Assembly (NCBI GenBank): GCA_041675645.1
Contig: JBAYTN010000001.1
Span: forward strand, 145,061 to 209,060
DNA: 64,000 bases
Direction: 5' to 3'
Source: Melioribacteraceae bacterium
GTDB taxonomy: Bacteria > Bacteroidota > Ignavibacteria > Ignavibacteriales > Melioribacteraceae
The notes below the pieces were generated by a model, which had not been told where the DNA came from, searched no databases, and saw only the letters and a program-made list of their open reading frames with translations. The stretch's first letter is position 1, and each line of letters begins with the position of its first letter. Shown piece by piece: positions 1-64,000 of the stretch. The position numbers and the translations under genes were made by a program.

Positions 1-137
1 CACTTGAGGATCTATTTCGTTTTTCTCTTTCATCCTAATTACACCTAATCTTTCTGTTTTTAAGTTCTTAATTAACTATTTGTTACCGAGTTGCCGAACA
101 GGACAACACTAATGAAATGTCCCACCTTTTTAGAGTA

Positions 138-959
138 TTATGATTTTGCCAAAACATTAATCAGTTTTTGGCAGCCGCCGTTTTTTATAAATTCCGTATG
201 ATCATTTATTGTTTTGAAATGCTGTCCGCATATTTTCCAACATTCCATCTTATAACTAGTCTCCTCAAAGAATGTTGTCATAATTTTATTCAAACCCGGA
301 TCGGATAATGAATGTTTATAGTTTTGTTGTCTTACTCTAGCCAGTGTATTCATCCATATTGCGGCACTTAAAGCTCCGCATGCATTACCGCTAAGACCAA
401 ATCCTCCGGCAAATCCCGCAACCATTACCATTTCTTCATTACTTCCACCCATCTTCTTAACTACTTCTGAAGCGCAGCTTACCGGTAATTCTGGTGAATC
501 TGTAGGTTGTTGAGATAAACCCGCGTTTGCCGATTGGATTGCCTCTGGCGCCCATTTATCCGCGAGATTAAAACAGATTAAAGGTTTACCCGTGATTAAA
601 AATTTAGCCAAACCAAATTTGCCGTTAAAATCGCAATTAGTAATTACACCGCAGTTAGCACTTTTTGCTCTATTGATGAATGATTCCAAGATGTATTGAG
701 TTGCACTTATAGCGTGGGCAATAGCTTCTCCGTGGTTTTCATATCTGCGGAAGGATTCGGCTCCAACGGCTAACGCCGCTCCCCACAGCATTCCACATTG
801 ATATCCTTCTTGAGCTATCCCGCCGGCAAGCGGATCTGAGGCTTGCTCTTCTTCTTCCTTTAAGTTGCCGAATTCACGATTTAGAATATAGAAGAGTGTG
901 CGAGAGCAAGTTCCCTTTTTCAAAAACACTTTCTTTGTATCACTTTTTTTTGCTTTCAT
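138..959 (-). CDS. C_GCAxxG_C_C family Cys-rich protein (putative redox protein)
   Basis: 273-aa ORF. Contains ...GNACGALSAAIWM... (GCAxxG core) flanked by Cys residues (CGVITNCDF; C-terminal CQKL). Fits the C_GCAxxG_C_C family pattern. Confidence 0.55.
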   Translation of the reverse strand: MKAKKSDTKKVFLKKGTCSRTLFYILNREFGNLKEEEEQASDPLAGGIAQEGYQCGMLWGAALAVGAESFRRYENHGEAIAHAISATQYILESFINRAKSANCGVITNCDFNGKFGLAKFLITGKPLICFNLADKWAPEAIQSANAGLSQQPTDSPELPVSCASEVVKKMGGSNEEMVMVAGFAGGFGLSGNACGALSAAIWMNTLARVRQQNYKHSLSDPGLNKIMTTFFEETSYKMECWKICGQHFKTINDHTEFIKNGGCQKLINVLAKS

Positions 960-1086
960 AAATAATCCATATAGTTTTAATCGCTATTCGAGTATGTTCG
1001 GAATAGTGTACTTATAGCCTCAAGGATGGAAGTCCTGACGCAACGGAAAAGACGACTCGAATAAGCGGTCGTTGTTGAAACGCATG

Positions 1087-1815
1087 TTAACCACTTTTAA
1101 CTTTACTTAAACGCAATAAAAAATCAGCGACGACTTTGTCTGGGTAATTGTAACATTTTACAGCATCATAAAACTCTATAAAAAATAATCCATAATCTTT
1201 AAATAATCTTGCGCGATCATGATCCTTCATGGCATTTGCCCCAGTATGATATTGATCTCCCATAACTTCAAGTATTCCCCAGTTTCCATTTTGACATATG
1301 AGAAAATCTGGCTCCCTTTTAATTCCCTTGTTTCCAAGAATTGCTGTTGAATTTGCGAAGAATAAGACATCTCTTTTTTTAAGTTCATCATAAACTTTTA
1401 TTTCTGTTTTTGACCTAAATCGTAAGCCATCATATTCAATTGGTGCGCTAGATTGGAGCGTTCCACTATTTTGCAATAATTCGTCATCATCTGGAGGTGC
1501 TTCTAAAAGCGGAGAAATGATAACCTCACAAAGATCATATCCAGCTTCTTTTGGAAAAACAACATCAACTGCTTTGAATAATTCACTCTTCAGATCGTCA
1601 TTAAATTTATGTAATGAATCAACCTTTACGTATAGAATGAATGTATAATCATAGGAATTCCATCTTCTATGAGAAAATGATGAAGTTGTTGCAAAATGAC
1701 ATCTTGATCCAAGTAATAATGAAGCAAGTTCGACATTCTTAACAGAATCAAAATAACTTCTCAAAGTGTGCAAGAATACCCTCTCGTCTGGAAGTTCGTA
1801 TGTAAAATCACTCAT
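1087..1815 (-). CDS. hypothetical protein with C-terminal DUF559/Vsr-like PD-(D/E)xK endonuclease-like domain
   Basis: 242-aa ORF. The C-terminal ~100 aa (EIKVYDELKKRDVLFFANS...REPDFLICQNGNWGILEVMGDQYH...DHDRARLFKDYGLFFIEF) matches the DUF559 (Mrr_cat/Vsr-like) core: E-x-L... PDF... hEVDG..YH...D..R...L...G. I did not recognise the N-terminal ~120 aa. Confidence 0.4.
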   Translation of the reverse strand: MSDFTYELPDERVFLHTLRSYFDSVKNVELASLLLGSRCHFATTSSFSHRRWNSYDYTFILYVKVDSLHKFNDDLKSELFKAVDVVFPKEAGYDLCEVIISPLLEAPPDDDELLQNSGTLQSSAPIEYDGLRFRSKTEIKVYDELKKRDVLFFANSTAILGNKGIKREPDFLICQNGNWGILEVMGDQYHTGANAMKDHDRARLFKDYGLFFIEFYDAVKCYNYPDKVVADFLLRLSKVKSG

Positions 1816-2089
1816 AAATATTCCAAGATTTATGATTAGCTATTAATTAACACGCGAGCGAACAATAAACCCAGATCGTTATCCACCAGCGTCGATTCAA
1901 TTTATTCGATAGAAATCTATTTAGAAAATTCTTAGTTCTTACTTCTTCGTTCACTTCCGGTTCCCCCGTAATTGATTTGTATGGAACCACGTTGTTGTTT
2001 GCAACTTAGCCATTGAAGGTTAGATAATCAAGAATTGGAAAATCTGCAATCTACTTTTGCAAAGGCTCTTTTTAGTTTAAGGCTAGAGA

Positions 2090-2512
2090 CTACTTAGTGT
2101 TCAGCTTAACAGTAATAAGCTCCTTTGCGGATTCGATATTATTCTTATTCTTCATCACAAGTGTCAGTCCTCGGATTTTGCCGTACCGCTTTCCTTCCAT
2201 AAAGTCTTTTTTCAGTTCATCGGGTATCGCGCTATTCAAAATTGCCGGCTCGGCTTTATCGCCAAAGTAAAAAGTAATCCTGAACGCTTTAGGAATTACA
2301 GAAAGCCAGAAGATTGTATTGGCTTTGTGAGTAATCTTCATCAGCCAGCTTTTGCCGTCGTTATAGTAGCGCCACTCTTCTTTAAAATCGGGATGGTTTG
2401 CATGAATGTGATCGAATAAGGCTTCCCAATATGTTTGCGTTTTGCCGATGTGGGAGAAAATAACTTCTTCGGTTGGATAGATTTCTTTGTCTTTGAGAAC
2501 TAGGTCGTTCAT
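2090..2512 (-). CDS. DUF3788 family protein
   Basis: 140-aa ORF with the EWRYYNDGKSWLMKI segment characteristic of DUF3788 proteins. Confidence 0.55.
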   Translation of the reverse strand: MNDLVLKDKEIYPTEEVIFSHIGKTQTYWEALFDHIHANHPDFKEEWRYYNDGKSWLMKITHKANTIFWLSVIPKAFRITFYFGDKAEPAILNSAIPDELKKDFMEGKRYGKIRGLTLVMKNKNNIESAKELITVKLNTK

Positions 2513-2577
2513 TTATTCACCCGTATAAACTTACAGCGAAAACTATCGGGTTAAGATTTGAGAAGCAAGTTTGTGTT

Positions 2578-2845
2578 CCTTCTCCTTACTAAGGAGAAGG
2601 TGTCCCGCTAAGCGGGACGGATGAGGTAGGTTTTGCAATGTGGTTTTTCTACCTCACCCTAAATCCCCAATGCTGTCTGGTTAAATACATTAGGCTTTGG
2701 ACTAAAGTCCAATAGGAGGTACTATACTTATAACCCCGCGCTTAAGCGCGGGGTTAATTCAAGAAAAAAATGAATGGGCTTTAGCCCACAACTTAACATG
2801 ATAGCATTGCCCTAAATCCCTCTCCTCAAAAAAAGAGAGGGATTT
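2578..2845. repeat. array of seven distinct short palindromic hairpins in one intergenic spacer
   Basis: Palindromes read directly from the sequence: 2578-2600 ccttctcctta/c/taaggagaagg; 2602-2618 gtcccgc-taa-gcgggac; 2623-2655 gaggtag...ctacctc; 2697-2712 ttggact-aa-agtccaa; 2732-2755 aaccccgcgcttaagcgcggggtt (perfect 24-mer); 2775-2788 tgggctttagccca; 2814-2845 aaatccctctc...gagagggattt. The short repeat ccctaaatccc occurs at 2657 and at 2811. Confidence 0.6.
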
Positions 2846-2854
2846 TTAAAACCA

Positions 2855-5086
2855 TTACACGCCCAGCAAATACTGAATCTTAACAAAGTATTGCTGAGCT
2901 GTGTTCTTCAAACCGATTTCATTGTATTCGGCATAACTTGATGTAGCGCCGGCGTAGAATGTTGTAAACGCATTCAGCTTATAGCTGAAAAGAGGATACA
3001 GATTAAACGATTTATCGAATGAATTGTACTGAGTAATAACACGCACGTACATTTCCGAATTGAATTGATAGATGCCTACTATGCGGTAAATGTTGCCGTC
3101 ATAAAATAAATTTTCCTTTGCTTTGCCGGAAAGATTAGCGCGTGAGTAATCGAACGAGATATTGATTTTAGAACTTGGGCGGACAGTCATACCGGCGTAG
3201 AAATTATGTCCTTCACCCATCTCCGGCTTAGATGATCTGTAAATGAAATTTCCGATTTGTCCGTTTGCGTAAAAGGAAAGTTCTTTAATTGGACGCGTGT
3301 TTATATTGAAAATAATTCTATTAATTTTTTCGAACCAGACGTTGCCGAAGCGTTCATCATTTACCAACAAATAGTTAATAGAAATATTTGTCTGTCCCTT
3401 TAGTGTAAAGTAAAGCTGCGGCATTACATACTGCTCTCGCTTAATACCACTGAAATTAAACTGCATTTCTCCTTGCAGAGAAATTCCCCAGCTATCAATA
3501 AAAGAATCCGTAGGATAGAATTGATATTCATGTTCCATATACAGCTGACGGTAATTTACTTGCCCGAACAATCCGTTATAAGTTTGATACGTAGGGGAGA
3601 AATTATTAAACACAGTTGCAAAACTATACGCGCGGCTATTGTAAGAAAGAGAAAGATGTAGACCATCGCCCGAATAACTTTCACCATCAAAGGCAGCTGT
3701 ATGATTTGTATTTCCAAACTTTCTTGTATTGCCAAACAGCGCTGTGTTATTTAATTCTTTTGTCTTGCTTAAAAAACCTTCTCCGCTAAAGTACCAGTTG
3801 GACCAAAACTTATAATTCCAGTCGAGACCTATAACATAATTGCTTGCGTCATCAATGTTTCTTCCAAGCCCAAGCAAGCCTAAATAATTTTCATCGCCAA
3901 AATCGTAACGTAATCTTCCAATTGTTGCCAAAGATTTCAAATCGGTAGAAACAAGATTGCTTCTTTCTTCACCCGGAACTTCAACAATAGTATTTCTATC
4001 GTAAGCGGAAAGAACCAGATAAGAAAGATTGCCGCTCTTTCCTAAAACTCTACCGGCACCTAAAGGATTATTAATAGAACGTGAATAATACATTGGCGTT
4101 TGAAGCAGATCATTTCCGGTTAAGAAGAAGGGACGCTTCTCATCATAATTAAGAGCAAATGTTGTGTTGATTTCAATTTGTTCAGCATCGGATTCAATCT
4201 GGCTGAAATCGGGATTGATAACCGCTTCAAGTGATAATGCTTGGCTAGGAGAATATTTTAATCCGGCACCGATTCTTCCTTTTAACGGATCGAATTTAAA
4301 TTTAGAAGATGGATTGTCAAAATCTGTTAACTGACCATTGCTTTGACCAATAACATAAGGAAGCAATTCTAAATTTCCACCGCTCTTAATGTTTTTTAAT
4401 CCGGTTAGCAACCCAGCTTGCGGCATAAAGGTTGGAATGTTTCTATCAACCTTCATCCAAGAGACTTGATAACGGCTCTCTCTAGGAATGGTTCTAATAA
4501 CATGCATAGGCCATGTGTGTTCTTCTTTTTCCGAAAAGGCTAAACTCTTGAATGGGATTTTCAATTCAGCAGTCCAGCCATGGTCGTTTAAGGAAGCCGC
4601 CGAGTACCAGATATAATCCATCGAGGCATCTTCATTATCCATTGTAGCTAAAAGGTCACCTTGGTTGCCGTATGGATTAACCGCAAACTCGTAAGATTTT
4701 TGGTAATCGCCGTAAGTATCGAACACAACAATTACAAAATCATCATTATAAATTTTATCACGGTCGCTAACGTTAGCGCGTATGCTTTTCGGATCGTCGT
4801 CCAAGCAATCGAATCCGAAATAGAGAAACTCATTATCGTAAAGAATTCTTACGGTGGTTTTCTGTTTGGATTGGGTATTATCGCCGGGACGGATTTCATA
4901 GTTAAGTTCGAATGACTTGGCTTTATTCCACTGCGGATTATCAAGCTTTCCAGTCAATTCAATAGGAGAATCTATCCTTTCGGCATTAATTGCCGGTTTC
5001 TGTTCCGGTGATGTTTGCTGGGCTTTGATAATTGCGAAGAATGCAAAAAATAAAAGTCCCCATAACGTTGTAGATTTTAACTTCAT
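2855..5086 (-). CDS. DUF5916 domain protein with N-terminal CBM9-like domain (secreted/outer membrane)
   Basis: 743 aa with signal peptide MKLKSTTLWGLLFFAFFAIIKAQQ. The N-terminal region (LDNPQWNKAKSFELNYEIRPG...VRILYDNEFLYFGFDC.D...DDFVIVVFDTYGD..KSYEFAVNPYGNQGD) resembles carbohydrate-binding family 9 / DUF5916 proteins of Bacteroidota. Confidence 0.55.
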   Translation of the reverse strand: MKLKSTTLWGLLFFAFFAIIKAQQTSPEQKPAINAERIDSPIELTGKLDNPQWNKAKSFELNYEIRPGDNTQSKQKTTVRILYDNEFLYFGFDCLDDDPKSIRANVSDRDKIYNDDFVIVVFDTYGDYQKSYEFAVNPYGNQGDLLATMDNEDASMDYIWYSAASLNDHGWTAELKIPFKSLAFSEKEEHTWPMHVIRTIPRESRYQVSWMKVDRNIPTFMPQAGLLTGLKNIKSGGNLELLPYVIGQSNGQLTDFDNPSSKFKFDPLKGRIGAGLKYSPSQALSLEAVINPDFSQIESDAEQIEINTTFALNYDEKRPFFLTGNDLLQTPMYYSRSINNPLGAGRVLGKSGNLSYLVLSAYDRNTIVEVPGEERSNLVSTDLKSLATIGRLRYDFGDENYLGLLGLGRNIDDASNYVIGLDWNYKFWSNWYFSGEGFLSKTKELNNTALFGNTRKFGNTNHTAAFDGESYSGDGLHLSLSYNSRAYSFATVFNNFSPTYQTYNGLFGQVNYRQLYMEHEYQFYPTDSFIDSWGISLQGEMQFNFSGIKREQYVMPQLYFTLKGQTNISINYLLVNDERFGNVWFEKINRIIFNINTRPIKELSFYANGQIGNFIYRSSKPEMGEGHNFYAGMTVRPSSKINISFDYSRANLSGKAKENLFYDGNIYRIVGIYQFNSEMYVRVITQYNSFDKSFNLYPLFSYKLNAFTTFYAGATSSYAEYNEIGLKNTAQQYFVKIQYLLGV

Positions 5087-5252
5087 ACAGACTGCTCCAA
5101 ACTTTCCGAAGAATTTAAATGATGGAATTTGTTTTACGGTTTTTAGACGCGCTTGAATAAGAAAACGTTACTTACTTATCAAAATTTATTTTAACAGAGT
5201 TTGGGAAATGGGAAAGCAAAAGAATCTTTAAAAAGGAATGTGAAATTAAAAA

Positions 5253-5969
5253 CTACTCCAGTAGCTGGGAAAGAGAATAAATTGTAGTAATGTTTTCAAA
5301 TTCTTTTGGAGTGTCTGTTTGATTGCCGCCGTTATGCTTAATTAAAATTGGTTTTATTCCCGCCGCAATTGCGCCGTAAATATCATCTTTGCTGTCCCCC
5401 ACAAAAACTACTTCGCCGTTCTTCAATCCGGTTTGGGCCAGCGCAATACTAAATATTTCCGGATTAGGCTTTTTAATCTCCACCGCATCGGAAACAAGTA
5501 TTGGATTAAGATATTTATCTAGTTGATGTTTCTCAACAACTCTATGAATATGTGGAAGGTGGTCAAAGTTGGTTATTAAAGCAAGCGTTTTGTTTTTTTG
5601 AATTTCTTTCAGAACGAAACCGGCATCAGCCGCCAACGTAATGTTGTTCTGCCAGAGGTTTACGGTTTCATCCGCGAAGGCTGTTAGTTCATCTCCGGAA
5701 ATTGTTATTCCAAGTTTTTTCAGCCATAGATTAATTTTGGTTTCATAAGTTGTTAATCCAAGTGTTTTATCTTTCTCAATATCGCTTTCTAAAATATCAG
5801 CGCAAATATTACTTACCTCACTTAGAGAAATATCCTTATGCTTCAGAATGAATTTATAATATGAATTCACCCAATCGGCATTTGATTGTTGCGCATCGTT
5901 AAAGACGAGTAGAGTTCCATACAAATCGAAGAAAACACCCTTGAAATCAGCCAGAAGTTTGCCGTTCAT
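5253..5969 (-). CDS. HAD family hydrolase
   Basis: Motif I FFDLYGTLL near the N-terminus and motif IV VGDSKDDIYGAIAAG near the C-terminus. Confidence 0.8.
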   Translation of the reverse strand: MNGKLLADFKGVFFDLYGTLLVFNDAQQSNADWVNSYYKFILKHKDISLSEVSNICADILESDIEKDKTLGLTTYETKINLWLKKLGITISGDELTAFADETVNLWQNNITLAADAGFVLKEIQKNKTLALITNFDHLPHIHRVVEKHQLDKYLNPILVSDAVEIKKPNPEIFSIALAQTGLKNGEVVFVGDSKDDIYGAIAAGIKPILIKHNGGNQTDTPKEFENITTIYSLSQLLE

Positions 5970-5987
5970 ATTCCTATCATGATCTCA

Positions 5988-6740
5988 TTATTTTAGAATA
6001 GTAATCACTTCGTTATGAATTGTTCCACCGGTAGCGATTATGCTGTTTCCGGTTTCGGCATTGCCTCCTTGGTAATCCGTAATAGCTCCTCCGGCTCCTC
6101 TAATTACCGGAATAACCGCCATAGAATCCCACACGCTCATAATCGGGTCTATCATAATATCCGCGTATCCGGTTGCAACAAGATAGTAGCCGTAACAGTC
6201 GCCCCACTGCCGGTAAACTTTTACTTGATGCATCAATTCTTCAAACTTTTTAATATTCTGGTACTTTTCAATGTGAATATGATCTGTGGTTAAGAGTGTG
6301 GCCGAAGCAATATCACTACATTCACGCACATGAACTTTAGTGCCGTTAAGCTCGGCTGTTTCGTTATCTCCAATTAAATACTCTTTAAGCACCGGCTGAT
6401 TAATTACACCTAGAATTGGTTTCCCGTTTTTCGTTAAGGCAATCAATGTTCCGAACGTAACAGTACCATGAATAAAACTCTTCGTTCCGTCGATAGGATC
6501 GAGAATCCATTTGTATTCCGCATTGGAATTATACTCACCGAATTCTTCACCCAGTATTCCATGTTCGGGAAAGCGCTTCATAATCATTTCCCGCATCATC
6601 TCTTCTGCTTTTTTATCGGCAATTGTAACGGGAGTTGAATCGGCTTTGTTATCGATAGAAAATTCTTTGCGCCAATATTGGTTAATTATTTTACCGCTCT
6701 CATCGGCAAGTAGTCTGCAAAAGTCTTTTAATTCGTTCAT
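5988..6740 (-). CDS. inositol monophosphatase family protein (HisN/SuhB-like phosphatase)
   Basis: IMPase signatures ILDPIDGTKSFIHG and WDSMAVIPVIRGAGGAITD. Confidence 0.8.
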   Translation of the reverse strand: MNELKDFCRLLADESGKIINQYWRKEFSIDNKADSTPVTIADKKAEEMMREMIMKRFPEHGILGEEFGEYNSNAEYKWILDPIDGTKSFIHGTVTFGTLIALTKNGKPILGVINQPVLKEYLIGDNETAELNGTKVHVRECSDIASATLLTTDHIHIEKYQNIKKFEELMHQVKVYRQWGDCYGYYLVATGYADIMIDPIMSVWDSMAVIPVIRGAGGAITDYQGGNAETGNSIIATGGTIHNEVITILK

Positions 6741-6894
6741 ATCACTCTCTTTAGAATATCTTGGTTTATCTTTTGTCCTCGACTTCGCTCGGGCTGACGG
6801 ACTTTTTTATAAAGACAATTTTAGAATTGTTTCGTTTCCAATGCAAAGATATTTCAAACAAGTCTTTATCAAAAATTATATTTTTGTAAAGGTT

Positions 6895-7857
6895 ATGAAT
6901 ACTTATAAAGCAAATAACGAAAGTGTGCTTAGTGCATCGGAGATTATTAAGTCGGGCGGACTTGTTGCATTCCCGACCGAAACCGTTTACGGTTTAGGGG
7001 CAGATGGATTAAACCCGATTGCCGTTGCAAAAATTTTCGAGGCTAAGAAGCGCCCTACTTTTAATCCTTTGATTCTTCACATAGCAGATAGAATCTGGTT
7101 AAAGAAACTCACTTCTATTGAAAATGGAAGAATTGAACAGTTAATAAATAGGTTTTGGCCGGGACCTTTAACACTTGTTCTTCCAAAGACAGAACTTGTA
7201 CCCGATATTGTTACTTCAGGCAATCCGACAGTTGCGGTTAGAATGCCTAATCATCCGGTAGCTCTCCAGTTAATTGAAATGAGCGAAAGACCAATTGCCG
7301 CACCGAGCGCAAACAAGTTCGGGCATCTTAGTCCAACCGAAGCAGTCCACGTTGCAAAATATCTTGGTGATAAAGTTGATATGATTCTTGACGGAGGCAA
7401 ATGCTCTGTTGGTTTGGAATCAACAATTGTACAGTTTTACAATGATGAGTTTTATTTACTCCGCCACGGCGGCTTATCTAAAGAAGATATTGAAAAAGAG
7501 ATCGGTGAGATTAAAATTGGAATCGTGGATGAAAACAAGCCAAACTCTCCGGGTCAGCTTCCATTTCATTATTCGCCCAACACTCCGCTAAAGTTTTTCA
7601 GTGAGAAACTTCTGGACACAAATAAAAAGATTGGTGTGTTGTTCTTCAAAGAAAATAAATATGAGTTCCCTTTTACGGATGCGCGTGTGCTTTCACCAAA
7701 CGGCAATCTCCGCGAAGCGGCCGCAAATTTATTTTCTTTTCTGCATGATCTCGAAAAAGAAAACCTCGATTTAATTCTTGTTGAGCCGATTGAAGAAAGG
7801 GGTTTGGGGCGGGCAATTATGGATAGACTTCGTAAAGCAACAAAACAGCACGATTAA
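6895..7857 (+). CDS. tsaC: L-threonylcarbamoyladenylate synthase (Sua5/YrdC family, long Sua5-type form)
   Basis: From the ATG at 6895 the protein reads MNTYKANNESVLSASEIIKSGGLVAFPTETVYGLGADGLNPIAVAKIFEAKKRPTFNPLILH..., the YrdC/Sua5 core, with a C-terminal Sua5 domain (321 aa). The 448-aa ORF in the track starts at 6511 and would overlap the convergent IMPase gene, so I trimmed it to this ATG. Confidence 0.8.
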   Translation: MNTYKANNESVLSASEIIKSGGLVAFPTETVYGLGADGLNPIAVAKIFEAKKRPTFNPLILHIADRIWLKKLTSIENGRIEQLINRFWPGPLTLVLPKTELVPDIVTSGNPTVAVRMPNHPVALQLIEMSERPIAAPSANKFGHLSPTEAVHVAKYLGDKVDMILDGGKCSVGLESTIVQFYNDEFYLLRHGGLSKEDIEKEIGEIKIGIVDENKPNSPGQLPFHYSPNTPLKFFSEKLLDTNKKIGVLFFKENKYEFPFTDARVLSPNGNLREAAANLFSFLHDLEKENLDLILVEPIEERGLGRAIMDRLRKATKQHD

Positions 7858-7862
7858 AAATC

Positions 7863-8693
7863 TTATACGCATATACGCAGTTTAGTAATCGCATCTTTTA
7901 AAAAATTGGGTATAACTACTTTTCTCGTTTGCCTAATTCCTTCTTCAGACTCGAGCATGCTAAGCATTTCAAAATATTTTTCTTCGCCATACTTGCTTAC
8001 AACATGCTCTTTTCTTTCCGGTTGACGAAAATGATGATACATGCTAGCTGCATCAGCTTCGGGATGAAATTGCGTTCCGGCAAATTCATCATTAATTCTG
8101 ATTGCCATGATTGCTCGTTCGTAAGGAACGTGCTCTCTAATTTTTTCGAGACAAAGAATTTTTGCGCCGAGTTCTTCAAAAGCTATTCTGTTTGGCTGAA
8201 CTACTTGCCATTCGCGGAAGTCAGCCGCGTAGAACATATCTTGTAATCCATGAAGCAAACTATCTTCTTTACCAAATTCTGTTAGGTGAACCGGCATTAC
8301 ACCAAATGATTTTGAGTGGCGCTTAATTACTTCGCCGAGCTTAAAATACCCTGCCATTATCTGGAACGAGTGACAGATGAAGAAAACGTATTTCTTTCTT
8401 TCATTGTTATGGTTGTGTGTCCAGATAAAATCGAGTAGACGAAAATATTTTGATTCCCATGCGCTGCCCACACCATCCCAAGGACTTCCCGGTCCTCCGG
8501 AAGAAATATAAATATCATATTCCAGATTCGGGAGCTCGAGTTTATTTCTTGTCTCGTAAAAATTGTATGAAAGAGAAACATCCGGATGATTGCAGTCAGT
8601 TTCATTTAATATATCTCGGAGACAGCGAATCCCTTGATTCTCCTCTCCGTTATACAAATCAATTACTGCAACTTTTATTTCTTGTTCTTTCAA
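7863..8693 (-). CDS. type 1 glutamine amidotransferase-like protein
   Basis: 276 aa. Conserved nucleophile elbow FFICHSFQ and a C-terminal FHPEAD-type His/Glu region typical of class I GATases. Confidence 0.6.
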   Translation of the reverse strand: MKEQEIKVAVIDLYNGEENQGIRCLRDILNETDCNHPDVSLSYNFYETRNKLELPNLEYDIYISSGGPGSPWDGVGSAWESKYFRLLDFIWTHNHNNERKKYVFFICHSFQIMAGYFKLGEVIKRHSKSFGVMPVHLTEFGKEDSLLHGLQDMFYAADFREWQVVQPNRIAFEELGAKILCLEKIREHVPYERAIMAIRINDEFAGTQFHPEADAASMYHHFRQPERKEHVVSKYGEEKYFEMLSMLESEEGIRQTRKVVIPNFLKDAITKLRICV

Positions 8694-8746
8694 TCAAATT
8701 CCTTTCGTTTGAAAACAACGCCGCAATTTTACATCAAAGTAGTAGG

Positions 8747-9226
8747 CTAAACAAATATCTGATCCATATGGTGCCTGAGATGAAAATAGTAATCGCGGAT
8801 AAAATAATCCAAGGTTGCCGGTTTGTTTTCCGGAATTCCCACCGAAGCAATATCATACAAATTATGTTTTTTTCTTTCTGCCAGAATCACTTCATCCTGA
8901 ATTTCTCCGGCAAGATGAGCGATTAGGAAATTAAACCCTTTCCACAATTCTACCAGTGCGAACCAGTTTACATATTGATAATTCTGAACCCGCACCCATT
9001 TGTCTTGGTCGTAGCCAAGAAATACAAGACTATCTTGAAACTGCGCGCGTACAAATCTTTGGTGATTGTTTGATGCCGAATCAATCAAATGGCCTAAGAT
9101 TTCTTTCTTAGACCATTTTCCATCTTGCTTCGATGAAGCTTCACCATCTCCCATCAATAACAGTTTAGCGTATGATTCAAGAAGATATTCTTTTTGTTCA
9201 TCAAGAAAACTTTTTAATGAATTCAT
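8747..9226 (-). CDS. DinB/YfiT-like family protein
   Basis: 159 aa with LGHLIDSASNNHQRF and HLAGE motifs of DinB_2-like four-helix-bundle metalloproteins. Its start overlaps the tricorn gene stop by 4 nt. Confidence 0.5.
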   Translation of the reverse strand: MNSLKSFLDEQKEYLLESYAKLLLMGDGEASSKQDGKWSKKEILGHLIDSASNNHQRFVRAQFQDSLVFLGYDQDKWVRVQNYQYVNWFALVELWKGFNFLIAHLAGEIQDEVILAERKKHNLYDIASVGIPENKPATLDYFIRDYYFHLRHHMDQIFV

Positions 9227-12200
9227 TTTATTCCTTTGATAGCTTCTTCTATAGCTTTATCCAATTGAGGATCTTTTTTCTCTAGTCTGTCTTTGAATGT
9301 TGTCTTAACGTAGATATCCGGCTTAACACCTTCAATCTCCAAATCCTTTCCATCAAGTGTATAACAGCCCCAAGATGGTAGTCTGTAGAAAGAACCATCA
9401 ACCAGACCTTTTCCGGAAGTAAAGATAATCCATCGGTAGCTTTCCGTACCAATAATTTTTCCAAGACCAAGCTGCTTAAATCCTTGCGATGTCATCTCTG
9501 CATCGCTTAGTGTTTGTTCGTTGATAAGAATAACTATTGGTTTGGCTGCCGGCGCAAAGTTAGGCTGAATTGTTAAAGCTCCGCCTCTGTATTTCCATTG
9601 CAAATAGGGGCGCTGACTTAGGAATTGAAGAACTGCATCGTGTACGTTACCGCCGGTGTTGAAACGAAGATCGTAAATCAATCCTTCTTTATAGTGAAAT
9701 TCATTCGTCATTTCAATCAAGAAATTCTCAAGTTCTCCGTCCCCCATGTTTTTCATGTGTACGTAAGCAATTTTGTTGTTCGATTTTTCATCAACATACT
9801 TTTGGTTTAGCTCAACCCACTCATCATACAAATTGGTTTTTAATTCGCCATAGCTTTGCGGATGAATCTTCACGTTCACATTCTCACTTCCCCGTTTTAA
9901 TCCAAGGGTAATTTCTTCCGGTTGAGAAGTTGTTAAGAAATATTTATTCCGGTTAGCTTCCTTGTTAACCATAGTTCCGTTAATAGAAACAAGCTCATCG
10001 CCCGGAAGAATTGCATTTCCTTTTTTCCATGCTGCAGAGCTCTTGAGAATTGATTTAACTTTGTACGGATTCTCATCATCAAATACGATTCCGGTTTCCA
10101 TAGACTCGGTTTTGTAGAATACTTTCTCTTCATCGCCGTTGGAGTTAAAGCCAAGATGAGAGGAGTTTAACTCACCGAGCATATCATTCAACAGCAAGCG
10201 CAAGTTGGCGCGAGATTTTACATAAGGCAAAAATGTTGAGTAATATTTTCCAAGTTTCTGCCAATCGGCTCCGTGGAATTTGTCATCATAAAAATTCTCT
10301 TCGAGGTTCGCCCAAGTTTCATAAAACATTTGATTGAATTCGGCGGAAAGATTTCTTGTGAACTTAGCTTCCGTTTCAACGGCGGTTAGTTTGCTTCCGG
10401 CTAAATCGATTTTATAAATTTTGCTGCCGGAGAGTAAATAATAATTGTCTTTCCCTTTGGTGATTTGATATCCGCTAACTTTAGCACCTTCAAACTTTTT
10501 TGTTTCCGGTTTATCAAAAGGTTTTAAAATTAACTGATAAAAATTATTTCCCTCTCCTTCATGATTAGAAGTAAATAGCAATCTTGTTTCATCCCCTTTT
10601 TGATAAATAAATGGCTGACCTTGCGATCCGCTAAGTTTAACAGTGCTTTCCCAGCGGTCTTTCAATCCAGCAAAATCAATTTCCACTTTTACTTTGGAGG
10701 AATCTTTCTTTTCGGGCAAAAACAACTTATCAAAACGGTCAGACTTAAATTCCCTATCAATTGGTTGAAGCGCTATTCTGTAAATATCATCATTTCGTGT
10801 TCCACGCGGATAACTTGGCGTTAATCTATCTGTTGAAAAATAAATGTATTTACCATCCGACGACCATGTTGGCGAACCTTCAGAAACTCCGGTCTTGGTA
10901 ATCTCGTAAGATTTTTCAGTTTTGAAATCGTAAGCAAAAATATCTGATTCAAAATTTCTCTGAGCTGTATAAGCTAAAAATCTATCGTCTGGAGAAAAGC
11001 TTGGATCGCCCGGATTGAGAGCCCAGAATTCATCCTTCACAATTGTTTTTGATTCCAGCGATTTTGAATCGAGAACCCGTAGCTCATTTCTTCCGCTGAA
11101 GTAAGCCACTTTACTTCTGTCGTTGCTAATTACAATTGATTGATTGTTCTGTTCATCTTTTGTCAATTGCTTCTTTTCACCTTTACCGTCAGCTTTAATT
11201 GTAAATAGATTTAACCAGCCGTTTACTGTTTGATTAAAAATGATTGTATCATTATTCAGCCAAAGAACTTCAATAATACGTTCAGCCGGATTTGTATTGA
11301 TCTGTTTTACAAACTTTCCTTCAACATCGGAAACAAACAACTCGCCTCTGGAAACAAACACAAATTTTTTTCCATCCGGCGAGGCGGCAAAATTAGTAAC
11401 CGCGCCTTTGGTATTGTACTCTTGTGAGTTAGTTAGTTTGTAATTACTTATTAACGAAACCGGAACTTTGTCAGACTTTCCAACTTTTACATCGTAAACA
11501 TAAAGCTGGTAATCTTTTTCGAAGACAACTTTTTCGCCATTAGCACTGACCTTCGGTTTCTTAATTGATGAATCAAATTTTGTGAGCTGTTTCTTCTTTC
11601 CATTTTCAAATGTAAAGAGGTTGTATTCGTCTGTTCCTTCGTCGCTGGCAAAGAATATCTTACTATTTTTATCAATTGACTGCCAAAAATCTTTGCCGTG
11701 ATAATCTGTAAGAAGTTTATATTCTTTTGTTGACGGGTTGTAATATTTTACATCGGGATTGAAATCACCTTTGTAGCGTTTTCTGTTCGCTTGGCTCCAG
11801 CTTTCCCAAGTATCGTTAAAGTAGAAGCCTTTGCTGATTGGATCTTCAATTAGGTTGTGTGGCCAGTTAAAAAAGTTATCGAATAATCGTACCGGCGTTT
11901 CTCCACCTAAACTAACTTTGAAAGCTGTTACAGAATTAAATCTATCTGAAGCGAAGTAAATAAATTTGGAATCCCACGACCACGATTCAACTAAATCATT
12001 TGAGCTGTGAAAAGTAAGTTGCTTGATCACTCCGCCTTGTACCGGAATTACATAAACATTGTTATTCCCATCTTGATTGCTAGTGAATGCAATCCATTTT
12101 CCATCCGGAGAATAAACCGGGCGGGTTTCATTCCCATCCATAGCTGTTAAGCGCAAAGCTTTTCCGCCATTAGAACCTACAGTCCATAAATCTCCCTCGT

Positions 12201-12318
12201 AAGAAAACACTATTGTATTAGCATCCGGAGAAAGTGCCGGATCGCTTAAAAAGTATTCTTGGGTTTGAGCATTAAGCTGTAAAAACAAAGCAAGAGAAAG
12301 CAGTATTACTTTTTTCAT
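9223..12318 (-). CDS. tricorn protease homologue (S41 family, beta-propeller + PDZ + C-terminal peptidase)
   Basis: 1031 aa with signal peptide. TolB-like WD40 repeats (YSPDGKWIAFTS, FSPDDRFLAYT) are followed by a PDZ-like region and a C-terminal S41 peptidase core. Size and architecture are typical of tricorn protease. Confidence 0.8.
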   Translation of the reverse strand: MKKVILLSLALFLQLNAQTQEYFLSDPALSPDANTIVFSYEGDLWTVGSNGGKALRLTAMDGNETRPVYSPDGKWIAFTSNQDGNNNVYVIPVQGGVIKQLTFHSSNDLVESWSWDSKFIYFASDRFNSVTAFKVSLGGETPVRLFDNFFNWPHNLIEDPISKGFYFNDTWESWSQANRKRYKGDFNPDVKYYNPSTKEYKLLTDYHGKDFWQSIDKNSKIFFASDEGTDEYNLFTFENGKKKQLTKFDSSIKKPKVSANGEKVVFEKDYQLYVYDVKVGKSDKVPVSLISNYKLTNSQEYNTKGAVTNFAASPDGKKFVFVSRGELFVSDVEGKFVKQINTNPAERIIEVLWLNNDTIIFNQTVNGWLNLFTIKADGKGEKKQLTKDEQNNQSIVISNDRSKVAYFSGRNELRVLDSKSLESKTIVKDEFWALNPGDPSFSPDDRFLAYTAQRNFESDIFAYDFKTEKSYEITKTGVSEGSPTWSSDGKYIYFSTDRLTPSYPRGTRNDDIYRIALQPIDREFKSDRFDKLFLPEKKDSSKVKVEIDFAGLKDRWESTVKLSGSQGQPFIYQKGDETRLLFTSNHEGEGNNFYQLILKPFDKPETKKFEGAKVSGYQITKGKDNYYLLSGSKIYKIDLAGSKLTAVETEAKFTRNLSAEFNQMFYETWANLEENFYDDKFHGADWQKLGKYYSTFLPYVKSRANLRLLLNDMLGELNSSHLGFNSNGDEEKVFYKTESMETGIVFDDENPYKVKSILKSSAAWKKGNAILPGDELVSINGTMVNKEANRNKYFLTTSQPEEITLGLKRGSENVNVKIHPQSYGELKTNLYDEWVELNQKYVDEKSNNKIAYVHMKNMGDGELENFLIEMTNEFHYKEGLIYDLRFNTGGNVHDAVLQFLSQRPYLQWKYRGGALTIQPNFAPAAKPIVILINEQTLSDAEMTSQGFKQLGLGKIIGTESYRWIIFTSGKGLVDGSFYRLPSWGCYTLDGKDLEIEGVKPDIYVKTTFKDRLEKKDPQLDKAIEEAIKGIK

Positions 12319-12698
12319 ATGCGGCCTTCAGTTTAAATTTACGGTTGTGAATCTATCTTATTTCTTTCAATTAAGAAATGAAAAATTCTTTGTAATTTTT
12401 GAACAACAAATTTTAGTGCGAATGCAAAACCATAACAACTTCTCAAAACAAGCATGTTCGTGCGGAAACGATAAATCAAGTTCACAAATTCAGCATACGT
12501 GTGAGTACTCGGGTTTCGGGCAAATTCTCTATTGGATTGGAATTAGCGCGATTCCGGTACGTGTAAATTTTATTTGTTCTAAGTGCGGGGAAGTTGTCGA
12601 ATCGACCAATGACCCTAACATATTAAAGCAATTCGTGGGTCGTTAAGAACAAAATTATAAATCATTTATTCATTGAATAAATATTAATCGGAGGCTGT

Positions 12699-13889
12699 AT
12701 GCCCAACCAAATGATTCTAGAAAAGATTGAACAAGCCGTAAAAATTCTTGAAGAAAAAAATATTGATATGTGGATGACTTACGTTCGCGAAACCGGAAAC
12801 ATGAAAGACCCGATGCTGGATATGATTGTTGGAACCGGCGCTACATGGCAATCCGCATTCATAATTACGAAAAGCGGCAACACGCACGCTGTAATAGGCT
12901 CTCTTGAATATGAAAACATGAAAACAGTTGGAACATACAAAAACATTCACCCTTACCTAAAGTTTGTAAAGGATGATCTTCTTAAAGTTTTGGATATGTA
13001 TAAGCCAAAGAAAATCGCTATTAATTACTCTCGTAACTCCACGCTAGCAGATGGCTTACCGCATGGATTATACCTCGAACTTTTGGATCATCTTAAAGAT
13101 ACTCCTTATTCACATGCTTTAGTTTCATCTGAAGAGATAGTTGCTGCGCTTAAAGGAAGAAAATCTGCTAGCGAATTAGCCAATATGAAAGAAGCTATCA
13201 ATGAAACTCTCAAAATCTTTGGAGAAGTAACTAAGTTTCTTAAAGCTGGCGTAACGGAAAAACAAGTAGCCGATTTTGTGCTTGATCTAGTAAAACAGCG
13301 CGGATTCGAAACCGCTTGGGATGTTGAACATTGTCCGGCTGTTTTTTCCGGTCCAGATACAGCCGGTGCGCATTCCGGTCCAACCGATAGAGTTGTTCAA
13401 TATGGACACGTTGTAAATATGGATTTCGGTATTAAGATTAATGGCTATTGTGCCGATCTGCAGCGTACTTGGTACATTTGCCATCCGCACGAAGATAAAG
13501 CTCCGATGGAAGTTCAGCGCGGATTCGATGTAATTGTAGAATCAATTTCCAAAGCAGCTGCCGAATTAAAACCGGGCAAACAAGGCTGGGAAATTGATCA
13601 GGCCGCTCGTCACTATATTCAAGTAAAAGGATATGATGAGTATCCGCATGGCCTCGGTCATCAAGTTGGAAGATTTGCACACGATGGTGGCTGTCTGCTT
13701 GGACCAAAATGGGAACGTTATAACAATTCTCCCTATCTGCAAGTAGAAGAAGGAAACATATTTACACTTGAGCCGCGTTTGACAGTAAAGGAATATGGAA
13801 TAGCAACAGTTGAAGAAGAAGTATTAATAACTAAAGACGGCTGCGAGTTTCTTTCTGAAAGACAGAAAGAGCTTTATTTGATTAAATAG
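12699..13889 (+). CDS. M24 family metallopeptidase (Xaa-Pro aminopeptidase/prolidase-like)
   Basis: Creatinase-like N-terminal domain and M24 core with the HGLGHQVG metal-binding segment. Confidence 0.8.
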   Translation: MPNQMILEKIEQAVKILEEKNIDMWMTYVRETGNMKDPMLDMIVGTGATWQSAFIITKSGNTHAVIGSLEYENMKTVGTYKNIHPYLKFVKDDLLKVLDMYKPKKIAINYSRNSTLADGLPHGLYLELLDHLKDTPYSHALVSSEEIVAALKGRKSASELANMKEAINETLKIFGEVTKFLKAGVTEKQVADFVLDLVKQRGFETAWDVEHCPAVFSGPDTAGAHSGPTDRVVQYGHVVNMDFGIKINGYCADLQRTWYICHPHEDKAPMEVQRGFDVIVESISKAAAELKPGKQGWEIDQAARHYIQVKGYDEYPHGLGHQVGRFAHDGGCLLGPKWERYNNSPYLQVEEGNIFTLEPRLTVKEYGIATVEEEVLITKDGCEFLSERQKELYLIK

Positions 13890-13903
13890 AAGAAGTGTTT
13901 TTA

Positions 13904-14063
13904 CAAATGAAAAAGAGGCTGTCGCAAAAGGTGAAAAAGTCATTTCGAGCTTGCCCCGCGTTTTTTGCGGGATGTATTCGAGAAATGAGAATTTTCGATT
14001 AATTCACACTTCGACTCCGCTCAGTGTGACTCTGAAAATGGCTTTTGAGACAACCTCTTTTTT
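13904..14063. terminator. structured spacer, probable bidirectional terminator between the convergent M24 peptidase and GH13 genes
   Basis: Nested inverted repeats: aaaaagaggctgtc (13910) pairs with gacaacctctttttt (14049). An inner hairpin ccccgcg-ttttttg-cgggatg and the palindrome cacact...agtgtg are also present. Confidence 0.45.
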
Positions 14064-14067
14064 GCTA

Positions 14068-16431
14068 TTACTGTAGTTTTACAAATTTATAACCTACTGA
14101 ATTCATTTCAATCGGTAAAACATTTCCGGTAACACCTATTTTCTGATTCGTTAGCAAATCCACAGCTTCACCAACCTTATAGCTAGACGGAAGTGTAAAA
14201 TTAACTTTAGCTGGCTCATCAGATTTGTTGAGCACAACAAGAATTCTTTCGTTAAAGTTCGAGCGGATGAACGCGTAAATATTTGGATCGGCTTGCAGAG
14301 TTAAGAAATCTCCACCACTTAGCGCTGAATGATTTTTGCGAAGACTAATTATTTGTCGAACATCTCTAAGCATTTGTTTTTCATCTTTACTGAGCTCAAC
14401 ATCAAATTTCATCATTCTCCGGTTATCCGGATCGGAAGCACCGGTCATTCCAAATTCGCTTCCATAATAAATTACCGGCAGTCCGGGAATTGCATTCATG
14501 TAAGCATAATATAATTTGGCTTTGTTATAGCTTTTAGGGTTATCAACTTTAGGCGGAGTGTTCCATCCCTCTTCAATTGCGCTCCACTGTGTTACTTCTA
14601 AATCACCATCAGCAAAAGCCATAAAACGATTTTTATCATGGCTATCCATGATATTTCCCATCAAATTATTTTCTCCGTATACGAGAAACGATTTTTTCAT
14701 CTCTGCGTCGAGAGTTTTGAATGACATTTTTTTATCTAGAAAAGTGGGAAGAGCCGCATCATAGAGATTAAAATTAAACTGTGCGGATAACTGTCCATTA
14801 TTCACATAAGAACTGATTAATTCGTAGCTGCCGAATGTTTCGCCAATTTGGTAAACTATTTTCTTTTGTGGGATCTCGATTTCAGTTTTGATCTTACGCG
14901 TGAGTGTGCGCCAAAAATCATTGGAAATATGCTTAACAGCATCTTGCCTAAATCCATCCGCACCGGTTTGCTTTAGCCACCAGATAGCATTATCGGCTTG
15001 GTAGTTTATAACTTCTTTGGAGCCGACATAATTAAATTTAGGAAGATACGGCTCGAACCAAGTTGTTAACCGGTATTCATCCCACAACCTTAAATTTTTT
15101 CTTCCATCCGGCAAGTTGAGTTCACCAAACCATCCCGGATGCTGCTTGAATAGCGGATGAGTTTCATGCACATGGTTTGCAACTATATCTAATAAAATTT
15201 TAATCCCATGTTTGTGTGCGGTCTTAACAAGTTCTTTAAGCTTCTGAAGCGTTCCGAATTTCTCTTCTACTTCGAAAGAGCTAACCGGCCAGTAACCATG
15301 ATAGCCGCTAAACCATCTATGAGGTGCGGGAGATTCGCTATAAGCTTTGTTTGGATTATTGTAAACCGGTGAAATCCAGATTGTGTTGATTCCAAGCGAA
15401 TCGAAGTAGCCTTCGTTCAATTTATTAACTATTCCTTGAAAATCTCCTCCCATGTAATTGGCTTTTTCGAACAGAGAATCTTGAACGATAGGATTGTTGA
15501 GCGATTTATCCCCATCGTTAAACCGGTCTATAAGCAGAGAATAAATTATACTATTGTGCCAATCTGATTTATTTTCTCCTAGAAACACTGATTGAATATT
15601 AGTTGTTCTGCCATTCTTATTTACGGCAACGCGTAATAAATTATTGCCACTCAATTCATTCTTTGAAAGAGCAACACCTACAATACCATTGTTAATACTG
15701 ATTTTTTTATCGTCAACTTTTTGGTTATTAATTAAGGCAACAATGTTTGATTTAGAAATATTGTTTCCATCTTTTTCATTATCATAATAAAACTTAAAGG
15801 TGGTTTGATAATTCGAAACCTCCTTTCCTTCTACGTGAAGAAAAAGCTTACCTAGATTTGGCTCGGCAACACTGAACAAAGAATTGAAGTCTCCGGCACC
15901 GTTAGATTTCTTTTCCGGATTATTCGGGTCAACAAGTTCTTCTCCATCGCCAAAAAATTTATATTCATATCTGCCCGGCTCAAGAGCAACTTCGGCTTCA
16001 AATATTCCATCACCATTTTCATCCTTCATTGGTAAATTGCCACGGTCCCAACCGTTAAAACTTCCAAACAGAGTCAGCTTTTTGAATTGCTTCGCTGGTT
16101 TGTAGGAAAATTTATACTTTTGCTGAATTCTGGATCGAACCGGAATTGAATAAATTTGTTTACCTAGTGTGAAATCCACCAAAGTGATTCCGGAAAAATC
16201 CATGTTTGGCGTAAAGCGAACCACACCAGATTTCTTATCATAACTTACGTTTACATCCTTGCTTTGCTTAAAAGCAGCATTATAGTTCTTTGCAAAGAAC
16301 ATATCGCTTATTAGCATAGAATCTGTTTTGCCAGCGATTAAGTTTACCGGTTTAATTACATCTGTGATTTTAGTTTGAGCATTTAAGGAAACAGAAACAA
16401 ATAAAACAATTATGAACGCAAGTTTGCGCAT
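14068..16431 (-). CDS. secreted GH13 alpha-amylase family glycoside hydrolase with N-terminal accessory domains
   Basis: 787 aa with signal peptide. GH13 catalytic regions LLDIVANHV and GFRQDAVKHI (region II with catalytic Asp), and EVINYQADN-type conserved regions. Confidence 0.8.
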   Translation of the reverse strand: MRKLAFIIVLFVSVSLNAQTKITDVIKPVNLIAGKTDSMLISDMFFAKNYNAAFKQSKDVNVSYDKKSGVVRFTPNMDFSGITLVDFTLGKQIYSIPVRSRIQQKYKFSYKPAKQFKKLTLFGSFNGWDRGNLPMKDENGDGIFEAEVALEPGRYEYKFFGDGEELVDPNNPEKKSNGAGDFNSLFSVAEPNLGKLFLHVEGKEVSNYQTTFKFYYDNEKDGNNISKSNIVALINNQKVDDKKISINNGIVGVALSKNELSGNNLLRVAVNKNGRTTNIQSVFLGENKSDWHNSIIYSLLIDRFNDGDKSLNNPIVQDSLFEKANYMGGDFQGIVNKLNEGYFDSLGINTIWISPVYNNPNKAYSESPAPHRWFSGYHGYWPVSSFEVEEKFGTLQKLKELVKTAHKHGIKILLDIVANHVHETHPLFKQHPGWFGELNLPDGRKNLRLWDEYRLTTWFEPYLPKFNYVGSKEVINYQADNAIWWLKQTGADGFRQDAVKHISNDFWRTLTRKIKTEIEIPQKKIVYQIGETFGSYELISSYVNNGQLSAQFNFNLYDAALPTFLDKKMSFKTLDAEMKKSFLVYGENNLMGNIMDSHDKNRFMAFADGDLEVTQWSAIEEGWNTPPKVDNPKSYNKAKLYYAYMNAIPGLPVIYYGSEFGMTGASDPDNRRMMKFDVELSKDEKQMLRDVRQIISLRKNHSALSGGDFLTLQADPNIYAFIRSNFNERILVVLNKSDEPAKVNFTLPSSYKVGEAVDLLTNQKIGVTGNVLPIEMNSVGYKFVKLQ

Positions 16432-16505
16432 TCATCACTCCATAAAATTTTGTTAATCGAAAAATAATTAAATATGATCGTAAAGTGAGTGTAAAAGAGG
16501 AGGTG

Positions 16506-17150
16506 CTACTGTTGTTTTGTTGCGGAGATATATTCATCCAAGACATCTAAAGAAGGAAGGTATTTTACATTTGGATAATTTTTCAGAGAATCGGCTATAC
16601 CTTCTGCTAGTGCTTGTCCGCCAACAAGGACTGTCAGATTAGGAAAATCTTGATTAATTGAGTTAAGTAAATTTACCAAGCGTGTAAAGTTGAGATAGAA
16701 ATTATTAGATATTCCCACAATATCGGGCTGCTTTTCCCGTATTGTTTTAAGTACTTCTTTTTGAGGAGTGTTGGAACCGATAAAATATACTTTGTAGCCG
16801 TGGGTCTCAAAATAACCAGCGACCATCCTAGCTCCAATCTCATGAAACTCTTTATCAATACATGTGATTACTACACTTTTACCGGGGGTTTCTTTTGCCG
16901 AATAACTAGCTGTAACAAAATCAATAAGCCCTTCGGTTATCTTAGTTGCTATATGCTCATCCGAAATTGAACAACGCTCATTTTCCCACATCTGTCCCAC
17001 TCTATACATTGAACGCTGAAAGAGTTTCATAAAAATCTCTCGGGGACTGACTTTCTCATCTATAAGTCGGGAAACTATTTGATAGCACTGTTTCTTGTCG
17101 CCGTCCAATAAGGCATTTAGATAATGTAGGTAAACTGCTTCGGAAATCAT
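16506..17150 (-). CDS. stand-alone cobalamin (B12)-binding domain protein (helical bundle + Rossmann B12-binding module)
   Basis: 214 aa. An N-terminal helical region is followed by a B12-binding Rossmann segment (VVITCIDKEFHEIGARMVAGYF...VYFIG...DIVGIS). The organisation is like the CarH/MerR-family B12 photosensory module without a DNA-binding domain. Confidence 0.6.
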   Translation of the reverse strand: MISEAVYLHYLNALLDGDKKQCYQIVSRLIDEKVSPREIFMKLFQRSMYRVGQMWENERCSISDEHIATKITEGLIDFVTASYSAKETPGKSVVITCIDKEFHEIGARMVAGYFETHGYKVYFIGSNTPQKEVLKTIREKQPDIVGISNNFYLNFTRLVNLLNSINQDFPNLTVLVGGQALAEGIADSLKNYPNVKYLPSLDVLDEYISATKQQ

Positions 17151-17208
17151 TCTGATTTTAGTTTATTTGTCATGAAGACTAAACGATTCCAAGGTGAAAA
17201 TAATTCCC

Positions 17209-17868
17209 CTAAATAGATTTTTTTTTGTTTTTATTTATCAGTCGAGAAATACGGTAGCCGGCATAAGCAATAAAGGGAGCAATTATAACATCAACTGTAT
17301 AGTGAACGTGTTGGGCTAATACAGCGACGGCAACAAGAATTGTAGAGACAACCAAAATTCCTTTCAGAATTTTATTCTTGGCGACAAGAGCTAAGAGGAA
17401 CATAGTTGCCGTATGACCGGAAAAGAAAAGATCCCGAAGAAGCGTTTGTCCTCCGCCAAAGAATTCAACAAAAGGATCTTTCATTGGAATGATATCCGGC
17501 GGGGCATTAAAGGGAAGAAAATAAATTGTTATTAATCTTAGCGATGCAACTAATGTATAAGATTGAAAAGCAATTAGAATTCTTCTAGGATACTTTGCCA
17601 GAGATGCCAAGCCTACAAGTAGTGCACCGTAGATTAGTATAAAAGTAATCCAAGTCAGATCAATTGGAGTAAATGTTTTTAGCAAAGGATCGTCCAAAGT
17701 AAAACCGGGACGCGTTTCATTATATGGCAAAAAACTAGCTAGAAAAAAAAGAGCTATGGCAAGAAGCAGAACAGATATAATCATCTTGGTACGGAATGCT
17801 TTATCAAGCAGAGCCGGCTTCCAAGCCTCATTAATTTCCTTAAAGTGTTGTACGGTTTTCATTTTCAT
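17209..17868 (-). CDS. PAP2 superfamily membrane protein (sphingomyelin-synthase-like SGHT...HYTVD motifs)
   Basis: 219 aa, multi-pass membrane protein with FFSGHTAT and HVHYTVDVI motifs characteristic of the PAP2/SMS-like phosphotransferase family. Confidence 0.55.
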   Translation of the reverse strand: MKMKTVQHFKEINEAWKPALLDKAFRTKMIISVLLLAIALFFLASFLPYNETRPGFTLDDPLLKTFTPIDLTWITFILIYGALLVGLASLAKYPRRILIAFQSYTLVASLRLITIYFLPFNAPPDIIPMKDPFVEFFGGGQTLLRDLFFSGHTATMFLLALVAKNKILKGILVVSTILVAVAVLAQHVHYTVDVIIAPFIAYAGYRISRLINKNKKKSI

Positions 17869-17923
17869 TTATTAAAATTGCGTCGAAAGATAAAAACCGC
17901 ACATCATATAGCAAAACAAAAGA

Positions 17924-18391
17924 TTACTTTTCAAGCTTACCAAATATTTTCTTTAAGAAACCCATAAAGCGATGAAACGGATCGGCATCTTTGATGAACA
18001 TCATAGGGCAACCGCTGTGAATAACTGTTAACCCGTTCTCCTCACCTAACCGCGCCGCTTCTTTGTTATAGCTTCCGTTTCCCATTCCTTGATGAAACCA
18101 AACTCTTTTAACGCCATTTGCTATGCACTGCTTTACAACTTCATAAGCCGCAGTAGGATTTGTAGTTATTAAAATCGCGTCAATTTTTTCCGGTACCGAA
18201 GCCAAATCTTTGTAGCACTTATCTCCCTCAATCATCTCCGCATTCGGATTGATTGGATAAACAGTATAGCCGGCTTCTTTGAATTTCTTATAGATGGCAT
18301 TTCCAACTTTAGCTTTTGGAGTTCTTGAAACTCCGGCAAACGCAATTCTTTTCTGAGAAAGAAAATCGTCAACCTTTTCTTTGTACTTCAT
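17924..18391 (-). CDS. CoA-binding domain protein (YccU-like)
   Basis: 155 aa. The N-terminal part matches the CoA-binding Rossmann domain (KRIAFAGVSRTPKAKVGNAIYKKFKEAGYTVYPINP). It starts 9 nt downstream of the giant gene's stop. Confidence 0.65.
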   Translation of the reverse strand: MKYKEKVDDFLSQKRIAFAGVSRTPKAKVGNAIYKKFKEAGYTVYPINPNAEMIEGDKCYKDLASVPEKIDAILITTNPTAAYEVVKQCIANGVKRVWFHQGMGNGSYNKEAARLGEENGLTVIHSGCPMMFIKDADPFHRFMGFLKKIFGKLEK

Positions 18392-18399
18392 TTCAGCTC

Positions 18400-21300
18400 C
18401 TATAGTTTTCTTGCAACTACTATTGGCTTTTTAATTGTCTCAACGTTATTACTTCCTTCAGCAGCAATTTCTATTAATAGAATATAGATTCCCATACGAA
18501 GAGCTCTTCCGTCATCATCAAGCCCATCGAAAATAACAGTATTGTTTGCAGCTGACGGATGATTTTGTAGCAGTGTTCTTACCAATCGTCCTTGGCTATC
18601 AAAAACCTTTATCTGCACTTGTGAAAGTTTGTACGGTAAATTAAAACTGATAATTGAAAAATCTTCAAAGCCATCATTGTCCGGAGAGAACGGATTCGGA
18701 CTTATACTTACCCTCGCATCAGTTGCAAGGTTTTCCGTATAAACAGAATTCTGCTTGCCCGGTGTAGCGCCTTCGCTGGTTACACTCGTACTCCAATTAG
18801 CTCTGTCGTTTGAACTCAACGAAGGATTCAATCTTTCTAATGATTTGTTTTTCGTCTCAAGAAAATTTCTGTTATGCCATGCCGGAGAATAAACAACCGA
18901 ATCTAACGTTGTTCCGTATAAATCTTTCATTAACAATGGAGTTCCTTCGTTAGACAAACTGAGAGAAGACGAAACACGAGTAATATTTCGTTTTAACGTA
19001 GGGTATTTATTGTAGATAGATGAATCTGAAGCAAGTACCAGAAATTCTTTAGGAGGTATTATAAAAGTTGATGCCGATAACTTCACTTTATCTTTTGTGC
19101 CAACGCGAAGATCCAAGCCGCCAACTTGAATAGAATCGTTTGAGGTATTGTAGAACTCTACAAACTCAGCGTTTCCGCTTTCCGGTTCATAAAGTAATTC
19201 ATTAAGAACAAGAGAGCCGGTTTTATAAGCTTTAGGATTAGCAGAAGTATTTTTCACACCCGGCGAAGCACCTACATTTGAAATGGATACGATCCAGTTT
19301 GTGCTGTCGTTTGTAGCTTTTGTAAAAGATATTCTTTCGAGCGATGAACCGTTGCCGCCGCCCCAACTTGATTTGTAGAAGAAGCTATCAATTACAGCAC
19401 CGCGAAAATCGTAAATTATTATACCATCGGAAGTATTGCCAAGCGAACCAAACTTGGCTTGATAAAATTTCTTAGGCGGATTGTATGCATAAGCTTGTGT
19501 ATCCGGAGTAGCAATTGCGTATTCACCCGGCTGCAGAAATTCATCATTGATTGTTAATAGAGCTTTTGTGGGTGAAGGGAGAACATCGCCGACAGCCCAG
19601 TTCTTTAGATTAATTGCCTCATTTGAAACGTTTAGAAACTCAACCCATTCCGGTTCGTGAGTAAGAGGATCATACATTACCTCGGTAATTAGAACCGAGT
19701 TTTGTTTTGCGCCCGGTATAATGTCTCCGATGAAAGAATTGTTCAACGTGTCTTCATCGTTAGTAAAAGTAACTTTGCACAAAACCGTTTTCGCTTCGGA
19801 TAATTTTATTTTAGTTGATGAATAAACAACTACGGAATCATTGCTCTTTAGATTTACTCCATTCGTTTCGCCCAAATATGAATATAGATTATTATTCTTC
19901 ACGTAGTATTTTACAGTAAACTTATCCGCATCGAATGTTCCGTAATTAATCACTCTCATTCCAACGTTTATGTCTTCATTAAAAGCGGGGTAAAGCGGTT
20001 TTGGTACCAAAGCTTTAAGAGCAAGATCATATTTCTTTATCGCTATGCTATTTATTCTGCCCGGAGTACTCAACTCTAAATCTTTTGAAGAGCCCCAATT
20101 ATTTTTTTCAGAAGAAGCTATTGAGGTCATCCTTCTTTCAAGCGATTTTCCGTTTTCGCCGCCCCATTTACTATCGAAGCGAACCGAATCAATCGTCACA
20201 TCGCGAGAATCTTTAATGACAACACCATCAGCATCATTATTCAAATTCGCAAAACTCGTAATAATCAGCTTGGAAGGAATCGCATTATGATAGTTTTTAA
20301 TTGTAGAGTCTTTTGCAATAACCAAAAATGTGTTTTTCGGAAAGACCGAATCTTTAGCTTTAACAATTTGTTTTTGAGGAGTTGTTAGAATATCTGTAAT
20401 TGACCAATCTTCCAAATCGACATCGTTTGCAGATGCATTATAAATCTCCAACCATTCCGGCTCGCCGTTAATTGGATTATACATTACTTCATTTATATAA
20501 ACTGTTCCGGCTGTGTATCCTGGACGAACAGAAGCTGAGAATGCATTATTCGTAAAATCTTCATCTGAACCAAAATCGGCAACAACTTCAAAAGTATTTT
20601 TTGCAAGAATGCTTTCGATAGCATAAGAAAAATCATAAGAAAGCGAAGCGTCTTTCGAAATAATCATTGTGTTTGTTTCTTCAATTTTCTGCTTCGTTCC
20701 ATCCTTGTTAACTTTATTCAAAACAAATTTGAATGAAGCGTCTGTCTTACCAAAGTTTGTTGCTGCAACAGAAATTTTTACACGCTGACCAACAATTGGA
20801 ACGGCTGGAGTAAACAAAAGCTTTGTAACCGATACGTCAAATTTCTTTCGAGAGATTGAATTAATAAATCCCGGTGTTGCGCCAAGCAGATGAAGCGAAG
20901 TTTTCCAATTAGTTGAATCTGTTGACAATTTCACCCAATCTAATCGCTCTAAAGATTTTCCGCCCGTTCCTCCCCAGCCACTTTTATATTCAAGAGAATC
21001 GATTGTACGATCGAGTGAATCAAGTATAACAACTCTGTCCTTAGAATTATTAAGCGTTGGGAATGAGGCTATCACAGATTTTGTGATGTTTGTGAAGCGT
21101 GTATAGACTGCACTGTCTTTTGCTACAACAAAATATTCTTCCGGTTTCAAAACGACATCTTGAGCAATAACTTTACTTTTGGTAGAACCGTTTGCAATTT
21201 GGTATCCCTTTAGATTAATCTGCTTTAGACTGTTATTATAGATTTCAATCCACTCCGGCTCCCCGGTTAGAGGCGCATACATAATTTCGTTAATTACCAA

Positions 21301-24300
21301 ATCATTTCTTTCTTCATTTACAACAACGGCATTTATTGTTAGCGGAAACATATTGTTATCTAAATATTGATCTGCCGGATATTCTACTGTTGCTAAGTAC
21401 TGGTTTAATCCAATTACATACGACCCATCTTCAACATCATACTTGCTCGCTGTGTTAATCGCCAAGCTGGTTTCATTCTTTAAATAAACCAGCTCGTTTG
21501 TTTCGCCAATACCATTTTTATTTGCATCGCGGTAGAGTTTAACCGAGAAAGCCGACGCAGCATTTTTACCAATATTCTTTATTTCTATACTCATTTTAAT
21601 TTTTCTTCCAACAACCGCATATTTTTGTACCGCTGAAAGAGAACTTAAATAAATATCGTGATCTTTTGGTGAAACCGAGTTTATTCTTCCCGGCGAACTA
21701 AATTCACTGTCTATTGAAGAACCCCAATTAGTCTTTAGATTAGTGGTACTTTCAAACAAAATTCTCTCTAGCGATTTTCCATTTTCTCCGCCCCATGTTT
21801 TATCGAACAGCAATGAATCAATCATTACATCGCGGGAATCTTTAATTACAATGCCCTCTGTATCATTATTCAGATTTGCAAAAGGACTGACAATTACTTT
21901 CCCATTAATTGTCTTATGAAAATCAAGCAGAGTGCTATCCTTTACTATAACTAAATAGGTTTTGCTTGGAAAAGAGAAATCCTTTGCTTGAATTTTTGTC
22001 TTTAGTGGAGAAGTTAGTACATCAGTAATCGACCATTCTTCTAAATCTACATCATATGCAGATGCATTATAAAGTTCTATCCACTCCGGTTCTCCATTCA
22101 TTGGAGCGTACATTACTTCATTCAGCACAACTGTTCCCGATGGATATCCCGGACGAACAAAGTTAGTTACTGTGTTATTTGCTAAATCCTCATCCGCACT
22201 ATAATCAGCAATCGCTTCAAATGTCTGTTTGGATGTAATGTTATCAACAGCGTGAGTAAACTCATAAGAAACTGAAGTACCGACTGCAATAGTTAGATTG
22301 TTCGACTCTTCAACTTTTAGCTTGCTTCCGTCCTTGTCAATCTTATTCAAAACGAACTTAAATGATGCACCGTTTTTCCCAATATTAGTTGCGCTTGCAG
22401 AAATTTTTACTCTCTGACCTACAACCGGCGCTGAAGGAGTGAAAACTATATTTGATATAATAACATCTCTGTCTTTTGGTGAAACAGAATTATTTTTTCC
22501 GGGTGTGCTAAGTTCAATATCTTTTGAAAAGTCCCAATTTGATTTATCATTTGTGGCGCTTTCATAAACCTTACGTTCTAAAGACTTGCCGGCGTCGGCT
22601 CCCCATGTTTTATCATATAACAATGAATCGATTATAACATCGCGAGAATCTTTTATAACAATTCCGTCTGAGTCATTATTTAGAGGGGGTAATGGATTTA
22701 CAATAAATTTTCCGGCAATCGATTCGTGAAAGCTTTTTATTGTACTATCTTTTGCAATCACCAAATAAGTTTTGCTAGCAAACAAATTATTTGGGGCGGC
22801 AATTTTGACTTTATACGGGGATGGCAACACATCTGTTATCGACCAATCATCCAAATCAATATTATAGTCGGAGCTGTTATATAACTCAATCCACTCCGGT
22901 TCACCATTCATTGGGGCGTACATCACTTCATTCAGCACGACTGTTCCGGATGGATATCCCGGACGAACAAAGTGCGTCACTGTGTTATTGGTTAAATCTT
23001 CATCCGCACTGTAATCAACAATCGCTTCGAATGTCTGTTTGGATGTAATGTTATCAACTGCATAAACAAATTCATAAGAAACTGATGCGCCAACCGCGCT
23101 AGTTAGGATGTTAGACTCTTCAACCTTTTGCTTGCTTCCATCCTTATTTACTCTGTTCAAAACGAACTTAAATGAGGCACCGTTTTTCCCAATGTTAGTT
23201 GCGCTTGCAGAAATTTTTACTTTCTGACCTACAACCGGAGTTGAAGGAGTGAAAACAATATTTGATATAGCAACATCTCTATCCTTTGGTGAAATAGAAT
23301 TATTTTTTCCGGGTGTGCTAAGTTCAATATCTTTTGAAAAGTCCCAATTTGATTTATCGTTGGTGGCGCTTTCATAAACCTTACGTTCTAAAGATTTGCC
23401 GGGGTCGGTTCCCCATGTTTTATCATACAACAAAGAATCTATTGTTACATCGCGGGAATCTTTAATCACAATACCGTCTGCTTCATTATCTAGTGGCGGA
23501 AAAGAACTTACTATAAACTTACCGGAGATTGATTTGTGAAAATCTTTTATTGTGCTATCTTTTGCGATGACCAAATATGTTTTACTCGGAAAAGGAATGT
23601 CCTTTGCCAAGATTTTTCTTTTTTGCGGAGTGGTTAACACGTCAGTAATTGACCAGTCTTCCAAATCAACATCGAAAGATGACGCATTGTAGAGCTCAAT
23701 CCACTCCGGTTCACCGTTAAGAGGATTGTACATCACTTCGTTAAGTTTTATAGTACCGGCTAAATATCCGGGACGAACAGAAGCAGTTGTTGAATTATTC
23801 GCTTGATCTTCATCAAGTGCTAAATCAGCGATTACTTCGAAAGTTTGCTTTGAAGCAAGAACTTCCACAGCAAATGTAAAGTTGTAAGTAAGCGAATTTC
23901 CTTTTATCAAAGTAATGGTATTCGATTCTTCTACTTTCTGTTTGCTTCCATCACTATCAACTCTGTTCAGAACAAACTTAAATGAAACATCGTTTTTACC
24001 AATATTTGAAGCACTTGCAGCTATGGTTACCCTTTGCCCAACCAGCGGTGAGGAAGGCGTATATATAATTTTGGAAACAGCTACATCAAAATTTTTCTGA
24101 GAACTTGAATTCACTATTCCGGGTGTTCCTCCCAAATTGTTAAGCGAAGTTATCCAATTCGATGAATCAACAGAGGTTCTAATCCAATCAACACGTTCCA
24201 AAGACTTTCCAACACCTCCGCCCCATGAGTTTTTGTATTCGAGAGAATCTATTGTGCGGTTAAGCGAATCCAGAATTACAACTTTATCTTTAGTGTTAAG

Positions 24301-26316
24301 CAATGTTGGAAACGTTGCCACCGAAAATTTTGATGTTTTCGGATAAGTTTGATACATAGAGCTATCGCGCGTGATTACAAAATACTCTTCCGGATTTATT
24401 ACTATGGTTTTATCAACCACTTTATTTTTTGAAGATGAATTAGCTAATTGATAACCTCTCAGATTAATCTGCTTAGAACTCCTATTGTAAACTTCCACCC
24501 ATTCCGGCTCTGAAGAGTTCGGGCTATACATAATTTCATTTACAACTAAATCGCCGGGCAATTCATTTATCTGTACTGCATTGAATTTTAATACTGAAAT
24601 ATTGTTTTCAAGATATTCATCGTTTAATAAATCAACACGAACAATAAATTGATTTGAACCGGCAACGAAGCTTCCCACAGTGAAGTTTAAATTTACTATT
24701 GCCAGATTAGCAAAAACAGTTCCTTTTATTTCGTCTATCTTCTCATCATCATCGATAGTATTGTTAAGATTAATATCGCGGAACAGTTTAGCAGAATAAG
24801 CTGTTTCTGTACTCTTACCTAGATTTTCTATCGTTGCTGTTAATTGAATTGTCTTTCCAATTTCGGCGTACTTGGAGCTTGTTCCAAAACTTTTAACACT
24901 CAGATCATGACTCTTCTCCGAAACCGAATTTATTTTTGAAGGCGTAGCTTTGTACTTGCTTAAAGAGGTATTCCAGTTAGCAGCATCTATCGAAGAAGCA
25001 TTGAATGAAATTCTCTCCAAAGACTTCCCGCCGCTGTTTCCTCCCCATGTAGGCGCGTATTTTAAAGAATCAACCGTAGAGTTCACATTACTTTTAAGAA
25101 TTACATCATCACCCGTATTGCTAAAAGAAGGAAGCCCTTTTACAATTAAATTGAGCGAATGACTGTAATAGTTTGTAATAGTTGCGTCGCTGCTTATAAC
25201 AACATATTCGCTAGGCTGAAGTAGAAAATCGTTTGAGGTAATTACAGCAGTAGTGGAATTATCGGAAATTTTCCAGTTTTTTAGATTTACCGTATGATCT
25301 GTTCTATTAAAGAGTTCAATCCACTCCGGTTCATCGTTAGAGGGCGCGTACATAATTTCATTTATTACAACATCCGTATAAGAAGCCGGTTTTTCAGATA
25401 TAGTGGTTAAAACATAAGCTCTGTTATCGGAAAGCTTTTCGTCCGGAGTATAATTAACTTTTGCAATAATCAAATTCTGCCCTATCTGCTCAGCATAAAA
25501 TTTAGCATCTACAAAAATTGAATCGTTCGATGAGAGGTCTATATAACTCTGACTAAATATTCTTTCACTTATCTGCTCTACCGAATCGGCATTTTGATCA
25601 CGAAAGATTTCCACAGAATAGGCGGAAGCATCCAGGACGCCGTTATTCTTTACAATAAATTGCACATAAACCGAATCCCGCTCTACGGGATTTGCCGGTG
25701 TTAAAGAACTTAATCTGACTGTAAGGTTATGCAAGTAGCTTATAGGTGTTACGGAATTTATTTTTCCGGGAGAGCCGTTAGCAGTTGTTCCGTTACGCCA
25801 ATTTGCGGAACTGTTATCCTTACCGAGTAAGTATTTTTCATCGGAGATTCCGGAATTGTTATCTGCCGAATATGTATAAGTATCTATCACCTCGCTCGCA
25901 GCATTAAGCAAAGAAACGTCGCGGCTAGTGGTATTTGCCATACCGGAAGAACCAAAAGACGCATCTGTAATTTTTAATACTATTGCATCGGCGGGGATTA
26001 AATTTTTATATGCGCCGTTATTGTAATCATAATCACTTTCTATTATAACCGCATATTTGCCCGGTTGAAGATCCATTCCACCAATAAAAGCAACTAGATT
26101 ATCTGACGAGGAGGTGTAATACTTAATCTTGAACCCGGTAAGATTAACAGTTTCGGTAGTTGAGGTGTTATAAATTTCTATAAACTCGCCGTTGCTTTCG
26201 GATGGATTAAACATGATTTCAGAAAGCGTGAGAACCGATCCGGTTTGTCCGAATGCTTGTGGAGTGGCTAAAAACAGCAAGGTAATTGCTGCAAAGACAA
26301 ATATTATTTTTTTCAT
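18400..26316 (-). CDS. giant (2638 aa) secreted surface protein: 10 lamin-tail domains (LTD) interleaved with CARDB-like Ig domains, with a T9SS type-A C-terminal sorting domain
   Basis: Signal peptide MKKIIFVFAAITLLFLATPQAFGQ. Ten copies of the LTD signature N-E-[IV]-M-Y-x-P...EPEWIE[LI]YN. Repeated DV.IS.I.FTPS.PVVGQ.V.ISASATNIGKN modules (CARDB-like). The C-terminal ~85 aa (ISPNPFSPDNDGFEDFSIISFNL...IKVFDSQGRLVRTL...GIYILLIE) matches the T9SS type-A CTD. Confidence 0.8.
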   Translation of the reverse strand: MKKIIFVFAAITLLFLATPQAFGQTGSVLTLSEIMFNPSESNGEFIEIYNTSTTETVNLTGFKIKYYTSSSDNLVAFIGGMDLQPGKYAVIIESDYDYNNGAYKNLIPADAIVLKITDASFGSSGMANTTSRDVSLLNAASEVIDTYTYSADNNSGISDEKYLLGKDNSSANWRNGTTANGSPGKINSVTPISYLHNLTVRLSSLTPANPVERDSVYVQFIVKNNGVLDASAYSVEIFRDQNADSVEQISERIFSQSYIDLSSNDSIFVDAKFYAEQIGQNLIIAKVNYTPDEKLSDNRAYVLTTISEKPASYTDVVINEIMYAPSNDEPEWIELFNRTDHTVNLKNWKISDNSTTAVITSNDFLLQPSEYVVISSDATITNYYSHSLNLIVKGLPSFSNTGDDVILKSNVNSTVDSLKYAPTWGGNSGGKSLERISFNASSIDAANWNTSLSKYKATPSKINSVSEKSHDLSVKSFGTSSKYAEIGKTIQLTATIENLGKSTETAYSAKLFRDINLNNTIDDDEKIDEIKGTVFANLAIVNLNFTVGSFVAGSNQFIVRVDLLNDEYLENNISVLKFNAVQINELPGDLVVNEIMYSPNSSEPEWVEVYNRSSKQINLRGYQLANSSSKNKVVDKTIVINPEEYFVITRDSSMYQTYPKTSKFSVATFPTLLNTKDKVVILDSLNRTIDSLEYKNSWGGGVGKSLERVDWIRTSVDSSNWITSLNNLGGTPGIVNSSSQKNFDVAVSKIIYTPSSPLVGQRVTIAASASNIGKNDVSFKFVLNRVDSDGSKQKVEESNTITLIKGNSLTYNFTFAVEVLASKQTFEVIADLALDEDQANNSTTASVRPGYLAGTIKLNEVMYNPLNGEPEWIELYNASSFDVDLEDWSITDVLTTPQKRKILAKDIPFPSKTYLVIAKDSTIKDFHKSISGKFIVSSFPPLDNEADGIVIKDSRDVTIDSLLYDKTWGTDPGKSLERKVYESATNDKSNWDFSKDIELSTPGKNNSISPKDRDVAISNIVFTPSTPVVGQKVKISASATNIGKNGASFKFVLNRVNKDGSKQKVEESNILTSAVGASVSYEFVYAVDNITSKQTFEAIVDYSADEDLTNNTVTHFVRPGYPSGTVVLNEVMYAPMNGEPEWIELYNSSDYNIDLDDWSITDVLPSPYKVKIAAPNNLFASKTYLVIAKDSTIKSFHESIAGKFIVNPLPPLNNDSDGIVIKDSRDVIIDSLLYDKTWGADAGKSLERKVYESATNDKSNWDFSKDIELSTPGKNNSVSPKDRDVIISNIVFTPSAPVVGQRVKISASATNIGKNGASFKFVLNKIDKDGSKLKVEESNNLTIAVGTSVSYEFTHAVDNITSKQTFEAIADYSADEDLANNTVTNFVRPGYPSGTVVLNEVMYAPMNGEPEWIELYNASAYDVDLEEWSITDVLTSPLKTKIQAKDFSFPSKTYLVIVKDSTLLDFHKTINGKVIVSPFANLNNDTEGIVIKDSRDVMIDSLLFDKTWGGENGKSLERILFESTTNLKTNWGSSIDSEFSSPGRINSVSPKDHDIYLSSLSAVQKYAVVGRKIKMSIEIKNIGKNAASAFSVKLYRDANKNGIGETNELVYLKNETSLAINTASKYDVEDGSYVIGLNQYLATVEYPADQYLDNNMFPLTINAVVVNEERNDLVINEIMYAPLTGEPEWIEIYNNSLKQINLKGYQIANGSTKSKVIAQDVVLKPEEYFVVAKDSAVYTRFTNITKSVIASFPTLNNSKDRVVILDSLDRTIDSLEYKSGWGGTGGKSLERLDWVKLSTDSTNWKTSLHLLGATPGFINSISRKKFDVSVTKLLFTPAVPIVGQRVKISVAATNFGKTDASFKFVLNKVNKDGTKQKIEETNTMIISKDASLSYDFSYAIESILAKNTFEVVADFGSDEDFTNNAFSASVRPGYTAGTVYINEVMYNPINGEPEWLEIYNASANDVDLEDWSITDILTTPQKQIVKAKDSVFPKNTFLVIAKDSTIKNYHNAIPSKLIITSFANLNNDADGVVIKDSRDVTIDSVRFDSKWGGENGKSLERRMTSIASSEKNNWGSSKDLELSTPGRINSIAIKKYDLALKALVPKPLYPAFNEDINVGMRVINYGTFDADKFTVKYYVKNNNLYSYLGETNGVNLKSNDSVVVYSSTKIKLSEAKTVLCKVTFTNDEDTLNNSFIGDIIPGAKQNSVLITEVMYDPLTHEPEWVEFLNVSNEAINLKNWAVGDVLPSPTKALLTINDEFLQPGEYAIATPDTQAYAYNPPKKFYQAKFGSLGNTSDGIIIYDFRGAVIDSFFYKSSWGGGNGSSLERISFTKATNDSTNWIVSISNVGASPGVKNTSANPKAYKTGSLVLNELLYEPESGNAEFVEFYNTSNDSIQVGGLDLRVGTKDKVKLSASTFIIPPKEFLVLASDSSIYNKYPTLKRNITRVSSSLSLSNEGTPLLMKDLYGTTLDSVVYSPAWHNRNFLETKNKSLERLNPSLSSNDRANWSTSVTSEGATPGKQNSVYTENLATDARVSISPNPFSPDNDGFEDFSIISFNLPYKLSQVQIKVFDSQGRLVRTLLQNHPSAANNTVIFDGLDDDGRALRMGIYILLIEIAAEGSNNVETIKKPIVVARKL
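20450..24400. repeat. intragenic tandem repeats of ~800 bp (LTD + CARDB unit)
   Basis: The segment starting near 22241 and the one starting near 23041 (for example ggatgtaatgttatcaac...tttttccgggtgtgctaagttcaatatcttttgaaaagtcccaatttgatttatc) are about 90% identical at DNA level over roughly 750 bp. Flanking copies near 20640 and 23840 are about 70% identical. The period is about 800 bp. Confidence 0.8.
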
Positions 26317-26498
26317 GTGCGGTATGGGTTGTAGGTTATTATTCGGATTGAAATATAACTAAAGCAAATTATCTCTGCATTAAGTTTCTTGAAATGAATT
26401 TGTTAGCTTTATCATAATTATTCTCCTTAAAGACTATATCTATTGTTATGTTATCCGATAATTGATATGTTCATTTCGGAAAATTAGCCAAGGAAAAC

Positions 26499-28553
26499 AT
26501 GAAACGCGTAAAACTATTTGTGGCTTTAATGATTACCGCTCTATTATTCAGTTGCAACATTAACGAGCCTAACATGCCCCAATGGGATGTATCGTTAAAC
26601 CTACCAATCGCTAAGAAAAACTATTCATTAATCGATTTGTTAGAAAAAAGCTCCGATTTGAATTACTACAAAGATGGCAGCAATCTCCTTTACTTCTCGC
26701 AAGAAAAAAGTATAGACCAGATTGAGCTGAAAGACAAACTGAAAATCGATGCCGTAACCGAATCGGCTTCAGAAACGATCGGGTCAATATCAATTGCGAG
26801 CGATTCCGTTACCGCAGATATTGGCTTTGGATGGATAAGCACCGGTATTACTCCAGGAATGCAAGCCGTCGTTCCTCCTATTAACGATGTGCCGGTATCA
26901 ATCAACACGGATATTCTGGATCAGTTTTTAACTGTAAAATTGGAAGCCGGGACAATTGACCTATCAATCACAAACCAGTTCCCATCTCCGGTATCTTTAA
27001 CAATTAGAAACATTGTTCTAAAGAACGCTTCCGGCGGTGAAGTTGTTGCACAATACAGCGGAAGTACAACAATTCCCGCTAAAGAATCCAGAACTATAAA
27101 AGCAATTCCAATTACAAAAGGAATTTTTATAAAGAACCAACTTACGCTCGATTGTTTGGTTTCAACCAATGGAAGCAATGGAACGCCGGTTACAATTCCA
27201 CAAAATTCTTTTTCTGTAAAAGCTAAGTTTGTTAATTTGAGCGTTGTTGAAGCACAAGCAAAAATTCCGGCGCAAGATCCGGTTGTTATTGATAATACAA
27301 TTACTATTGATGAAGGTGAAGCACAACCGACTAAATTTTCCAATATCAAAATTGAAACCGGCACGTTGACGGTTAAAGTAACCAACAATCTTGATGTTGA
27401 TGCGACACTGAATTTGACGATCAGCAATTTGAAAAATCCGAGCGGACAAATATTTACCGAAATTCGTTCGATTGCAAGAAAACAAACTGTAACTCTCTTC
27501 AACAACTTGTCCTTGCTGGATTATTCAATTGTAAGCACTAGCGGTTCTCCTACAAATCAACTTTCATACAAAATTTCTTTACAAACCAAAGCCACCAGTG
27601 ATTTTAGAACAATAAAGAGTACAGATGGAATTTCCGGTTCCGTTGAAATAAGCAATCTTAAGCTAAAAGAGTTCACAGGTCAGCTTCAACCTCAACTAGT
27701 TGAAGCAGAAAGAAGTGCTATTTCTCTCGATTTGCAAGATTTGAAGGATAAGCTGCAATTCCAGCAAATTAATCTGCGCAATCCTCTCGTTCAACTCCGT
27801 TTAAAAACCAACGCGCAGTTCGAATTCAGAATTGATGGCAGAATTGAAGGTAGAAACAGCCTTGGGCAAAAGGCGATTCTTGGATTAAATAGTAAAACAC
27901 TAAATACTACTTTAATAACTCCGGCCGATTCTATCTTAACAATAAATTCCGACAGCTTAAGTCTCTTCTTTAAAAAGTTTTCCCGTTTCCCGGATTCATT
28001 AATTGTGTACGCCGGCGGCACGCTTAATCCTAACTACAAAACAGTTAGCTTGAAAAGCACAGACAAGATTACCGGAAGAAGCATCTTCGAGCTTCCGCTG
28101 GATTTTGGAATATCAAACGCACAGATAACCGACTCCGTAGCCGTGGATTTATCGAACGATGAGCGAGATCAAATTAAAGATGTAAATTCAATAGAAGCCG
28201 GATTAGTTTTAACAAACGGTTTGCCCGCATCTATTTCTTTTACGGGAAAGATGTATGACCAAAACAATAATTTCTTAACCTACTTCCCGCCAAAGTATTC
28301 CGATCAAGATACTGTACTAACTTTTAATGGAGCCGCAACTGATGCATCCGGCAATGTATCTGTTAAAAATAAACAGACAAAAACGGTGAAAGCATTAAAG
28401 GCAGAAGTTGATAAAATTGCAAAAGCGAAATACATGAGAGTTAGGCTAACTTTGAATACAAGCGGATCGGGCAATTCACCGGTGCGCTTTAAAACTACAG
28501 ACGATTTACTAATTCACGCTTTCGGTTCAACCAATTACCGCGTAAAGCCATAA
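26499..28553 (+). CDS. large lipoprotein of unknown function
   Basis: 684 aa with lipoprotein signal MKRVKLFVALMITALLFSC. I recognised no known domain. Transcribed divergently from the T9SS cargo gene and followed 7 nt later by the outer-membrane barrel gene. Confidence 0.6.
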   Translation: MKRVKLFVALMITALLFSCNINEPNMPQWDVSLNLPIAKKNYSLIDLLEKSSDLNYYKDGSNLLYFSQEKSIDQIELKDKLKIDAVTESASETIGSISIASDSVTADIGFGWISTGITPGMQAVVPPINDVPVSINTDILDQFLTVKLEAGTIDLSITNQFPSPVSLTIRNIVLKNASGGEVVAQYSGSTTIPAKESRTIKAIPITKGIFIKNQLTLDCLVSTNGSNGTPVTIPQNSFSVKAKFVNLSVVEAQAKIPAQDPVVIDNTITIDEGEAQPTKFSNIKIETGTLTVKVTNNLDVDATLNLTISNLKNPSGQIFTEIRSIARKQTVTLFNNLSLLDYSIVSTSGSPTNQLSYKISLQTKATSDFRTIKSTDGISGSVEISNLKLKEFTGQLQPQLVEAERSAISLDLQDLKDKLQFQQINLRNPLVQLRLKTNAQFEFRIDGRIEGRNSLGQKAILGLNSKTLNTTLITPADSILTINSDSLSLFFKKFSRFPDSLIVYAGGTLNPNYKTVSLKSTDKITGRSIFELPLDFGISNAQITDSVAVDLSNDERDQIKDVNSIEAGLVLTNGLPASISFTGKMYDQNNNFLTYFPPKYSDQDTVLTFNGAATDASGNVSVKNKQTKTVKALKAEVDKIAKAKYMRVRLTLNTSGSGNSPVRFKTTDDLLIHAFGSTNYRVKP

Positions 28554-28563
28554 GGAGAGAGTG

Positions 28564-30000
28564 ATGAAAAAAATAAAAGTAATTTCGACTGTTATTGTTC
28601 TCCTAATTTCTACTTTGACCTTTGCCCAAGGAAATGGTTCCATTGGTGTAACCGATGCGCGTTCAATGGGAATGGCAAAAACGTTTACAACATCATCATT
28701 CGGAATTTATGCAGTTGGAAAAAATCCGGCGAACCTTTTTCAAGATTCATCTAGGAAGGTCGAGCTGATACTGCCTCTGCCATTGCCAAATATTTCCGGC
28801 GCGGTTGGTTCAAATTTTATTTCACTCGATGAATACAACTATTACTTCGGAACAAAAGTTACCAATTCCGACGGCTCCACCTCCGGCAGATTACTGACAG
28901 AACAAGACAAAACTAAGCTCAAAGATTTATTTGCTGACGGCGGAACAGTTTTCTCCGATATTCATGTTCAGCTTGTAAGTATTTCAGTTCAGCCATCCAA
29001 AGCTTTCGGTGCAATCGCTTTTTCTATTACAGATCGAATTAGTGGATTAATGACTTTTCCGAAAAGCTTGATTGATCTTGGCGTTGAAGGAAATTTACCA
29101 AACAAAGTTTACAATTTTAACGACACGCAATTCAAAGCTTCTTGGCTGCGCAAATATTCCTTTTCGTATGCCCGCGATTTCAAAATCATTCCAAAACTGT
29201 TCAAGAGTTTCAAAGTTGGTGCTTCAATAAACTTTGTAAGCGGATTTTTCTACGCCGGGCTTGATCACATTAACACGGAATTAAAAACCGGCGAAGCAAA
29301 TACAATAACCGGTAAAGGAGATTTTTTAGCTTACTCGGCTTTCTCGCCGGACTTTAAAGTAAAATACAATTTTGTGAAGGATGAAAAGAAAGAAGACTTT
29401 TCCGGAACACCATTTCCAACTCCCGCCGGCAGCGGCGTTGGTTTTGATTTTGGAATCAGCACACTTTTGAGCGATAATTTCTCTGTTGGATTTTCCATTA
29501 CAGATATCGGCAAAATAAAGTGGGATAAAGATGTAGCACAGTATTCATCCAACGCCGCAATTTATTTGGATGATCTAAGTGATAAAGCTCAGCGAGATAC
29601 TCTTGTAAACCGGCTTACCGGAAAAGAGAGCGGTAAGTTTATCAACTCAATCACAACTCAAATGGCGACGGCATTACACATCGGCGCATCGCTGAAATTA
29701 GAAAGCGTACCGGGCACAATGTTGCTTGCTTTGGATTATCACCAAGGAATGAATGACGAACCGGGAAACAGCAAGAAGCCACGCATTGCGTTAGGTGTTG
29801 ATTGGTACAATCTCGGAGTTTTTGCGCTTCGTACCGGTTGGGCTTTTGGCGGGTTTGATAAATTCAACTGGGGATTGGGTTTAGGAATTGATTTTGGAGT
29901 GATAGCTCTAAACTTTGGTTCGCCAGATTTTCAAAATGTGGTTTCTTCCAGCAAAGCAAAAAGAGTTACATTCGCTTTTGATTCTGTCTGGAGATTTTAA
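28564..30000 (+). CDS. putative outer-membrane beta-barrel protein (PorV/FadL-like?)
   Basis: ATG at 28564, preceded by aggaga 5 nt upstream. Signal peptide MKKIKVISTVIVLLISTLTFAQG. The mature N-terminus GSIGVTDARSMGMAKTFTTSS resembles the conserved N-terminus of the PorV/PorQ/FadL-like barrel family. A C-terminal aromatic residue (…SVWRF) is typical of outer-membrane proteins. Confidence 0.4.
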   Translation: MKKIKVISTVIVLLISTLTFAQGNGSIGVTDARSMGMAKTFTTSSFGIYAVGKNPANLFQDSSRKVELILPLPLPNISGAVGSNFISLDEYNYYFGTKVTNSDGSTSGRLLTEQDKTKLKDLFADGGTVFSDIHVQLVSISVQPSKAFGAIAFSITDRISGLMTFPKSLIDLGVEGNLPNKVYNFNDTQFKASWLRKYSFSYARDFKIIPKLFKSFKVGASINFVSGFFYAGLDHINTELKTGEANTITGKGDFLAYSAFSPDFKVKYNFVKDEKKEDFSGTPFPTPAGSGVGFDFGISTLLSDNFSVGFSITDIGKIKWDKDVAQYSSNAAIYLDDLSDKAQRDTLVNRLTGKESGKFINSITTQMATALHIGASLKLESVPGTMLLALDYHQGMNDEPGNSKKPRIALGVDWYNLGVFALRTGWAFGGFDKFNWGLGLGIDFGVIALNFGSPDFQNVVSSSKAKRVTFAFDSVWRF

Positions 30001-30049
30001 TTTAGAGATTAAATGTAGTGGCGGAATTAATTCCGCCACTACACAGATT

Positions 30050-30892
30050 TTATTTCAAACGAAATGCATCACTAACCAAATTTTCTTCAAAGAACCCGGT
30101 TGTCTTTCCTTCAGCAGCATAAATATAAACCGCTGCTTCATAAATGCTTCCCAAGGTTGAGCTAATTAATGCAAGCAATATAAACGCGAGAACAAAAAGT
30201 GAGATAACAAAAATCAGCATAGCAGTAGTTATAACTTCTGCTAGCGCAACAATAGTAAAGATCATTGCGATAACTAAAGCCACCATTATGAATCCGGTTA
30301 CAAAACCAACGCCCATGTTTCCGATGATTTGCTCACCCCAAGTTTTTTTCAACAGTGTTGTGCTTCGCTTGATAGCATCAATCGGTCCAATGTTTTCAAC
30401 AACTAAAACCGGTATAACTAAGAACGTAGCAAGGCTCCACGCAAAACTAAAAATAGAAACAACAAGTTTTCCTAGTAATCCCGAGCGCTCTGAGATTGCC
30501 CGCAAAATCATTCCTACTGTTGCAGAAATGAAAGCGTAGCCAAGTATTGTTGTGATATGATCGAAGGCAATTTTAAATCCGTCGCCAACTGTAGGATTGC
30601 CTCCGCGTAAGCGAATCATAGCCGCGCCTACCAACGCAGTATTGCTGAAAATTATAATCGTGTATTGGATGAAGTAAAAGAGAAATCCAACCACATATTT
30701 TAAGGCTCCGCTATCTCTCAATACGGCTTGGTCTAGAAAGCCGGCAAAGAACATTGGAACGACAAAACTAATGGTCACCAATATCACTGCAACTGTTGAT
30801 AAGATTGGAAAAATTATCAACTCTTTATCTTGCTTTAGAACTCCCCAGCTTGCTTTCATCAAATTCCAGCTATTGCTAAGTTTAGTAAACAT
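30050..30892 (-). CDS. polytopic integral membrane protein of unknown function
   Basis: 280 aa with 6-7 predicted hydrophobic helices. It lies 76 nt downstream of the flotillin gene on the same strand. Confidence 0.55.
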   Translation of the reverse strand: MFTKLSNSWNLMKASWGVLKQDKELIIFPILSTVAVILVTISFVVPMFFAGFLDQAVLRDSGALKYVVGFLFYFIQYTIIIFSNTALVGAAMIRLRGGNPTVGDGFKIAFDHITTILGYAFISATVGMILRAISERSGLLGKLVVSIFSFAWSLATFLVIPVLVVENIGPIDAIKRSTTLLKKTWGEQIIGNMGVGFVTGFIMVALVIAMIFTIVALAEVITTAMLIFVISLFVLAFILLALISSTLGSIYEAAVYIYAAEGKTTGFFEENLVSDAFRLK

Positions 30893-30968
30893 AAACGTCT
30901 CCCATATAATTTAAGCGTTGCGCTTGTCCCGCGGAAACACGAGACAAACGCAACATATCGAATAATAA

Positions 30969-33092
30969 TTATGCAACCGGTTCTTTATCAACTGTTTTTT
31001 GATTTCCGGCAATAATATTAGTTAAGAAAGCTGAAAGCAAGCCGCCAAGATTATCTCCGCCTTGAACAAGGAAATCCGGAGTAACTTTTACATTGCCGCT
31101 TGCAATCTGCTTAGCAATTTCGATTGCAGTAACACCTTGCTGACCGACAGCCTTGTTTTGCAGTTCGTAAGCTTTCGCTGTTGATTCACCAATCGCAAGA
31201 ATCTTAGAACCTTCTGCATCACCTTTGGCCTTTATACCAAGAGCCTCACCTTCGGCTCGCAAACGGATACTTTCAGATTCACCTTCGGCAAATCGGATCG
31301 CTTTCTGTTTGTTCTGTTCGGCAATCTTAACACCAATTTCGGCTTCAACAAGATTCTTCTGTTGATCAGCTTCAGATCTAGTCTTTTCAGTTGCTATTCT
31401 TGTCTGCTCTGCTTTCTGCATATCTTGATACATCGCTTGCTGCTGCTGAGCAATGATTTTCTTTGTCTGCGTATCCATCAACTCTTGCGGTAAATTAATT
31501 TGGCAAATAAGAACACTCACACATTCAACATGATATTTTTCCAGTTCGGCTTTTGCGCGCTCTTCAGCTTTACGCTGTTCTTCTTGTCTGTCTTGCATAA
31601 AATTCATTGCAGAAGTTGAAGAAGCTTGATTCCGGAATGATGAATCAATCATTGGATGAATAACGTGGAGAATTAGATTTTCAATCGACCCGATTTTAGC
31701 AACCATGTATGGTGCTTGATCCGGACGAACACGAATTACAACTTTTACAGAAACACTAATTTCAAATCCATCTCGAGAAATTACTTTGAGCGGATCGAAA
31801 CGTGTAGATTCTGCATTATCCCAATCGATTGTTATGTTGGTCGTATCTATAACATAAGCCATATAAGCTCTTCTGTTCAAATAATAGAATCCCGGTCCGG
31901 CAACTTCTTGCTGAATACCGCGGTAACCTTTCGGTACAACGTAGCGTTCAATTCCCATATTCAAACGTTTCTCAATTGCTTTGTATGCCTCAGAACCCGG
32001 TTTAACATCATCAAGTTTTGCGGCTTCGGCAATTGCGTTCTTTACTTCAACCGGCTCATCGCCAACATTCGAAACAACAACCGCTACTTGTCCGCGTTCT
32101 ACAACAGCAACATCATCTAATTCTACTTTAAAGATGAGAGGATTGATATAGTATGTTCCCGGTTTGAGAACATCGAACTGAGGGCCGCGCTGACCGCCGG
32201 CTTCTAAAAACTTAGATGCATTTTGAAAATCGTTGTGACCGCCAACTGGTTTTGCAACATATTCAGCTTCCGGTAATGGTTCGCCATCGAGCGCGGTCAC
32301 AAGTCCAACTTTATTAGCCGGAATAACTGTTGCATCTTGAATCTCTAAGTGAAATAAGTCTGTGTTAATTCTGTAAGTACCGGGAAACATAACTTCAATT
32401 TGCGGACCTTTTTGACCGCCATTTTGTAAGAAGTTTTCTCCATTTTCAAAATTGGAATGTCCTTCTGTTTTTTTCGCCAGCAATCTGCCAGCCGGAATTT
32501 GAGTTCCATCCATAGAAGTTATTAAACCGATTTTACCTTTATCAATAAATATTGATGGCGTCTTTCTAATGTTAAACAGAACGGGATTAATTCTGTAAAC
32601 ACCGGGAGGAAGAATTTCTATCTGCGGTCCCTTCTCTCCATTGTTCTTCAAAAAGTTTTCTCCGTCTTGAAAAGAATTATGCCCTTCTACAACTTTAGCA
32701 AAAATCTTTCCCGGAGGAATAGCGTTACCGTCAATTGATTCTATGATACCGATTTCATTTTCAGAAATTACAGTAAAGGAATATTTCTTCGGTACATAGA
32801 TGAATGGAATTAAAAAGTGTAAGCCCGGCCCGAGCGTTCTGGCTTGAATACCAATTTCATTTGCAAGAGCAATTACTCTTCCTTGCGGCATTTTCTTGCC
32901 AAAGTATTTTCTTTCAATTACAGCAATTTCTCGTCCGCCAACAATTACAATTGATTTTGCTATAAGTACAATTACTACAAGTCCAATTGCATAAGGCGCA
33001 ACGTTTGACATAAGCAGTTCGAGATTGTTCATACATCTCCTCTTGTTATTAATAATGCGTTTTATTTTAGGTGATTCGATTATTAGACACAC
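30969..33092 (-). CDS. SPFH/Band-7 flotillin-like protein with an internal triple ~70-aa repeat insertion
   Basis: N-terminal TM helix (PYAIGLVVIVLIAK). SPFH core. C-terminal flotillin-type charged coiled coil (EERAKAELEK...AEGEALGIKAKGDAEGSKI). Three tandem repeats of GHNSFQDGENFLKNNGEKGPQIEILPPGVYRINP / GHSNFENGENFLQNGGQKGPQIEVMFPGTYRIN / GHNDFQNASKFLEAGGQRGPQFDVLKPGTYYINP. The true start may be the internal ATG at 33032 (MNNLELL...). Confidence 0.75.
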   Translation of the reverse strand: MCLIIESPKIKRIINNKRRCMNNLELLMSNVAPYAIGLVVIVLIAKSIVIVGGREIAVIERKYFGKKMPQGRVIALANEIGIQARTLGPGLHFLIPFIYVPKKYSFTVISENEIGIIESIDGNAIPPGKIFAKVVEGHNSFQDGENFLKNNGEKGPQIEILPPGVYRINPVLFNIRKTPSIFIDKGKIGLITSMDGTQIPAGRLLAKKTEGHSNFENGENFLQNGGQKGPQIEVMFPGTYRINTDLFHLEIQDATVIPANKVGLVTALDGEPLPEAEYVAKPVGGHNDFQNASKFLEAGGQRGPQFDVLKPGTYYINPLIFKVELDDVAVVERGQVAVVVSNVGDEPVEVKNAIAEAAKLDDVKPGSEAYKAIEKRLNMGIERYVVPKGYRGIQQEVAGPGFYYLNRRAYMAYVIDTTNITIDWDNAESTRFDPLKVISRDGFEISVSVKVVIRVRPDQAPYMVAKIGSIENLILHVIHPMIDSSFRNQASSTSAMNFMQDRQEEQRKAEERAKAELEKYHVECVSVLICQINLPQELMDTQTKKIIAQQQQAMYQDMQKAEQTRIATEKTRSEADQQKNLVEAEIGVKIAEQNKQKAIRFAEGESESIRLRAEGEALGIKAKGDAEGSKILAIGESTAKAYELQNKAVGQQGVTAIEIAKQIASGNVKVTPDFLVQGGDNLGGLLSAFLTNIIAGNQKTVDKEPVA

Positions 33093-33095
33093 TTA

Positions 33096-33158
33096 TTCTT
33101 CTAACAGAAATTCTTCTTTACAAAAGAAATATGAGATTAACTTACTCTGTTAGAAGAA
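33096..33158. promoter_or_regulatory. 12-bp perfect inverted repeat pair (ttcttctaacag ... ctgttagaagaa) upstream of the flotillin gene
   Basis: Arms at 33096-33107 and 33147-33158, separated by 39 bp, in the 390-bp AT-rich leader of the flotillin operon. Confidence 0.3.
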
Positions 33159-33482
33159 ATTCTAAATGCCTGGAGAGATCTGGCTATAAATTTTTGTTTG
33201 TAGAAATGGATGAAATGATTTATGACTGCGGTTCATATTAACCCCCGGTTTTTTAGTGCAACATAAAATTAATGATGATGAATCTTCTTGTCCTTCCATT
33301 TTACTTTTTGTCCATTGTTTTCAATTAGTTAAAAAGCCATTGTGCTGTATATGTTCCAAAATATCAAAAATTATTTTCCGATAACCACTTTATCATTTTC
33401 TATTAATTAGACGCATTAGAATAAAAAGGTTTCATTTAAAGTCATGAGAATTGTTTAATCAAGCGGCTATTCATAAGTTTGG

Positions 33483-33947
33483 ATGGTTTCTTTTACTAAT
33501 CTAACAATGAGGAATACTTTGGAAACTTACAAACTGAAGCAGAATTTTTATGGTTTATTTCAAGCATACGGAACACCAATCTCGGTAATAGCTGTAGTTC
33601 TTTATTTTTACTTTGCGTTGAACAATGTTAACTCCACATTTTTTCTTGTTTACTTCCTAGCTATTCTTGGTTTTACCGGTTATAGATATTACATGTATCT
33701 TAAACGCCCTATGGAAATTGAAGTGTCCGGCGATCAAATAAAAATGAAGGATATTATAGGCAAAGTAACAGAAATAACCTTTGCCGATTTAACAGATATT
33801 GAAATTAATAAACGCCGCGAGTTATATATTTCTTTTAAGGAAACAAAGTTAAGAGGACTTAACACATTTAAGGATTTCGATCGTTTCATCGAAGATGTTA
33901 AAAAGAAAAACCCCAATACAAAGTTCTGGGGTTTTGAAAACAAATAA
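33483..33947 (+). CDS. hypothetical small membrane protein
   Basis: 154 aa (or from ATG 33507). Two hydrophobic helices are followed by a soluble C-terminal domain. I recognised no family. Confidence 0.5.
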   Translation: MVSFTNLTMRNTLETYKLKQNFYGLFQAYGTPISVIAVVLYFYFALNNVNSTFFLVYFLAILGFTGYRYYMYLKRPMEIEVSGDQIKMKDIIGKVTEITFADLTDIEINKRRELYISFKETKLRGLNTFKDFDRFIEDVKKKNPNTKFWGFENK

Positions 33948-33954
33948 AGCTTAT

Positions 33955-33981
33955 GCCGTCACGGATTGTTTCCGTGACGGC
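33955..33981. terminator. bidirectional intrinsic terminator hairpin
   Basis: gccgtcacgg-attgttt-ccgtgacggc, a perfect 10-bp stem, between convergent genes ending at 33947 (+) and 33989 (-). Confidence 0.6.
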
Positions 33982-33988
33982 AAGAAAA

Positions 33989-35833
33989 TTAATCTGCATA
34001 ATACGCTTCTACTCTTGCCACTTGTGTTTTCTGTTTGAAAACAATTTTCACGTAGCTGGCTTTTAATAATTCCGAAGCCGTATAAGTGTAAGTACACGGA
34101 ACCCAGTAGCCGTAATCTCCTTTACCTGCAAATAACGAGGAACGTTCAAATTCAACTTTTGAATATTCTTTGTTGTCGTTGGAAACAAAGAATTCCAGAG
34201 AAGCTGCGTCTTCTTCGGAAAAAGCATATACGTTGCATGCTTTCAGATTTCCATTTACTAAATAAATCAGTTCAGCATTAACATCGCCAAGTATGCGGTG
34301 CGTTTTTTCTCGGTAGGATCTGTCGTTATCCGTTACAATAGAAACACTACCATTCTTGTGATAAAACGTTCCAAAGTTTACCATATCATCAATTAAACAT
34401 TTGCGCTCTGCTTTAACCGGACCCACAACATTCGACGGCTCGGAATTTCCACCCGAATTTTTTGCAATCACTCTGTAGAAATAATTTTTGCCAAGCTCTA
34501 CACTTGCATCGTTGAACAATGAAAAGTATTGAACGCTTGCATCATCAACATCAAAACCAACAAGCTGCCAAGGACCATTTGCAGAAACAGCTCGTTCTAT
34601 ATTATAAGATGAAGCGCCAACCGAGCCTTGCCAAGAAATATGAGCCGGTTCGGAGATTGGCAACAGTTTTGGTGCCGCCGGTTTAACAACTTCCGGCACT
34701 TTTAATCCTTGAATTTCAAAAGCTTTCTTCTGCATTACGTTAAGTAAGTTTTTCTCATCGTACTCAATGCCACTTTCAAAACCGGGCCAGTGATAAGCTT
34801 TATAAATTCCACCGCCTAGTGGTTCGCTATGCCAGTAGAAGCCACCTTCTTTTCTATGATGGCGCAAACTCCAGATCATAGCTCCCGCAATACTTTGGTC
34901 GTTGATTACATAGTCTAACACTTTTTCAATCGCCGGCGTGCTTACAAAACCAAACTCTCCCACTATGTAGGGTTTCCTTCCGGCTACAATTGCTGAATTT
35001 TGCTTGATATGTTCGATTATCATAGCGGGATCAGTTTCATAGTGATGTGTTGAAACGATATCAACCGAAGGCTCGGTAAAAGATTCTGCTTGCGGCGCAA
35101 TTCCATCAATAGCATTAAAGCCATCCATAATTAAGTGATTCTGATCTAGACTCTTAATGTAGCGGCATATTGTTGCCGTCCATTGAGGAGTAGAATAAAG
35201 TTCGTTGCCGGTTTCCCAGCAAAAAATCGCTTTATCATCTTTGTATGTAACTCCAGTTACTGTGTTTTTTCTGTTCACTACAAAATTGATAGTTATTTTG
35301 ATGTCTTCAATTAATTGAGGATCGCTCCAAAAATCATCTTGATTCTTTCCGCGGAAATCAGCGTACTGGGGTCTGCCGCCCATCCATTGCCAGTTATTAA
35401 CGAATGGAAGAATTACTCTTACTCCTTTTTGATTTGCAATCGCTAAAAGTGTGTCCATAGTTTTAAATGATTGTACATCGAACTCTCCCGGCGCAATTAC
35501 ATAAGTTGGATATGGTTCTTCTTTAATGTTTCTAACCGGAAAAGTATAATTACGTATTACATTACCTCCAAGCTGTTTAATGCTTTCCATTGCATCGGTA
35601 ATCTCATAAAAATCCGGCATTCTGTAGGGATGTTTTGTGCTGTAATCAAATTCATCTTCAACATAATTTAGATTGGGAATGTTAAAGGAGATGAACCGAA
35701 ATTCTTTATCACCATCCATCAATTTTCCATCTTTCACAGTAATGAAATTCTTAAACACGGATTGCTGTGCAAAGGCAAGATTTGCGATTAGCATTAAAAT
35801 TATTAAGGAAGGCAATTTTAGTTTGTTATACAT
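33989..35833 (-). CDS. secreted GH5-like glycoside hydrolase with FN3-like and C-terminal beta-sandwich domains
   Basis: Start set at ATG 35833 (MYNKLKLPSLIILMLIANLAFAQQ signal peptide). The track ORF extends 43 codons further upstream without a signal peptide. The (beta/alpha)8 cellulase-superfamily region contains the catalytic-acid motif CWETGNELYS (NE[LP] motif), followed by an FN3-like segment and a C-terminal domain. Confidence 0.6.
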   Translation of the reverse strand: MYNKLKLPSLIILMLIANLAFAQQSVFKNFITVKDGKLMDGDKEFRFISFNIPNLNYVEDEFDYSTKHPYRMPDFYEITDAMESIKQLGGNVIRNYTFPVRNIKEEPYPTYVIAPGEFDVQSFKTMDTLLAIANQKGVRVILPFVNNWQWMGGRPQYADFRGKNQDDFWSDPQLIEDIKITINFVVNRKNTVTGVTYKDDKAIFCWETGNELYSTPQWTATICRYIKSLDQNHLIMDGFNAIDGIAPQAESFTEPSVDIVSTHHYETDPAMIIEHIKQNSAIVAGRKPYIVGEFGFVSTPAIEKVLDYVINDQSIAGAMIWSLRHHRKEGGFYWHSEPLGGGIYKAYHWPGFESGIEYDEKNLLNVMQKKAFEIQGLKVPEVVKPAAPKLLPISEPAHISWQGSVGASSYNIERAVSANGPWQLVGFDVDDASVQYFSLFNDASVELGKNYFYRVIAKNSGGNSEPSNVVGPVKAERKCLIDDMVNFGTFYHKNGSVSIVTDNDRSYREKTHRILGDVNAELIYLVNGNLKACNVYAFSEEDAASLEFFVSNDNKEYSKVEFERSSLFAGKGDYGYWVPCTYTYTASELLKASYVKIVFKQKTQVARVEAYYAD

Positions 35834-36028
35834 TTTTACTCCATAACTTTTATTGGATCTTTTATAACTAAATGGAAAAATAATCTTTATCATATCAGAA
35901 TTAACAACTTTGGTTTGACAATTACCGTACCAGTTTTCTATTCGTATTTTGTTTGAACGCATTCAGAAATTAAGCAAAGAAAACGATTTAATTATATAAT
36001 ACAAAGCCAATGATTTTTTCTATTTATC

Positions 36029-36052
36029 GAATTAATAAGCTCTTATTAATTC
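36029..36052. promoter_or_regulatory. perfect 11-bp palindrome (gaattaataag-ct-cttattaattc) in a divergent promoter region
   Basis: Lies between the divergently transcribed GH5 and MFS genes. Typical architecture for a dimeric regulator operator. Confidence 0.3.
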
Positions 36053-36119
36053 AATAAATGTATAGTTTTACATTGATAAATTTAAGAACACAACTCCAAT
36101 TCTTTTTATTAGAAATTTT

Positions 36120-37349
36120 TTGAATAAAAAAGACGCATACGCAGCTATAAAAATTTTAGATTACCGGCGCTTCATTCTTGCCCGTTTCCAGTTAACATTT
36201 GCAATACACATGCAATCCGTAATTGTTGGCTGGCAAATTTACGAATTAACGCACGACGCACTTTCACTTGGTATGATTGGACTAGCCGAAGCAATTCCCT
36301 TTCTTACTGTTGCTCTATTTGCCGGCCATGTTGCAGATACATTCGACAGAAAAAAAATTATTCTAATCACCAACATGATTTATTCTTTTTGCGCAATTGC
36401 CTTGTTCTTAATTTCAACTCATTTTCATTTTGCATTAGCGCAGTTTGGTGTCTTGCCCATCTATTTAGTCATTTTCCTTACCGGGTTAGCGCGTGGATTT
36501 ATGTCTCCGGCAACAAGCGCGTTTGCAGCACAGCTTATTCCAAGAGAACTATTTGGAAACGCATCTACGTGGAGTAGTATTTCTTGGCAAACAGCCGAAA
36601 TAACCGGACCAGCAATTGGTGGATTGGTGTATGGATTTTGGGGAATCGGTGCAGCTTACGGTTTAGTAATTCTATTTAGTCTAACCGGCTGGCTATTCTT
36701 TTTTTCTGTTAAAAAAAGACCAATGCCGGAACAGAAAAAGGATGAACCGATTATAAAAAGTTTAACCGCCGGATTAAAATTCGTTTTCAACAATCAGATA
36801 ATTCTTGGATCAGTAAGTTTAGATATGTTCGCCGTTTTCTTTGGAGGCGCCATTGCAGTACTGCCGATTTTTGCAGATCAAGTTTTGAATGTAGGTGCAC
36901 AAGGGCTTGGTTTTTTGCGAGCCGCACCGGCGGTTGGAGCAGTGTTAATGTCCTTTCTTCAAGCACACAATCCTCCGTTTAAGAATGCCGGAAGGAATCT
37001 GCTAATAAGTGTTTTTGCTTTTGGCTTATGTATAATTGCTTTTGCGCTGGCTCGTAATTTCTATCTAGTAATGTTTATTCTGTTTCTCAGTGGAGCTGTT
37101 GATAATGTAAGCGTGATAATCCGTCACACAATAATCCAAACATATACGCCGGATGAAATGCGCGGACGGGTTTCTGCAGTAAATGGAATATTTATCGGTT
37201 CATCAAACGAACTTGGTTCTTTTGAATCCGGAGTTGCTGCCCGGTTGCTAGGTTTAATTCCTTCTGTAATTTTTGGGGGGAGCATGACTCTTGCCGTAGT
37301 TATTGCAACTTACTTTAAAGCACCTATTCTTCGTAGACTAAAAATGTAA
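36120..37349 (+). CDS. MFS transporter
   Basis: 409 aa with about 12 TM helices. The MFS motif GHVADTFDRKKI lies between TM2 and TM3. The apparent TTG start at 36120 is uncertain. Confidence 0.75.
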   Translation: MNKKDAYAAIKILDYRRFILARFQLTFAIHMQSVIVGWQIYELTHDALSLGMIGLAEAIPFLTVALFAGHVADTFDRKKIILITNMIYSFCAIALFLISTHFHFALAQFGVLPIYLVIFLTGLARGFMSPATSAFAAQLIPRELFGNASTWSSISWQTAEITGPAIGGLVYGFWGIGAAYGLVILFSLTGWLFFFSVKKRPMPEQKKDEPIIKSLTAGLKFVFNNQIILGSVSLDMFAVFFGGAIAVLPIFADQVLNVGAQGLGFLRAAPAVGAVLMSFLQAHNPPFKNAGRNLLISVFAFGLCIIAFALARNFYLVMFILFLSGAVDNVSVIIRHTIIQTYTPDEMRGRVSAVNGIFIGSSNELGSFESGVAARLLGLIPSVIFGGSMTLAVVIATYFKAPILRRLKM

Positions 37350-37444
37350 TCCTCAATACAGCTAATTTCTATTTTTTCCTCTCTTAAAAAAAATCCTTTT
37401 CTTAATTTGTACCCTAATTTGAAACTATTCCATTAGGATAAATT

Positions 37445-39829
37445 ATGAAGCGATTCTTTTCTTCTCTGATTCTTCTTCTTACAATAATTACAACACAAAG
37501 CTTCTCGCAGGCTGATCCAGTTATTCAAAAAATAATTGAGATTGGTAAAACAGATAACCAAACAATGCGCCATTTGGACATTCTTTGTAACCGCATAGGC
37601 GGCAGACCAATCGGTTCCGATGCTTACACAAACGCCGCAAATTGGGTTCTTGGAGAATTTAAGAAATGGGGCATTAAAGCAGAGTTAGATGAATCGGGAG
37701 AACTTCCGGTTGGTTTTAACCGCGGAGCTTGGTTTGGCAAGATGATCAAGCCAAAAGAAATGCATTTGGAATTTGGTACCCCGGCATTTACAGCCGGAAC
37801 AAAAGGTGTTCAGCGCGGTCACGTAATTATTATGCCCAACACCTATGCAAAGTTTGATTCACTAAAAAATAAAATAAAAGGCGCTTGGATTTTAGTAGAC
37901 GGAATTAATGAAGGCTGGCCACGGGATCGTGACTCTGTTTCTTCTCTAACTACTAAGTTGATTGCTGCCGGCGCTCTTGGAACAATTCAGTTATCTAAAC
38001 TTCCTATTCGTCTTCTTGATGCGCGGTATGTTAAATCATGGAATAATTTGCCAATGCTTCCGGATATTAAATTGCTCGACACACAATTCAACGAAATAAA
38101 ATCATCCGTTGAAAAAGGTGAAGAAGTAATTCTCGAATTTGATATCCGGAATTTTTTCAAACAAGGTCCGATCAAATATCATAATGTAATTGGAATTATT
38201 CCCGGCACAGAATTTCCGAACGAGTATGTTGTTCTTGGTGCACATTTGGATTCATACGATTTTGCGACCGGTGCTGTTGATAACGGTTCCGGTGTAACGC
38301 CAATGATGGAAGCAATGAGAATGCTTGTTCTCTCCGGCGCAAAACCGAAACGTTCAATCATGATTCAAATTTATGCCGGTGAAGAAAGAGGTTTACTAGG
38401 TTCAAAATCTTGGGTAGCAAAAAACCAAAAACTGCTTCCTAAAATTTCTGTAATGCTGAATAAGGATTTTGGGACAAATCCTATAGTTGGAATTGGAGTT
38501 CCTAAAGTTATGATGGAACAAACGAAAACTGTTGTTGAGCCAATACTAAACGCCGGATTAAAATATCCATTCAAACTAAATGAAACCGGTCCATTTAGAA
38601 AAGCCGGACGCGGCGGAACCGATAGTCATTCATTTTTGATGGAAGGAGTTCCAACTCCTCGCTTAAATTCCGAAGGTCCGCATCAATATGGAAGAACATG
38701 GCATACGCTTTACGATACTTACAACGAAGTGATTCCCGATGCGCAAGAAGATGCGGCTGTAAAAATAGCTTTGCTTGCTTATGGCTTTGCTAATCTTGAT
38801 GAACTCCTTCCGCGAGAAGGCGCATTTGTTCCCGATGGAATTTATGCTGATATAAGCACCGCATCAAAAGGAAGAATTACGCTTGCGCTTGATTATGAAC
38901 ATGCACCTATGACTGTTGCCAACTTTATTGGTTTGGCTGAAGGAACAATAAAGAATGAAGCAATCGTTGAAGGAAAACCATATTACTCTAATGTTGTTTG
39001 GCATCGGGTTGTAGATGGGCACGTAATACAAGCCGGAATGCCGAATACCGGAAAAGAAACCGAAGGCCCCGGATATGAATTTCCAAATGAAATTTATAAC
39101 GGCTTCTCACATAATAAAGCCGGTATGCTTGGTATGGCGAACTCTGGTCCTAATACCAACGGAAGTCAATTCTACATTACACTTGCCGACCGTTCCTATT
39201 TGGATGGCAACTACACTTTATTCGGTTGGGTAACAGAAGGAATGGATGTAGTAAATAAGATTGCTCAAGGAGATACAATTAAAAGCATTACAATTACGCG
39301 CATCGGTGAAAAAGCAAATGCATTTAAAGTAACAAACGATTCATTTACTAAAATGGTTGACGAAGCTAAAGCCAAAGTTAAACTTGCTGATGAACAAAGA
39401 GTTAAAACCGAAGCTCAACTGGTTGCGAATAATTACTCGAATGCCGTAACAACCGCGAGCGGTTTGAAATATATAATAAAAAAAGAAGGCTCCGGAGAAA
39501 AACCCGCTGCTGGATCAATAGTAAAAGCGAAATACACCGGTAAGCTATTAATCAACGGAACCGAGTTTGTAAGTACTAGTGTAGAAGGAAAGGCTAACAC
39601 AATTGAGACGCCGGAAATTTTTGATTACGAAGTTGGTAAAACGAAAATTAACCACGGTGTTGATGAAGCATTAGCAGATATGAAACCGGGCGAAGTTCGT
39701 TTAGTAGTTGTGCCCTCCAATCTGGCATTTGGAACAAGCGGATTTTACGGCAAATCAATTTCGGGCAAAAAACGTTTTGTGATTTCTCCAAACACTAGTT
39801 TGGTTTATGAAATTGAAGTATTGCAATAA
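37445..39829 (+). CDS. secreted tri-domain protein: M28 family peptidase (PA domain) + cyclophilin-type PPIase + FKBP-type PPIase
   Basis: Signal peptide MKRFFSSLILLLTIITTQSFSQA. M28 zinc-ligand regions (HLDSYDFATGAVDNGSG, AGEERGLLGS). Cyclophilin core (VVWHRVVDGHVIQAGMP...GPNTNGSQFYITLAD...GWVTEGMDVV). C-terminal FKBP domain (GLKYIIKKEGSGEKPAAGSIVKAKYTGKLLINGTEF...RLVVVPSNLAFG). Confidence 0.75.
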   Translation: MKRFFSSLILLLTIITTQSFSQADPVIQKIIEIGKTDNQTMRHLDILCNRIGGRPIGSDAYTNAANWVLGEFKKWGIKAELDESGELPVGFNRGAWFGKMIKPKEMHLEFGTPAFTAGTKGVQRGHVIIMPNTYAKFDSLKNKIKGAWILVDGINEGWPRDRDSVSSLTTKLIAAGALGTIQLSKLPIRLLDARYVKSWNNLPMLPDIKLLDTQFNEIKSSVEKGEEVILEFDIRNFFKQGPIKYHNVIGIIPGTEFPNEYVVLGAHLDSYDFATGAVDNGSGVTPMMEAMRMLVLSGAKPKRSIMIQIYAGEERGLLGSKSWVAKNQKLLPKISVMLNKDFGTNPIVGIGVPKVMMEQTKTVVEPILNAGLKYPFKLNETGPFRKAGRGGTDSHSFLMEGVPTPRLNSEGPHQYGRTWHTLYDTYNEVIPDAQEDAAVKIALLAYGFANLDELLPREGAFVPDGIYADISTASKGRITLALDYEHAPMTVANFIGLAEGTIKNEAIVEGKPYYSNVVWHRVVDGHVIQAGMPNTGKETEGPGYEFPNEIYNGFSHNKAGMLGMANSGPNTNGSQFYITLADRSYLDGNYTLFGWVTEGMDVVNKIAQGDTIKSITITRIGEKANAFKVTNDSFTKMVDEAKAKVKLADEQRVKTEAQLVANNYSNAVTTASGLKYIIKKEGSGEKPAAGSIVKAKYTGKLLINGTEFVSTSVEGKANTIETPEIFDYEVGKTKINHGVDEALADMKPGEVRLVVVPSNLAFGTSGFYGKSISGKKRFVISPNTSLVYEIEVLQ

Positions 39830-39865
39830 TCTTTATAGGAAATTAAGTCGTTGAATGTTCAAAAT

Positions 39866-39889
39866 ATTTCCCGGACACGTCCGGGAAAT
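39866..39889 (+). terminator. hairpin downstream of the M28-PPIase gene
   Basis: Perfect palindrome atttcccggac-ac-gtccgggaaat. Confidence 0.5.
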
Positions 39890-39924
39890 TGTTTATAAGA
39901 AAGAGAATTTTAGGGTAATCAATC

Positions 39925-41055
39925 ATGAGTATAGAAATTACCTCAAATAAAGAATATAAGAATTGGCTTGCCGGGCTAAAGACTAAAGTCCGCACCGCTC
40001 AGCTAAAGGCTGCTGTTAGAGTAAACAAAGAACTCCTCACTCTTTATTGGGAACTGGGTGCAGACATCATATCAAAACAGTCTGAAACTAAGTGGGGTGA
40101 TAAATTTCTTCAGCAATTGAGTAAAGATTTGGCGGAAGAATTCCCGGAGATAAAAGGTTTTTCCGAGAGAAATCTGAAGTATATCCGGCAATGGTATAGT
40201 TTTTACGCATCAACCACCAACGCATTTGGGCAACAACCTGTTGCCCAAATAGCAAAACAACTTGTTTTGCAATCGCCTACGGTATCAAATAGCCAACAGA
40301 CTGTTGACTTAATTAGTCAGCAAGCTGTTCCCCTAATTACCCAAATCCCATGGGGTCATAACATTGCAATCATCGCAAAATGCAAGAATATTGAGGAGGC
40401 GCTTTTCTATATTCAAAATACTATCGAGCATGGGTGGAGCCGCAGTGTTCTAATTCATCAGATAGAGAGCGGTTTATTCCGGCGAGAAGGAAGTTCTGTG
40501 AATAACTTTGCCCTCACACTTCCGGCTCCGCAATCCGACCTTGCAAAGCAAACAATTAAAGATCCGTATGTTTTCGATTTTCTTAGCATGACCAAAGATT
40601 ATAACGAGCGGGATTTGGAATCCGCGCTTGTTGAACATTTAACTCACTTCCTTTTGGAACTCGGTGCCGGGTTTGCATACTTGGGAAGACAAATACAAAT
40701 TAATGTTGGAGAGAGGGAATTCTTTCTCGATCTTCTCTTCTACCATACGCGGCTTCATTGCTATGTTGTGGTGGAACTTAAAACCGGAGAATTTGAACCG
40801 GAGTTTGCCGGTAAACTTAATTTTTATATCAAAGCGGTAGATAAAAAATTTAGAAATGAGAGAGACCAGCCGACAATTGGCATTCTGCTCTGTAAGAAAA
40901 AAGATAGACTTGTTGCAGAGTACGCTCTTAGCGATATACATAAACCAATTGGTGTTTCCGAATATCAGTTAACGCAATCTTTGCCGGATAATTTAAAGCC
41001 AAGCTTGCCAAGTATTGAAGAAATTGAAAGAGAATTTGATGCGGAGAGACAATGA
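39925..41055 (+). CDS. YhcG/DUF1016 family PD-(D/E)xK nuclease domain protein
   Basis: 376 aa. The N-terminal DUF1016 region (KNWLAGLKTKVRTAQLKAAVRVNKELLTLYWELGADI...GFSERNLKYIRQWY) and the C-terminal PDDEXK core (FFLDLLFYHTRLHCYVVVELKTGEF) are typical of YhcG-like proteins. Confidence 0.75.
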   Translation: MSIEITSNKEYKNWLAGLKTKVRTAQLKAAVRVNKELLTLYWELGADIISKQSETKWGDKFLQQLSKDLAEEFPEIKGFSERNLKYIRQWYSFYASTTNAFGQQPVAQIAKQLVLQSPTVSNSQQTVDLISQQAVPLITQIPWGHNIAIIAKCKNIEEALFYIQNTIEHGWSRSVLIHQIESGLFRREGSSVNNFALTLPAPQSDLAKQTIKDPYVFDFLSMTKDYNERDLESALVEHLTHFLLELGAGFAYLGRQIQINVGEREFFLDLLFYHTRLHCYVVVELKTGEFEPEFAGKLNFYIKAVDKKFRNERDQPTIGILLCKKKDRLVAEYALSDIHKPIGVSEYQLTQSLPDNLKPSLPSIEEIEREFDAERQ

Positions 41056-41059
41056 GTAA

Positions 41060-41170
41060 CAGAAATTTGGGTTCTCATGGTTTTGTGACAAATTGATTGA
41101 ACGTAAAAAACGTTTTGTTATTTCTCCGAACACAAGTTTGGTTTATGAAATAGAAGTGCTTGAAAAAAAG
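41060..41170 (+). pseudogene. displaced 3'-end remnant (about 30 codons) homologous to the end of the M28-PPIase gene
   Basis: In frame it reads ...KFGFSWFCDKLIERKKRFVISPNTSLVYEIEVLEKK*. The intact gene 1.3 kb upstream ends ...AFGTSGFYGKSISGKKRFVISPNTSLVYEIEVLQ*. The last 18 residues are identical at protein level and differ by silent changes at DNA level. Confidence 0.7.
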
Positions 41171-41330
41171 TAAGACTATGCTTTCGGCTATCAGCGTTCG
41201 GCTTTCGGAGAAACATCTTTACTGATAACTGAATGCTGGTCGCAATGATAAATTGATTAACAAATATTGCATAGTTATTACCACTGTTTGAAAATTGAGT
41301 TGCATATTAATAGCTTATTGGAATAATCCG

Positions 41331-41942
41331 ATGAAAAAATCACGAACAAAGATCCCCAAAAAGATTGCCGACGAAGTGGCTTATCAATCTGATATGGTTT
41401 GTGCAGTATGTGAAACGCCAGGGGATCATATACACCACATTGACGGCAATCCATCAAATAACGATTCGGACAACTTGATTCTATTATGTTTCAGACATCA
41501 TAGTTCTGCTAGCACTAAAGGTAATTTATCTCGTAAGTTATCAAAGGGTATACTGATGCGTTATCGTGAACAGCATTATAAACGAGTCGCACAGAAGCGA
41601 TACCTTCCACCCATTCAGAAAAACCCAAAAGTTCATGAACATATTTCCGAAGGAATCTTCTTTCAACTCACAATGGATGCTTTGGTTTGTATAGAAGTAG
41701 AAAAAATACGAAGGAATTTGAGGCGTCATAATTGGCCTTTAATTCAAAAACACATTTATGACTTGAATGCATTTCCGGCAGAAATAGGTCCACGTGCACG
41801 AAATGCAATTCTTTGTGCACTCGATGATATAAGCTCCAGCACTCGTCATCGTATGCCCCTACTGTTGCTCAGGCTATTCAACACATCGCCTCAAATATAC
41901 TTCCAGAACGTAGTCGTTCGACTCATAGACATGAAAAGTTGA
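41331..41942 (+). CDS. HNH endonuclease domain protein with uncharacterised C-terminal domain
   Basis: The N-terminus carries a canonical HNH zinc-finger nuclease motif: CAVCE...HIHHIDGNPSNNDSDNLILLCFRHH. The C-terminal ~130 aa are unassigned. ATG 41331 is preferred over the TTG at 41295. Confidence 0.65.
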   Translation: MKKSRTKIPKKIADEVAYQSDMVCAVCETPGDHIHHIDGNPSNNDSDNLILLCFRHHSSASTKGNLSRKLSKGILMRYREQHYKRVAQKRYLPPIQKNPKVHEHISEGIFFQLTMDALVCIEVEKIRRNLRRHNWPLIQKHIYDLNAFPAEIGPRARNAILCALDDISSSTRHRMPLLLLRLFNTSPQIYFQNVVVRLIDMKS

Positions 41943-42262
41943 GCGCTATCGAAAAACAAATGCTGCACACAGGAATTGCTATCAGCTTTGATATGGCTTA
42001 TGATGCTGTTCGGTACCTCGGGAAAATAAGGATCGCTGATGAAGGTGCACAAATATTATGGCAAATCCTCTGTTTTGCTAATCGCAATAAGGTTAATGAT
42101 ATTACAAAACTTGCCAGCTCAGAATTCAGTCGTTTAGAAGAAACAGCTCAAAAAATTGGAGACAAATATTCTGCTATGCTTTTCAATTTGTATCATAAAC
42201 ATGGTTTGTCGGGGGATTATCATTTCCCGGATTATCCTGATGAGCTTGCTGAGAGGCTTTAG
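41939..42262 (+). CDS. hypothetical 107-aa protein co-transcribed with the HNH gene (candidate partner/immunity-like protein)
   Basis: Its ATG overlaps the HNH gene's stop by 4 nt (ATGA). Composition is alpha-helical. I recognised no family. Confidence 0.45.
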   Translation: MSAIEKQMLHTGIAISFDMAYDAVRYLGKIRIADEGAQILWQILCFANRNKVNDITKLASSEFSRLEETAQKIGDKYSAMLFNLYHKHGLSGDYHFPDYPDELAERL

Positions 42263-42478
42263 GATATTTGTAAAACAATTTCACATAAAAAACACAACTA
42301 AATATTAGTTTAATTATATCTACTATTTTTTCTGGAAAAGAAATAATCCATTTTTCCATATTCATAGTCTATTTCTCTGACTGTCGAAGATCATTCCTAA
42401 TAAGAAAGACAATTAAGCATGTCGTGTTAGCTATCTGTGCTCAGCTTTCAGAGAAACATTTTTTACTGATAGCTAAAT

Positions 42479-42501
42479 GCTGACGGCTGATTGCCGTCAG
42501 C
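42479..42501 (-). terminator. hairpin immediately downstream of trhO
   Basis: gctgacgg-ctgattg-ccgtcagc abuts the trhO stop codon. Confidence 0.4.
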
Positions 42502-43385
42502 TATTCATCATACTTTTTTCTTCTGTTATCCGACGCGCGGCATTCATCAGAACAGCAATAATCATTTTCAATTTTGCATTCCTGGCAAGTAACAAGCAGC
42601 TCATCACAATTTTGGTTGTGGCAGTTAATGTAATATGATGCCGGCGTTCCGCAGAAATAACATTTTCCAATATGTTTTGTTTCTTCGTTTTTGTTTGGAG
42701 TGATGACTCTCCGCTCATCAAAGACAAACATACTTCCTTCCCAATATTTATCGGGATGCTGGTTTATGTAATTCCAGATGCCGCCATTCATTTGGTAAAC
42801 ATCTTTGAATCCTTGCTCTACCAAATAGGCGCTTGCCTTCTCGCAGCGGATTCCTCCCGTGCAGTAAGTAACTACAGTTTTGTTTTTGTAGTCAGAAATA
42901 TCTTCGGCTACTTTAACCCAATCGCGGAACGTTTTCATTTCCGGAGTTACCGCATTCTTAAATTTTCCAATAACACTTTCGTAATCGTTGCGCGCATCAA
43001 TAATTAAAAACTCTTTGCCGGATTCATAAAACTCGTTGAGCATTTCCGGCGCCAAATACTTACCGGTTTTGGAAAGATCAACTTCACCAAAACTCGCGTT
43101 TACAATTTCTTTCTTCAGCCGCACATGAATTTTTCTGAATGCGTGCTCTGTGTGTTCATCTTCTTTAAACCAAATATCGGCAAACTGAGGATAGCTTCTT
43201 ATCTCATTTTTGAATGCTTCTATATTCTCAACCTTGCCGGAGACTGTCGCATTAATCCCCTCATCAGAAATCCAAACACGTCCTTTGATATCGTGATTCT
43301 GGCAAAACTTGAGATGATCTTGAACAAACTTTTCCGGCTCGGGAAAGCCGATGTATTTATAAAAAAGTAAAACCCGGTAATCCAT
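42501..43385 (-). CDS. trhO: rhodanese-domain tRNA U34 hydroxylase TrhO/YceA-like (UPF0176)
   Basis: Start set at ATG 43385 (MDYRVLLFYKYIGF... the conserved UPF0176 N-terminus). Rhodanese active-site segment YCTGGIRCEKASAYL. C-terminal Cys cluster CYFCG...CHNQNCDELLVTCQEC. Confidence 0.7.
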   Translation of the reverse strand: MDYRVLLFYKYIGFPEPEKFVQDHLKFCQNHDIKGRVWISDEGINATVSGKVENIEAFKNEIRSYPQFADIWFKEDEHTEHAFRKIHVRLKKEIVNASFGEVDLSKTGKYLAPEMLNEFYESGKEFLIIDARNDYESVIGKFKNAVTPEMKTFRDWVKVAEDISDYKNKTVVTYCTGGIRCEKASAYLVEQGFKDVYQMNGGIWNYINQHPDKYWEGSMFVFDERRVITPNKNEETKHIGKCYFCGTPASYYINCHNQNCDELLVTCQECKIENDYCCSDECRASDNRRKKYDE

Positions 43386-43448
43386 ATTCTTCCTTTCTTG
43401 CAGCATTGCTCTTATATTTGAACGCAAAAATAGCAAATAGGAGTTTAA

Positions 43449-43742
43449 ATGAGACATTTCATCGTAGAAATTATTTACAAGGCGCCGATTGAGAAAATTG
43501 AGGAATTAACCCCTATTCACAGAGAATTTTTACAAACGGGCTATAAAGCGGGAATGCTGCTTGTTTCGGGACCCAAAGTGCCGCGTACCGGCGGAATTGT
43601 AATTGCCAAAGCAAAATCTATGGAAGAGTTAGCAGAGTTTTTTAAGAACGATCCTTACGCTGTGAACTATGCCGCTGATTACAGCTTTATAGAGTTCAAC
43701 CCGAAAAGCCATCAGAAGATTCTGAAAGACTGGTTGGAATAA
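43449..43742 (+). CDS. YciI-like protein
   Basis: 97 aa: MRHFIVEIIYKAPIEKIEELTPIHREFLQ...GMLLVSGP...GGIVIAKAKSMEELAEFFKNDPY fits the YciI family pattern. Confidence 0.6.
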   Translation: MRHFIVEIIYKAPIEKIEELTPIHREFLQTGYKAGMLLVSGPKVPRTGGIVIAKAKSMEELAEFFKNDPYAVNYAADYSFIEFNPKSHQKILKDWLE

Positions 43743-43814
43743 AAATAGTACGAAGACTTTGCCTACCTAATTAACTGCATCGTTGCTATATTTAGGTCAA
43801 AATTATTGAAGAAT

Positions 43815-45146
43815 ATGAATCAGCCCGATGTACGTGTTGGAGTGTTGACGGAAAAGGAAATCCGCTTTGATCTTTACGGCGATTTCTCCGTCCGCGGTTA
43901 CGAAAAAAAATTCAGCGGCAAGTTTACAGCTAAACTCGCCGGAGATTTAATCACCCTTTTCCATGATAAGAAAGAAGTTCTTTCCGCTAAGGAAATTTCA
44001 TTTATCCCGAACGATCTGGAAATAGAATCATTTCTTCTTCGCGATGTTGTTATTGGAATTAATTTCCACTGGCAAAAAAAAGAGAACCAGCGTTTCCGCG
44101 GTAAGCTTAATCTTATAATTGAAGGAGACAAAATCACAGCGGTAAATATTCTTCCTCTTGAAGATTACTTAACGAGTGTCATCTCCTCCGAGATGAGTCC
44201 GAACTCATCTGTTGAACTTCTGAAAGCGCATGCAATAGTTTCCCGCGGCTGGCTTCTTGCTCAGCTCGCAAAGAAGAAAACTCATACAAACACAATGATT
44301 GAAAACGCCTCGGAAGATGAAGTAATCCGCTGGTACGATAGAGAAGACCATATTAATTTCGATTTCTGCGCCGACGATCACTGCCAGCGCTATCAAGGAA
44401 TTACAAAAATTATTAACGACCACGCTACTACCGCAATAATGGAAACGCGCGGCTTGTTCTTAACATACAACGATAAAATTTGCGATACGCGCTATTCGAA
44501 AAGCTGCGGCGGAATTTCGGAAGCATTTGAAAACTGCTGGGAAGATACTCCTCATAAATATCTTTCTCCAATTATTGATTACAAGTTTGAGCTTGACGGT
44601 TACGAAACCGACTTAACTAAAGAAAATTTTGCAGAGAAGTGGATAAAGAGTTCACCTCACGCATTCTGCAACACAACAGATAAAAAAGTTCTCTCTCAAG
44701 TGCTTGTGGATTTTGACCGCGATACAAATGACTTCTTCCGCTGGAAAGTTGAATACACTCAAGAAGAAATTGCCGGATTAATAAACAGCAAAAGCGGATT
44801 TGATTTTGGCGATATACTCGATCTCGTTCCGGTTAGCAGAGGCGCTTCAGCGCGACTTATAAAACTGAAAATTATCGGCACTAAAAAAACTTTAACGATC
44901 GGCAAAGAACTTGAAATAAGAAAAGTTCTTTCCAAAACTCATCTCTACAGTTCTGCCTTCATAGTTCAAAAAGAAAATATTGTTAATGGTGTTCCTCAAA
45001 AATTTACTTTGCTCGGTGCTGGCTGGGGACACGGAGTTGGGCTTTGCCAAATAGGCGCGGCTGTAATGGGAGAAAAAGGTTATACGTTTGATGAAATCCT
45101 AAAGCATTACTTCCGCGGGGCAACCATTCAAAAAGGATATGAATGA
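43815..45146 (+). CDS. SpoIID/LytB domain protein
   Basis: ATG at 43815 (TTG alternative at 43806). SpoIID/LytB signatures FCADDHCQRYQG and GWGHGVGLCQIGAAVMGEKGY. Confidence 0.7.
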   Translation: MNQPDVRVGVLTEKEIRFDLYGDFSVRGYEKKFSGKFTAKLAGDLITLFHDKKEVLSAKEISFIPNDLEIESFLLRDVVIGINFHWQKKENQRFRGKLNLIIEGDKITAVNILPLEDYLTSVISSEMSPNSSVELLKAHAIVSRGWLLAQLAKKKTHTNTMIENASEDEVIRWYDREDHINFDFCADDHCQRYQGITKIINDHATTAIMETRGLFLTYNDKICDTRYSKSCGGISEAFENCWEDTPHKYLSPIIDYKFELDGYETDLTKENFAEKWIKSSPHAFCNTTDKKVLSQVLVDFDRDTNDFFRWKVEYTQEEIAGLINSKSGFDFGDILDLVPVSRGASARLIKLKIIGTKKTLTIGKELEIRKVLSKTHLYSSAFIVQKENIVNGVPQKFTLLGAGWGHGVGLCQIGAAVMGEKGYTFDEILKHYFRGATIQKGYE

Positions 45147-46252
45147 GAGTACTTTTCACTTGTCTTTCCCAAAGTTGGGGCGGAATGGAAATGTACGCTC
45201 TAACTACGGTTAAGCAGCTTCTCAAACATAATATTGAAACCGAATTAGTTTGCTTTCCAGATTCGCGGCTTCACGAAGAAGCGGCTAAAGAAAATATTAC
45301 TATACATACTTTTAGATTTAAGTCGTATATCAATCTCTCCGCCACAAGCAAGCTTTCCTCATTGATAAAGAAGAACTCCTACGATGTAATTGAGTGCGGC
45401 GGATCGAAAGATTTATGGCTTGTTGTTCCGGTATTAAAACTTTCGGGATCAACAATTCCCTTGTTTCTTTCTAAGCAGATGGCTTCCTTTATAGTAAAAA
45501 AAGATTTTATGCATCGCTGGATTTACAGCCGAGTTTCAAAAGCATTTGCAATCAGCAACATGATTGCCAAGAACCTTGAAGAGACAACGCCGCTAACGAA
45601 AGATAAAATTGTACTTCTGCACAACGCGATTGATACAACCAAGTTTGATCCGGCAAAGATTGACAGAACAAAAGTCCGAAAGGAATTTTCAATTGCTGAT
45701 GACCAAATACTAATCGGGATGATTGCAAGATTTAGTCCCGGAAAAGGGCACGAGGAATTTCTTACAGCAGTTAATCAACTTAGCGATAGCCATTCAAACG
45801 TAAGATTTATGATTGTAGGTGAAGCAAGCCGGGGCGAAGAAAGCTACGCGCAGAAAATAAAATCGCTTGCGGGCGAACTTAACATTTTAGATAAAATAAT
45901 TTTTACCGGTTTCCGTAAAGACACACCGGAAATTTTAGCGGCACTGGATATTTTTATTTTTCCATCTCACGATGAAGCTTTTGGAATTGCGCTAGCTGAA
46001 GCTCTAAGTATGGGAAAGCCTTCTGTTTGTTCTAATTTTGCCGGAGTTCTTGATATTGCCGTTGATAATGAAACATCTTACTTGTTCGAAAAAGGAAACG
46101 GAATCGATCTAGCTACAAAAACTGAGTTGCTGGTTAATTCGAAGGAAACTCGTGAGCGTTTCAGTAATGCGGCGCGCAAAAGAGCTGTTGAGATGTTCGA
46201 TATAGAATTATTCACCGAAAAGTTAATTAATCACTTTAAGCTAAGCAGATGA
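45143..46252 (+). CDS. glycosyltransferase family 4 (GT-B fold)
   Basis: 369 aa. The C-terminal half has the GT4 EX7E region (SHDEAFGIALAEALSMGKPSVCSN). It overlaps the upstream gene by 4 nt. Confidence 0.75.
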   Translation: MRVLFTCLSQSWGGMEMYALTTVKQLLKHNIETELVCFPDSRLHEEAAKENITIHTFRFKSYINLSATSKLSSLIKKNSYDVIECGGSKDLWLVVPVLKLSGSTIPLFLSKQMASFIVKKDFMHRWIYSRVSKAFAISNMIAKNLEETTPLTKDKIVLLHNAIDTTKFDPAKIDRTKVRKEFSIADDQILIGMIARFSPGKGHEEFLTAVNQLSDSHSNVRFMIVGEASRGEESYAQKIKSLAGELNILDKIIFTGFRKDTPEILAALDIFIFPSHDEAFGIALAEALSMGKPSVCSNFAGVLDIAVDNETSYLFEKGNGIDLATKTELLVNSKETRERFSNAARKRAVEMFDIELFTEKLINHFKLSR

Positions 46253-48342
46253 CCTTTCTTAATCCCGCGGTATTATTTGGCTTGTTCGCTGCTGCGATTC
46301 CAATTGTTCTGCACTTTTTAAACTTACGTAAGCTGAAAACTATTGAGTTCAGCACGCTCGCTTTCTTAAAGGAATTGCAGAAAACAAAGATCCGCAGAAT
46401 TAAGCTGAAGCAATGGCTGCTTTTGCTTATTCGTGTTTTGATTATTCTGTTTCTAGTACTTGCGTTTGCCAGACCAACATTAAAAAGTATTACTTTGGGT
46501 GAATCTTCCGCAGCAAAAACAACCGCGGTTATTATACTCGATAACACTTTCAGCATGTCTGTTGTTGGAGAAAAAGGTTCACGGCTCAATAACTACAAAC
46601 AAATTGCCAAGAACTTGCTTAACAATTTTCAGCCGGGTGATGAAATTGCGCTGATATCGGTTGGTGATCTTACCGGACAGAATCAATTAGTTTCCGGCAA
46701 TCTGGCCGAAATCAAAAAAAGAATTGATGATTTAGAAATCTCGAACATAAGCGGCACACTTAATCAAGCAATGATTCGTGCAGCTCAAATTCTTTATCAA
46801 TCAAAAAACTTTAACAAAGAAATTTATTTGCTCACAGATCTGCAGAAAGATAGAATCGCAAACTCACCATTGGAAATTTCGAACTTTGCAAAAACTATTT
46901 CGACGGAAACCCGTTTATATCTTTTTAACAACAACCAAAACGAAGTTGTGAATCTTGGCATTGCTGACTTGAAGCCCAACAACCAGCTTTATGAGCTTGG
47001 CAAAGAAGTAAGCTTTTCCGCACAAATTAAAAATTATTCAAATTCATCGGTTAACGATAACGTTGTTTCATTCTTTATCAATGGAAAACGTAACGTGCAG
47101 AAAAGCCTTTCTATGACAGCCAACGAAACCAAAGAAATATCTTTTGAAACAACTTTGCAAGACACCGGACTGGTTGAATTTACAGCAGAGCTTGAAGATG
47201 ATGCAATACTTCAAGACAACAGAAGATTTTTTAGCGTTTACATTCCGAGCAGTATTTCGCTTCTCTTGTTATACGATCGTGCAGATGATGCAAAGTTTGT
47301 TAAGCTTGCGCTTGGAATACCTAATCCGAAGATTAAACTGACGGAGTTAAGAACCGAGCAAGCAGCTTCAGTGAATCCGCAAAAGTTTGACTGTGTTATT
47401 GTAATTGGAAGTGAAGGATTGCTTAATTCCAAAGCACTTGCTTCTTTCGTAGAGAATGGCGGCGGGTTAATTGTTTTACCCGGGACACAAAGCACACTAG
47501 CTGGTTTTCAAAAATTCAATAAAGCGTTAGGAATACCATTTCCTACTTCTTTGATCGGAAAGCCCGGTTCACCTGATTCATTTACTCAATTCTCGAAAAC
47601 AGATTTTCAGCATCCGCTTCTTAAAAACATATTCGAACAAAAAACAAAAACACAGATTGAATCGCCCGAAATATTTTGCTATTTCAAAACACTTACTGCG
47701 GCTAACGGAAAAAACATAATATCGCTTGTTGATAATTCTTCATTTTTAGCAGAATACAAATTTGGAAGAGGCCGGGTTCTTTCTTTTTCTTCTGCGCCGG
47801 TTTTAAGCTGGAATACTTTTCCCCTAAAAGCTTTCTTCGCCCCATTGATGAATAAGGCGTTGCTATATTGTTCCGTAAAATCAAATCAAGATTCTACTCT
47901 AATATGTGGAAACGAAGCGGTAACAGATGTTTCAAGCGCTGCGTCCAAGCAAATCAAAATTTTATCGCCGGATAATACCGAAACATATTACGATGCGGAT
48001 TCACTCGTTAACAAAAAGTATCTTACTTATCCTAACACTTCAAAGGCCGGGACTTATAAAGTATATTCAGGCAATAATTTCATCAATTACTTTTCTGTTA
48101 ATCATGATTCACGCGAATCGGTTTTGGAAAGTGAACCGGAAAATGAATTTGAAAACTACTTAAAACAAACCGGCTATGAAGGAAAGTATATTTCTCTTTC
48201 AGCCGATGCCGATTACCTTAAGGAAATTTATCAATCACGATTTGGTACAGAGCTTTGGAAATACTTTTTAATCATCGTATTGATGCTAGCCATTGCCGAA
48301 TCACTTTTATCAAGAAGTACTAAGAAAGACTTAACCACATGA
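46249..48342 (+). CDS. BatA-like N-terminal double-TM domain + VWA domain protein
   Basis: The N-terminus MTFLNPAVLFGLFAAAIPIVLHFLNLRKLKTIEFSTLAFL matches the aerotolerance BatA N-terminal domain. A VWA MIDAS-like segment AVIILDNTFSMS follows. There is a C-terminal TM helix. Confidence 0.55.
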   Translation: MTFLNPAVLFGLFAAAIPIVLHFLNLRKLKTIEFSTLAFLKELQKTKIRRIKLKQWLLLLIRVLIILFLVLAFARPTLKSITLGESSAAKTTAVIILDNTFSMSVVGEKGSRLNNYKQIAKNLLNNFQPGDEIALISVGDLTGQNQLVSGNLAEIKKRIDDLEISNISGTLNQAMIRAAQILYQSKNFNKEIYLLTDLQKDRIANSPLEISNFAKTISTETRLYLFNNNQNEVVNLGIADLKPNNQLYELGKEVSFSAQIKNYSNSSVNDNVVSFFINGKRNVQKSLSMTANETKEISFETTLQDTGLVEFTAELEDDAILQDNRRFFSVYIPSSISLLLLYDRADDAKFVKLALGIPNPKIKLTELRTEQAASVNPQKFDCVIVIGSEGLLNSKALASFVENGGGLIVLPGTQSTLAGFQKFNKALGIPFPTSLIGKPGSPDSFTQFSKTDFQHPLLKNIFEQKTKTQIESPEIFCYFKTLTAANGKNIISLVDNSSFLAEYKFGRGRVLSFSSAPVLSWNTFPLKAFFAPLMNKALLYCSVKSNQDSTLICGNEAVTDVSSAASKQIKILSPDNTETYYDADSLVNKKYLTYPNTSKAGTYKVYSGNNFINYFSVNHDSRESVLESEPENEFENYLKQTGYEGKYISLSADADYLKEIYQSRFGTELWKYFLIIVLMLAIAESLLSRSTKKDLTT

Positions 48343-49607
48343 TAACACTGGCCCCAACGCCAAAAGAAAGAGCAATATTAATAGCATTAGCCTTTGGTGA
48401 GTATACCAAAGAGCAAGTTGAAGAGCATTTAGATGAGCTAGAACTGCTGACCGATACAGCCGGTGCAGATACAGTTTTCAAGGTTATGCAAGAACGTTAC
48501 CGCCCGGATCCGGCTTATTATATTGGAAAAGGAAAAGCTGAAGAGATTGCTCAGTTAATTGAATTGAATGAAATTCAGCTTGTAATCTTCGATGACGATT
48601 TGAACCCAACTCAAGTCCGTAACCTTGAGAGACTTTTCGAGCGGAAAATCTTAGATAGAAGCGGGCTGATTTTAGACATTTTTGCTTCGCATGCAAAAAC
48701 AAGAGAAGCAAAAACACAAGTGGAACTTGCTCAGCTACAATATATGCTTCCTCGCTTAACACGCGCATGGACTCACCTTTCCAAACAGTATGGCGGTATT
48801 GGAACAAAAGGTCCGGGTGAAACACAGATTGAAACTGACCGTAGAGCAATTAGAACAAGAATTAGCAAGCTGAAAGAAAATTTAAAGAAGATAGAATCTC
48901 AGCAAACGACAAAGAGCGCCGGAAGAAAAGATTTTCTTACAGCAACTTTGGTCGGTTACACAAATGCTGGAAAATCTACTCTGCTTAACCGCTTAACTAA
49001 TTCGGATGTTCTTGCGGAAAATAAACTTTTTGCAACGCTTGATTCTACCACCCGTTCATTTGAGCTTGCAAAGGGAAAGACAATTTTACTTAGCGATACA
49101 GTTGGTTTCATTCGTAAACTTCCGCACAATCTTGTAGCTTCATTTAAAACAACACTTAATGTTGTCCGTGATGCCGATATTATAATTCATGTTATTGATA
49201 TTACACACGATTTTTTTGAAGATCACATTCGCGTAGTTGAAGAAACATTGACGGAGCTTGATGCGAAAAAGAAGATCAACATTATGGTGTTTAATAAAGT
49301 AGATGCTATTAAAGATAGAAACCGGCTTGATCTTGTAATGAGCAATCATCCCGACTGCATAATGGTTTCTGCCGAGCGAGGAATCAACATAAATAATTTA
49401 AAGAGAATGCTAGTTGAGATTTACGAAAAACACTTCGTTGAAGAGTCAATCGAAATCCCCAACAGTGAATCCAGAATAATTGCCAAGCTGTATGAGCTTG
49501 CAGATGTAACATTCATAAAATATTTAGATGATAGGGCCCAGATAAAATACCGGGCAAATTCTTCCAATCAACAAAAAATCAAGAGATTGATAAATGAAGC
49601 CAGCTAA
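48339..49607 (+). CDS. hflX: GTPase HflX
   Basis: HflX N-terminal domain followed by a GTPase domain with G1 GYTNAGKSTLLNRLT and G3 DTVGF. Confidence 0.85.
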   Translation: MITLAPTPKERAILIALAFGEYTKEQVEEHLDELELLTDTAGADTVFKVMQERYRPDPAYYIGKGKAEEIAQLIELNEIQLVIFDDDLNPTQVRNLERLFERKILDRSGLILDIFASHAKTREAKTQVELAQLQYMLPRLTRAWTHLSKQYGGIGTKGPGETQIETDRRAIRTRISKLKENLKKIESQQTTKSAGRKDFLTATLVGYTNAGKSTLLNRLTNSDVLAENKLFATLDSTTRSFELAKGKTILLSDTVGFIRKLPHNLVASFKTTLNVVRDADIIIHVIDITHDFFEDHIRVVEETLTELDAKKKINIMVFNKVDAIKDRNRLDLVMSNHPDCIMVSAERGININNLKRMLVEIYEKHFVEESIEIPNSESRIIAKLYELADVTFIKYLDDRAQIKYRANSSNQQKIKRLINEAS

Positions 49608-51159
49608 ACTAATTATCGACGGAAAATCGCTAACACTTGATAAAATAAATTTCTTCCTTCACGAAAATCCAATTGTTGAGTTATCCGCTCAATCGAAAAA
49701 GAAAGTTAACGCCGCGCGGAGGCTTGTTGACGAATGGGTAGAAAAAGGTGAAACTATTTACGGCGTTACAACAGGCTTTGGCGGATTTTCAAGTGTAAGA
49801 ATTCCAAAAGAAGATATTGCACGACTTCAAGAAAATTTAATTATCAGCCACACCGCCGGAGTTGGAGAAAACCTTCCTCCATTTATTGTCAAATTGATGA
49901 TGCTTCTCCGCGCGAATGCTCTAGCAAGCGGTTTCTCCGGAATTAGATTAGAAACACTCCAGCTTCTGTTGGACATGATGAACAATAACATAATCCCGGT
50001 TATTCCTTCGCAAGGATCTGTTGGTGCCAGTGGCGACTTAGCTCCTTTAGCTCATTTAGTTTTAGCGATGATTGGCAAAGGTGAAGTGCAAATCATAAAA
50101 AACGTTTTAGATGAAAAAGCTTCCGAAGCCAAAGTTCACTCTTCAGTCAAAATATTAAAAAAATTCGGACTCTCGCCCGTTAAGCTTGCGGCGAAAGAAG
50201 GATTAGCTTTGATTAACGGCACGCAAATGATGACAGCCTTCGGAGCGTTCATTTGCATCGAAGCCAAGAAGCTTATGAAACTAGCAGATATTTCCAGTGC
50301 TCTTTCTCATGAGGCTCTTCGGGCAACAGACAGAGCATTTGATTTGCGTGTTCATAACTTGCGTCCTTATCCCGGACAAATTGCAACTGCAAAAAATTTA
50401 TTAGCTTTATTGAATAAGAGTGAAATCCGCGCTTCACATCTGCAAGACGATCCGCGCGTACAAGATTCCTACTCCATTCGCTGTATTCCACAAGTTCACG
50501 GCGCTTCTCGCGATGCAATAGATTATGTCTGCTCACGAATTGAAATTGAATTAAATTCGGTAAATGATAACCCAATAATTTTCCCGGATGATAAAGATTA
50601 TATCAGCGGCGGGAATTTTCATGGTCAGCCTCTCGCTCTTCCGTTAGACTTTATGGCTATCGCACTTGCCGAATTAGCCGACATTTCAGAGAGAAGAATA
50701 GATCGTTTGACAAACGGGACTTCGGAAAAACTTCCTAAGTTTCTTGCTAAAGATGGAGGTTTAAATTCCGGTTACATGATTGCACAATACACCGCGGCAG
50801 CACTTGTATCGGAAAATAAAGTATTGGCTCATCCCGCAAGTGTAGATTCGATTCCTACATCTGCCGGAAAAGAGGATTTAAATTCTATGGGATCAATCTC
50901 TGCAAGAAAATGTCATCAAGTTTTAAAGAATGTCCAAACGGTTATTGCGATTGAATTATTGTTAGCCGCGCAAGGTATAGACTTCTTGAAACCGCTTAAA
51001 TGTGGAATCGGAACAAATGCCGCATATAAAACCATTCGAAAATTAATCCCGACTTTGAATCAAGATAGAATTCTTTATGAGGACACGAAAAAAATTCTGA
51101 GTTTAGTTGCGGAAGGAAAAATTCTGAACGAAGTTGAGAAAGCGGTTATGTTGTTATAG
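49594..51159 (+). CDS. hutH: histidine ammonia-lyase (MIO-dependent aromatic amino acid lyase family)
   Basis: 521 aa. YGVTTGFGGFS and the MIO-forming GSVGASGDLAPLAHL (Ala-Ser-Gly triad) are present. The overall length is typical of HAL. Confidence 0.75.
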   Translation: MKPAKLIIDGKSLTLDKINFFLHENPIVELSAQSKKKVNAARRLVDEWVEKGETIYGVTTGFGGFSSVRIPKEDIARLQENLIISHTAGVGENLPPFIVKLMMLLRANALASGFSGIRLETLQLLLDMMNNNIIPVIPSQGSVGASGDLAPLAHLVLAMIGKGEVQIIKNVLDEKASEAKVHSSVKILKKFGLSPVKLAAKEGLALINGTQMMTAFGAFICIEAKKLMKLADISSALSHEALRATDRAFDLRVHNLRPYPGQIATAKNLLALLNKSEIRASHLQDDPRVQDSYSIRCIPQVHGASRDAIDYVCSRIEIELNSVNDNPIIFPDDKDYISGGNFHGQPLALPLDFMAIALAELADISERRIDRLTNGTSEKLPKFLAKDGGLNSGYMIAQYTAAALVSENKVLAHPASVDSIPTSAGKEDLNSMGSISARKCHQVLKNVQTVIAIELLLAAQGIDFLKPLKCGIGTNAAYKTIRKLIPTLNQDRILYEDTKKILSLVAEGKILNEVEKAVMLL

Positions 51160-51167
51160 ACATTAAA

Positions 51168-51214
51168 GTGAAATGTGAAAGTTAATTTCTTTCACAGTTC
51201 ACTTTTTTCTTTTT
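51168..51214 (+). terminator. rho-independent terminator after hutH
   Basis: Hairpin gtgaaatgtgaaag...ctttcacagttcac followed by ttttttcttttt. Confidence 0.65.
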
Positions 51215-51356
51215 CCGATTTGTATATGCTTTCTTTACCAAGCCTTTCTCTGCGGTCAATCCATTTATCTAATTTGGATATAGCAAGGCCGAATAATGTA
51301 ATCCCTAGTAAAATAAGAATTGTTACAAGTATAAAAACGATTGTGTAAATACTCAT
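51192..51356 (-). CDS. 54-aa single-pass membrane peptide with 4-nt start/stop overlap to the transposase gene
   Basis: Not in the ORF track (shorter than 60 aa). MSIYTIVFILVTILILLGITLFGLAISKLDKWIDRRERLGKESIYKSEKEKSEL has one hydrophobic helix and a charged tail. Its ATG overlaps the tnpA TGA as ATGA. Its stop lies inside the hutH terminator hairpin. Confidence 0.35.
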   Translation of the reverse strand: MSIYTIVFILVTILILLGITLFGLAISKLDKWIDRRERLGKESIYKSEKEKSEL

Positions 51357-51790
51357 CTTAAATCCAAACCATATTTTTTAATAAAACTATCATATTCCTC
51401 GCTAAAGCTTTTCTGCATATGATGATTTTTCTGATTATCAATATAATTAATTACGTTATTTAAGATGGATTCGCTGACAGAAAACGCCGCATATCCCGTT
51501 TGCCATGCAAACTTCTCGTTCAAAAATTCATTTTGATTAATCCAGTGAGATGATTCTCCCTTTAAGTAATGAAAAACATCTTTGACTGAGTGAATTTGAT
51601 TTAGCAAAAACAATACATGAACATGGTCTTTATAACCGCCAATTGATTTTAGCGTAATATCAAATCTTTCTTTTAGAATTTCATCCATGTGCTGATATAA
51701 TACTTTTTCAAACTTTTCCGTAATCAGCGCTTCTCTATTTTTTGTGCTGAATATTCCGTGGATCCAAATTTTAGTTACGGAATGAGACAT
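51353..51790 (-). mobile_element. tnpA: IS200/IS605-family Y1 (HuH) transposase TnpA gene, no tnpB; possibly RAYT-like
   Basis: 145 aa with the HuH motif DHVHVLF and a catalytic Tyr region (WQTGYAAFSVS). The size and N-terminus (IWIHGIFSTKNR) are typical of IS200 TnpA and REP-associated tyrosine transposases. Confidence 0.75.
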
Positions 51791-51799
51791 ACATCCTCC

Positions 51800-51903
51800 A
51801 AACGGTTAAAACCGTTTAAAATATAATGAGTTTAACTTTCAGCCCATAGATTAATCTATGGGCTGAGATATATCGTTAAAAAGGAAGAACCGTTTCAACG
51901 GTT
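51800..51903. repeat. three hairpins upstream of tnpA (possible IS200 end or REP-like elements)
   Basis: aaacggtt-aa-aaccgttt (51800-51817). cagcccatagatt-a-aatctatgggctg (51840-51865, 13-bp arms). aaccgtt-tc-aacggtt (51888-51903), an inverted version of the first hairpin. Confidence 0.55.
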
Positions 51904-51962
51904 TGTATTTCACTTCCCATTTCTTAAGTTGCTATTGGACTTAGCCAAAAAGGAGATAAGTT

Positions 51963-53486
51963 ATGTCGATTGTTCTTGATGGTTCCAATCTCACAGTAGA
52001 AAAAGTAGTTGCAATAGCCCGCCACAATGAAAAAGTTGAATTACACCCCGAAGCTCTTGAAAGGATTAAAATTTGTCGTGCAATGCTTGAACAGAAAATC
52101 CAAGCGCACGAAATTATGTATGGTGTTAACACCGGTATAGGTGAATTTAGCGAAGTTGTTTTAAATGATGAGCAAGTAAAAGAATTTCAGAAGTACTTGA
52201 TTTACAACCATGCTGCCGGTATTGGTGATCCAGCGCCGATTGAATACGTCCGCGGGGCTATTACCGGAAGGATTAATGTTCACGCACATGGAATGTCCGG
52301 CATCCGTCCGGAAATAACCCTAACCCTTATTGAAATGCTTAACAAAGGTGTAACTCCAGTTGTCTGCCAGAAAGGCTCTGTTGGCGCAAGCGGCGATTTA
52401 GCACCAATGAGTCAAATTGCTTTGCTGCTAATGGGAGAAGGGGAAGCATTCTATAACGATGAGCGATTGCCGGGAAGAGTTGCTTTTGAAAAAGCCGGAA
52501 TTGAAATTCCCGGACTTCAAGCGCGAGACGGGCTCGGGACAATTAACGGTTCTAATTTGTTAACAGCAATGAGCGCAATTCATCTTTATGATATTAACCG
52601 TTGGTTAAAACAAGCTGAGATTGCTTGCGCAATGTCGCTTGAAGCTTTGTTTGCAAATCTAAAACCATACGATACTCGCCTTCATGAAGTACGTGGTTTT
52701 AAAGGTTCTGTGCGAAGCGCCCGCTCAATATTAAAATGTATCGAAGGAAGCGATTTACAAACCGGAAAACTGAAATCGAAAGTGCAAGATGCTTACTCAA
52801 TGCGTTCTTCTCCTCAAGTGATTGGTGCGGCTCACGATGCAATTGCATACGCAAAGCAGCAAGTTGAAATTGAATTGAATGGCGTTGGCGATAATCCAAT
52901 TTTTATTCCAGAAAGTAATATCACTTTAACGGGCGCAAATTTTCAAGGAACGCCGGTTTCACTTCCCATGGACATGGTTAGCGCCGCGGTAACAATGGTT
53001 TCTGTTCTTTCCGAAAGACGATTGAACCGTTTACTTAATCCCGCTCTTAGTATCGGTCTTCCGGATTTTCTTACTAAAGGCGCCGGAATGTTTTCCGGGT
53101 TGATGCTTAGTCAGTACACCGCCGATACATTAATAGTTGAGCAGAGAATGCTTTCGGCACCGGCTTCCGTTCAATCCATTCCGGCAGCGGCAGATCAAGA
53201 AGATTTTGTTTCTATGGGAATGAATACCGCAATTAAGAATGCGCAGATTATAGATAATGCATATGGAGTTCTTGGTATTGAATTCATTGCGGCATCTCAA
53301 GCATTAGATTTTAGAAACTTCACAAATGGGAAGGGAGTTTCTAAAGCAAAAGAGATCGTACGCAAACATGTTGCTCATCTTGATGTTGACAGACCTCTTT
53401 ATCCCGACCATACAAAAATGAAAGAAGTTGTAAAGAGTTGTGAAATATTAGATGAAGTTGAAAGGGTAGTTGGTACTTTAGAATAA
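51963..53486 (+). CDS. second MIO-dependent ammonia-lyase/aminomutase family paralogue (HAL-like)
   Basis: 507 aa with YGVNTGIGEFS and GSVGASGDLAPMSQI (ASG triad). By eye it is only about 35% identical to the upstream hutH product. Confidence 0.7.
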   Translation: MSIVLDGSNLTVEKVVAIARHNEKVELHPEALERIKICRAMLEQKIQAHEIMYGVNTGIGEFSEVVLNDEQVKEFQKYLIYNHAAGIGDPAPIEYVRGAITGRINVHAHGMSGIRPEITLTLIEMLNKGVTPVVCQKGSVGASGDLAPMSQIALLLMGEGEAFYNDERLPGRVAFEKAGIEIPGLQARDGLGTINGSNLLTAMSAIHLYDINRWLKQAEIACAMSLEALFANLKPYDTRLHEVRGFKGSVRSARSILKCIEGSDLQTGKLKSKVQDAYSMRSSPQVIGAAHDAIAYAKQQVEIELNGVGDNPIFIPESNITLTGANFQGTPVSLPMDMVSAAVTMVSVLSERRLNRLLNPALSIGLPDFLTKGAGMFSGLMLSQYTADTLIVEQRMLSAPASVQSIPAAADQEDFVSMGMNTAIKNAQIIDNAYGVLGIEFIAASQALDFRNFTNGKGVSKAKEIVRKHVAHLDVDRPLYPDHTKMKEVVKSCEILDEVERVVGTLE

Positions 53487-53510
53487 TTCTTAAACTAAAA
53501 TGGAGTTAAT

Positions 53511-53879
53511 ATGAAGAAGTATTTTTCCACAATTATTTTTTCCGTCCTATTATTTTCAAGCAGCCAAATACTCTTTGCTCAGCTAAGAGTACAAACCGGA
53601 GTGTTTAATGCAGATAAAAATGTTTCCAACTACATGCTTGCGGCCGGCGGTGATATGGAAAGAACATTACAACTAAGTATATCTTTTCCAAAACCGTTTA
53701 CTAAAACTCCCGACATTCAATTAAGCATAACCAGATTAGATCAAGATCGCGGGAACAATACTCGTTACGATGTGAAAGTAGTTTCGGCGCATAAAGCCGG
53801 CTTTACGCTCGAAATCAAAACTTGGGGTGGTTCAAAAATTTATTTGATTGGCGGAACATATATGGCTGTTGGAGAATAG
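53511..53879 (+). CDS. small secreted H-type lectin domain protein
   Basis: 122 aa with signal peptide. The mature part (QTGVFNADKN...LQLSISFPKPFTKTPDIQLSITRLD...RYDVKVVSAHKAGFTLEIKTWGGSKIYLIGGTYMAVGE) matches the H-type lectin domain pattern (Helix pomatia agglutinin / discoidin type). Confidence 0.5.
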   Translation: MKKYFSTIIFSVLLFSSSQILFAQLRVQTGVFNADKNVSNYMLAAGGDMERTLQLSISFPKPFTKTPDIQLSITRLDQDRGNNTRYDVKVVSAHKAGFTLEIKTWGGSKIYLIGGTYMAVGE

Positions 53880-53894
53880 TATAAATTAATTCAT

Positions 53895-53922
53895 GCACCC
53901 GATTTGTACTTGGGTCGGGTGC
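53895..53922. terminator. bidirectional terminator hairpin
   Basis: gcacccga-tttgtacttggg-tcgggtgc, between convergent genes ending at 53879 (+) and 53929 (-). Confidence 0.5.
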
Positions 53923-53928
53923 GCTTCT

Positions 53929-54339
53929 TTATAATTCAAACTCTCTTTCTATTCTTGCTTTTCTTCCGGTATAATCATCTTTGGCTCTAAAGATTAAAAC
54001 GTACTTTCCCGCTTTGTAAGTTGAGTCAAGTTGTACTTGCGTGTTTATTGCTAAATCTACAACACCGTCATTGGCAAGTTGATCAACCCTTCCATGCTGT
54101 ACGTCTTCCTTAATTGTTCCGTCCGGTTTTTTTAGATCAAGTACAAACGAAACTTGCGCACCAAATCTTCCTTTGTAAGCGGTTTGTGCAAAACCTTTTG
54201 CCTGACAGCTTGCATTCAACTCCCAACTGTTATCTAAAGCATATGCAAAAGCGACTGGAGAATATAGTTCGAATTTTTCTTCTTTCTTTGAACAACCAAG
54301 CATCAATAAAATAATCAATAACAATTGGAAGATTTTTTT
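53929..54339 (-). CDS. small lipoprotein of unknown function
   Basis: Start at the internal Met (MKKIFQLLLIILLMLGCSKK, lipobox LGC). I recognised no family. Confidence 0.5.
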   Translation of the reverse strand, partial: KKIFQLLLIILLMLGCSKKEEKFELYSPVAFAYALDNSWELNASCQAKGFAQTAYKGRFGAQVSFVLDLKKPDGTIKEDVQHGRVDQLANDGVVDLAINTQVQLDSTYKAGKYVLIFRAKDDYTGRKARIEREFEL

Positions 54340-54363
54340 CATTTGAATCACTCCTAAAAAATA

Positions 54364-54384
54364 GGGTCGAAATTTCTTCGACCC
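54364..54384 (-). terminator. rho-independent terminator of serC
   Basis: gggtcgaa-attt-cttcgaccc. On the minus strand it is followed by tatttttt. Confidence 0.6.
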
Positions 54385-54426
54385 ATTCTAAATACTCACT
54401 ACTTAATACTAGCGACTTTATATTTG

Positions 54427-55512
54427 CTAGTTATTCTTCTTAAACTCACTCATAAATTCTGTTAAAGCTTCAACACCAGCTTTAGGGAATGCGTTATAAA
54501 TTGAAGCGCGAATTCCGCCAACAGAACGATGCCCCTTTAATCCACTAAATCCTTTTGCCGAAGCTTCTTTCACAAATTTTTCTTCCAACTGCTCGTTTGG
54601 TAGTCTATAAGTCACATTCATAAGTGAACGGTCTTCAACTGCTGTTGTACCTTTGTAATAACCATCGCTGCCATCTATTACATCATAAAGAACTTTAGCT
54701 TTGTCCAAATTGCGTTTGTACATTTCGTCTAATCCGCCCATGTTAAGCAGCCACTTGAAAACCAATCCGGCAATGTAAATTCCAAAAGTAGTTGGAGTAT
54801 TGTACATTGTTTCGTTATCAGCATGAATTTTATAGTTCATGTATGTATGAAGTGAATCGCTGCTTCTAGCAAGCAAATCTTTTTTGATAACGACAACAGT
54901 AACACCAGAAGGACCAATATTCTTTTGTGCGCCCGCATAGATTAAACTGTATTTGTTCATATCAATTTTCTTGTGAAGAAAGTCAGAAGACGCATCACAA
55001 ACAAGCGGAACATTTCCAGTTTCCGGTTCTGTTCTAAATTGTGTTCCAAAGATCGTGTTGTTTGAAGTGAAGTGAACATAAGAAGCTTCTGGATCTAACT
55101 TCATTTCAGCTTGTTTTGGAATTCTAGCATAATTATCGGACTTTGTAGTAGCAGCAACATTTACAGCTCCAACGCGTTTAGCTTCTTTAGCAGCCTTTTC
55201 TGCCCATGCGCCGGTTACTATGTAATCAGCTTTATTATTTGGAGGCATCAAATTTAATGGCACCATAGAAAATTGAAGAGTGGCTCCACCTTGTAAAAAC
55301 AGAATTGAATAATCTTCATTTATTCCTAAAAGTTTCCTTAAATCTGCATCTGCATCTTTTATGATTCCGTCAAAGATTTTTCCGCGGTGACTCATTTCCA
55401 TAACGCTCATTCCGCTTCCTTTGTAGGAATACAAATCCTTCTGAGCCTCTAACAAAACTTCTTCCGGTAGAATAGCCGGGCCGGCACTTAAATTATAAAT
55501 CCTTTTTTCCAT
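54427..55512 (-). CDS. serC: phosphoserine aminotransferase
   Basis: 361 aa. The N-terminus MEKRIYNLSAGPAILPEEVL and the fold-type I PLP enzyme core are characteristic of SerC. Confidence 0.85.
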   Translation of the reverse strand: MEKRIYNLSAGPAILPEEVLLEAQKDLYSYKGSGMSVMEMSHRGKIFDGIIKDADADLRKLLGINEDYSILFLQGGATLQFSMVPLNLMPPNNKADYIVTGAWAEKAAKEAKRVGAVNVAATTKSDNYARIPKQAEMKLDPEASYVHFTSNNTIFGTQFRTEPETGNVPLVCDASSDFLHKKIDMNKYSLIYAGAQKNIGPSGVTVVVIKKDLLARSSDSLHTYMNYKIHADNETMYNTPTTFGIYIAGLVFKWLLNMGGLDEMYKRNLDKAKVLYDVIDGSDGYYKGTTAVEDRSLMNVTYRLPNEQLEEKFVKEASAKGFSGLKGHRSVGGIRASIYNAFPKAGVEALTEFMSEFKKNN

Positions 55513-55575
55513 GTTATCCTCTTATATGTAAAATTAGGTAGGTGAAACTTAGTAGAAATTTAAGAACTGCTCAAA

Positions 55576-57741
55576 TCAAATTTGGACTTTCGCCCTTGGC
55601 AAAGTAAAAGTAAAAGTGGTTCCGCTGTTTTCTTTACTATTAAAGGAAATCTGTCCTCCATTAATTTCGACCAATTCTTTACAGATTATTAGTCCAAGTC
55701 CGGTTCCCTTTTCGTCGTTTGTACCGCGAGATGTTGTTTGAACTTCCAAATTAAAAATTTTATCTCGAAATTCGATTGGAATACCGACCCCATGATCAAC
55801 AACATTAACTATAACAACATTCTCTAAGCTTTTCGCGGTAATGTTTACTACTCCCTTTTCATAAGTAAACTTTATTGCGTTCGTAACTAAATTTTGAATT
55901 ACAGAGTGAATCATTCTTCTATCGGCTAAAACAAGTGTATTCTCCGGAACTTCGTTAACTAGCTTTATGCTTTTTCGTTCAGCATTTTGCCCCAGAAGGA
56001 AAAGAGAATGGGATAATTCTTCGTTTAAGTCGAAAACTTCCGGGTTATACTCCATACGTTTAGATTGAAGTCTGGACCAATCTAGTAAATTTTCCAGCAG
56101 CATATAAATATCTTTTACCGTTCTATTCAGTTTTACTAGATAAACGTTTTTCTCTTCTTCACTTAACTCTTCGCCCCCCTCGGCCAAAATTTCCGCTAAT
56201 CCCTTTAAACCAAAAAATGGACTTTTAAGATCATGCGAAATAATTGAGAAGAATCTATCGCGCGATTTTATGGTGCTTTCCAGCGCATGGGATTTTTCTT
56301 CTATATCCCGATTCATTTTTTCAAGCTGACGTTTTATTTTTTGGATAGATCTGTACCTAAACAGAAGGACAACCAATGCAAGCACAATCAATAACGATAC
56401 TATATATAAATAAACAGTTTTGTTCTGCTCTTTCTCGATTTCCAAATTTTTAATTTTCAACTCGTGATCTTTAGAATCAACATCGTAGATAACTGAAAGC
56501 TCTAAAATTTTATCTCTCGCTTCTTTACTCCAGACAGAATCCAGCACGGTTGAATATTTTTTTAAGTATTCAAATGCTTGATTTGTATTTCCTCTTATCT
56601 GATTTATATCAGATAGTTCCTTGTAAATAGCCGCTTCAATTCTTTTGTTGCCGATCGACAGTGCGTAATTAAGAGCGGCGTTTAAGGAAGATTGAACACT
56701 TGCAATATCTCCCTCTTCTTTTTTAACCCTGGCAATATTTAACAGTACCGTGGCTATACCAAATTTATCTTTTAGCTGTTTTCTAATTTCAAGAGAGCGA
56801 TTATAATACTTACCGGCTTCATCATATTTTTTTTGAGCTAGACATATATCGCCTAAATCATTATAAGAATAAGCCATGCCGCTTTTATCGCCGGCAAGTT
56901 TTTTAATTTTAAGCGATTCATTTTGATAGTATGTGGCCTTCTCAAAATCCTTGAGTTTGTAGTAGCTCGCTCCCATATTATTTAGTACACGACCTAAAAC
57001 ATAGTTATCTCTTAATACGTAAGCTATATCTAAAACTTTTTTTGAATAGTAAATTGATTGATTGGTTTGATTCATTTCGTTATAAAGAAAAGCGATGTTA
57101 TTTAAGGTGAGACCAATTTCAAATTTATCGCCCACAGCTTCTTTTATTTTCAACGATTTGAAGAAATAATCCAGTGCTTTGTCGTAATCACTCCACTTCC
57201 AATATATCAGCCCCATGTAGTTTAAGGCTTCAGCAGAAATTTCTTGTGCATCGGAACTATCGGCAAGGTTATGCGCCTTGCGGTAAAATTGAAACGCCTG
57301 TACAAACTGATTTCTTCGCCAAAAGACTAAGCCAAGACTATTATATGTGCGGGCAATTTCTTTAGCGTTTTCCAGTTCGCGATAAATTGACAAAGCACTT
57401 CTGTATAAACTTTCGGCTTTTTCTAAATTATTCAGCGAGTAAAATAGAAATCCAAGATTGTTTTCTGCGTATGCCTCGCCCCGGGCATAATCTTTTTCTT
57501 TTGCGATTGATAATGCTTCTTCAGCGTAGATTCTGGACTTTTCGAACGAGCTTCTTTTAAGAAGGTGTGATAATTTATTAAGCGCATCTACGCGCTCAAT
57601 TCCCGAAAGCGAAGGAAGTTGCTTTTCAAGTTCGGCTGTATTATTTGTTTGTGCCAATGTAAATGTAACGAACAGCAGCAAACTAAATAGCACAAGTACC
57701 GAGCGTTTTTTATTATTCAATATATTTAATGTGTTTAACAC
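55576..57741 (-). CDS. TPR-repeat sensor histidine kinase (membrane-anchored)
   Basis: Signal/TM segment, then about 8 TPR repeats, a TM helix (LYIVSLLIVLALVVLLF), a coiled coil, the HisKA H-box FFSIISHDLKSP, and HATPase_c G-boxes (DHGVGI, GTGLGL). Confidence 0.8.
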   Translation of the reverse strand: MLNTLNILNNKKRSVLVLFSLLLFVTFTLAQTNNTAELEKQLPSLSGIERVDALNKLSHLLKRSSFEKSRIYAEEALSIAKEKDYARGEAYAENNLGFLFYSLNNLEKAESLYRSALSIYRELENAKEIARTYNSLGLVFWRRNQFVQAFQFYRKAHNLADSSDAQEISAEALNYMGLIYWKWSDYDKALDYFFKSLKIKEAVGDKFEIGLTLNNIAFLYNEMNQTNQSIYYSKKVLDIAYVLRDNYVLGRVLNNMGASYYKLKDFEKATYYQNESLKIKKLAGDKSGMAYSYNDLGDICLAQKKYDEAGKYYNRSLEIRKQLKDKFGIATVLLNIARVKKEEGDIASVQSSLNAALNYALSIGNKRIEAAIYKELSDINQIRGNTNQAFEYLKKYSTVLDSVWSKEARDKILELSVIYDVDSKDHELKIKNLEIEKEQNKTVYLYIVSLLIVLALVVLLFRYRSIQKIKRQLEKMNRDIEEKSHALESTIKSRDRFFSIISHDLKSPFFGLKGLAEILAEGGEELSEEEKNVYLVKLNRTVKDIYMLLENLLDWSRLQSKRMEYNPEVFDLNEELSHSLFLLGQNAERKSIKLVNEVPENTLVLADRRMIHSVIQNLVTNAIKFTYEKGVVNITAKSLENVVIVNVVDHGVGIPIEFRDKIFNLEVQTTSRGTNDEKGTGLGLIICKELVEINGGQISFNSKENSGTTFTFTLPRAKVQI

Positions 57742-57749
57742 TTCATTTT

Positions 57750-58982
57750 CTATATTGTATGTACCAGCAAACCGTCCCGCAGCTTTGGCTCAAACCAAGT
57801 GGATTTAGGAGGCATTATTTCTCCGGCATCCGAAATACCTATTAAATCACCCAGTGTTACGGGATACATAGAAAAGGCAACTGCTGCTTTTCCACTGTTA
57901 ACTAATCTTTCAAGTTCTTCCGTTCCCCGAATTCCACCTATGAAATCTATGTTGGTATCGGTACGCGGATCTTCAATTCCCAAAACCGGATGCAATAAAT
58001 AATTTTGGAGAATGCTTACATCTAAATTATCGCCAATTGTCTTGCCCGGTTTAACGTTTTCGTTAGGCAATAATAAATGCCATTTTCCATTTAGATACAT
58101 TCCAAATGTTTTCTTTGCTGCTGGACTTGTTTTATCAGTTTCTTCAATGGAAAAATTTTGTTTTACTTTAATCACAAACTCCGTTTCGCTCATTTTCAGT
58201 TCGTGTACAACACGGTTGTAGGGAAGAATTCTTAATTGTTCCGCCGGAAATAGAACAGCGAGAAAATAATTATACTCTTCGGAACCATTATGTGCCGGAT
58301 TCTTATCCATTTTAACTTTTTGCGCCCGGCTTGCACTTGCAGCGCGGTGATGCCCATCGGCTATATACAAATTTTTAACTTTAGCTATCCCACTAATTAT
58401 TACATCATTTTGTTCGGTCGGCAAAATCCAAACACTATGTTTTATTCCATCAACCGAGGTGAAATCATAAATCGGAGAAGCTTTTTTCATCGTTTCATTT
58501 ACAACTTTATCAATTTCAGTAACTGCTTTGTATGTTAAAAATACCGGCCCGGTTTGCGCTTCGGTTGCTACAATATGATTTGTTCTATCGTCTTCCTTTA
58601 CTTTTCTTGTCTTCTCATGCTTTTTGATAACGTCATTATTGTAATCCTCAACAGAAAATGTAGCCGCTAGACCAACTTGAGAATGGTCTCCCATTGTCAG
58701 TTTATAGATGTACAAACATGGGGTTGCTTCCTGAACAAGCGGGGCTTCTATTTTCAATCGTTCAAAATTCTCTTTTGCTTTCGCATAAACTTCTAGTGAA
58801 TAAGCATCGGTACCATCTTTCAATTCAATTTCAGAGCGAGTTACACGTAAAAAACTAATTGGATTTCCCTTTGCAAGTTCGGCTGATTCTTCTTTATTAA
58901 CTACATCGTAAGGTACACTTGCTACTAAATGTGCAACTTTTGCATTTGGGCGGACAGCTTGAAAAGGGCGAATAATAGCCAT
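57750..58982 (-). CDS. DUF1015 domain protein
   Basis: The 410-aa N-terminus MAIIRPFQAVRPNAKVAHLVASVPYDVVN is the conserved DUF1015 opening. The family is commonly linked to serC/serA in Bacteroidota. Confidence 0.7.
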   Translation of the reverse strand: MAIIRPFQAVRPNAKVAHLVASVPYDVVNKEESAELAKGNPISFLRVTRSEIELKDGTDAYSLEVYAKAKENFERLKIEAPLVQEATPCLYIYKLTMGDHSQVGLAATFSVEDYNNDVIKKHEKTRKVKEDDRTNHIVATEAQTGPVFLTYKAVTEIDKVVNETMKKASPIYDFTSVDGIKHSVWILPTEQNDVIISGIAKVKNLYIADGHHRAASASRAQKVKMDKNPAHNGSEEYNYFLAVLFPAEQLRILPYNRVVHELKMSETEFVIKVKQNFSIEETDKTSPAAKKTFGMYLNGKWHLLLPNENVKPGKTIGDNLDVSILQNYLLHPVLGIEDPRTDTNIDFIGGIRGTEELERLVNSGKAAVAFSMYPVTLGDLIGISDAGEIMPPKSTWFEPKLRDGLLVHTI

Positions 58983-59058
58983 GTTTTCTCCAGATATTAA
59001 AATTTTGTAGGTGAAATTAGCACATAAAGGTCTGATTGCAAAATGGCCCCAAAGTAAA

Positions 59059-59083
59059 ATGCCCGAGCTTTTGACCCGGGCAT
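59059..59083 (-). terminator. terminator hairpin downstream of the thioredoxin-like gene
   Basis: atgcccg-agcttttgac-ccgggcat. Confidence 0.45.
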
Positions 59084-59108
59084 CTTTTAAAATGGATGAG
59101 AAGACGGT

Positions 59109-60983
59109 TTATTGAATCATGCCAATCATCAATCCTAGTTCTTCTACCAATTTTACTGCATCGCCGCCAAAGCCAACGCTTTTGAAACGTATATTTCCAT
59201 TTCCATCAATGATAAACTTTGTTGGAATGCCGGAAACTTTGTAAGCCGTGATTACATCATTTTTGTCATCAAGAAGAACGTGGAATGGATAACTGTTCTT
59301 GGCAATAAAGTCGGTAGCGTTTTTCTTTTTGTCTTCTACGTTTTCCCAAGTGTTAACAAATAAAAACTTCACTTTTCCACCGGATTCATATTTTTCAACT
59401 GCAGTTTTCATTCCCGGAAATGAAGATAAGCATGGACCGCACCATGTAGCCCAGAAATCAACAATAACTACCTTACCTTTAAAGTCTGCTAGAGAAACTT
59501 TCTTGCCATTTAAATCGAGCAGACTAAACTGCGGTGCCGGTTCATTCAGCAATTCTTTTTTCAAGTTAGCCGTTTTCTTATCGAAGGCTGCTTTTTCGAA
59601 TGTGGCAACATATTTATCAAATCCGGTTTCACTTCCGCTCTGTTTTACATAAACTTCTTTTAATTGTTCTTTCATCTTTGCTGTGCCTTGCTCACCGGAT
59701 AAGTACTTTTCCAACTTAGCTTGGGCTTCTTTTGTGTTGCCCACAGCAATTAGAGCAGAAACATATCTTTCGTTTGTTTCACCCTCTTGTTCTTCTCGAA
59801 GCTGAACTGCTTCTGCTAAAGCCTTTACAGCTTCTTCTTTCTTGCCGACTTTAAGCAGAATTGCGCCGTATGTATCCAATACCATTCCCATAGATCTTAG
59901 AATGCTTTTTTTATACTCGGATTCAGTTTGATATGGAGTTCTTTTCATATCTGCGTAGAAAATATTTTTTCTTCCTAGCTCGATTCCTTTTGCAGCAAGT
60001 TCCAAGGCTTTGTTTATATCAGCATCTTTTTCATACATAGCCCAAGCTAAGGTATTGTAATTCATAGCCGTAGGATTGGCAATTTTTGTGTTAGTATACT
60101 CAATTGCTTTATCAAACTGACCAGCTTTTATATATTCATTAACTATTACTCCTTGGATGTAGCTTACATAGTTGCCTTTAGGAAATTTTGTAATGTATTC
60201 TTCCCCGACTTTTAGTTTAGCATCAAAATCTTTCGCGGCACGAAATTCCATAAACTTAGGAGCTTGTGCAGCGCTTCCTTCCGGAAATTTTTCTAACATA
60301 ACTTTTTGAAAAGGTGCGGCTTTATCTGCAGCTTTTGCGCGTGTATAACCATTTACTACAGCACTTAACTGAGCTTCATTTAATTCATTTGGATTTGTGA
60401 AAGCGGCAAGTTCAGCAAGAACTAACTCATTCCCTTTTTCCTTTAGTGCCGAGCCAATTGCAGAGATATAGTAGGTTAGATAATCTTTCTTTAAAGAGGC
60501 ATTTTCATCAAGGTCTTCGCGGACAAGTTCAAATGCTTTTTCTTTATCAATTTCGGTCCCAATTAAATCACCGTAAAACATATTAAGCAATCCAACGCTT
60601 GCATTTGCACCTCCCACAGCTTTGCCAGCGGCATCGTGTGCAAGAACCACAAATCCTTTTTTGGAATTGTTATCAACTTCTTCACCGGAAACAAATTTTA
60701 GAAAAGCGCCTTTGCATGTATCCGCCATCTTGAACTTTGCAGTCCAAATATTTCCGGCTTTTGTCATCTTGAACTCATCGGAAGAACTAAGCAATACGCT
60801 AAACTGATGAGCAACAAGAGTAATCTCCTTTGCTTCTGTCAGCTTTGTCCCTTGAGGGTTATAAGAAACAGTAATTTCATCGCCGGCTTTTGGCTTTTCC
60901 GGTTTGAATGTTACTTTGCCTTGAGCAAAAATTAATTGCTGAAAGATTATTCCAACCAACAACAAATAAACTACTTTTTTCAT
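59109..60983 (-). CDS. secreted TlpA-like thiol:disulfide oxidoreductase with N-terminal TPR-like domain
   Basis: Signal peptide. The C-terminal thioredoxin fold has KGKVVIVDFWATWCGPC (CxxC). Confidence 0.8.
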   Translation of the reverse strand: MKKVVYLLLVGIIFQQLIFAQGKVTFKPEKPKAGDEITVSYNPQGTKLTEAKEITLVAHQFSVLLSSSDEFKMTKAGNIWTAKFKMADTCKGAFLKFVSGEEVDNNSKKGFVVLAHDAAGKAVGGANASVGLLNMFYGDLIGTEIDKEKAFELVREDLDENASLKKDYLTYYISAIGSALKEKGNELVLAELAAFTNPNELNEAQLSAVVNGYTRAKAADKAAPFQKVMLEKFPEGSAAQAPKFMEFRAAKDFDAKLKVGEEYITKFPKGNYVSYIQGVIVNEYIKAGQFDKAIEYTNTKIANPTAMNYNTLAWAMYEKDADINKALELAAKGIELGRKNIFYADMKRTPYQTESEYKKSILRSMGMVLDTYGAILLKVGKKEEAVKALAEAVQLREEQEGETNERYVSALIAVGNTKEAQAKLEKYLSGEQGTAKMKEQLKEVYVKQSGSETGFDKYVATFEKAAFDKKTANLKKELLNEPAPQFSLLDLNGKKVSLADFKGKVVIVDFWATWCGPCLSSFPGMKTAVEKYESGGKVKFLFVNTWENVEDKKKNATDFIAKNSYPFHVLLDDKNDVITAYKVSGIPTKFIIDGNGNIRFKSVGFGGDAVKLVEELGLMIGMIQ

Positions 60984-61056
60984 TTTCTGATCCCATTATG
61001 ATTTTGAACGGGATTAAAATAATGAGGTTTAGTTGGAAAGCCAAAGTAAAATTGGG

Positions 61057-61764
61057 TTAGAAATTCATCACCACGTCAAATAAAATAAATCCGGCGTTTT
61101 CTGTGGCCTTAATTTCCAAACTTTCTACACCCGATAACTTAATTGCATCTCCGCTGGAAAGTTTCGTCTCGGTAACTTCAACTGAACCATCTGTAACGTG
61201 AATATAAATTCCACGGGGTTTTTCAGTTTTGTATGTTATGCTTTTATCTGTTTCAAGATCAGCCAAATAAATTTTAGCATCTTGATTAATAAAGATTACG
61301 CCATCAGCATGATTGTTACTTGCAACCAGCAATAGTTTGTTCTTTTTTTCCGACACTTCATAACGAATATCTTCGTAAGCTGGCTTAAGTCCATTTTGAT
61401 TAGGCATAATCCAAATTTGATACAGCTTTAGAATTTCTTTATCCGAAGCATTAAACTCCGAATGAAATATTCCTTTGCCGGCAGACATTTTCTGAACTTC
61501 ACCGACACGGATTATTCCTTCGCCGCCGGAGCTATCACGGTGAGCAACTGCACCTTGAGTTACTATTGTAACGATTTCCATATCTCTATGAGGATGAGTT
61601 GGAAATCCACCGCCCGCTTGAATTAAATCATCATTAATTACTCTAATTGGACCAAAACCCATGTTTTTAGGATCGTAATATTCCCCGAATGAAAAACTAT
61701 GGTAACTATCCAGCCAATCTATTTTTGTTCTACCCCTCTCTTTTGAACGAAGAACTTCTAACAT
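61057..61764 (-). CDS. pirin family protein
   Basis: Cupin motif PTHPHRDMEIVTIVTQG and HSEFN, with overall pirin N-domain similarity. Confidence 0.8.
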   Translation of the reverse strand: MLEVLRSKERGRTKIDWLDSYHSFSFGEYYDPKNMGFGPIRVINDDLIQAGGGFPTHPHRDMEIVTIVTQGAVAHRDSSGGEGIIRVGEVQKMSAGKGIFHSEFNASDKEILKLYQIWIMPNQNGLKPAYEDIRYEVSEKKNKLLLVASNNHADGVIFINQDAKIYLADLETDKSITYKTEKPRGIYIHVTDGSVEVTETKLSSGDAIKLSGVESLEIKATENAGFILFDVVMNF

Positions 61765-62183
61765 TAACTTCCCTTTCGTATTACTATTTCTTTTATTGAA
61801 CTTGAAACTTTTAATGATTCGATTCTAGTTTCAAACTGTTCTGTGTTAATTATTTTCTGCTTAAGTGAATTCAATAGATGTGAAAACCGAAGCAGCCACA
61901 CAGCTTTTTTAATATCGTCTTCACTTTCAAAATAATAAGAGATCCAGCCGGTTTGCGGAAAAATATGATGCGGCTTGGCTAAACCTTCGGAGACCAAAGC
62001 TTCGCGCAATTTATTTCCCAAAAGAATATCCATTGTTCCGAAATTGTGTATATGCCCAATCTCTTTTCCATTAAGCTGAAACTCTATTCCGCCAAATCTA
62101 TGTGGATGAATAGAAACATCATCCCAGAGAGAAAGCTGATCTGAAATTTTGGTTTGTATCTCTTTTATTATTTTCTTTTCCAT
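61764..62183 (-). CDS. small luciferase-like-domain family protein
   Basis: HPHRFGGIEFQLNGKEIGHIHNFGTMDI...PHHIFPQTGWISYYF matches the small 'luciferase domain' protein family pattern. It overlaps the pirin gene start by 1 nt. Confidence 0.5.
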   Translation of the reverse strand: MEKKIIKEIQTKISDQLSLWDDVSIHPHRFGGIEFQLNGKEIGHIHNFGTMDILLGNKLREALVSEGLAKPHHIFPQTGWISYYFESEDDIKKAVWLLRFSHLLNSLKQKIINTEQFETRIESLKVSSSIKEIVIRKGS

Positions 62184-62207
62184 AATACCTCAACAAGGAA
62201 ACCGCAC

Positions 62208-62663
62208 TTAAAGTTTAATAACATTAATTCCCAATTTTTTTAATAGATCGCCTAAATTTTTCTGTTCGTCTGCCGTTAACACAGACATATATTTCGTAAT
62301 CTGCTCCGCATGTTCAACAAAGACTTTATCGAAAAGATCTTTTCCTTTTTGAGTTAGCTGGACAAGAATCGCGCGTCTATCTTCTTTACTATGTGTTCTT
62401 TCTATGAATCCAAGTTTCGCAACATTATCCAGCACGAGAGTCATGTTCCCGCCGCTGGCAAGCATTTTATCGCAAATTTCTCCAACCTTTAGCGGACCCA
62501 AATGACCAAGAACTTCGACTACTGCAAATTGCGGCTGAGTTAAACCAAATACTCTAATGCTATCAACAGCTTTTTTGTTAAAAGAGGTGTAAGCTCGTGC
62601 AAGTTTTACCCATGTTGACAAGGCTAAATCTGCTTTTTTTCCATATTTTTTTGTCGTTTTCAT
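62208..62663 (-). CDS. MarR family transcriptional regulator
   Basis: Winged-helix region LTQPQFAVVEVLGHLGPLKVGEICDKM...RTHSKEDRRAILVQLTQKG. Confidence 0.8.
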   Translation of the reverse strand: MKTTKKYGKKADLALSTWVKLARAYTSFNKKAVDSIRVFGLTQPQFAVVEVLGHLGPLKVGEICDKMLASGGNMTLVLDNVAKLGFIERTHSKEDRRAILVQLTQKGKDLFDKVFVEHAEQITKYMSVLTADEQKNLGDLLKKLGINVIKL

Positions 62664-62768
62664 TTTTTATCACTAACTAAATTATTACGACATCAAAATA
62701 ATTATAACCGGAGGGTTTGTCAAGTTGTACTATAAAAGCTAAATTTGCTGCAAGAGAAAGGACAAAAA

Positions 62769-63149
62769 ATGCCTCAAGTTGATGTTAAATACTTTACTCC
62801 GCGTGAAGCGCAGAAAACTTTACCACTGGTTAAACAGATCGTAAGAGATATTCTTGCAAATGCGAATAAGATTAAAACTATTGCTGAATCAATAGGTGAT
62901 GACTTTGAAGAGAACCATGAAGTAAAAACACTAACGGCACAAATACATAGTTTTATGCGAGAACTAGAAGAGATTGGGTGCACTTACAAGGATTGGAATT
63001 TTGAAATTGGATTAGTCGACTTTCCTTCTGTAATAAACGGGAATGATGTTTTACTCTGCTGGAAAAGTGACGAGGAAGATATTCGCTTTTATCACGGTTT
63101 GTTGGATGGCTTCAGCGGTCGCAAAGAAATTCCACAAGAGTATCTTTAA
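62769..63149 (+). CDS. DUF2203 family protein
   Basis: MPQVDVKYFTPREAQKTLPLVKQIVRDIL... resembles the DUF2203 N-terminus. The ORF in the track starts 8 codons earlier. Confidence 0.5.
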   Translation: MPQVDVKYFTPREAQKTLPLVKQIVRDILANANKIKTIAESIGDDFEENHEVKTLTAQIHSFMRELEEIGCTYKDWNFEIGLVDFPSVINGNDVLLCWKSDEEDIRFYHGLLDGFSGRKEIPQEYL

Positions 63150-63202
63150 TGCTCTTCATTCTGATCTCACTAATCGCGAGATCAGAATGAAAACACATAG
63201 CT

Positions 63203-63631
63203 TTATTTCACTTCTTCAATTCTATACGAATGCGTTATCTCAATAGACTTTTGCAACATCGCAGTAACGCTGCAATAAGTTTTTTGAGAAAGCTCTATTG
63301 CTCGTTCAACAGCTTCCTTTGGAATATCGTTTCCGTAAAAAACATATTCCAAATTAATCTTGGTATAAACTTGTGGATGAGTCTCTTGAACTTCGGCTGT
63401 TAAAAAAATATCAAACCCATCAACATTAATTTTTTTCTTTTTCAAGATTACCGCAACATCACTTCCGGTACAGCCGCCAAGCGCCAAAAGCAATAGTTCT
63501 TTTGGGCGAGTTCCGGCATTGCTTCCGCCAAATTCTTCCGGTCCATCCATAGAAACCCAATGGTTTGAATCGGCTTTACCCATGAATGTTACACCTTTGA
63601 TATGCTTAACAACTGCTTTTTTCTCTGCCAT
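63203..63631 (-). CDS. OsmC family protein
   Basis: 142 aa with LLLALGGCTGSDV and ...KTYCSVTAML, the two conserved Cys regions of the OsmC/Ohr family. Confidence 0.8.
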   Translation of the reverse strand: MAEKKAVVKHIKGVTFMGKADSNHWVSMDGPEEFGGSNAGTRPKELLLLALGGCTGSDVAVILKKKKINVDGFDIFLTAEVQETHPQVYTKINLEYVFYGNDIPKEAVERAIELSQKTYCSVTAMLQKSIEITHSYRIEEVK

Positions 63632-63761
63632 GTCAAATCCTTATTATTTTTTATAGTTAGATGTTTTTGACTAAGGAACGATTCTTAAATTATTATTGTG
63701 TTTTTTTTGTTTTATCTAAGCAACCTCGGTTGTAGATTGGCTTATTAAAATAAGGGAAAAA

Positions 63762-64000
63762 ATGAAACAAGCAACTATTAGCAAACACATAGATATTTTT
63801 GGTTTTCCTATGGACTTAGGCGCCGGAAGACGTGGCGTAGATATGGGTCCTTCTGCCTTACGAATTGCCGGGATTGAGCAGCAGCTCGAACATCTTGGTT
63901 ATGATGTTACAGATCATGGTGACGTATTTATTAAAAACCAAGAGCGACAAGTCGTTAAAAATCCCAACATGAAATATCTTGATGAAATAACCAGAACGAC
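63762..64000 (+). CDS. arginase/agmatinase family protein (5' part; truncated by window end)
   Basis: MKQATISKHIDIFGFPMDLGAGRRGVDMGPSALRIAGI... is a typical arginase-family N-terminus. The ORF runs off the window. Confidence 0.7.
   Translation, partial: MKQATISKHIDIFGFPMDLGAGRRGVDMGPSALRIAGIEQQLEHLGYDVTDHGDVFIKNQERQVVKNPNMKYLDEITRT

Follow-up and report, generated by a model that had tools for sequence, protein, structure and literature searches.

The two MIO-type ammonia-lyase genes at 49594-53486 of the window (the whole 64,000-nucleotide stretch of Melioribacteraceae DNA analysed here) are, in the reading that we favor with moderate confidence, long-diverged members of the histidine ammonia-lyase (HAL) branch, the second of which, HAL2, is likely to be active on histidine, and the transposase gene tnpA that lies between them split no operon. 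The initial annotation had described this arrangement correctly: two MIO-dependent ammonia-lyase genes on the same strand, about 800 bp apart, both encoding an ASG triad and differing in a loop (TGFGGFS and TGIGEFS), with an IS200-type tnpA between them and a lectin gene after the second. Its interpretation of the arrangement, in contrast, is only partly supported.

Gene layout

The features of the locus are as follows (loci of relatives carry L numbers below).

48339-49607, plus strand: hflX, GTPase (Pfam GTP-bdg_N/M and MMR_HSR1)
49594-51159, plus strand: HAL1 (hutH, histidine ammonia-lyase), 521 aa (TIGR01225 equivalog, Pfam PF00221)
51165-51205, both strands: terminator-like bidirectional hairpin, 3' of hutH (plus) and 3' of the small ORF (minus)
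51192-51356, minus strand: small ORF, 54 aa, single-pass membrane protein, with homologues at the same position in relatives
51353-51790, minus strand: tnpA, IS200/IS605-family Y1 transposase, 145 aa (Pfam Y1_Tnp, NF033573)
51791-51916, minus strand: left end of the tnpA element, with three hairpins, A, B and A'
51801-51816, minus strand: hairpin A, adjoining the RBS GGAGGA
51839-51866, minus strand: hairpin B, a perfect 28-nt palindrome
51888-51903, minus strand: hairpin A', terminator-like on the minus strand
51917-51962, plus strand: native HAL2 upstream region, retained after insertion (by identity to L138)
51963-53486, plus strand: HAL2, MIO-type ammonia-lyase of the HAL clade, 507 aa (Pfam PF00221)
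53511-53879, plus strand: small, secreted H-type lectin gene (Pfam H_lectin, 6e-18)
53894-53923, plus strand: terminator-like hairpin at the end of the HAL2-lectin unit (13-bp stem, 6 GC pairs)

The hflX gene shares 4 nt with the batA-like gene at 46249-48342 and 14 nt with hutH. These overlaps point to a probable batA-hflX-hutH operon, in which hutH would be translationally coupled to hflX; the tight hflX-hutH junction is also present in L132 and L001. The spacer between the two lyase genes is 803 bp. Upstream of HAL2, the motif TTCTTAAGTTGC at 51921-51932 is conserved in L001, L002 and L003, and an RBS (AAGGAG) lies at 51950-51955. The lectin gene begins 24 nt past the HAL2 stop and is probably co-transcribed with HAL2; it occupies the same position in L001, L002, L135, L138 and L139, and sits upstream of hutH in L003 and L136. 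Judging from this conservation and from the terminator, HAL2 has its own upstream region and probably forms one unit with the lectin gene.

HAL1 is an ordinary hutH

By its sequence, HAL1 is the canonical hutH of Ignavibacteria. The protein gives a full-length match to PF00221 (Lyase_aromatic, E 2e-191), scores 652.8 on the TIGR01225 hutH equivalog against a cut-off of 539.15, is 69-90% identical to NCBI-named 'histidine ammonia-lyase' proteins of Melioribacteraceae, Ignavibacterium and Rosettibacter, and has T. cruzi HAL (6v6h) as its best PDB match. The ASG triad is at aa 145-147 (nt 50026-50034), the SH motif at aa 85-86, and the loop reads YGVTTGFGGFS. In all that we tested, HAL1 agrees with known HutH (EC 4.3.1.3).

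HAL2 represents a distinct subfamily

HAL2 likewise matches PF00221 over its full length (E 4e-160); its ASG triad is at aa 142-144 (nt 52386-52394, with the Ser codon AGC at 52389-52391) and its loop reads YGVNTGIGEFS. The two lyases are 37% identical over 517 BLASTP columns, close to the 35% previously estimated by eye, and each has closer relatives among the proteins of other organisms than in its neighbour. In a neighbor-joining tree that is unrooted and includes no TAL, PAL or aminomutase outgroup, the HAL2 clade, with the distant representatives P0121/22/24/26/42, was recovered in 98 of 100 bootstrap replicates and HAL1 with its own orthologues in 100 of 100, the two groups being joined in only 4. 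The initial annotation had considered that both proteins might fall in the canonical HAL clade; HAL2 lies in a separate one. The two genes are thus deeply diverged MIO-type lyases, as proposed, but belong to different clades and are not products of local duplication.

If hutH had recently been duplicated in tandem, with no divergence in function, and the copies later separated by the IS, this would account for the adjacency of the two genes on one strand and for the HAL catalytic residues in both products. We rejected this reading, which is scarcely credible given the 37% identity and the separate, well-supported clades, the presence of HAL2 orthologues in many phyla without hutH alongside, and the occurrence of HAL2 alone 3' of hflX in many Ignavibacteria.

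HAL2 is also the most conserved protein at the locus: across relatives, identity is 81-90% for HAL2, compared to 60-74% for HflX, 68-82% for HAL1 and 76-85% for SerC. HAL2 orthologues occur in at least 594 GTDB species genomes; among the best 80 of these, identity is 76-90%, and the genome labels are Chloroflexota, Acidobacteriota, WOR-3, Zixibacteria, TA06 and Thermoplasmatales; the clade thus occurs in MAGs carrying labels of many phyla. Several sequence motifs that adjoin catalytic residues are fixed in the clade unlike in every characterised HAL (TGFG to TGIG, NGTQ to NGSN, RC to RS, GGNFH to GANFQ, QEDH to QEDF). The MIO triad has Cys (ACG) in 42 of 74 orthologues and in 80 of 119 close database proteins, Cys and Ser alternating by single-base changes. 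On the hutH equivalog model, HAL2 scores 506.5, under the cut-off, as does the whole clade (476-506), compared to 757 for the characterised T. acidophilum HAL. In the literature, we found no enzyme assay for any member of the clade. On this sequence evidence, HAL2 is a distinct, slowly evolving subfamily of the HAL branch without a characterised member.

Within Ignavibacteria, the hflX locus carries both lyase genes in the window, L001, L003 and L135-L139, HAL2 only in L005-L007, L011, L016, L018, L019, L021 and L023, and HAL1 only in L132-L134. A 100-aa gene 3' of HAL1 in L132 is an orthologue (66% identical) of the gene that intervenes between hflX and HAL2 in L011 and L016. This synteny suggests that the ancestral order was probably hflX-hutH-(100-aa gene)-HAL2, with one or the other lyase gene lost in some lineages and both retained in Melioribacteraceae.

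Histidine is the most likely substrate of HAL2

The initial annotation had suggested a different substrate or an aminomutase activity for the second enzyme. Our results argue against both. The best HMMs for HAL2 are HAL models, and Tyr53, His83, Asn195, Gln275, Tyr278, Arg281, Phe327, Glu413/414 and Met381/382 are invariant among its orthologues (n=74); the equivalent residues are needed for activity of G. kaustophilus HAL (PMC11432326). The GSVGAxGDLAP motif around the MIO triad is likewise kept invariantly. In L071, the gene order is hutH, HAL2, M48 peptidase, hutU, Ank protein, hutI (TIGR01224 score 454 against a cut-off of 298) and FTCD. HAL2 directly adjoins hutU in L080, no more than about 6-7 kb separate the two in L066 and L051, and hisS is found next to HAL2 or near it in L025, L026, L038, L063 and L078. 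Most of the 80 HAL2 loci have neither a hut nor a his gene as a neighbour. The initial annotation had proposed looking for hutU and hutI elsewhere in the genome; a search for these and for hutG and FTCD, covering the window and 10 kb past either end, found none. Because the HAL residues are all kept and orthologues adjoin hutU, hutI/FTCD or hisS, histidine is most likely the substrate. HAL2 would deaminate it to urocanate, with release of ammonia, by means of an MIO group that forms autocatalytically, the precursor triad being Ala-Ser-Gly in this protein and, in most orthologues, Ala-Cys-Gly.

At the selectivity residues, which the initial annotation had singled out for inspection, HAL2 keeps His83, and NH (aa 82-83) replaces SH in all 74 orthologues; the 'SH' motif has been credited with histidine recognition (PMC11432326). 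Because HAL2 falls outside the NCBI hutH equivalog and has NH in place of SH, some functional divergence is possible. That hutH and HAL2 have long been kept together in Melioribacteraceae and in L071 speaks against their being fully redundant. HAL2 might accordingly have been neofunctionalised for a different, probably imidazole-bearing amino acid, histidine in methylated or thiolated form being among the candidates. The product of HAL2 might nevertheless enter the hut pathway, and this would account for its retention beside hutH. The clade-wide substitutions beside catalytic residues and the unusually strong purifying selection speak for this scenario, as does the tandem co-retention of the two genes in at least two lineages. 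However, HAL2 retains the imidazole-binding pair His83/Glu413 along with every other HAL residue defined by mutation, the loss of one gene in some lineages and of the other elsewhere, at the same syntenic locus, suggests that either gene suffices, adjacency to hisS points to histidine itself, and His, Phe and Tyr are the only established natural substrates of MIO enzymes (PMC11432326). On balance, we consider neofunctionalisation unlikely.

An MIO-dependent 2,3-aminomutase, suggested by the TGIGEFS loop, is far less probable still. When Tyr53 of HAL2 is aligned with Tyr63 of the S. globisporus tyrosine aminomutase, the Glu of TGIGE falls at position 71 of the latter, Glu71 being typical of that enzyme, and the HAL2 model is equally close in fold to TAM (TM 0.90). 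However, this Glu is not diagnostic: about 17 ordinary 'SH' HAL-like representatives have it too, as does the L001 hutH orthologue. The selectivity positions read NH rather than HL or FL, there is no natural-product cluster near HAL2, and the hutU neighbours of some orthologues imply urocanate as the product. HAL2 scores 351.8 on TIGR03832 (cut-off 501) and 333.8 on TIGR04475 (cut-off 800), and is far under the aminomutase, PAL and TAL thresholds, about 150 bits short of the aminomutase cut-off. Histidine thus remains the substrate that we favor.

The tnpA insertion

The transposase gene is recognizable by Pfam Y1_Tnp (2.7e-23) and the NCBIfam IS200 equivalog (62.3 against a cut-off of 55), with the HUH motif (HVH) and Tyr (YIDNQ) intact. 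Its left end gives a DNA fold z of -6.5, and homologous tnpA genes are flanked by the same hairpin types. The 3' end is truncated: homologues end in ...NR*, with the stop codon within hairpin A', whereas the window copy ends in GLDLR*, without A'/B', and its stop overlaps the small-ORF ATG (ATGA). The exact protein was found at this locus only, the nearest homologue found being 58% identical; the copy lies unbroken, in one place only, within a 203.7-kb short-read contig, and no dispersed copies of its hairpins were detected in 84 kb.

The left-end boundary was taken from the empty site of L138, where HAL2 is 98% identical and the order is small ORF, 114-bp spacer and HAL2, with no tnpA; homology resumes at 51917, and from there onward the two sequences are 98.8% identical. 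L139 carries a decayed tnpA remnant. Homologues of the small ORF occupy the same position in L001, L002 and L023 (56-62% identical) and also in L135, L138 and L139, none of which has an intact tnpA. By this comparison, the small ORF, previously thought to have been inserted together with tnpA, is a resident gene, originally divergent from HAL2, and only tnpA was inserted: a one-ended, 3'-truncated IS200/IS605-type element would have entered the divergent spacer of about 114 bp in this strain lineage.

The suggestion that the insertion may uncouple the downstream lyase gene is not supported. The hairpin 3' of hutH (17-nt arms, 94% complementary; terminator scan matches on both strands at 51174-51196) and an opposite-strand gene lie between hutH and HAL2 also in tnpA-free strains, and because of this the two appear to have been separate transcription units already before the insertion, which would have split no operon.

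A possible, although rather unlikely, effect is that the insertion altered expression, either of HAL2, whose distal promoter it would have replaced, or of the small ORF, which has become fused to the reading unit of tnpA, and thus was functionally relevant rather than neutral. The insertion ends only 46 nt upstream of the HAL2 ATG, leaving about 5 nt before the conserved TTCTTAAGTTGC. It took out about 65-85 nt of the native spacer, the small ORF's own upstream region among them, and the tnpA stop overlaps the ORF's start. However, the proximal motif and RBS of HAL2 are intact, the distal promoter is putative, promoter rules for Ignavibacteria not being settled, and HAL2 is still strongly constrained, as its identity to the tnpA-free strain indicates.

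Comparison with known systems

HAL2 resembles HutH (EC 4.3.1.3; P. putida 1B8F/1GKM, T. acidophilum 7TQR, T. cruzi 6V6H, G. kaustophilus HAL) in Pfam domain, MIO-forming triad, HAL active-site residues and fold (TM about 0.9; 0.90-0.91 for the AlphaFold model, pLDDT 86, on P. putida HAL). It differs in its identity of only 33-36% to solved HALs, its score under the equivalog cut-off, NH for SH, the TGIG/NGSN/RS/GANFQ/QEDF motifs and, in most members of the clade, Cys for Ser in the triad. For the latter, the P. putida HAL mutant S143C may offer a mechanism by analogy: Langer, Lieber and Retey (1994) reportedly found Cys converted post-translationally to the same active cofactor. S143C is an engineered mutant, whereas Cys is the majority natural state in the HAL2 clade.

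The window tnpA resembles IS200 (IS200/IS605, tnpA-only) and REP-associated tyrosine transposase (RAYT) genes in its Y1 HUH transposase of about 145-150 aa, its structured 5' end with a terminator-like hairpin and a hairpin adjoining the RBS, and the lack of long terminal inverted repeats; its homologues have conserved, inverted hairpins on both sides, with extra tandem copies at some loci, much as in REP clusters. Unlike an active IS or a REP-spreading RAYT, it has lost its whole 3' end and is single-copy, with hairpins not dispersed in the 84 kb.

The highest TM-score of the HAL2 model, 0.92, was with ergothionase (T. denticola, 6S7J), which has the same fold and acts on an imidazole substrate. 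Ergothionase is not known to use MIO, whereas HAL2 keeps the triad, and the two are 28% identical.

A second HAL-like gene of unclear function next to a real one has a precedent, compared here by description only, in the hutH1/hutH2 pair of P. fluorescens SBW25, where hutH2 alone serves as the histidase that growth on histidine requires, hutH1 being dispensable (PMC8034625). Unlike in that pair, the second gene here, HAL2, is the more conserved one and can be the sole HAL-like gene at the locus.

The locus and its gene content

The locus is a canonical hutH (HAL1) beside a member of a distinct, strongly constrained HAL-like clade (HAL2), and a dead IS200-type copy lies between the two; apart from the HAL2 clade, this combination of hutH, a second HAL-like gene and a dead transposase copy is ordinary. 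The list of open reading frames and the Pfam domains bear out the gene order of the initial annotation, with two Lyase_aromatic genes, a Y1_Tnp gene between them and an H_lectin gene next. Both genes placed between the lyases are present, but they lie on the strand opposite to the lyases.

Genes of the locus (positions in the window; strand; identity and basis)
46249-48342; +; batA-like gene (ORF list)
48339-49607; +; hflX (ORF list; 14-nt overlap with HAL1)
49594-51159; +; HAL1, 521 aa (Pfam Lyase_aromatic, full length)
51192-51356; -; small membrane ORF, 54 aa (ORF list)
51353-51790; -; tnpA, 145 aa (Pfam Y1_Tnp)
51963-53486; +; HAL2, 507 aa (Pfam Lyase_aromatic, full length)
53511-53879; +; small secreted H-type lectin gene, 122 aa (Pfam H_lectin)

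Given the overlaps of 4 nt between the batA-like gene and hflX and of 14 nt between hflX and hutH, these three genes (46249-51159) probably form one operon. The G+C content drops to about 31% over the tnpA region. Neither the window nor the 10 kb past each of its ends was found to contain a hutU, hutI, hutG, FTCD or hisS gene, and a candidate hutG, an arginase-family gene immediately beyond the end of the window, is rocF instead (314 against a cut-off of 227.6, with 116 against 229 on the hutG model). No Rfam family reached its gathering score in the window, where the hairpin region gave only chance-level matches.

The H-type lectin gene stays near hutH and HAL2 in Melioribacteraceae, yet shifts its place: some genomes have it 3' of HAL2 and others between hflX and hutH (5846-6247 in locus L003 and 5546-5947 in locus L136, compared with 53511-53879 in the window). 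Elsewhere in the window, a 2638-aa ORF (18400-26316, - strand) with about ten lamin-tail domains, CARDB and a C-terminal FlgD_ig-like domain probably encodes a giant surface protein, and a single 794-aa ORF (37445-39829, + strand) joins an M28 peptidase, a cyclophilin-type PPIase and an FKBP-type PPIase.

HAL2 belongs to a separate clade

HAL1 and HAL2 are 37% identical. On the hutH equivalog model TIGR01225, HAL1 scores 652.8 bits, above the curated cut-off of 539.15, and the characterised HAL of T. acidophilum reaches 757; HAL2 scores 506.5 bits, under the cut-off, as do two further members of its clade (500.0 for the protein of locus L080 and 476.5 for the representative P0121), so that the clade range of 476-506 bits lies just below the threshold. 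HAL2 passes the looser subfamily model PRK09367 (531.7 vs 524). It misses all the phenylalanine and tyrosine ammonia-lyase models (TIGR01226, 221 vs 519; NF053541, 327.6 vs 700; NF041222, 193.8 vs 1000), and its selectivity pair, NH, is neither FL nor HL.

The database relatives of HAL1 are Ignavibacteria proteins, 69-90% identical and named 'histidine ammonia-lyase' by NCBI, including one from the cultured Rosettibacter firmus. Those of HAL2 bear the names 'aromatic amino acid ammonia-lyase' or 'HAL/PAL/TAL family ammonia-lyase'. When GTDB was scanned with a single genome for each species, at least 594 genomes encoded a HAL2 relative. The best 80 of these share 76-90% identity with the protein of the window, the 76% floor being an effect of retaining the best 80; by their MAG labels, they come from Ignavibacteria, Chloroflexota, Acidobacteriota, WOR-3, Zixibacteria, TA06 and Eisenbacteria, with one Thermoplasmatales MAG. 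In a library clustered at 50%, the closest full-length representatives are 58%, 54% and 47% identical to HAL2, followed by a continuum at 36-44%. The plasmid collection contained no member of the HAL2 clade, every match being a canonical hutH less than 44% identical.

In an unrooted neighbour-joining tree of 151 sequences, comprising only HAL and HAL-like proteins, the HAL2 family and five distant representatives form a clade in 98 of 100 bootstrap replicates. HAL1 groups with its own orthologues in 100 of 100 and is placed close to the HAL2 clade in no more than four; the solved HALs of P. putida, T. acidophilum and T. cruzi lie outside that clade. The view of the two lyases as tandem paralogues, in the sense of a local duplication, is not supported, and a recent tandem duplication of hutH is excluded. 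The separate clade also accounts for the NCBI naming of the HAL2 relatives as aromatic amino acid ammonia-lyases rather than HutH.

Active site and likely reaction of HAL2

Alignment of HAL2 to the P. putida HAL places Tyr53, His83, Asn195, Gln275, Tyr278, Arg281, Phe327, Met381 and Glu413 in the second lyase, all unchanged in 74 of 74 orthologues. Counterparts of Tyr53, Asn195, Gln277, Tyr280, Arg283 and Phe329 in the P. putida numbering are thus all found in HAL2, and the imidazole-specific pair His83 and Glu414 is kept as His83 and Glu413. In the G. kaustophilus HAL, mutation of the Tyr, His, Asn and Glu equivalents abolishes activity and mutation of the Gln, Arg and Phe equivalents reduces it (PMC11432326). 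Histidine recognition has been credited to the 'SH' motif, and the accepted natural substrates of MIO enzymes are limited to His, Phe and Tyr (PMC11432326). At this selectivity position (residues 85-86 of HAL1 and 82-83 of HAL2), SH is found in HAL1 and the three solved HALs, as well as in 120 of about 126 further representatives, and NH replaces it in all 74 HAL2 orthologues. For the selectivity residues and the inner-loop Tyr, whose inspection the initial annotation had proposed, the pair is NH and not SH, and His83, Glu413 and Tyr53 are those of a histidase.

Gene context likely adds independent support for histidine as the substrate. At locus L071, hutH and HAL2 adjoin and are followed by genes for an M48 peptidase, urocanase, an Ank protein, imidazolonepropionase (454 vs 298 on TIGR01224) and formiminotransferase-cyclodeaminase. 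Urocanase (hutU) directly adjoins HAL2 at L080 and lies about 6-7 kb from it at L066 and L051, and the histidyl-tRNA synthetase gene hisS adjoins HAL2 or lies near it in five loci (L025, L026, L038, L063 and L078) labelled as at least three phyla. The majority of HAL2 loci are without a hut or his neighbour. Three genes between hflX and HAL2 at L002 (562, 416 and 576 aa), considered as hutU or hutI, were rejected, one being OmpA-like and the rest having no Pfam match. The retained HAL residues, together with the hutU, hutI, FTCD and hisS neighbours, lead us to take histidine as the likeliest substrate, and conversion of L-histidine to urocanate, with moderate confidence, as the most likely HAL2 reaction.

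HAL2 could also have a substrate or role distinct from that of the classical histidase, and we consider this rather unlikely in view of the same residues and neighbours. Several features nevertheless leave room for it. In addition to the sub-threshold hutH scores and the NH pair, the HAL2 and HAL1 families have different fixed residues at 90 positions, and a clade signature sets HAL2 apart from canonical HALs at residues beside the catalytic ones: TG(I/V)G for TGFG, NGSN for NGTQ, RS for RC, GANFQ for GGNFH and QED(F/Y) for QEDH. These substitutions are common to the 47-58% identical members of the clade as well, and occur in no characterised HAL. Across relatives, HAL2 is also more conserved than any other protein of the locus (81-90% identity, compared with 60-74% for HflX, 68-82% for HAL1 and 76-85% for SerC), its conservation across phyla is about that of urocanase, and hutH and HAL2 are retained side by side in many Melioribacteraceae and at the unrelated L071. 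The view of HAL2 as something other than one more hutH still stands, though weakened, with NH and the score below the cut-off in its favour and the kept HAL residues against it.

The suggestion of an aminomutase is not supported. HAL2 falls far under the cut-offs for tyrosine 2,3-mutase (TIGR03832, 351.8 vs 501) and phenylalanine mutase (TIGR04475, 333.8 vs 800; TIGR04473, 175.5 vs 1250). The Glu of the TGIGEFS loop aligns with position 71 of the S. globisporus tyrosine aminomutase (SgTAM), yet is non-diagnostic: the argument from this loop fails because about 17 ordinary 'SH' HAL-like representatives have the same Glu, as does the L001 orthologue of hutH. We found no mention of Glu71 of TAM in the open-access literature, nor anything there on HAL or urocanate in Ignavibacteria. 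The AlphaFold model of HAL2 (pLDDT 86) matches the P. putida HAL with a TM score of 0.90-0.91; in a fold search, HAL, TAM and ergothionase all fell within 0.87-0.92, and because tyrosine aminomutase and ergothionase match equally well, the fold does not discriminate among these activities.

Cysteine and serine at the cofactor position

HAL1 and HAL2 each carry ASG within GSVGASGDLAP; in HAL2, this MIO-forming triad (aa 142-144, nt 52386-52394, with the Ser codon AGC at 52389-52391) is the predicted precursor of the cofactor. Among the 74 HAL2 orthologues, the triad is ACG in 42 and ASG in 32, and of the 119 nearest database proteins whose triad can be read, 80 have ACG and 39 ASG; ACG is also seen in six 'SH' HAL-like representatives. 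The cysteine codons are TGC and TGT and the serine codons AGC/AGT and TCC/TCG, so that either serine family is one base away from cysteine, and switches between the two residues are seen among proteins at least 89% identical. An engineered S143C mutant of the P. putida HAL reportedly matures to a fully active enzyme. A search of the open-access literature for natural Ala-Cys-Gly triads with MIO, or for S143C, returned nothing.

Taken together with the signature, these observations admit a broader reading, that the HAL2 clade is an uncharacterised, widespread MIO family with its own signature, a cofactor derived from either ACG or ASG and a non-histidase substrate or role. We regard this reading as unlikely. 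If it were true, Ala-Cys-Gly and Ala-Ser-Gly would serve equally often as the natural source of the cofactor, the former losing H2S instead of water, and the distinct role would explain both the upkeep of HAL2 beside hutH and its conservation above that of hutH.

Either lyase gene or both at the hflX locus

In Ignavibacteria, the slot after hflX occurs in three states.

States of the slot after hflX (compared loci in other genomes are denoted by L numbers)
Both hutH and HAL2: window, L001, L003, L135, L136/137, L138, L139
HAL2 alone: L005, L006, L007, L011, L016, L018, L019, L021, L023
hutH alone: Ignavibacterium sp. L132/133; Rosettibacter firmus L134

The hflX-hutH junction is tight (overlap of 14 nt or gap of 11 nt), and the hflX-HAL2 gap is 86-161 nt. 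In L132, hutH is followed by a 100-aa gene that shares 66% identity with the one intervening between hflX and HAL2 in L011 and L016. The simplest reading would be an ancestral order hflX-hutH-(100-aa gene)-HAL2, followed by reciprocal losses; such reciprocal loss suggests that the functions of hutH and HAL2 overlap.

This pattern of either gene or both at the hflX locus is, with the HAL2 clade and its signature and the Cys/Ser alternation at the MIO position, the chief product of the analysis. The class of MIO enzymes is small but intensively studied, with uses in biocatalysis and enzyme therapy, and the large, strongly constrained HAL2 clade is without a characterised member. The natural Cys/Ser alternation and the signature make this clade a target for work on substrate range and cofactor biogenesis, and for annotation, the hutU, hutI, FTCD and hisS context points to histidine as the likely substrate.

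A one-ended transposase copy

The tnpA product passes NF033573 (62.3 vs a cut-off of 55) and has conserved HVH and YIDNQ motifs. In its homologues (36-58% identical; loci L086-L099), flanking hairpins are ordered B-A-tnpA-A'-B', where type A is AACCGnTTnAAnCGGTT, adjoining the RBS, type B is CCCAnnnn-loop-nnnnTGGG, and the stop codon and last two codons (a conserved C-terminal Asn-Arg) lie inside A'. In the window, A', B and A all lie 5' of tnpA (51791-51916; DNA fold z = -6.5) and no right-end A'/B' hairpins were found downstream of it; instead of structured ends on both sides, as in IS200/IS605 elements, only the left end is present. The ORF ends early, in GLDLR*, with its TGA overlapping the ATG of the small ORF. 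Since the hairpins are upstream only and the ORF is cut short, the sequence identifies this as a one-ended, dead IS200-type copy.

The initial annotation took the small ORF to have been inserted with tnpA. Homologues in the same place, divergent from HAL2, are found in L001, L002, L023, L135, L138 and L139, none of which has an intact tnpA; the small ORF is therefore resident, and its assignment to the element is ruled out. The close strain L138 (HAL2 98% identical) has an empty site, with a spacer of just 114 bp between the small ORF and HAL2, and homology of the window to it restarts at 51917. L139 (95%) retains a decayed remnant at the same site, consisting of the first tnpA codons and hairpins, in which an additional insert of about 125 bp breaks the loop of hairpin B and the A' hairpin is disrupted too (L139 3520-4000). 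The L139 insert bears hairpins of its own, GCAAGCTTCAGCTTGC and GCAACTTGAAAGTTGC.

The insertion did not split an operon, because hutH and HAL2 are already divided in tnpA-free strains by a terminator hairpin (51165-51205) and the opposite-strand gene. It ends 46 nt 5' of the HAL2 start codon and about 5 nt upstream of the motif TTCTTAAGTT(T)G (51921-51932), which lies about 30-45 nt upstream of the start and is conserved in L001, L002, L003 and L138. The insertion may affect expression of HAL2 or of the small ORF. In L001 and L002, the motif reads TAAGTTTG, which fits the Bacteroidota-type -7 promoter element TAnnTTTG.

The exact tnpA protein was found at one place only, within an unbroken 203.7-kb contig, and no further copies of the element or its hairpins occur in 84 kb (the window and 10 kb past either end). 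No close copies were found in metagenomes, where the nearest is 58% identical; plasmid-borne homologues are annotated by NCBI as IS200/IS605 family transposases. Hairpin B stems vary between loci by compensatory changes in five pairs and every cell pairs, a full pairing that is partly by construction, the hairpins having been chosen by palindrome search. Some of the homologue loci carry tandem hairpin arrays, such as L092 with five B and four A hairpins in about 900 bp, and these resemble REP/RAYT systems.
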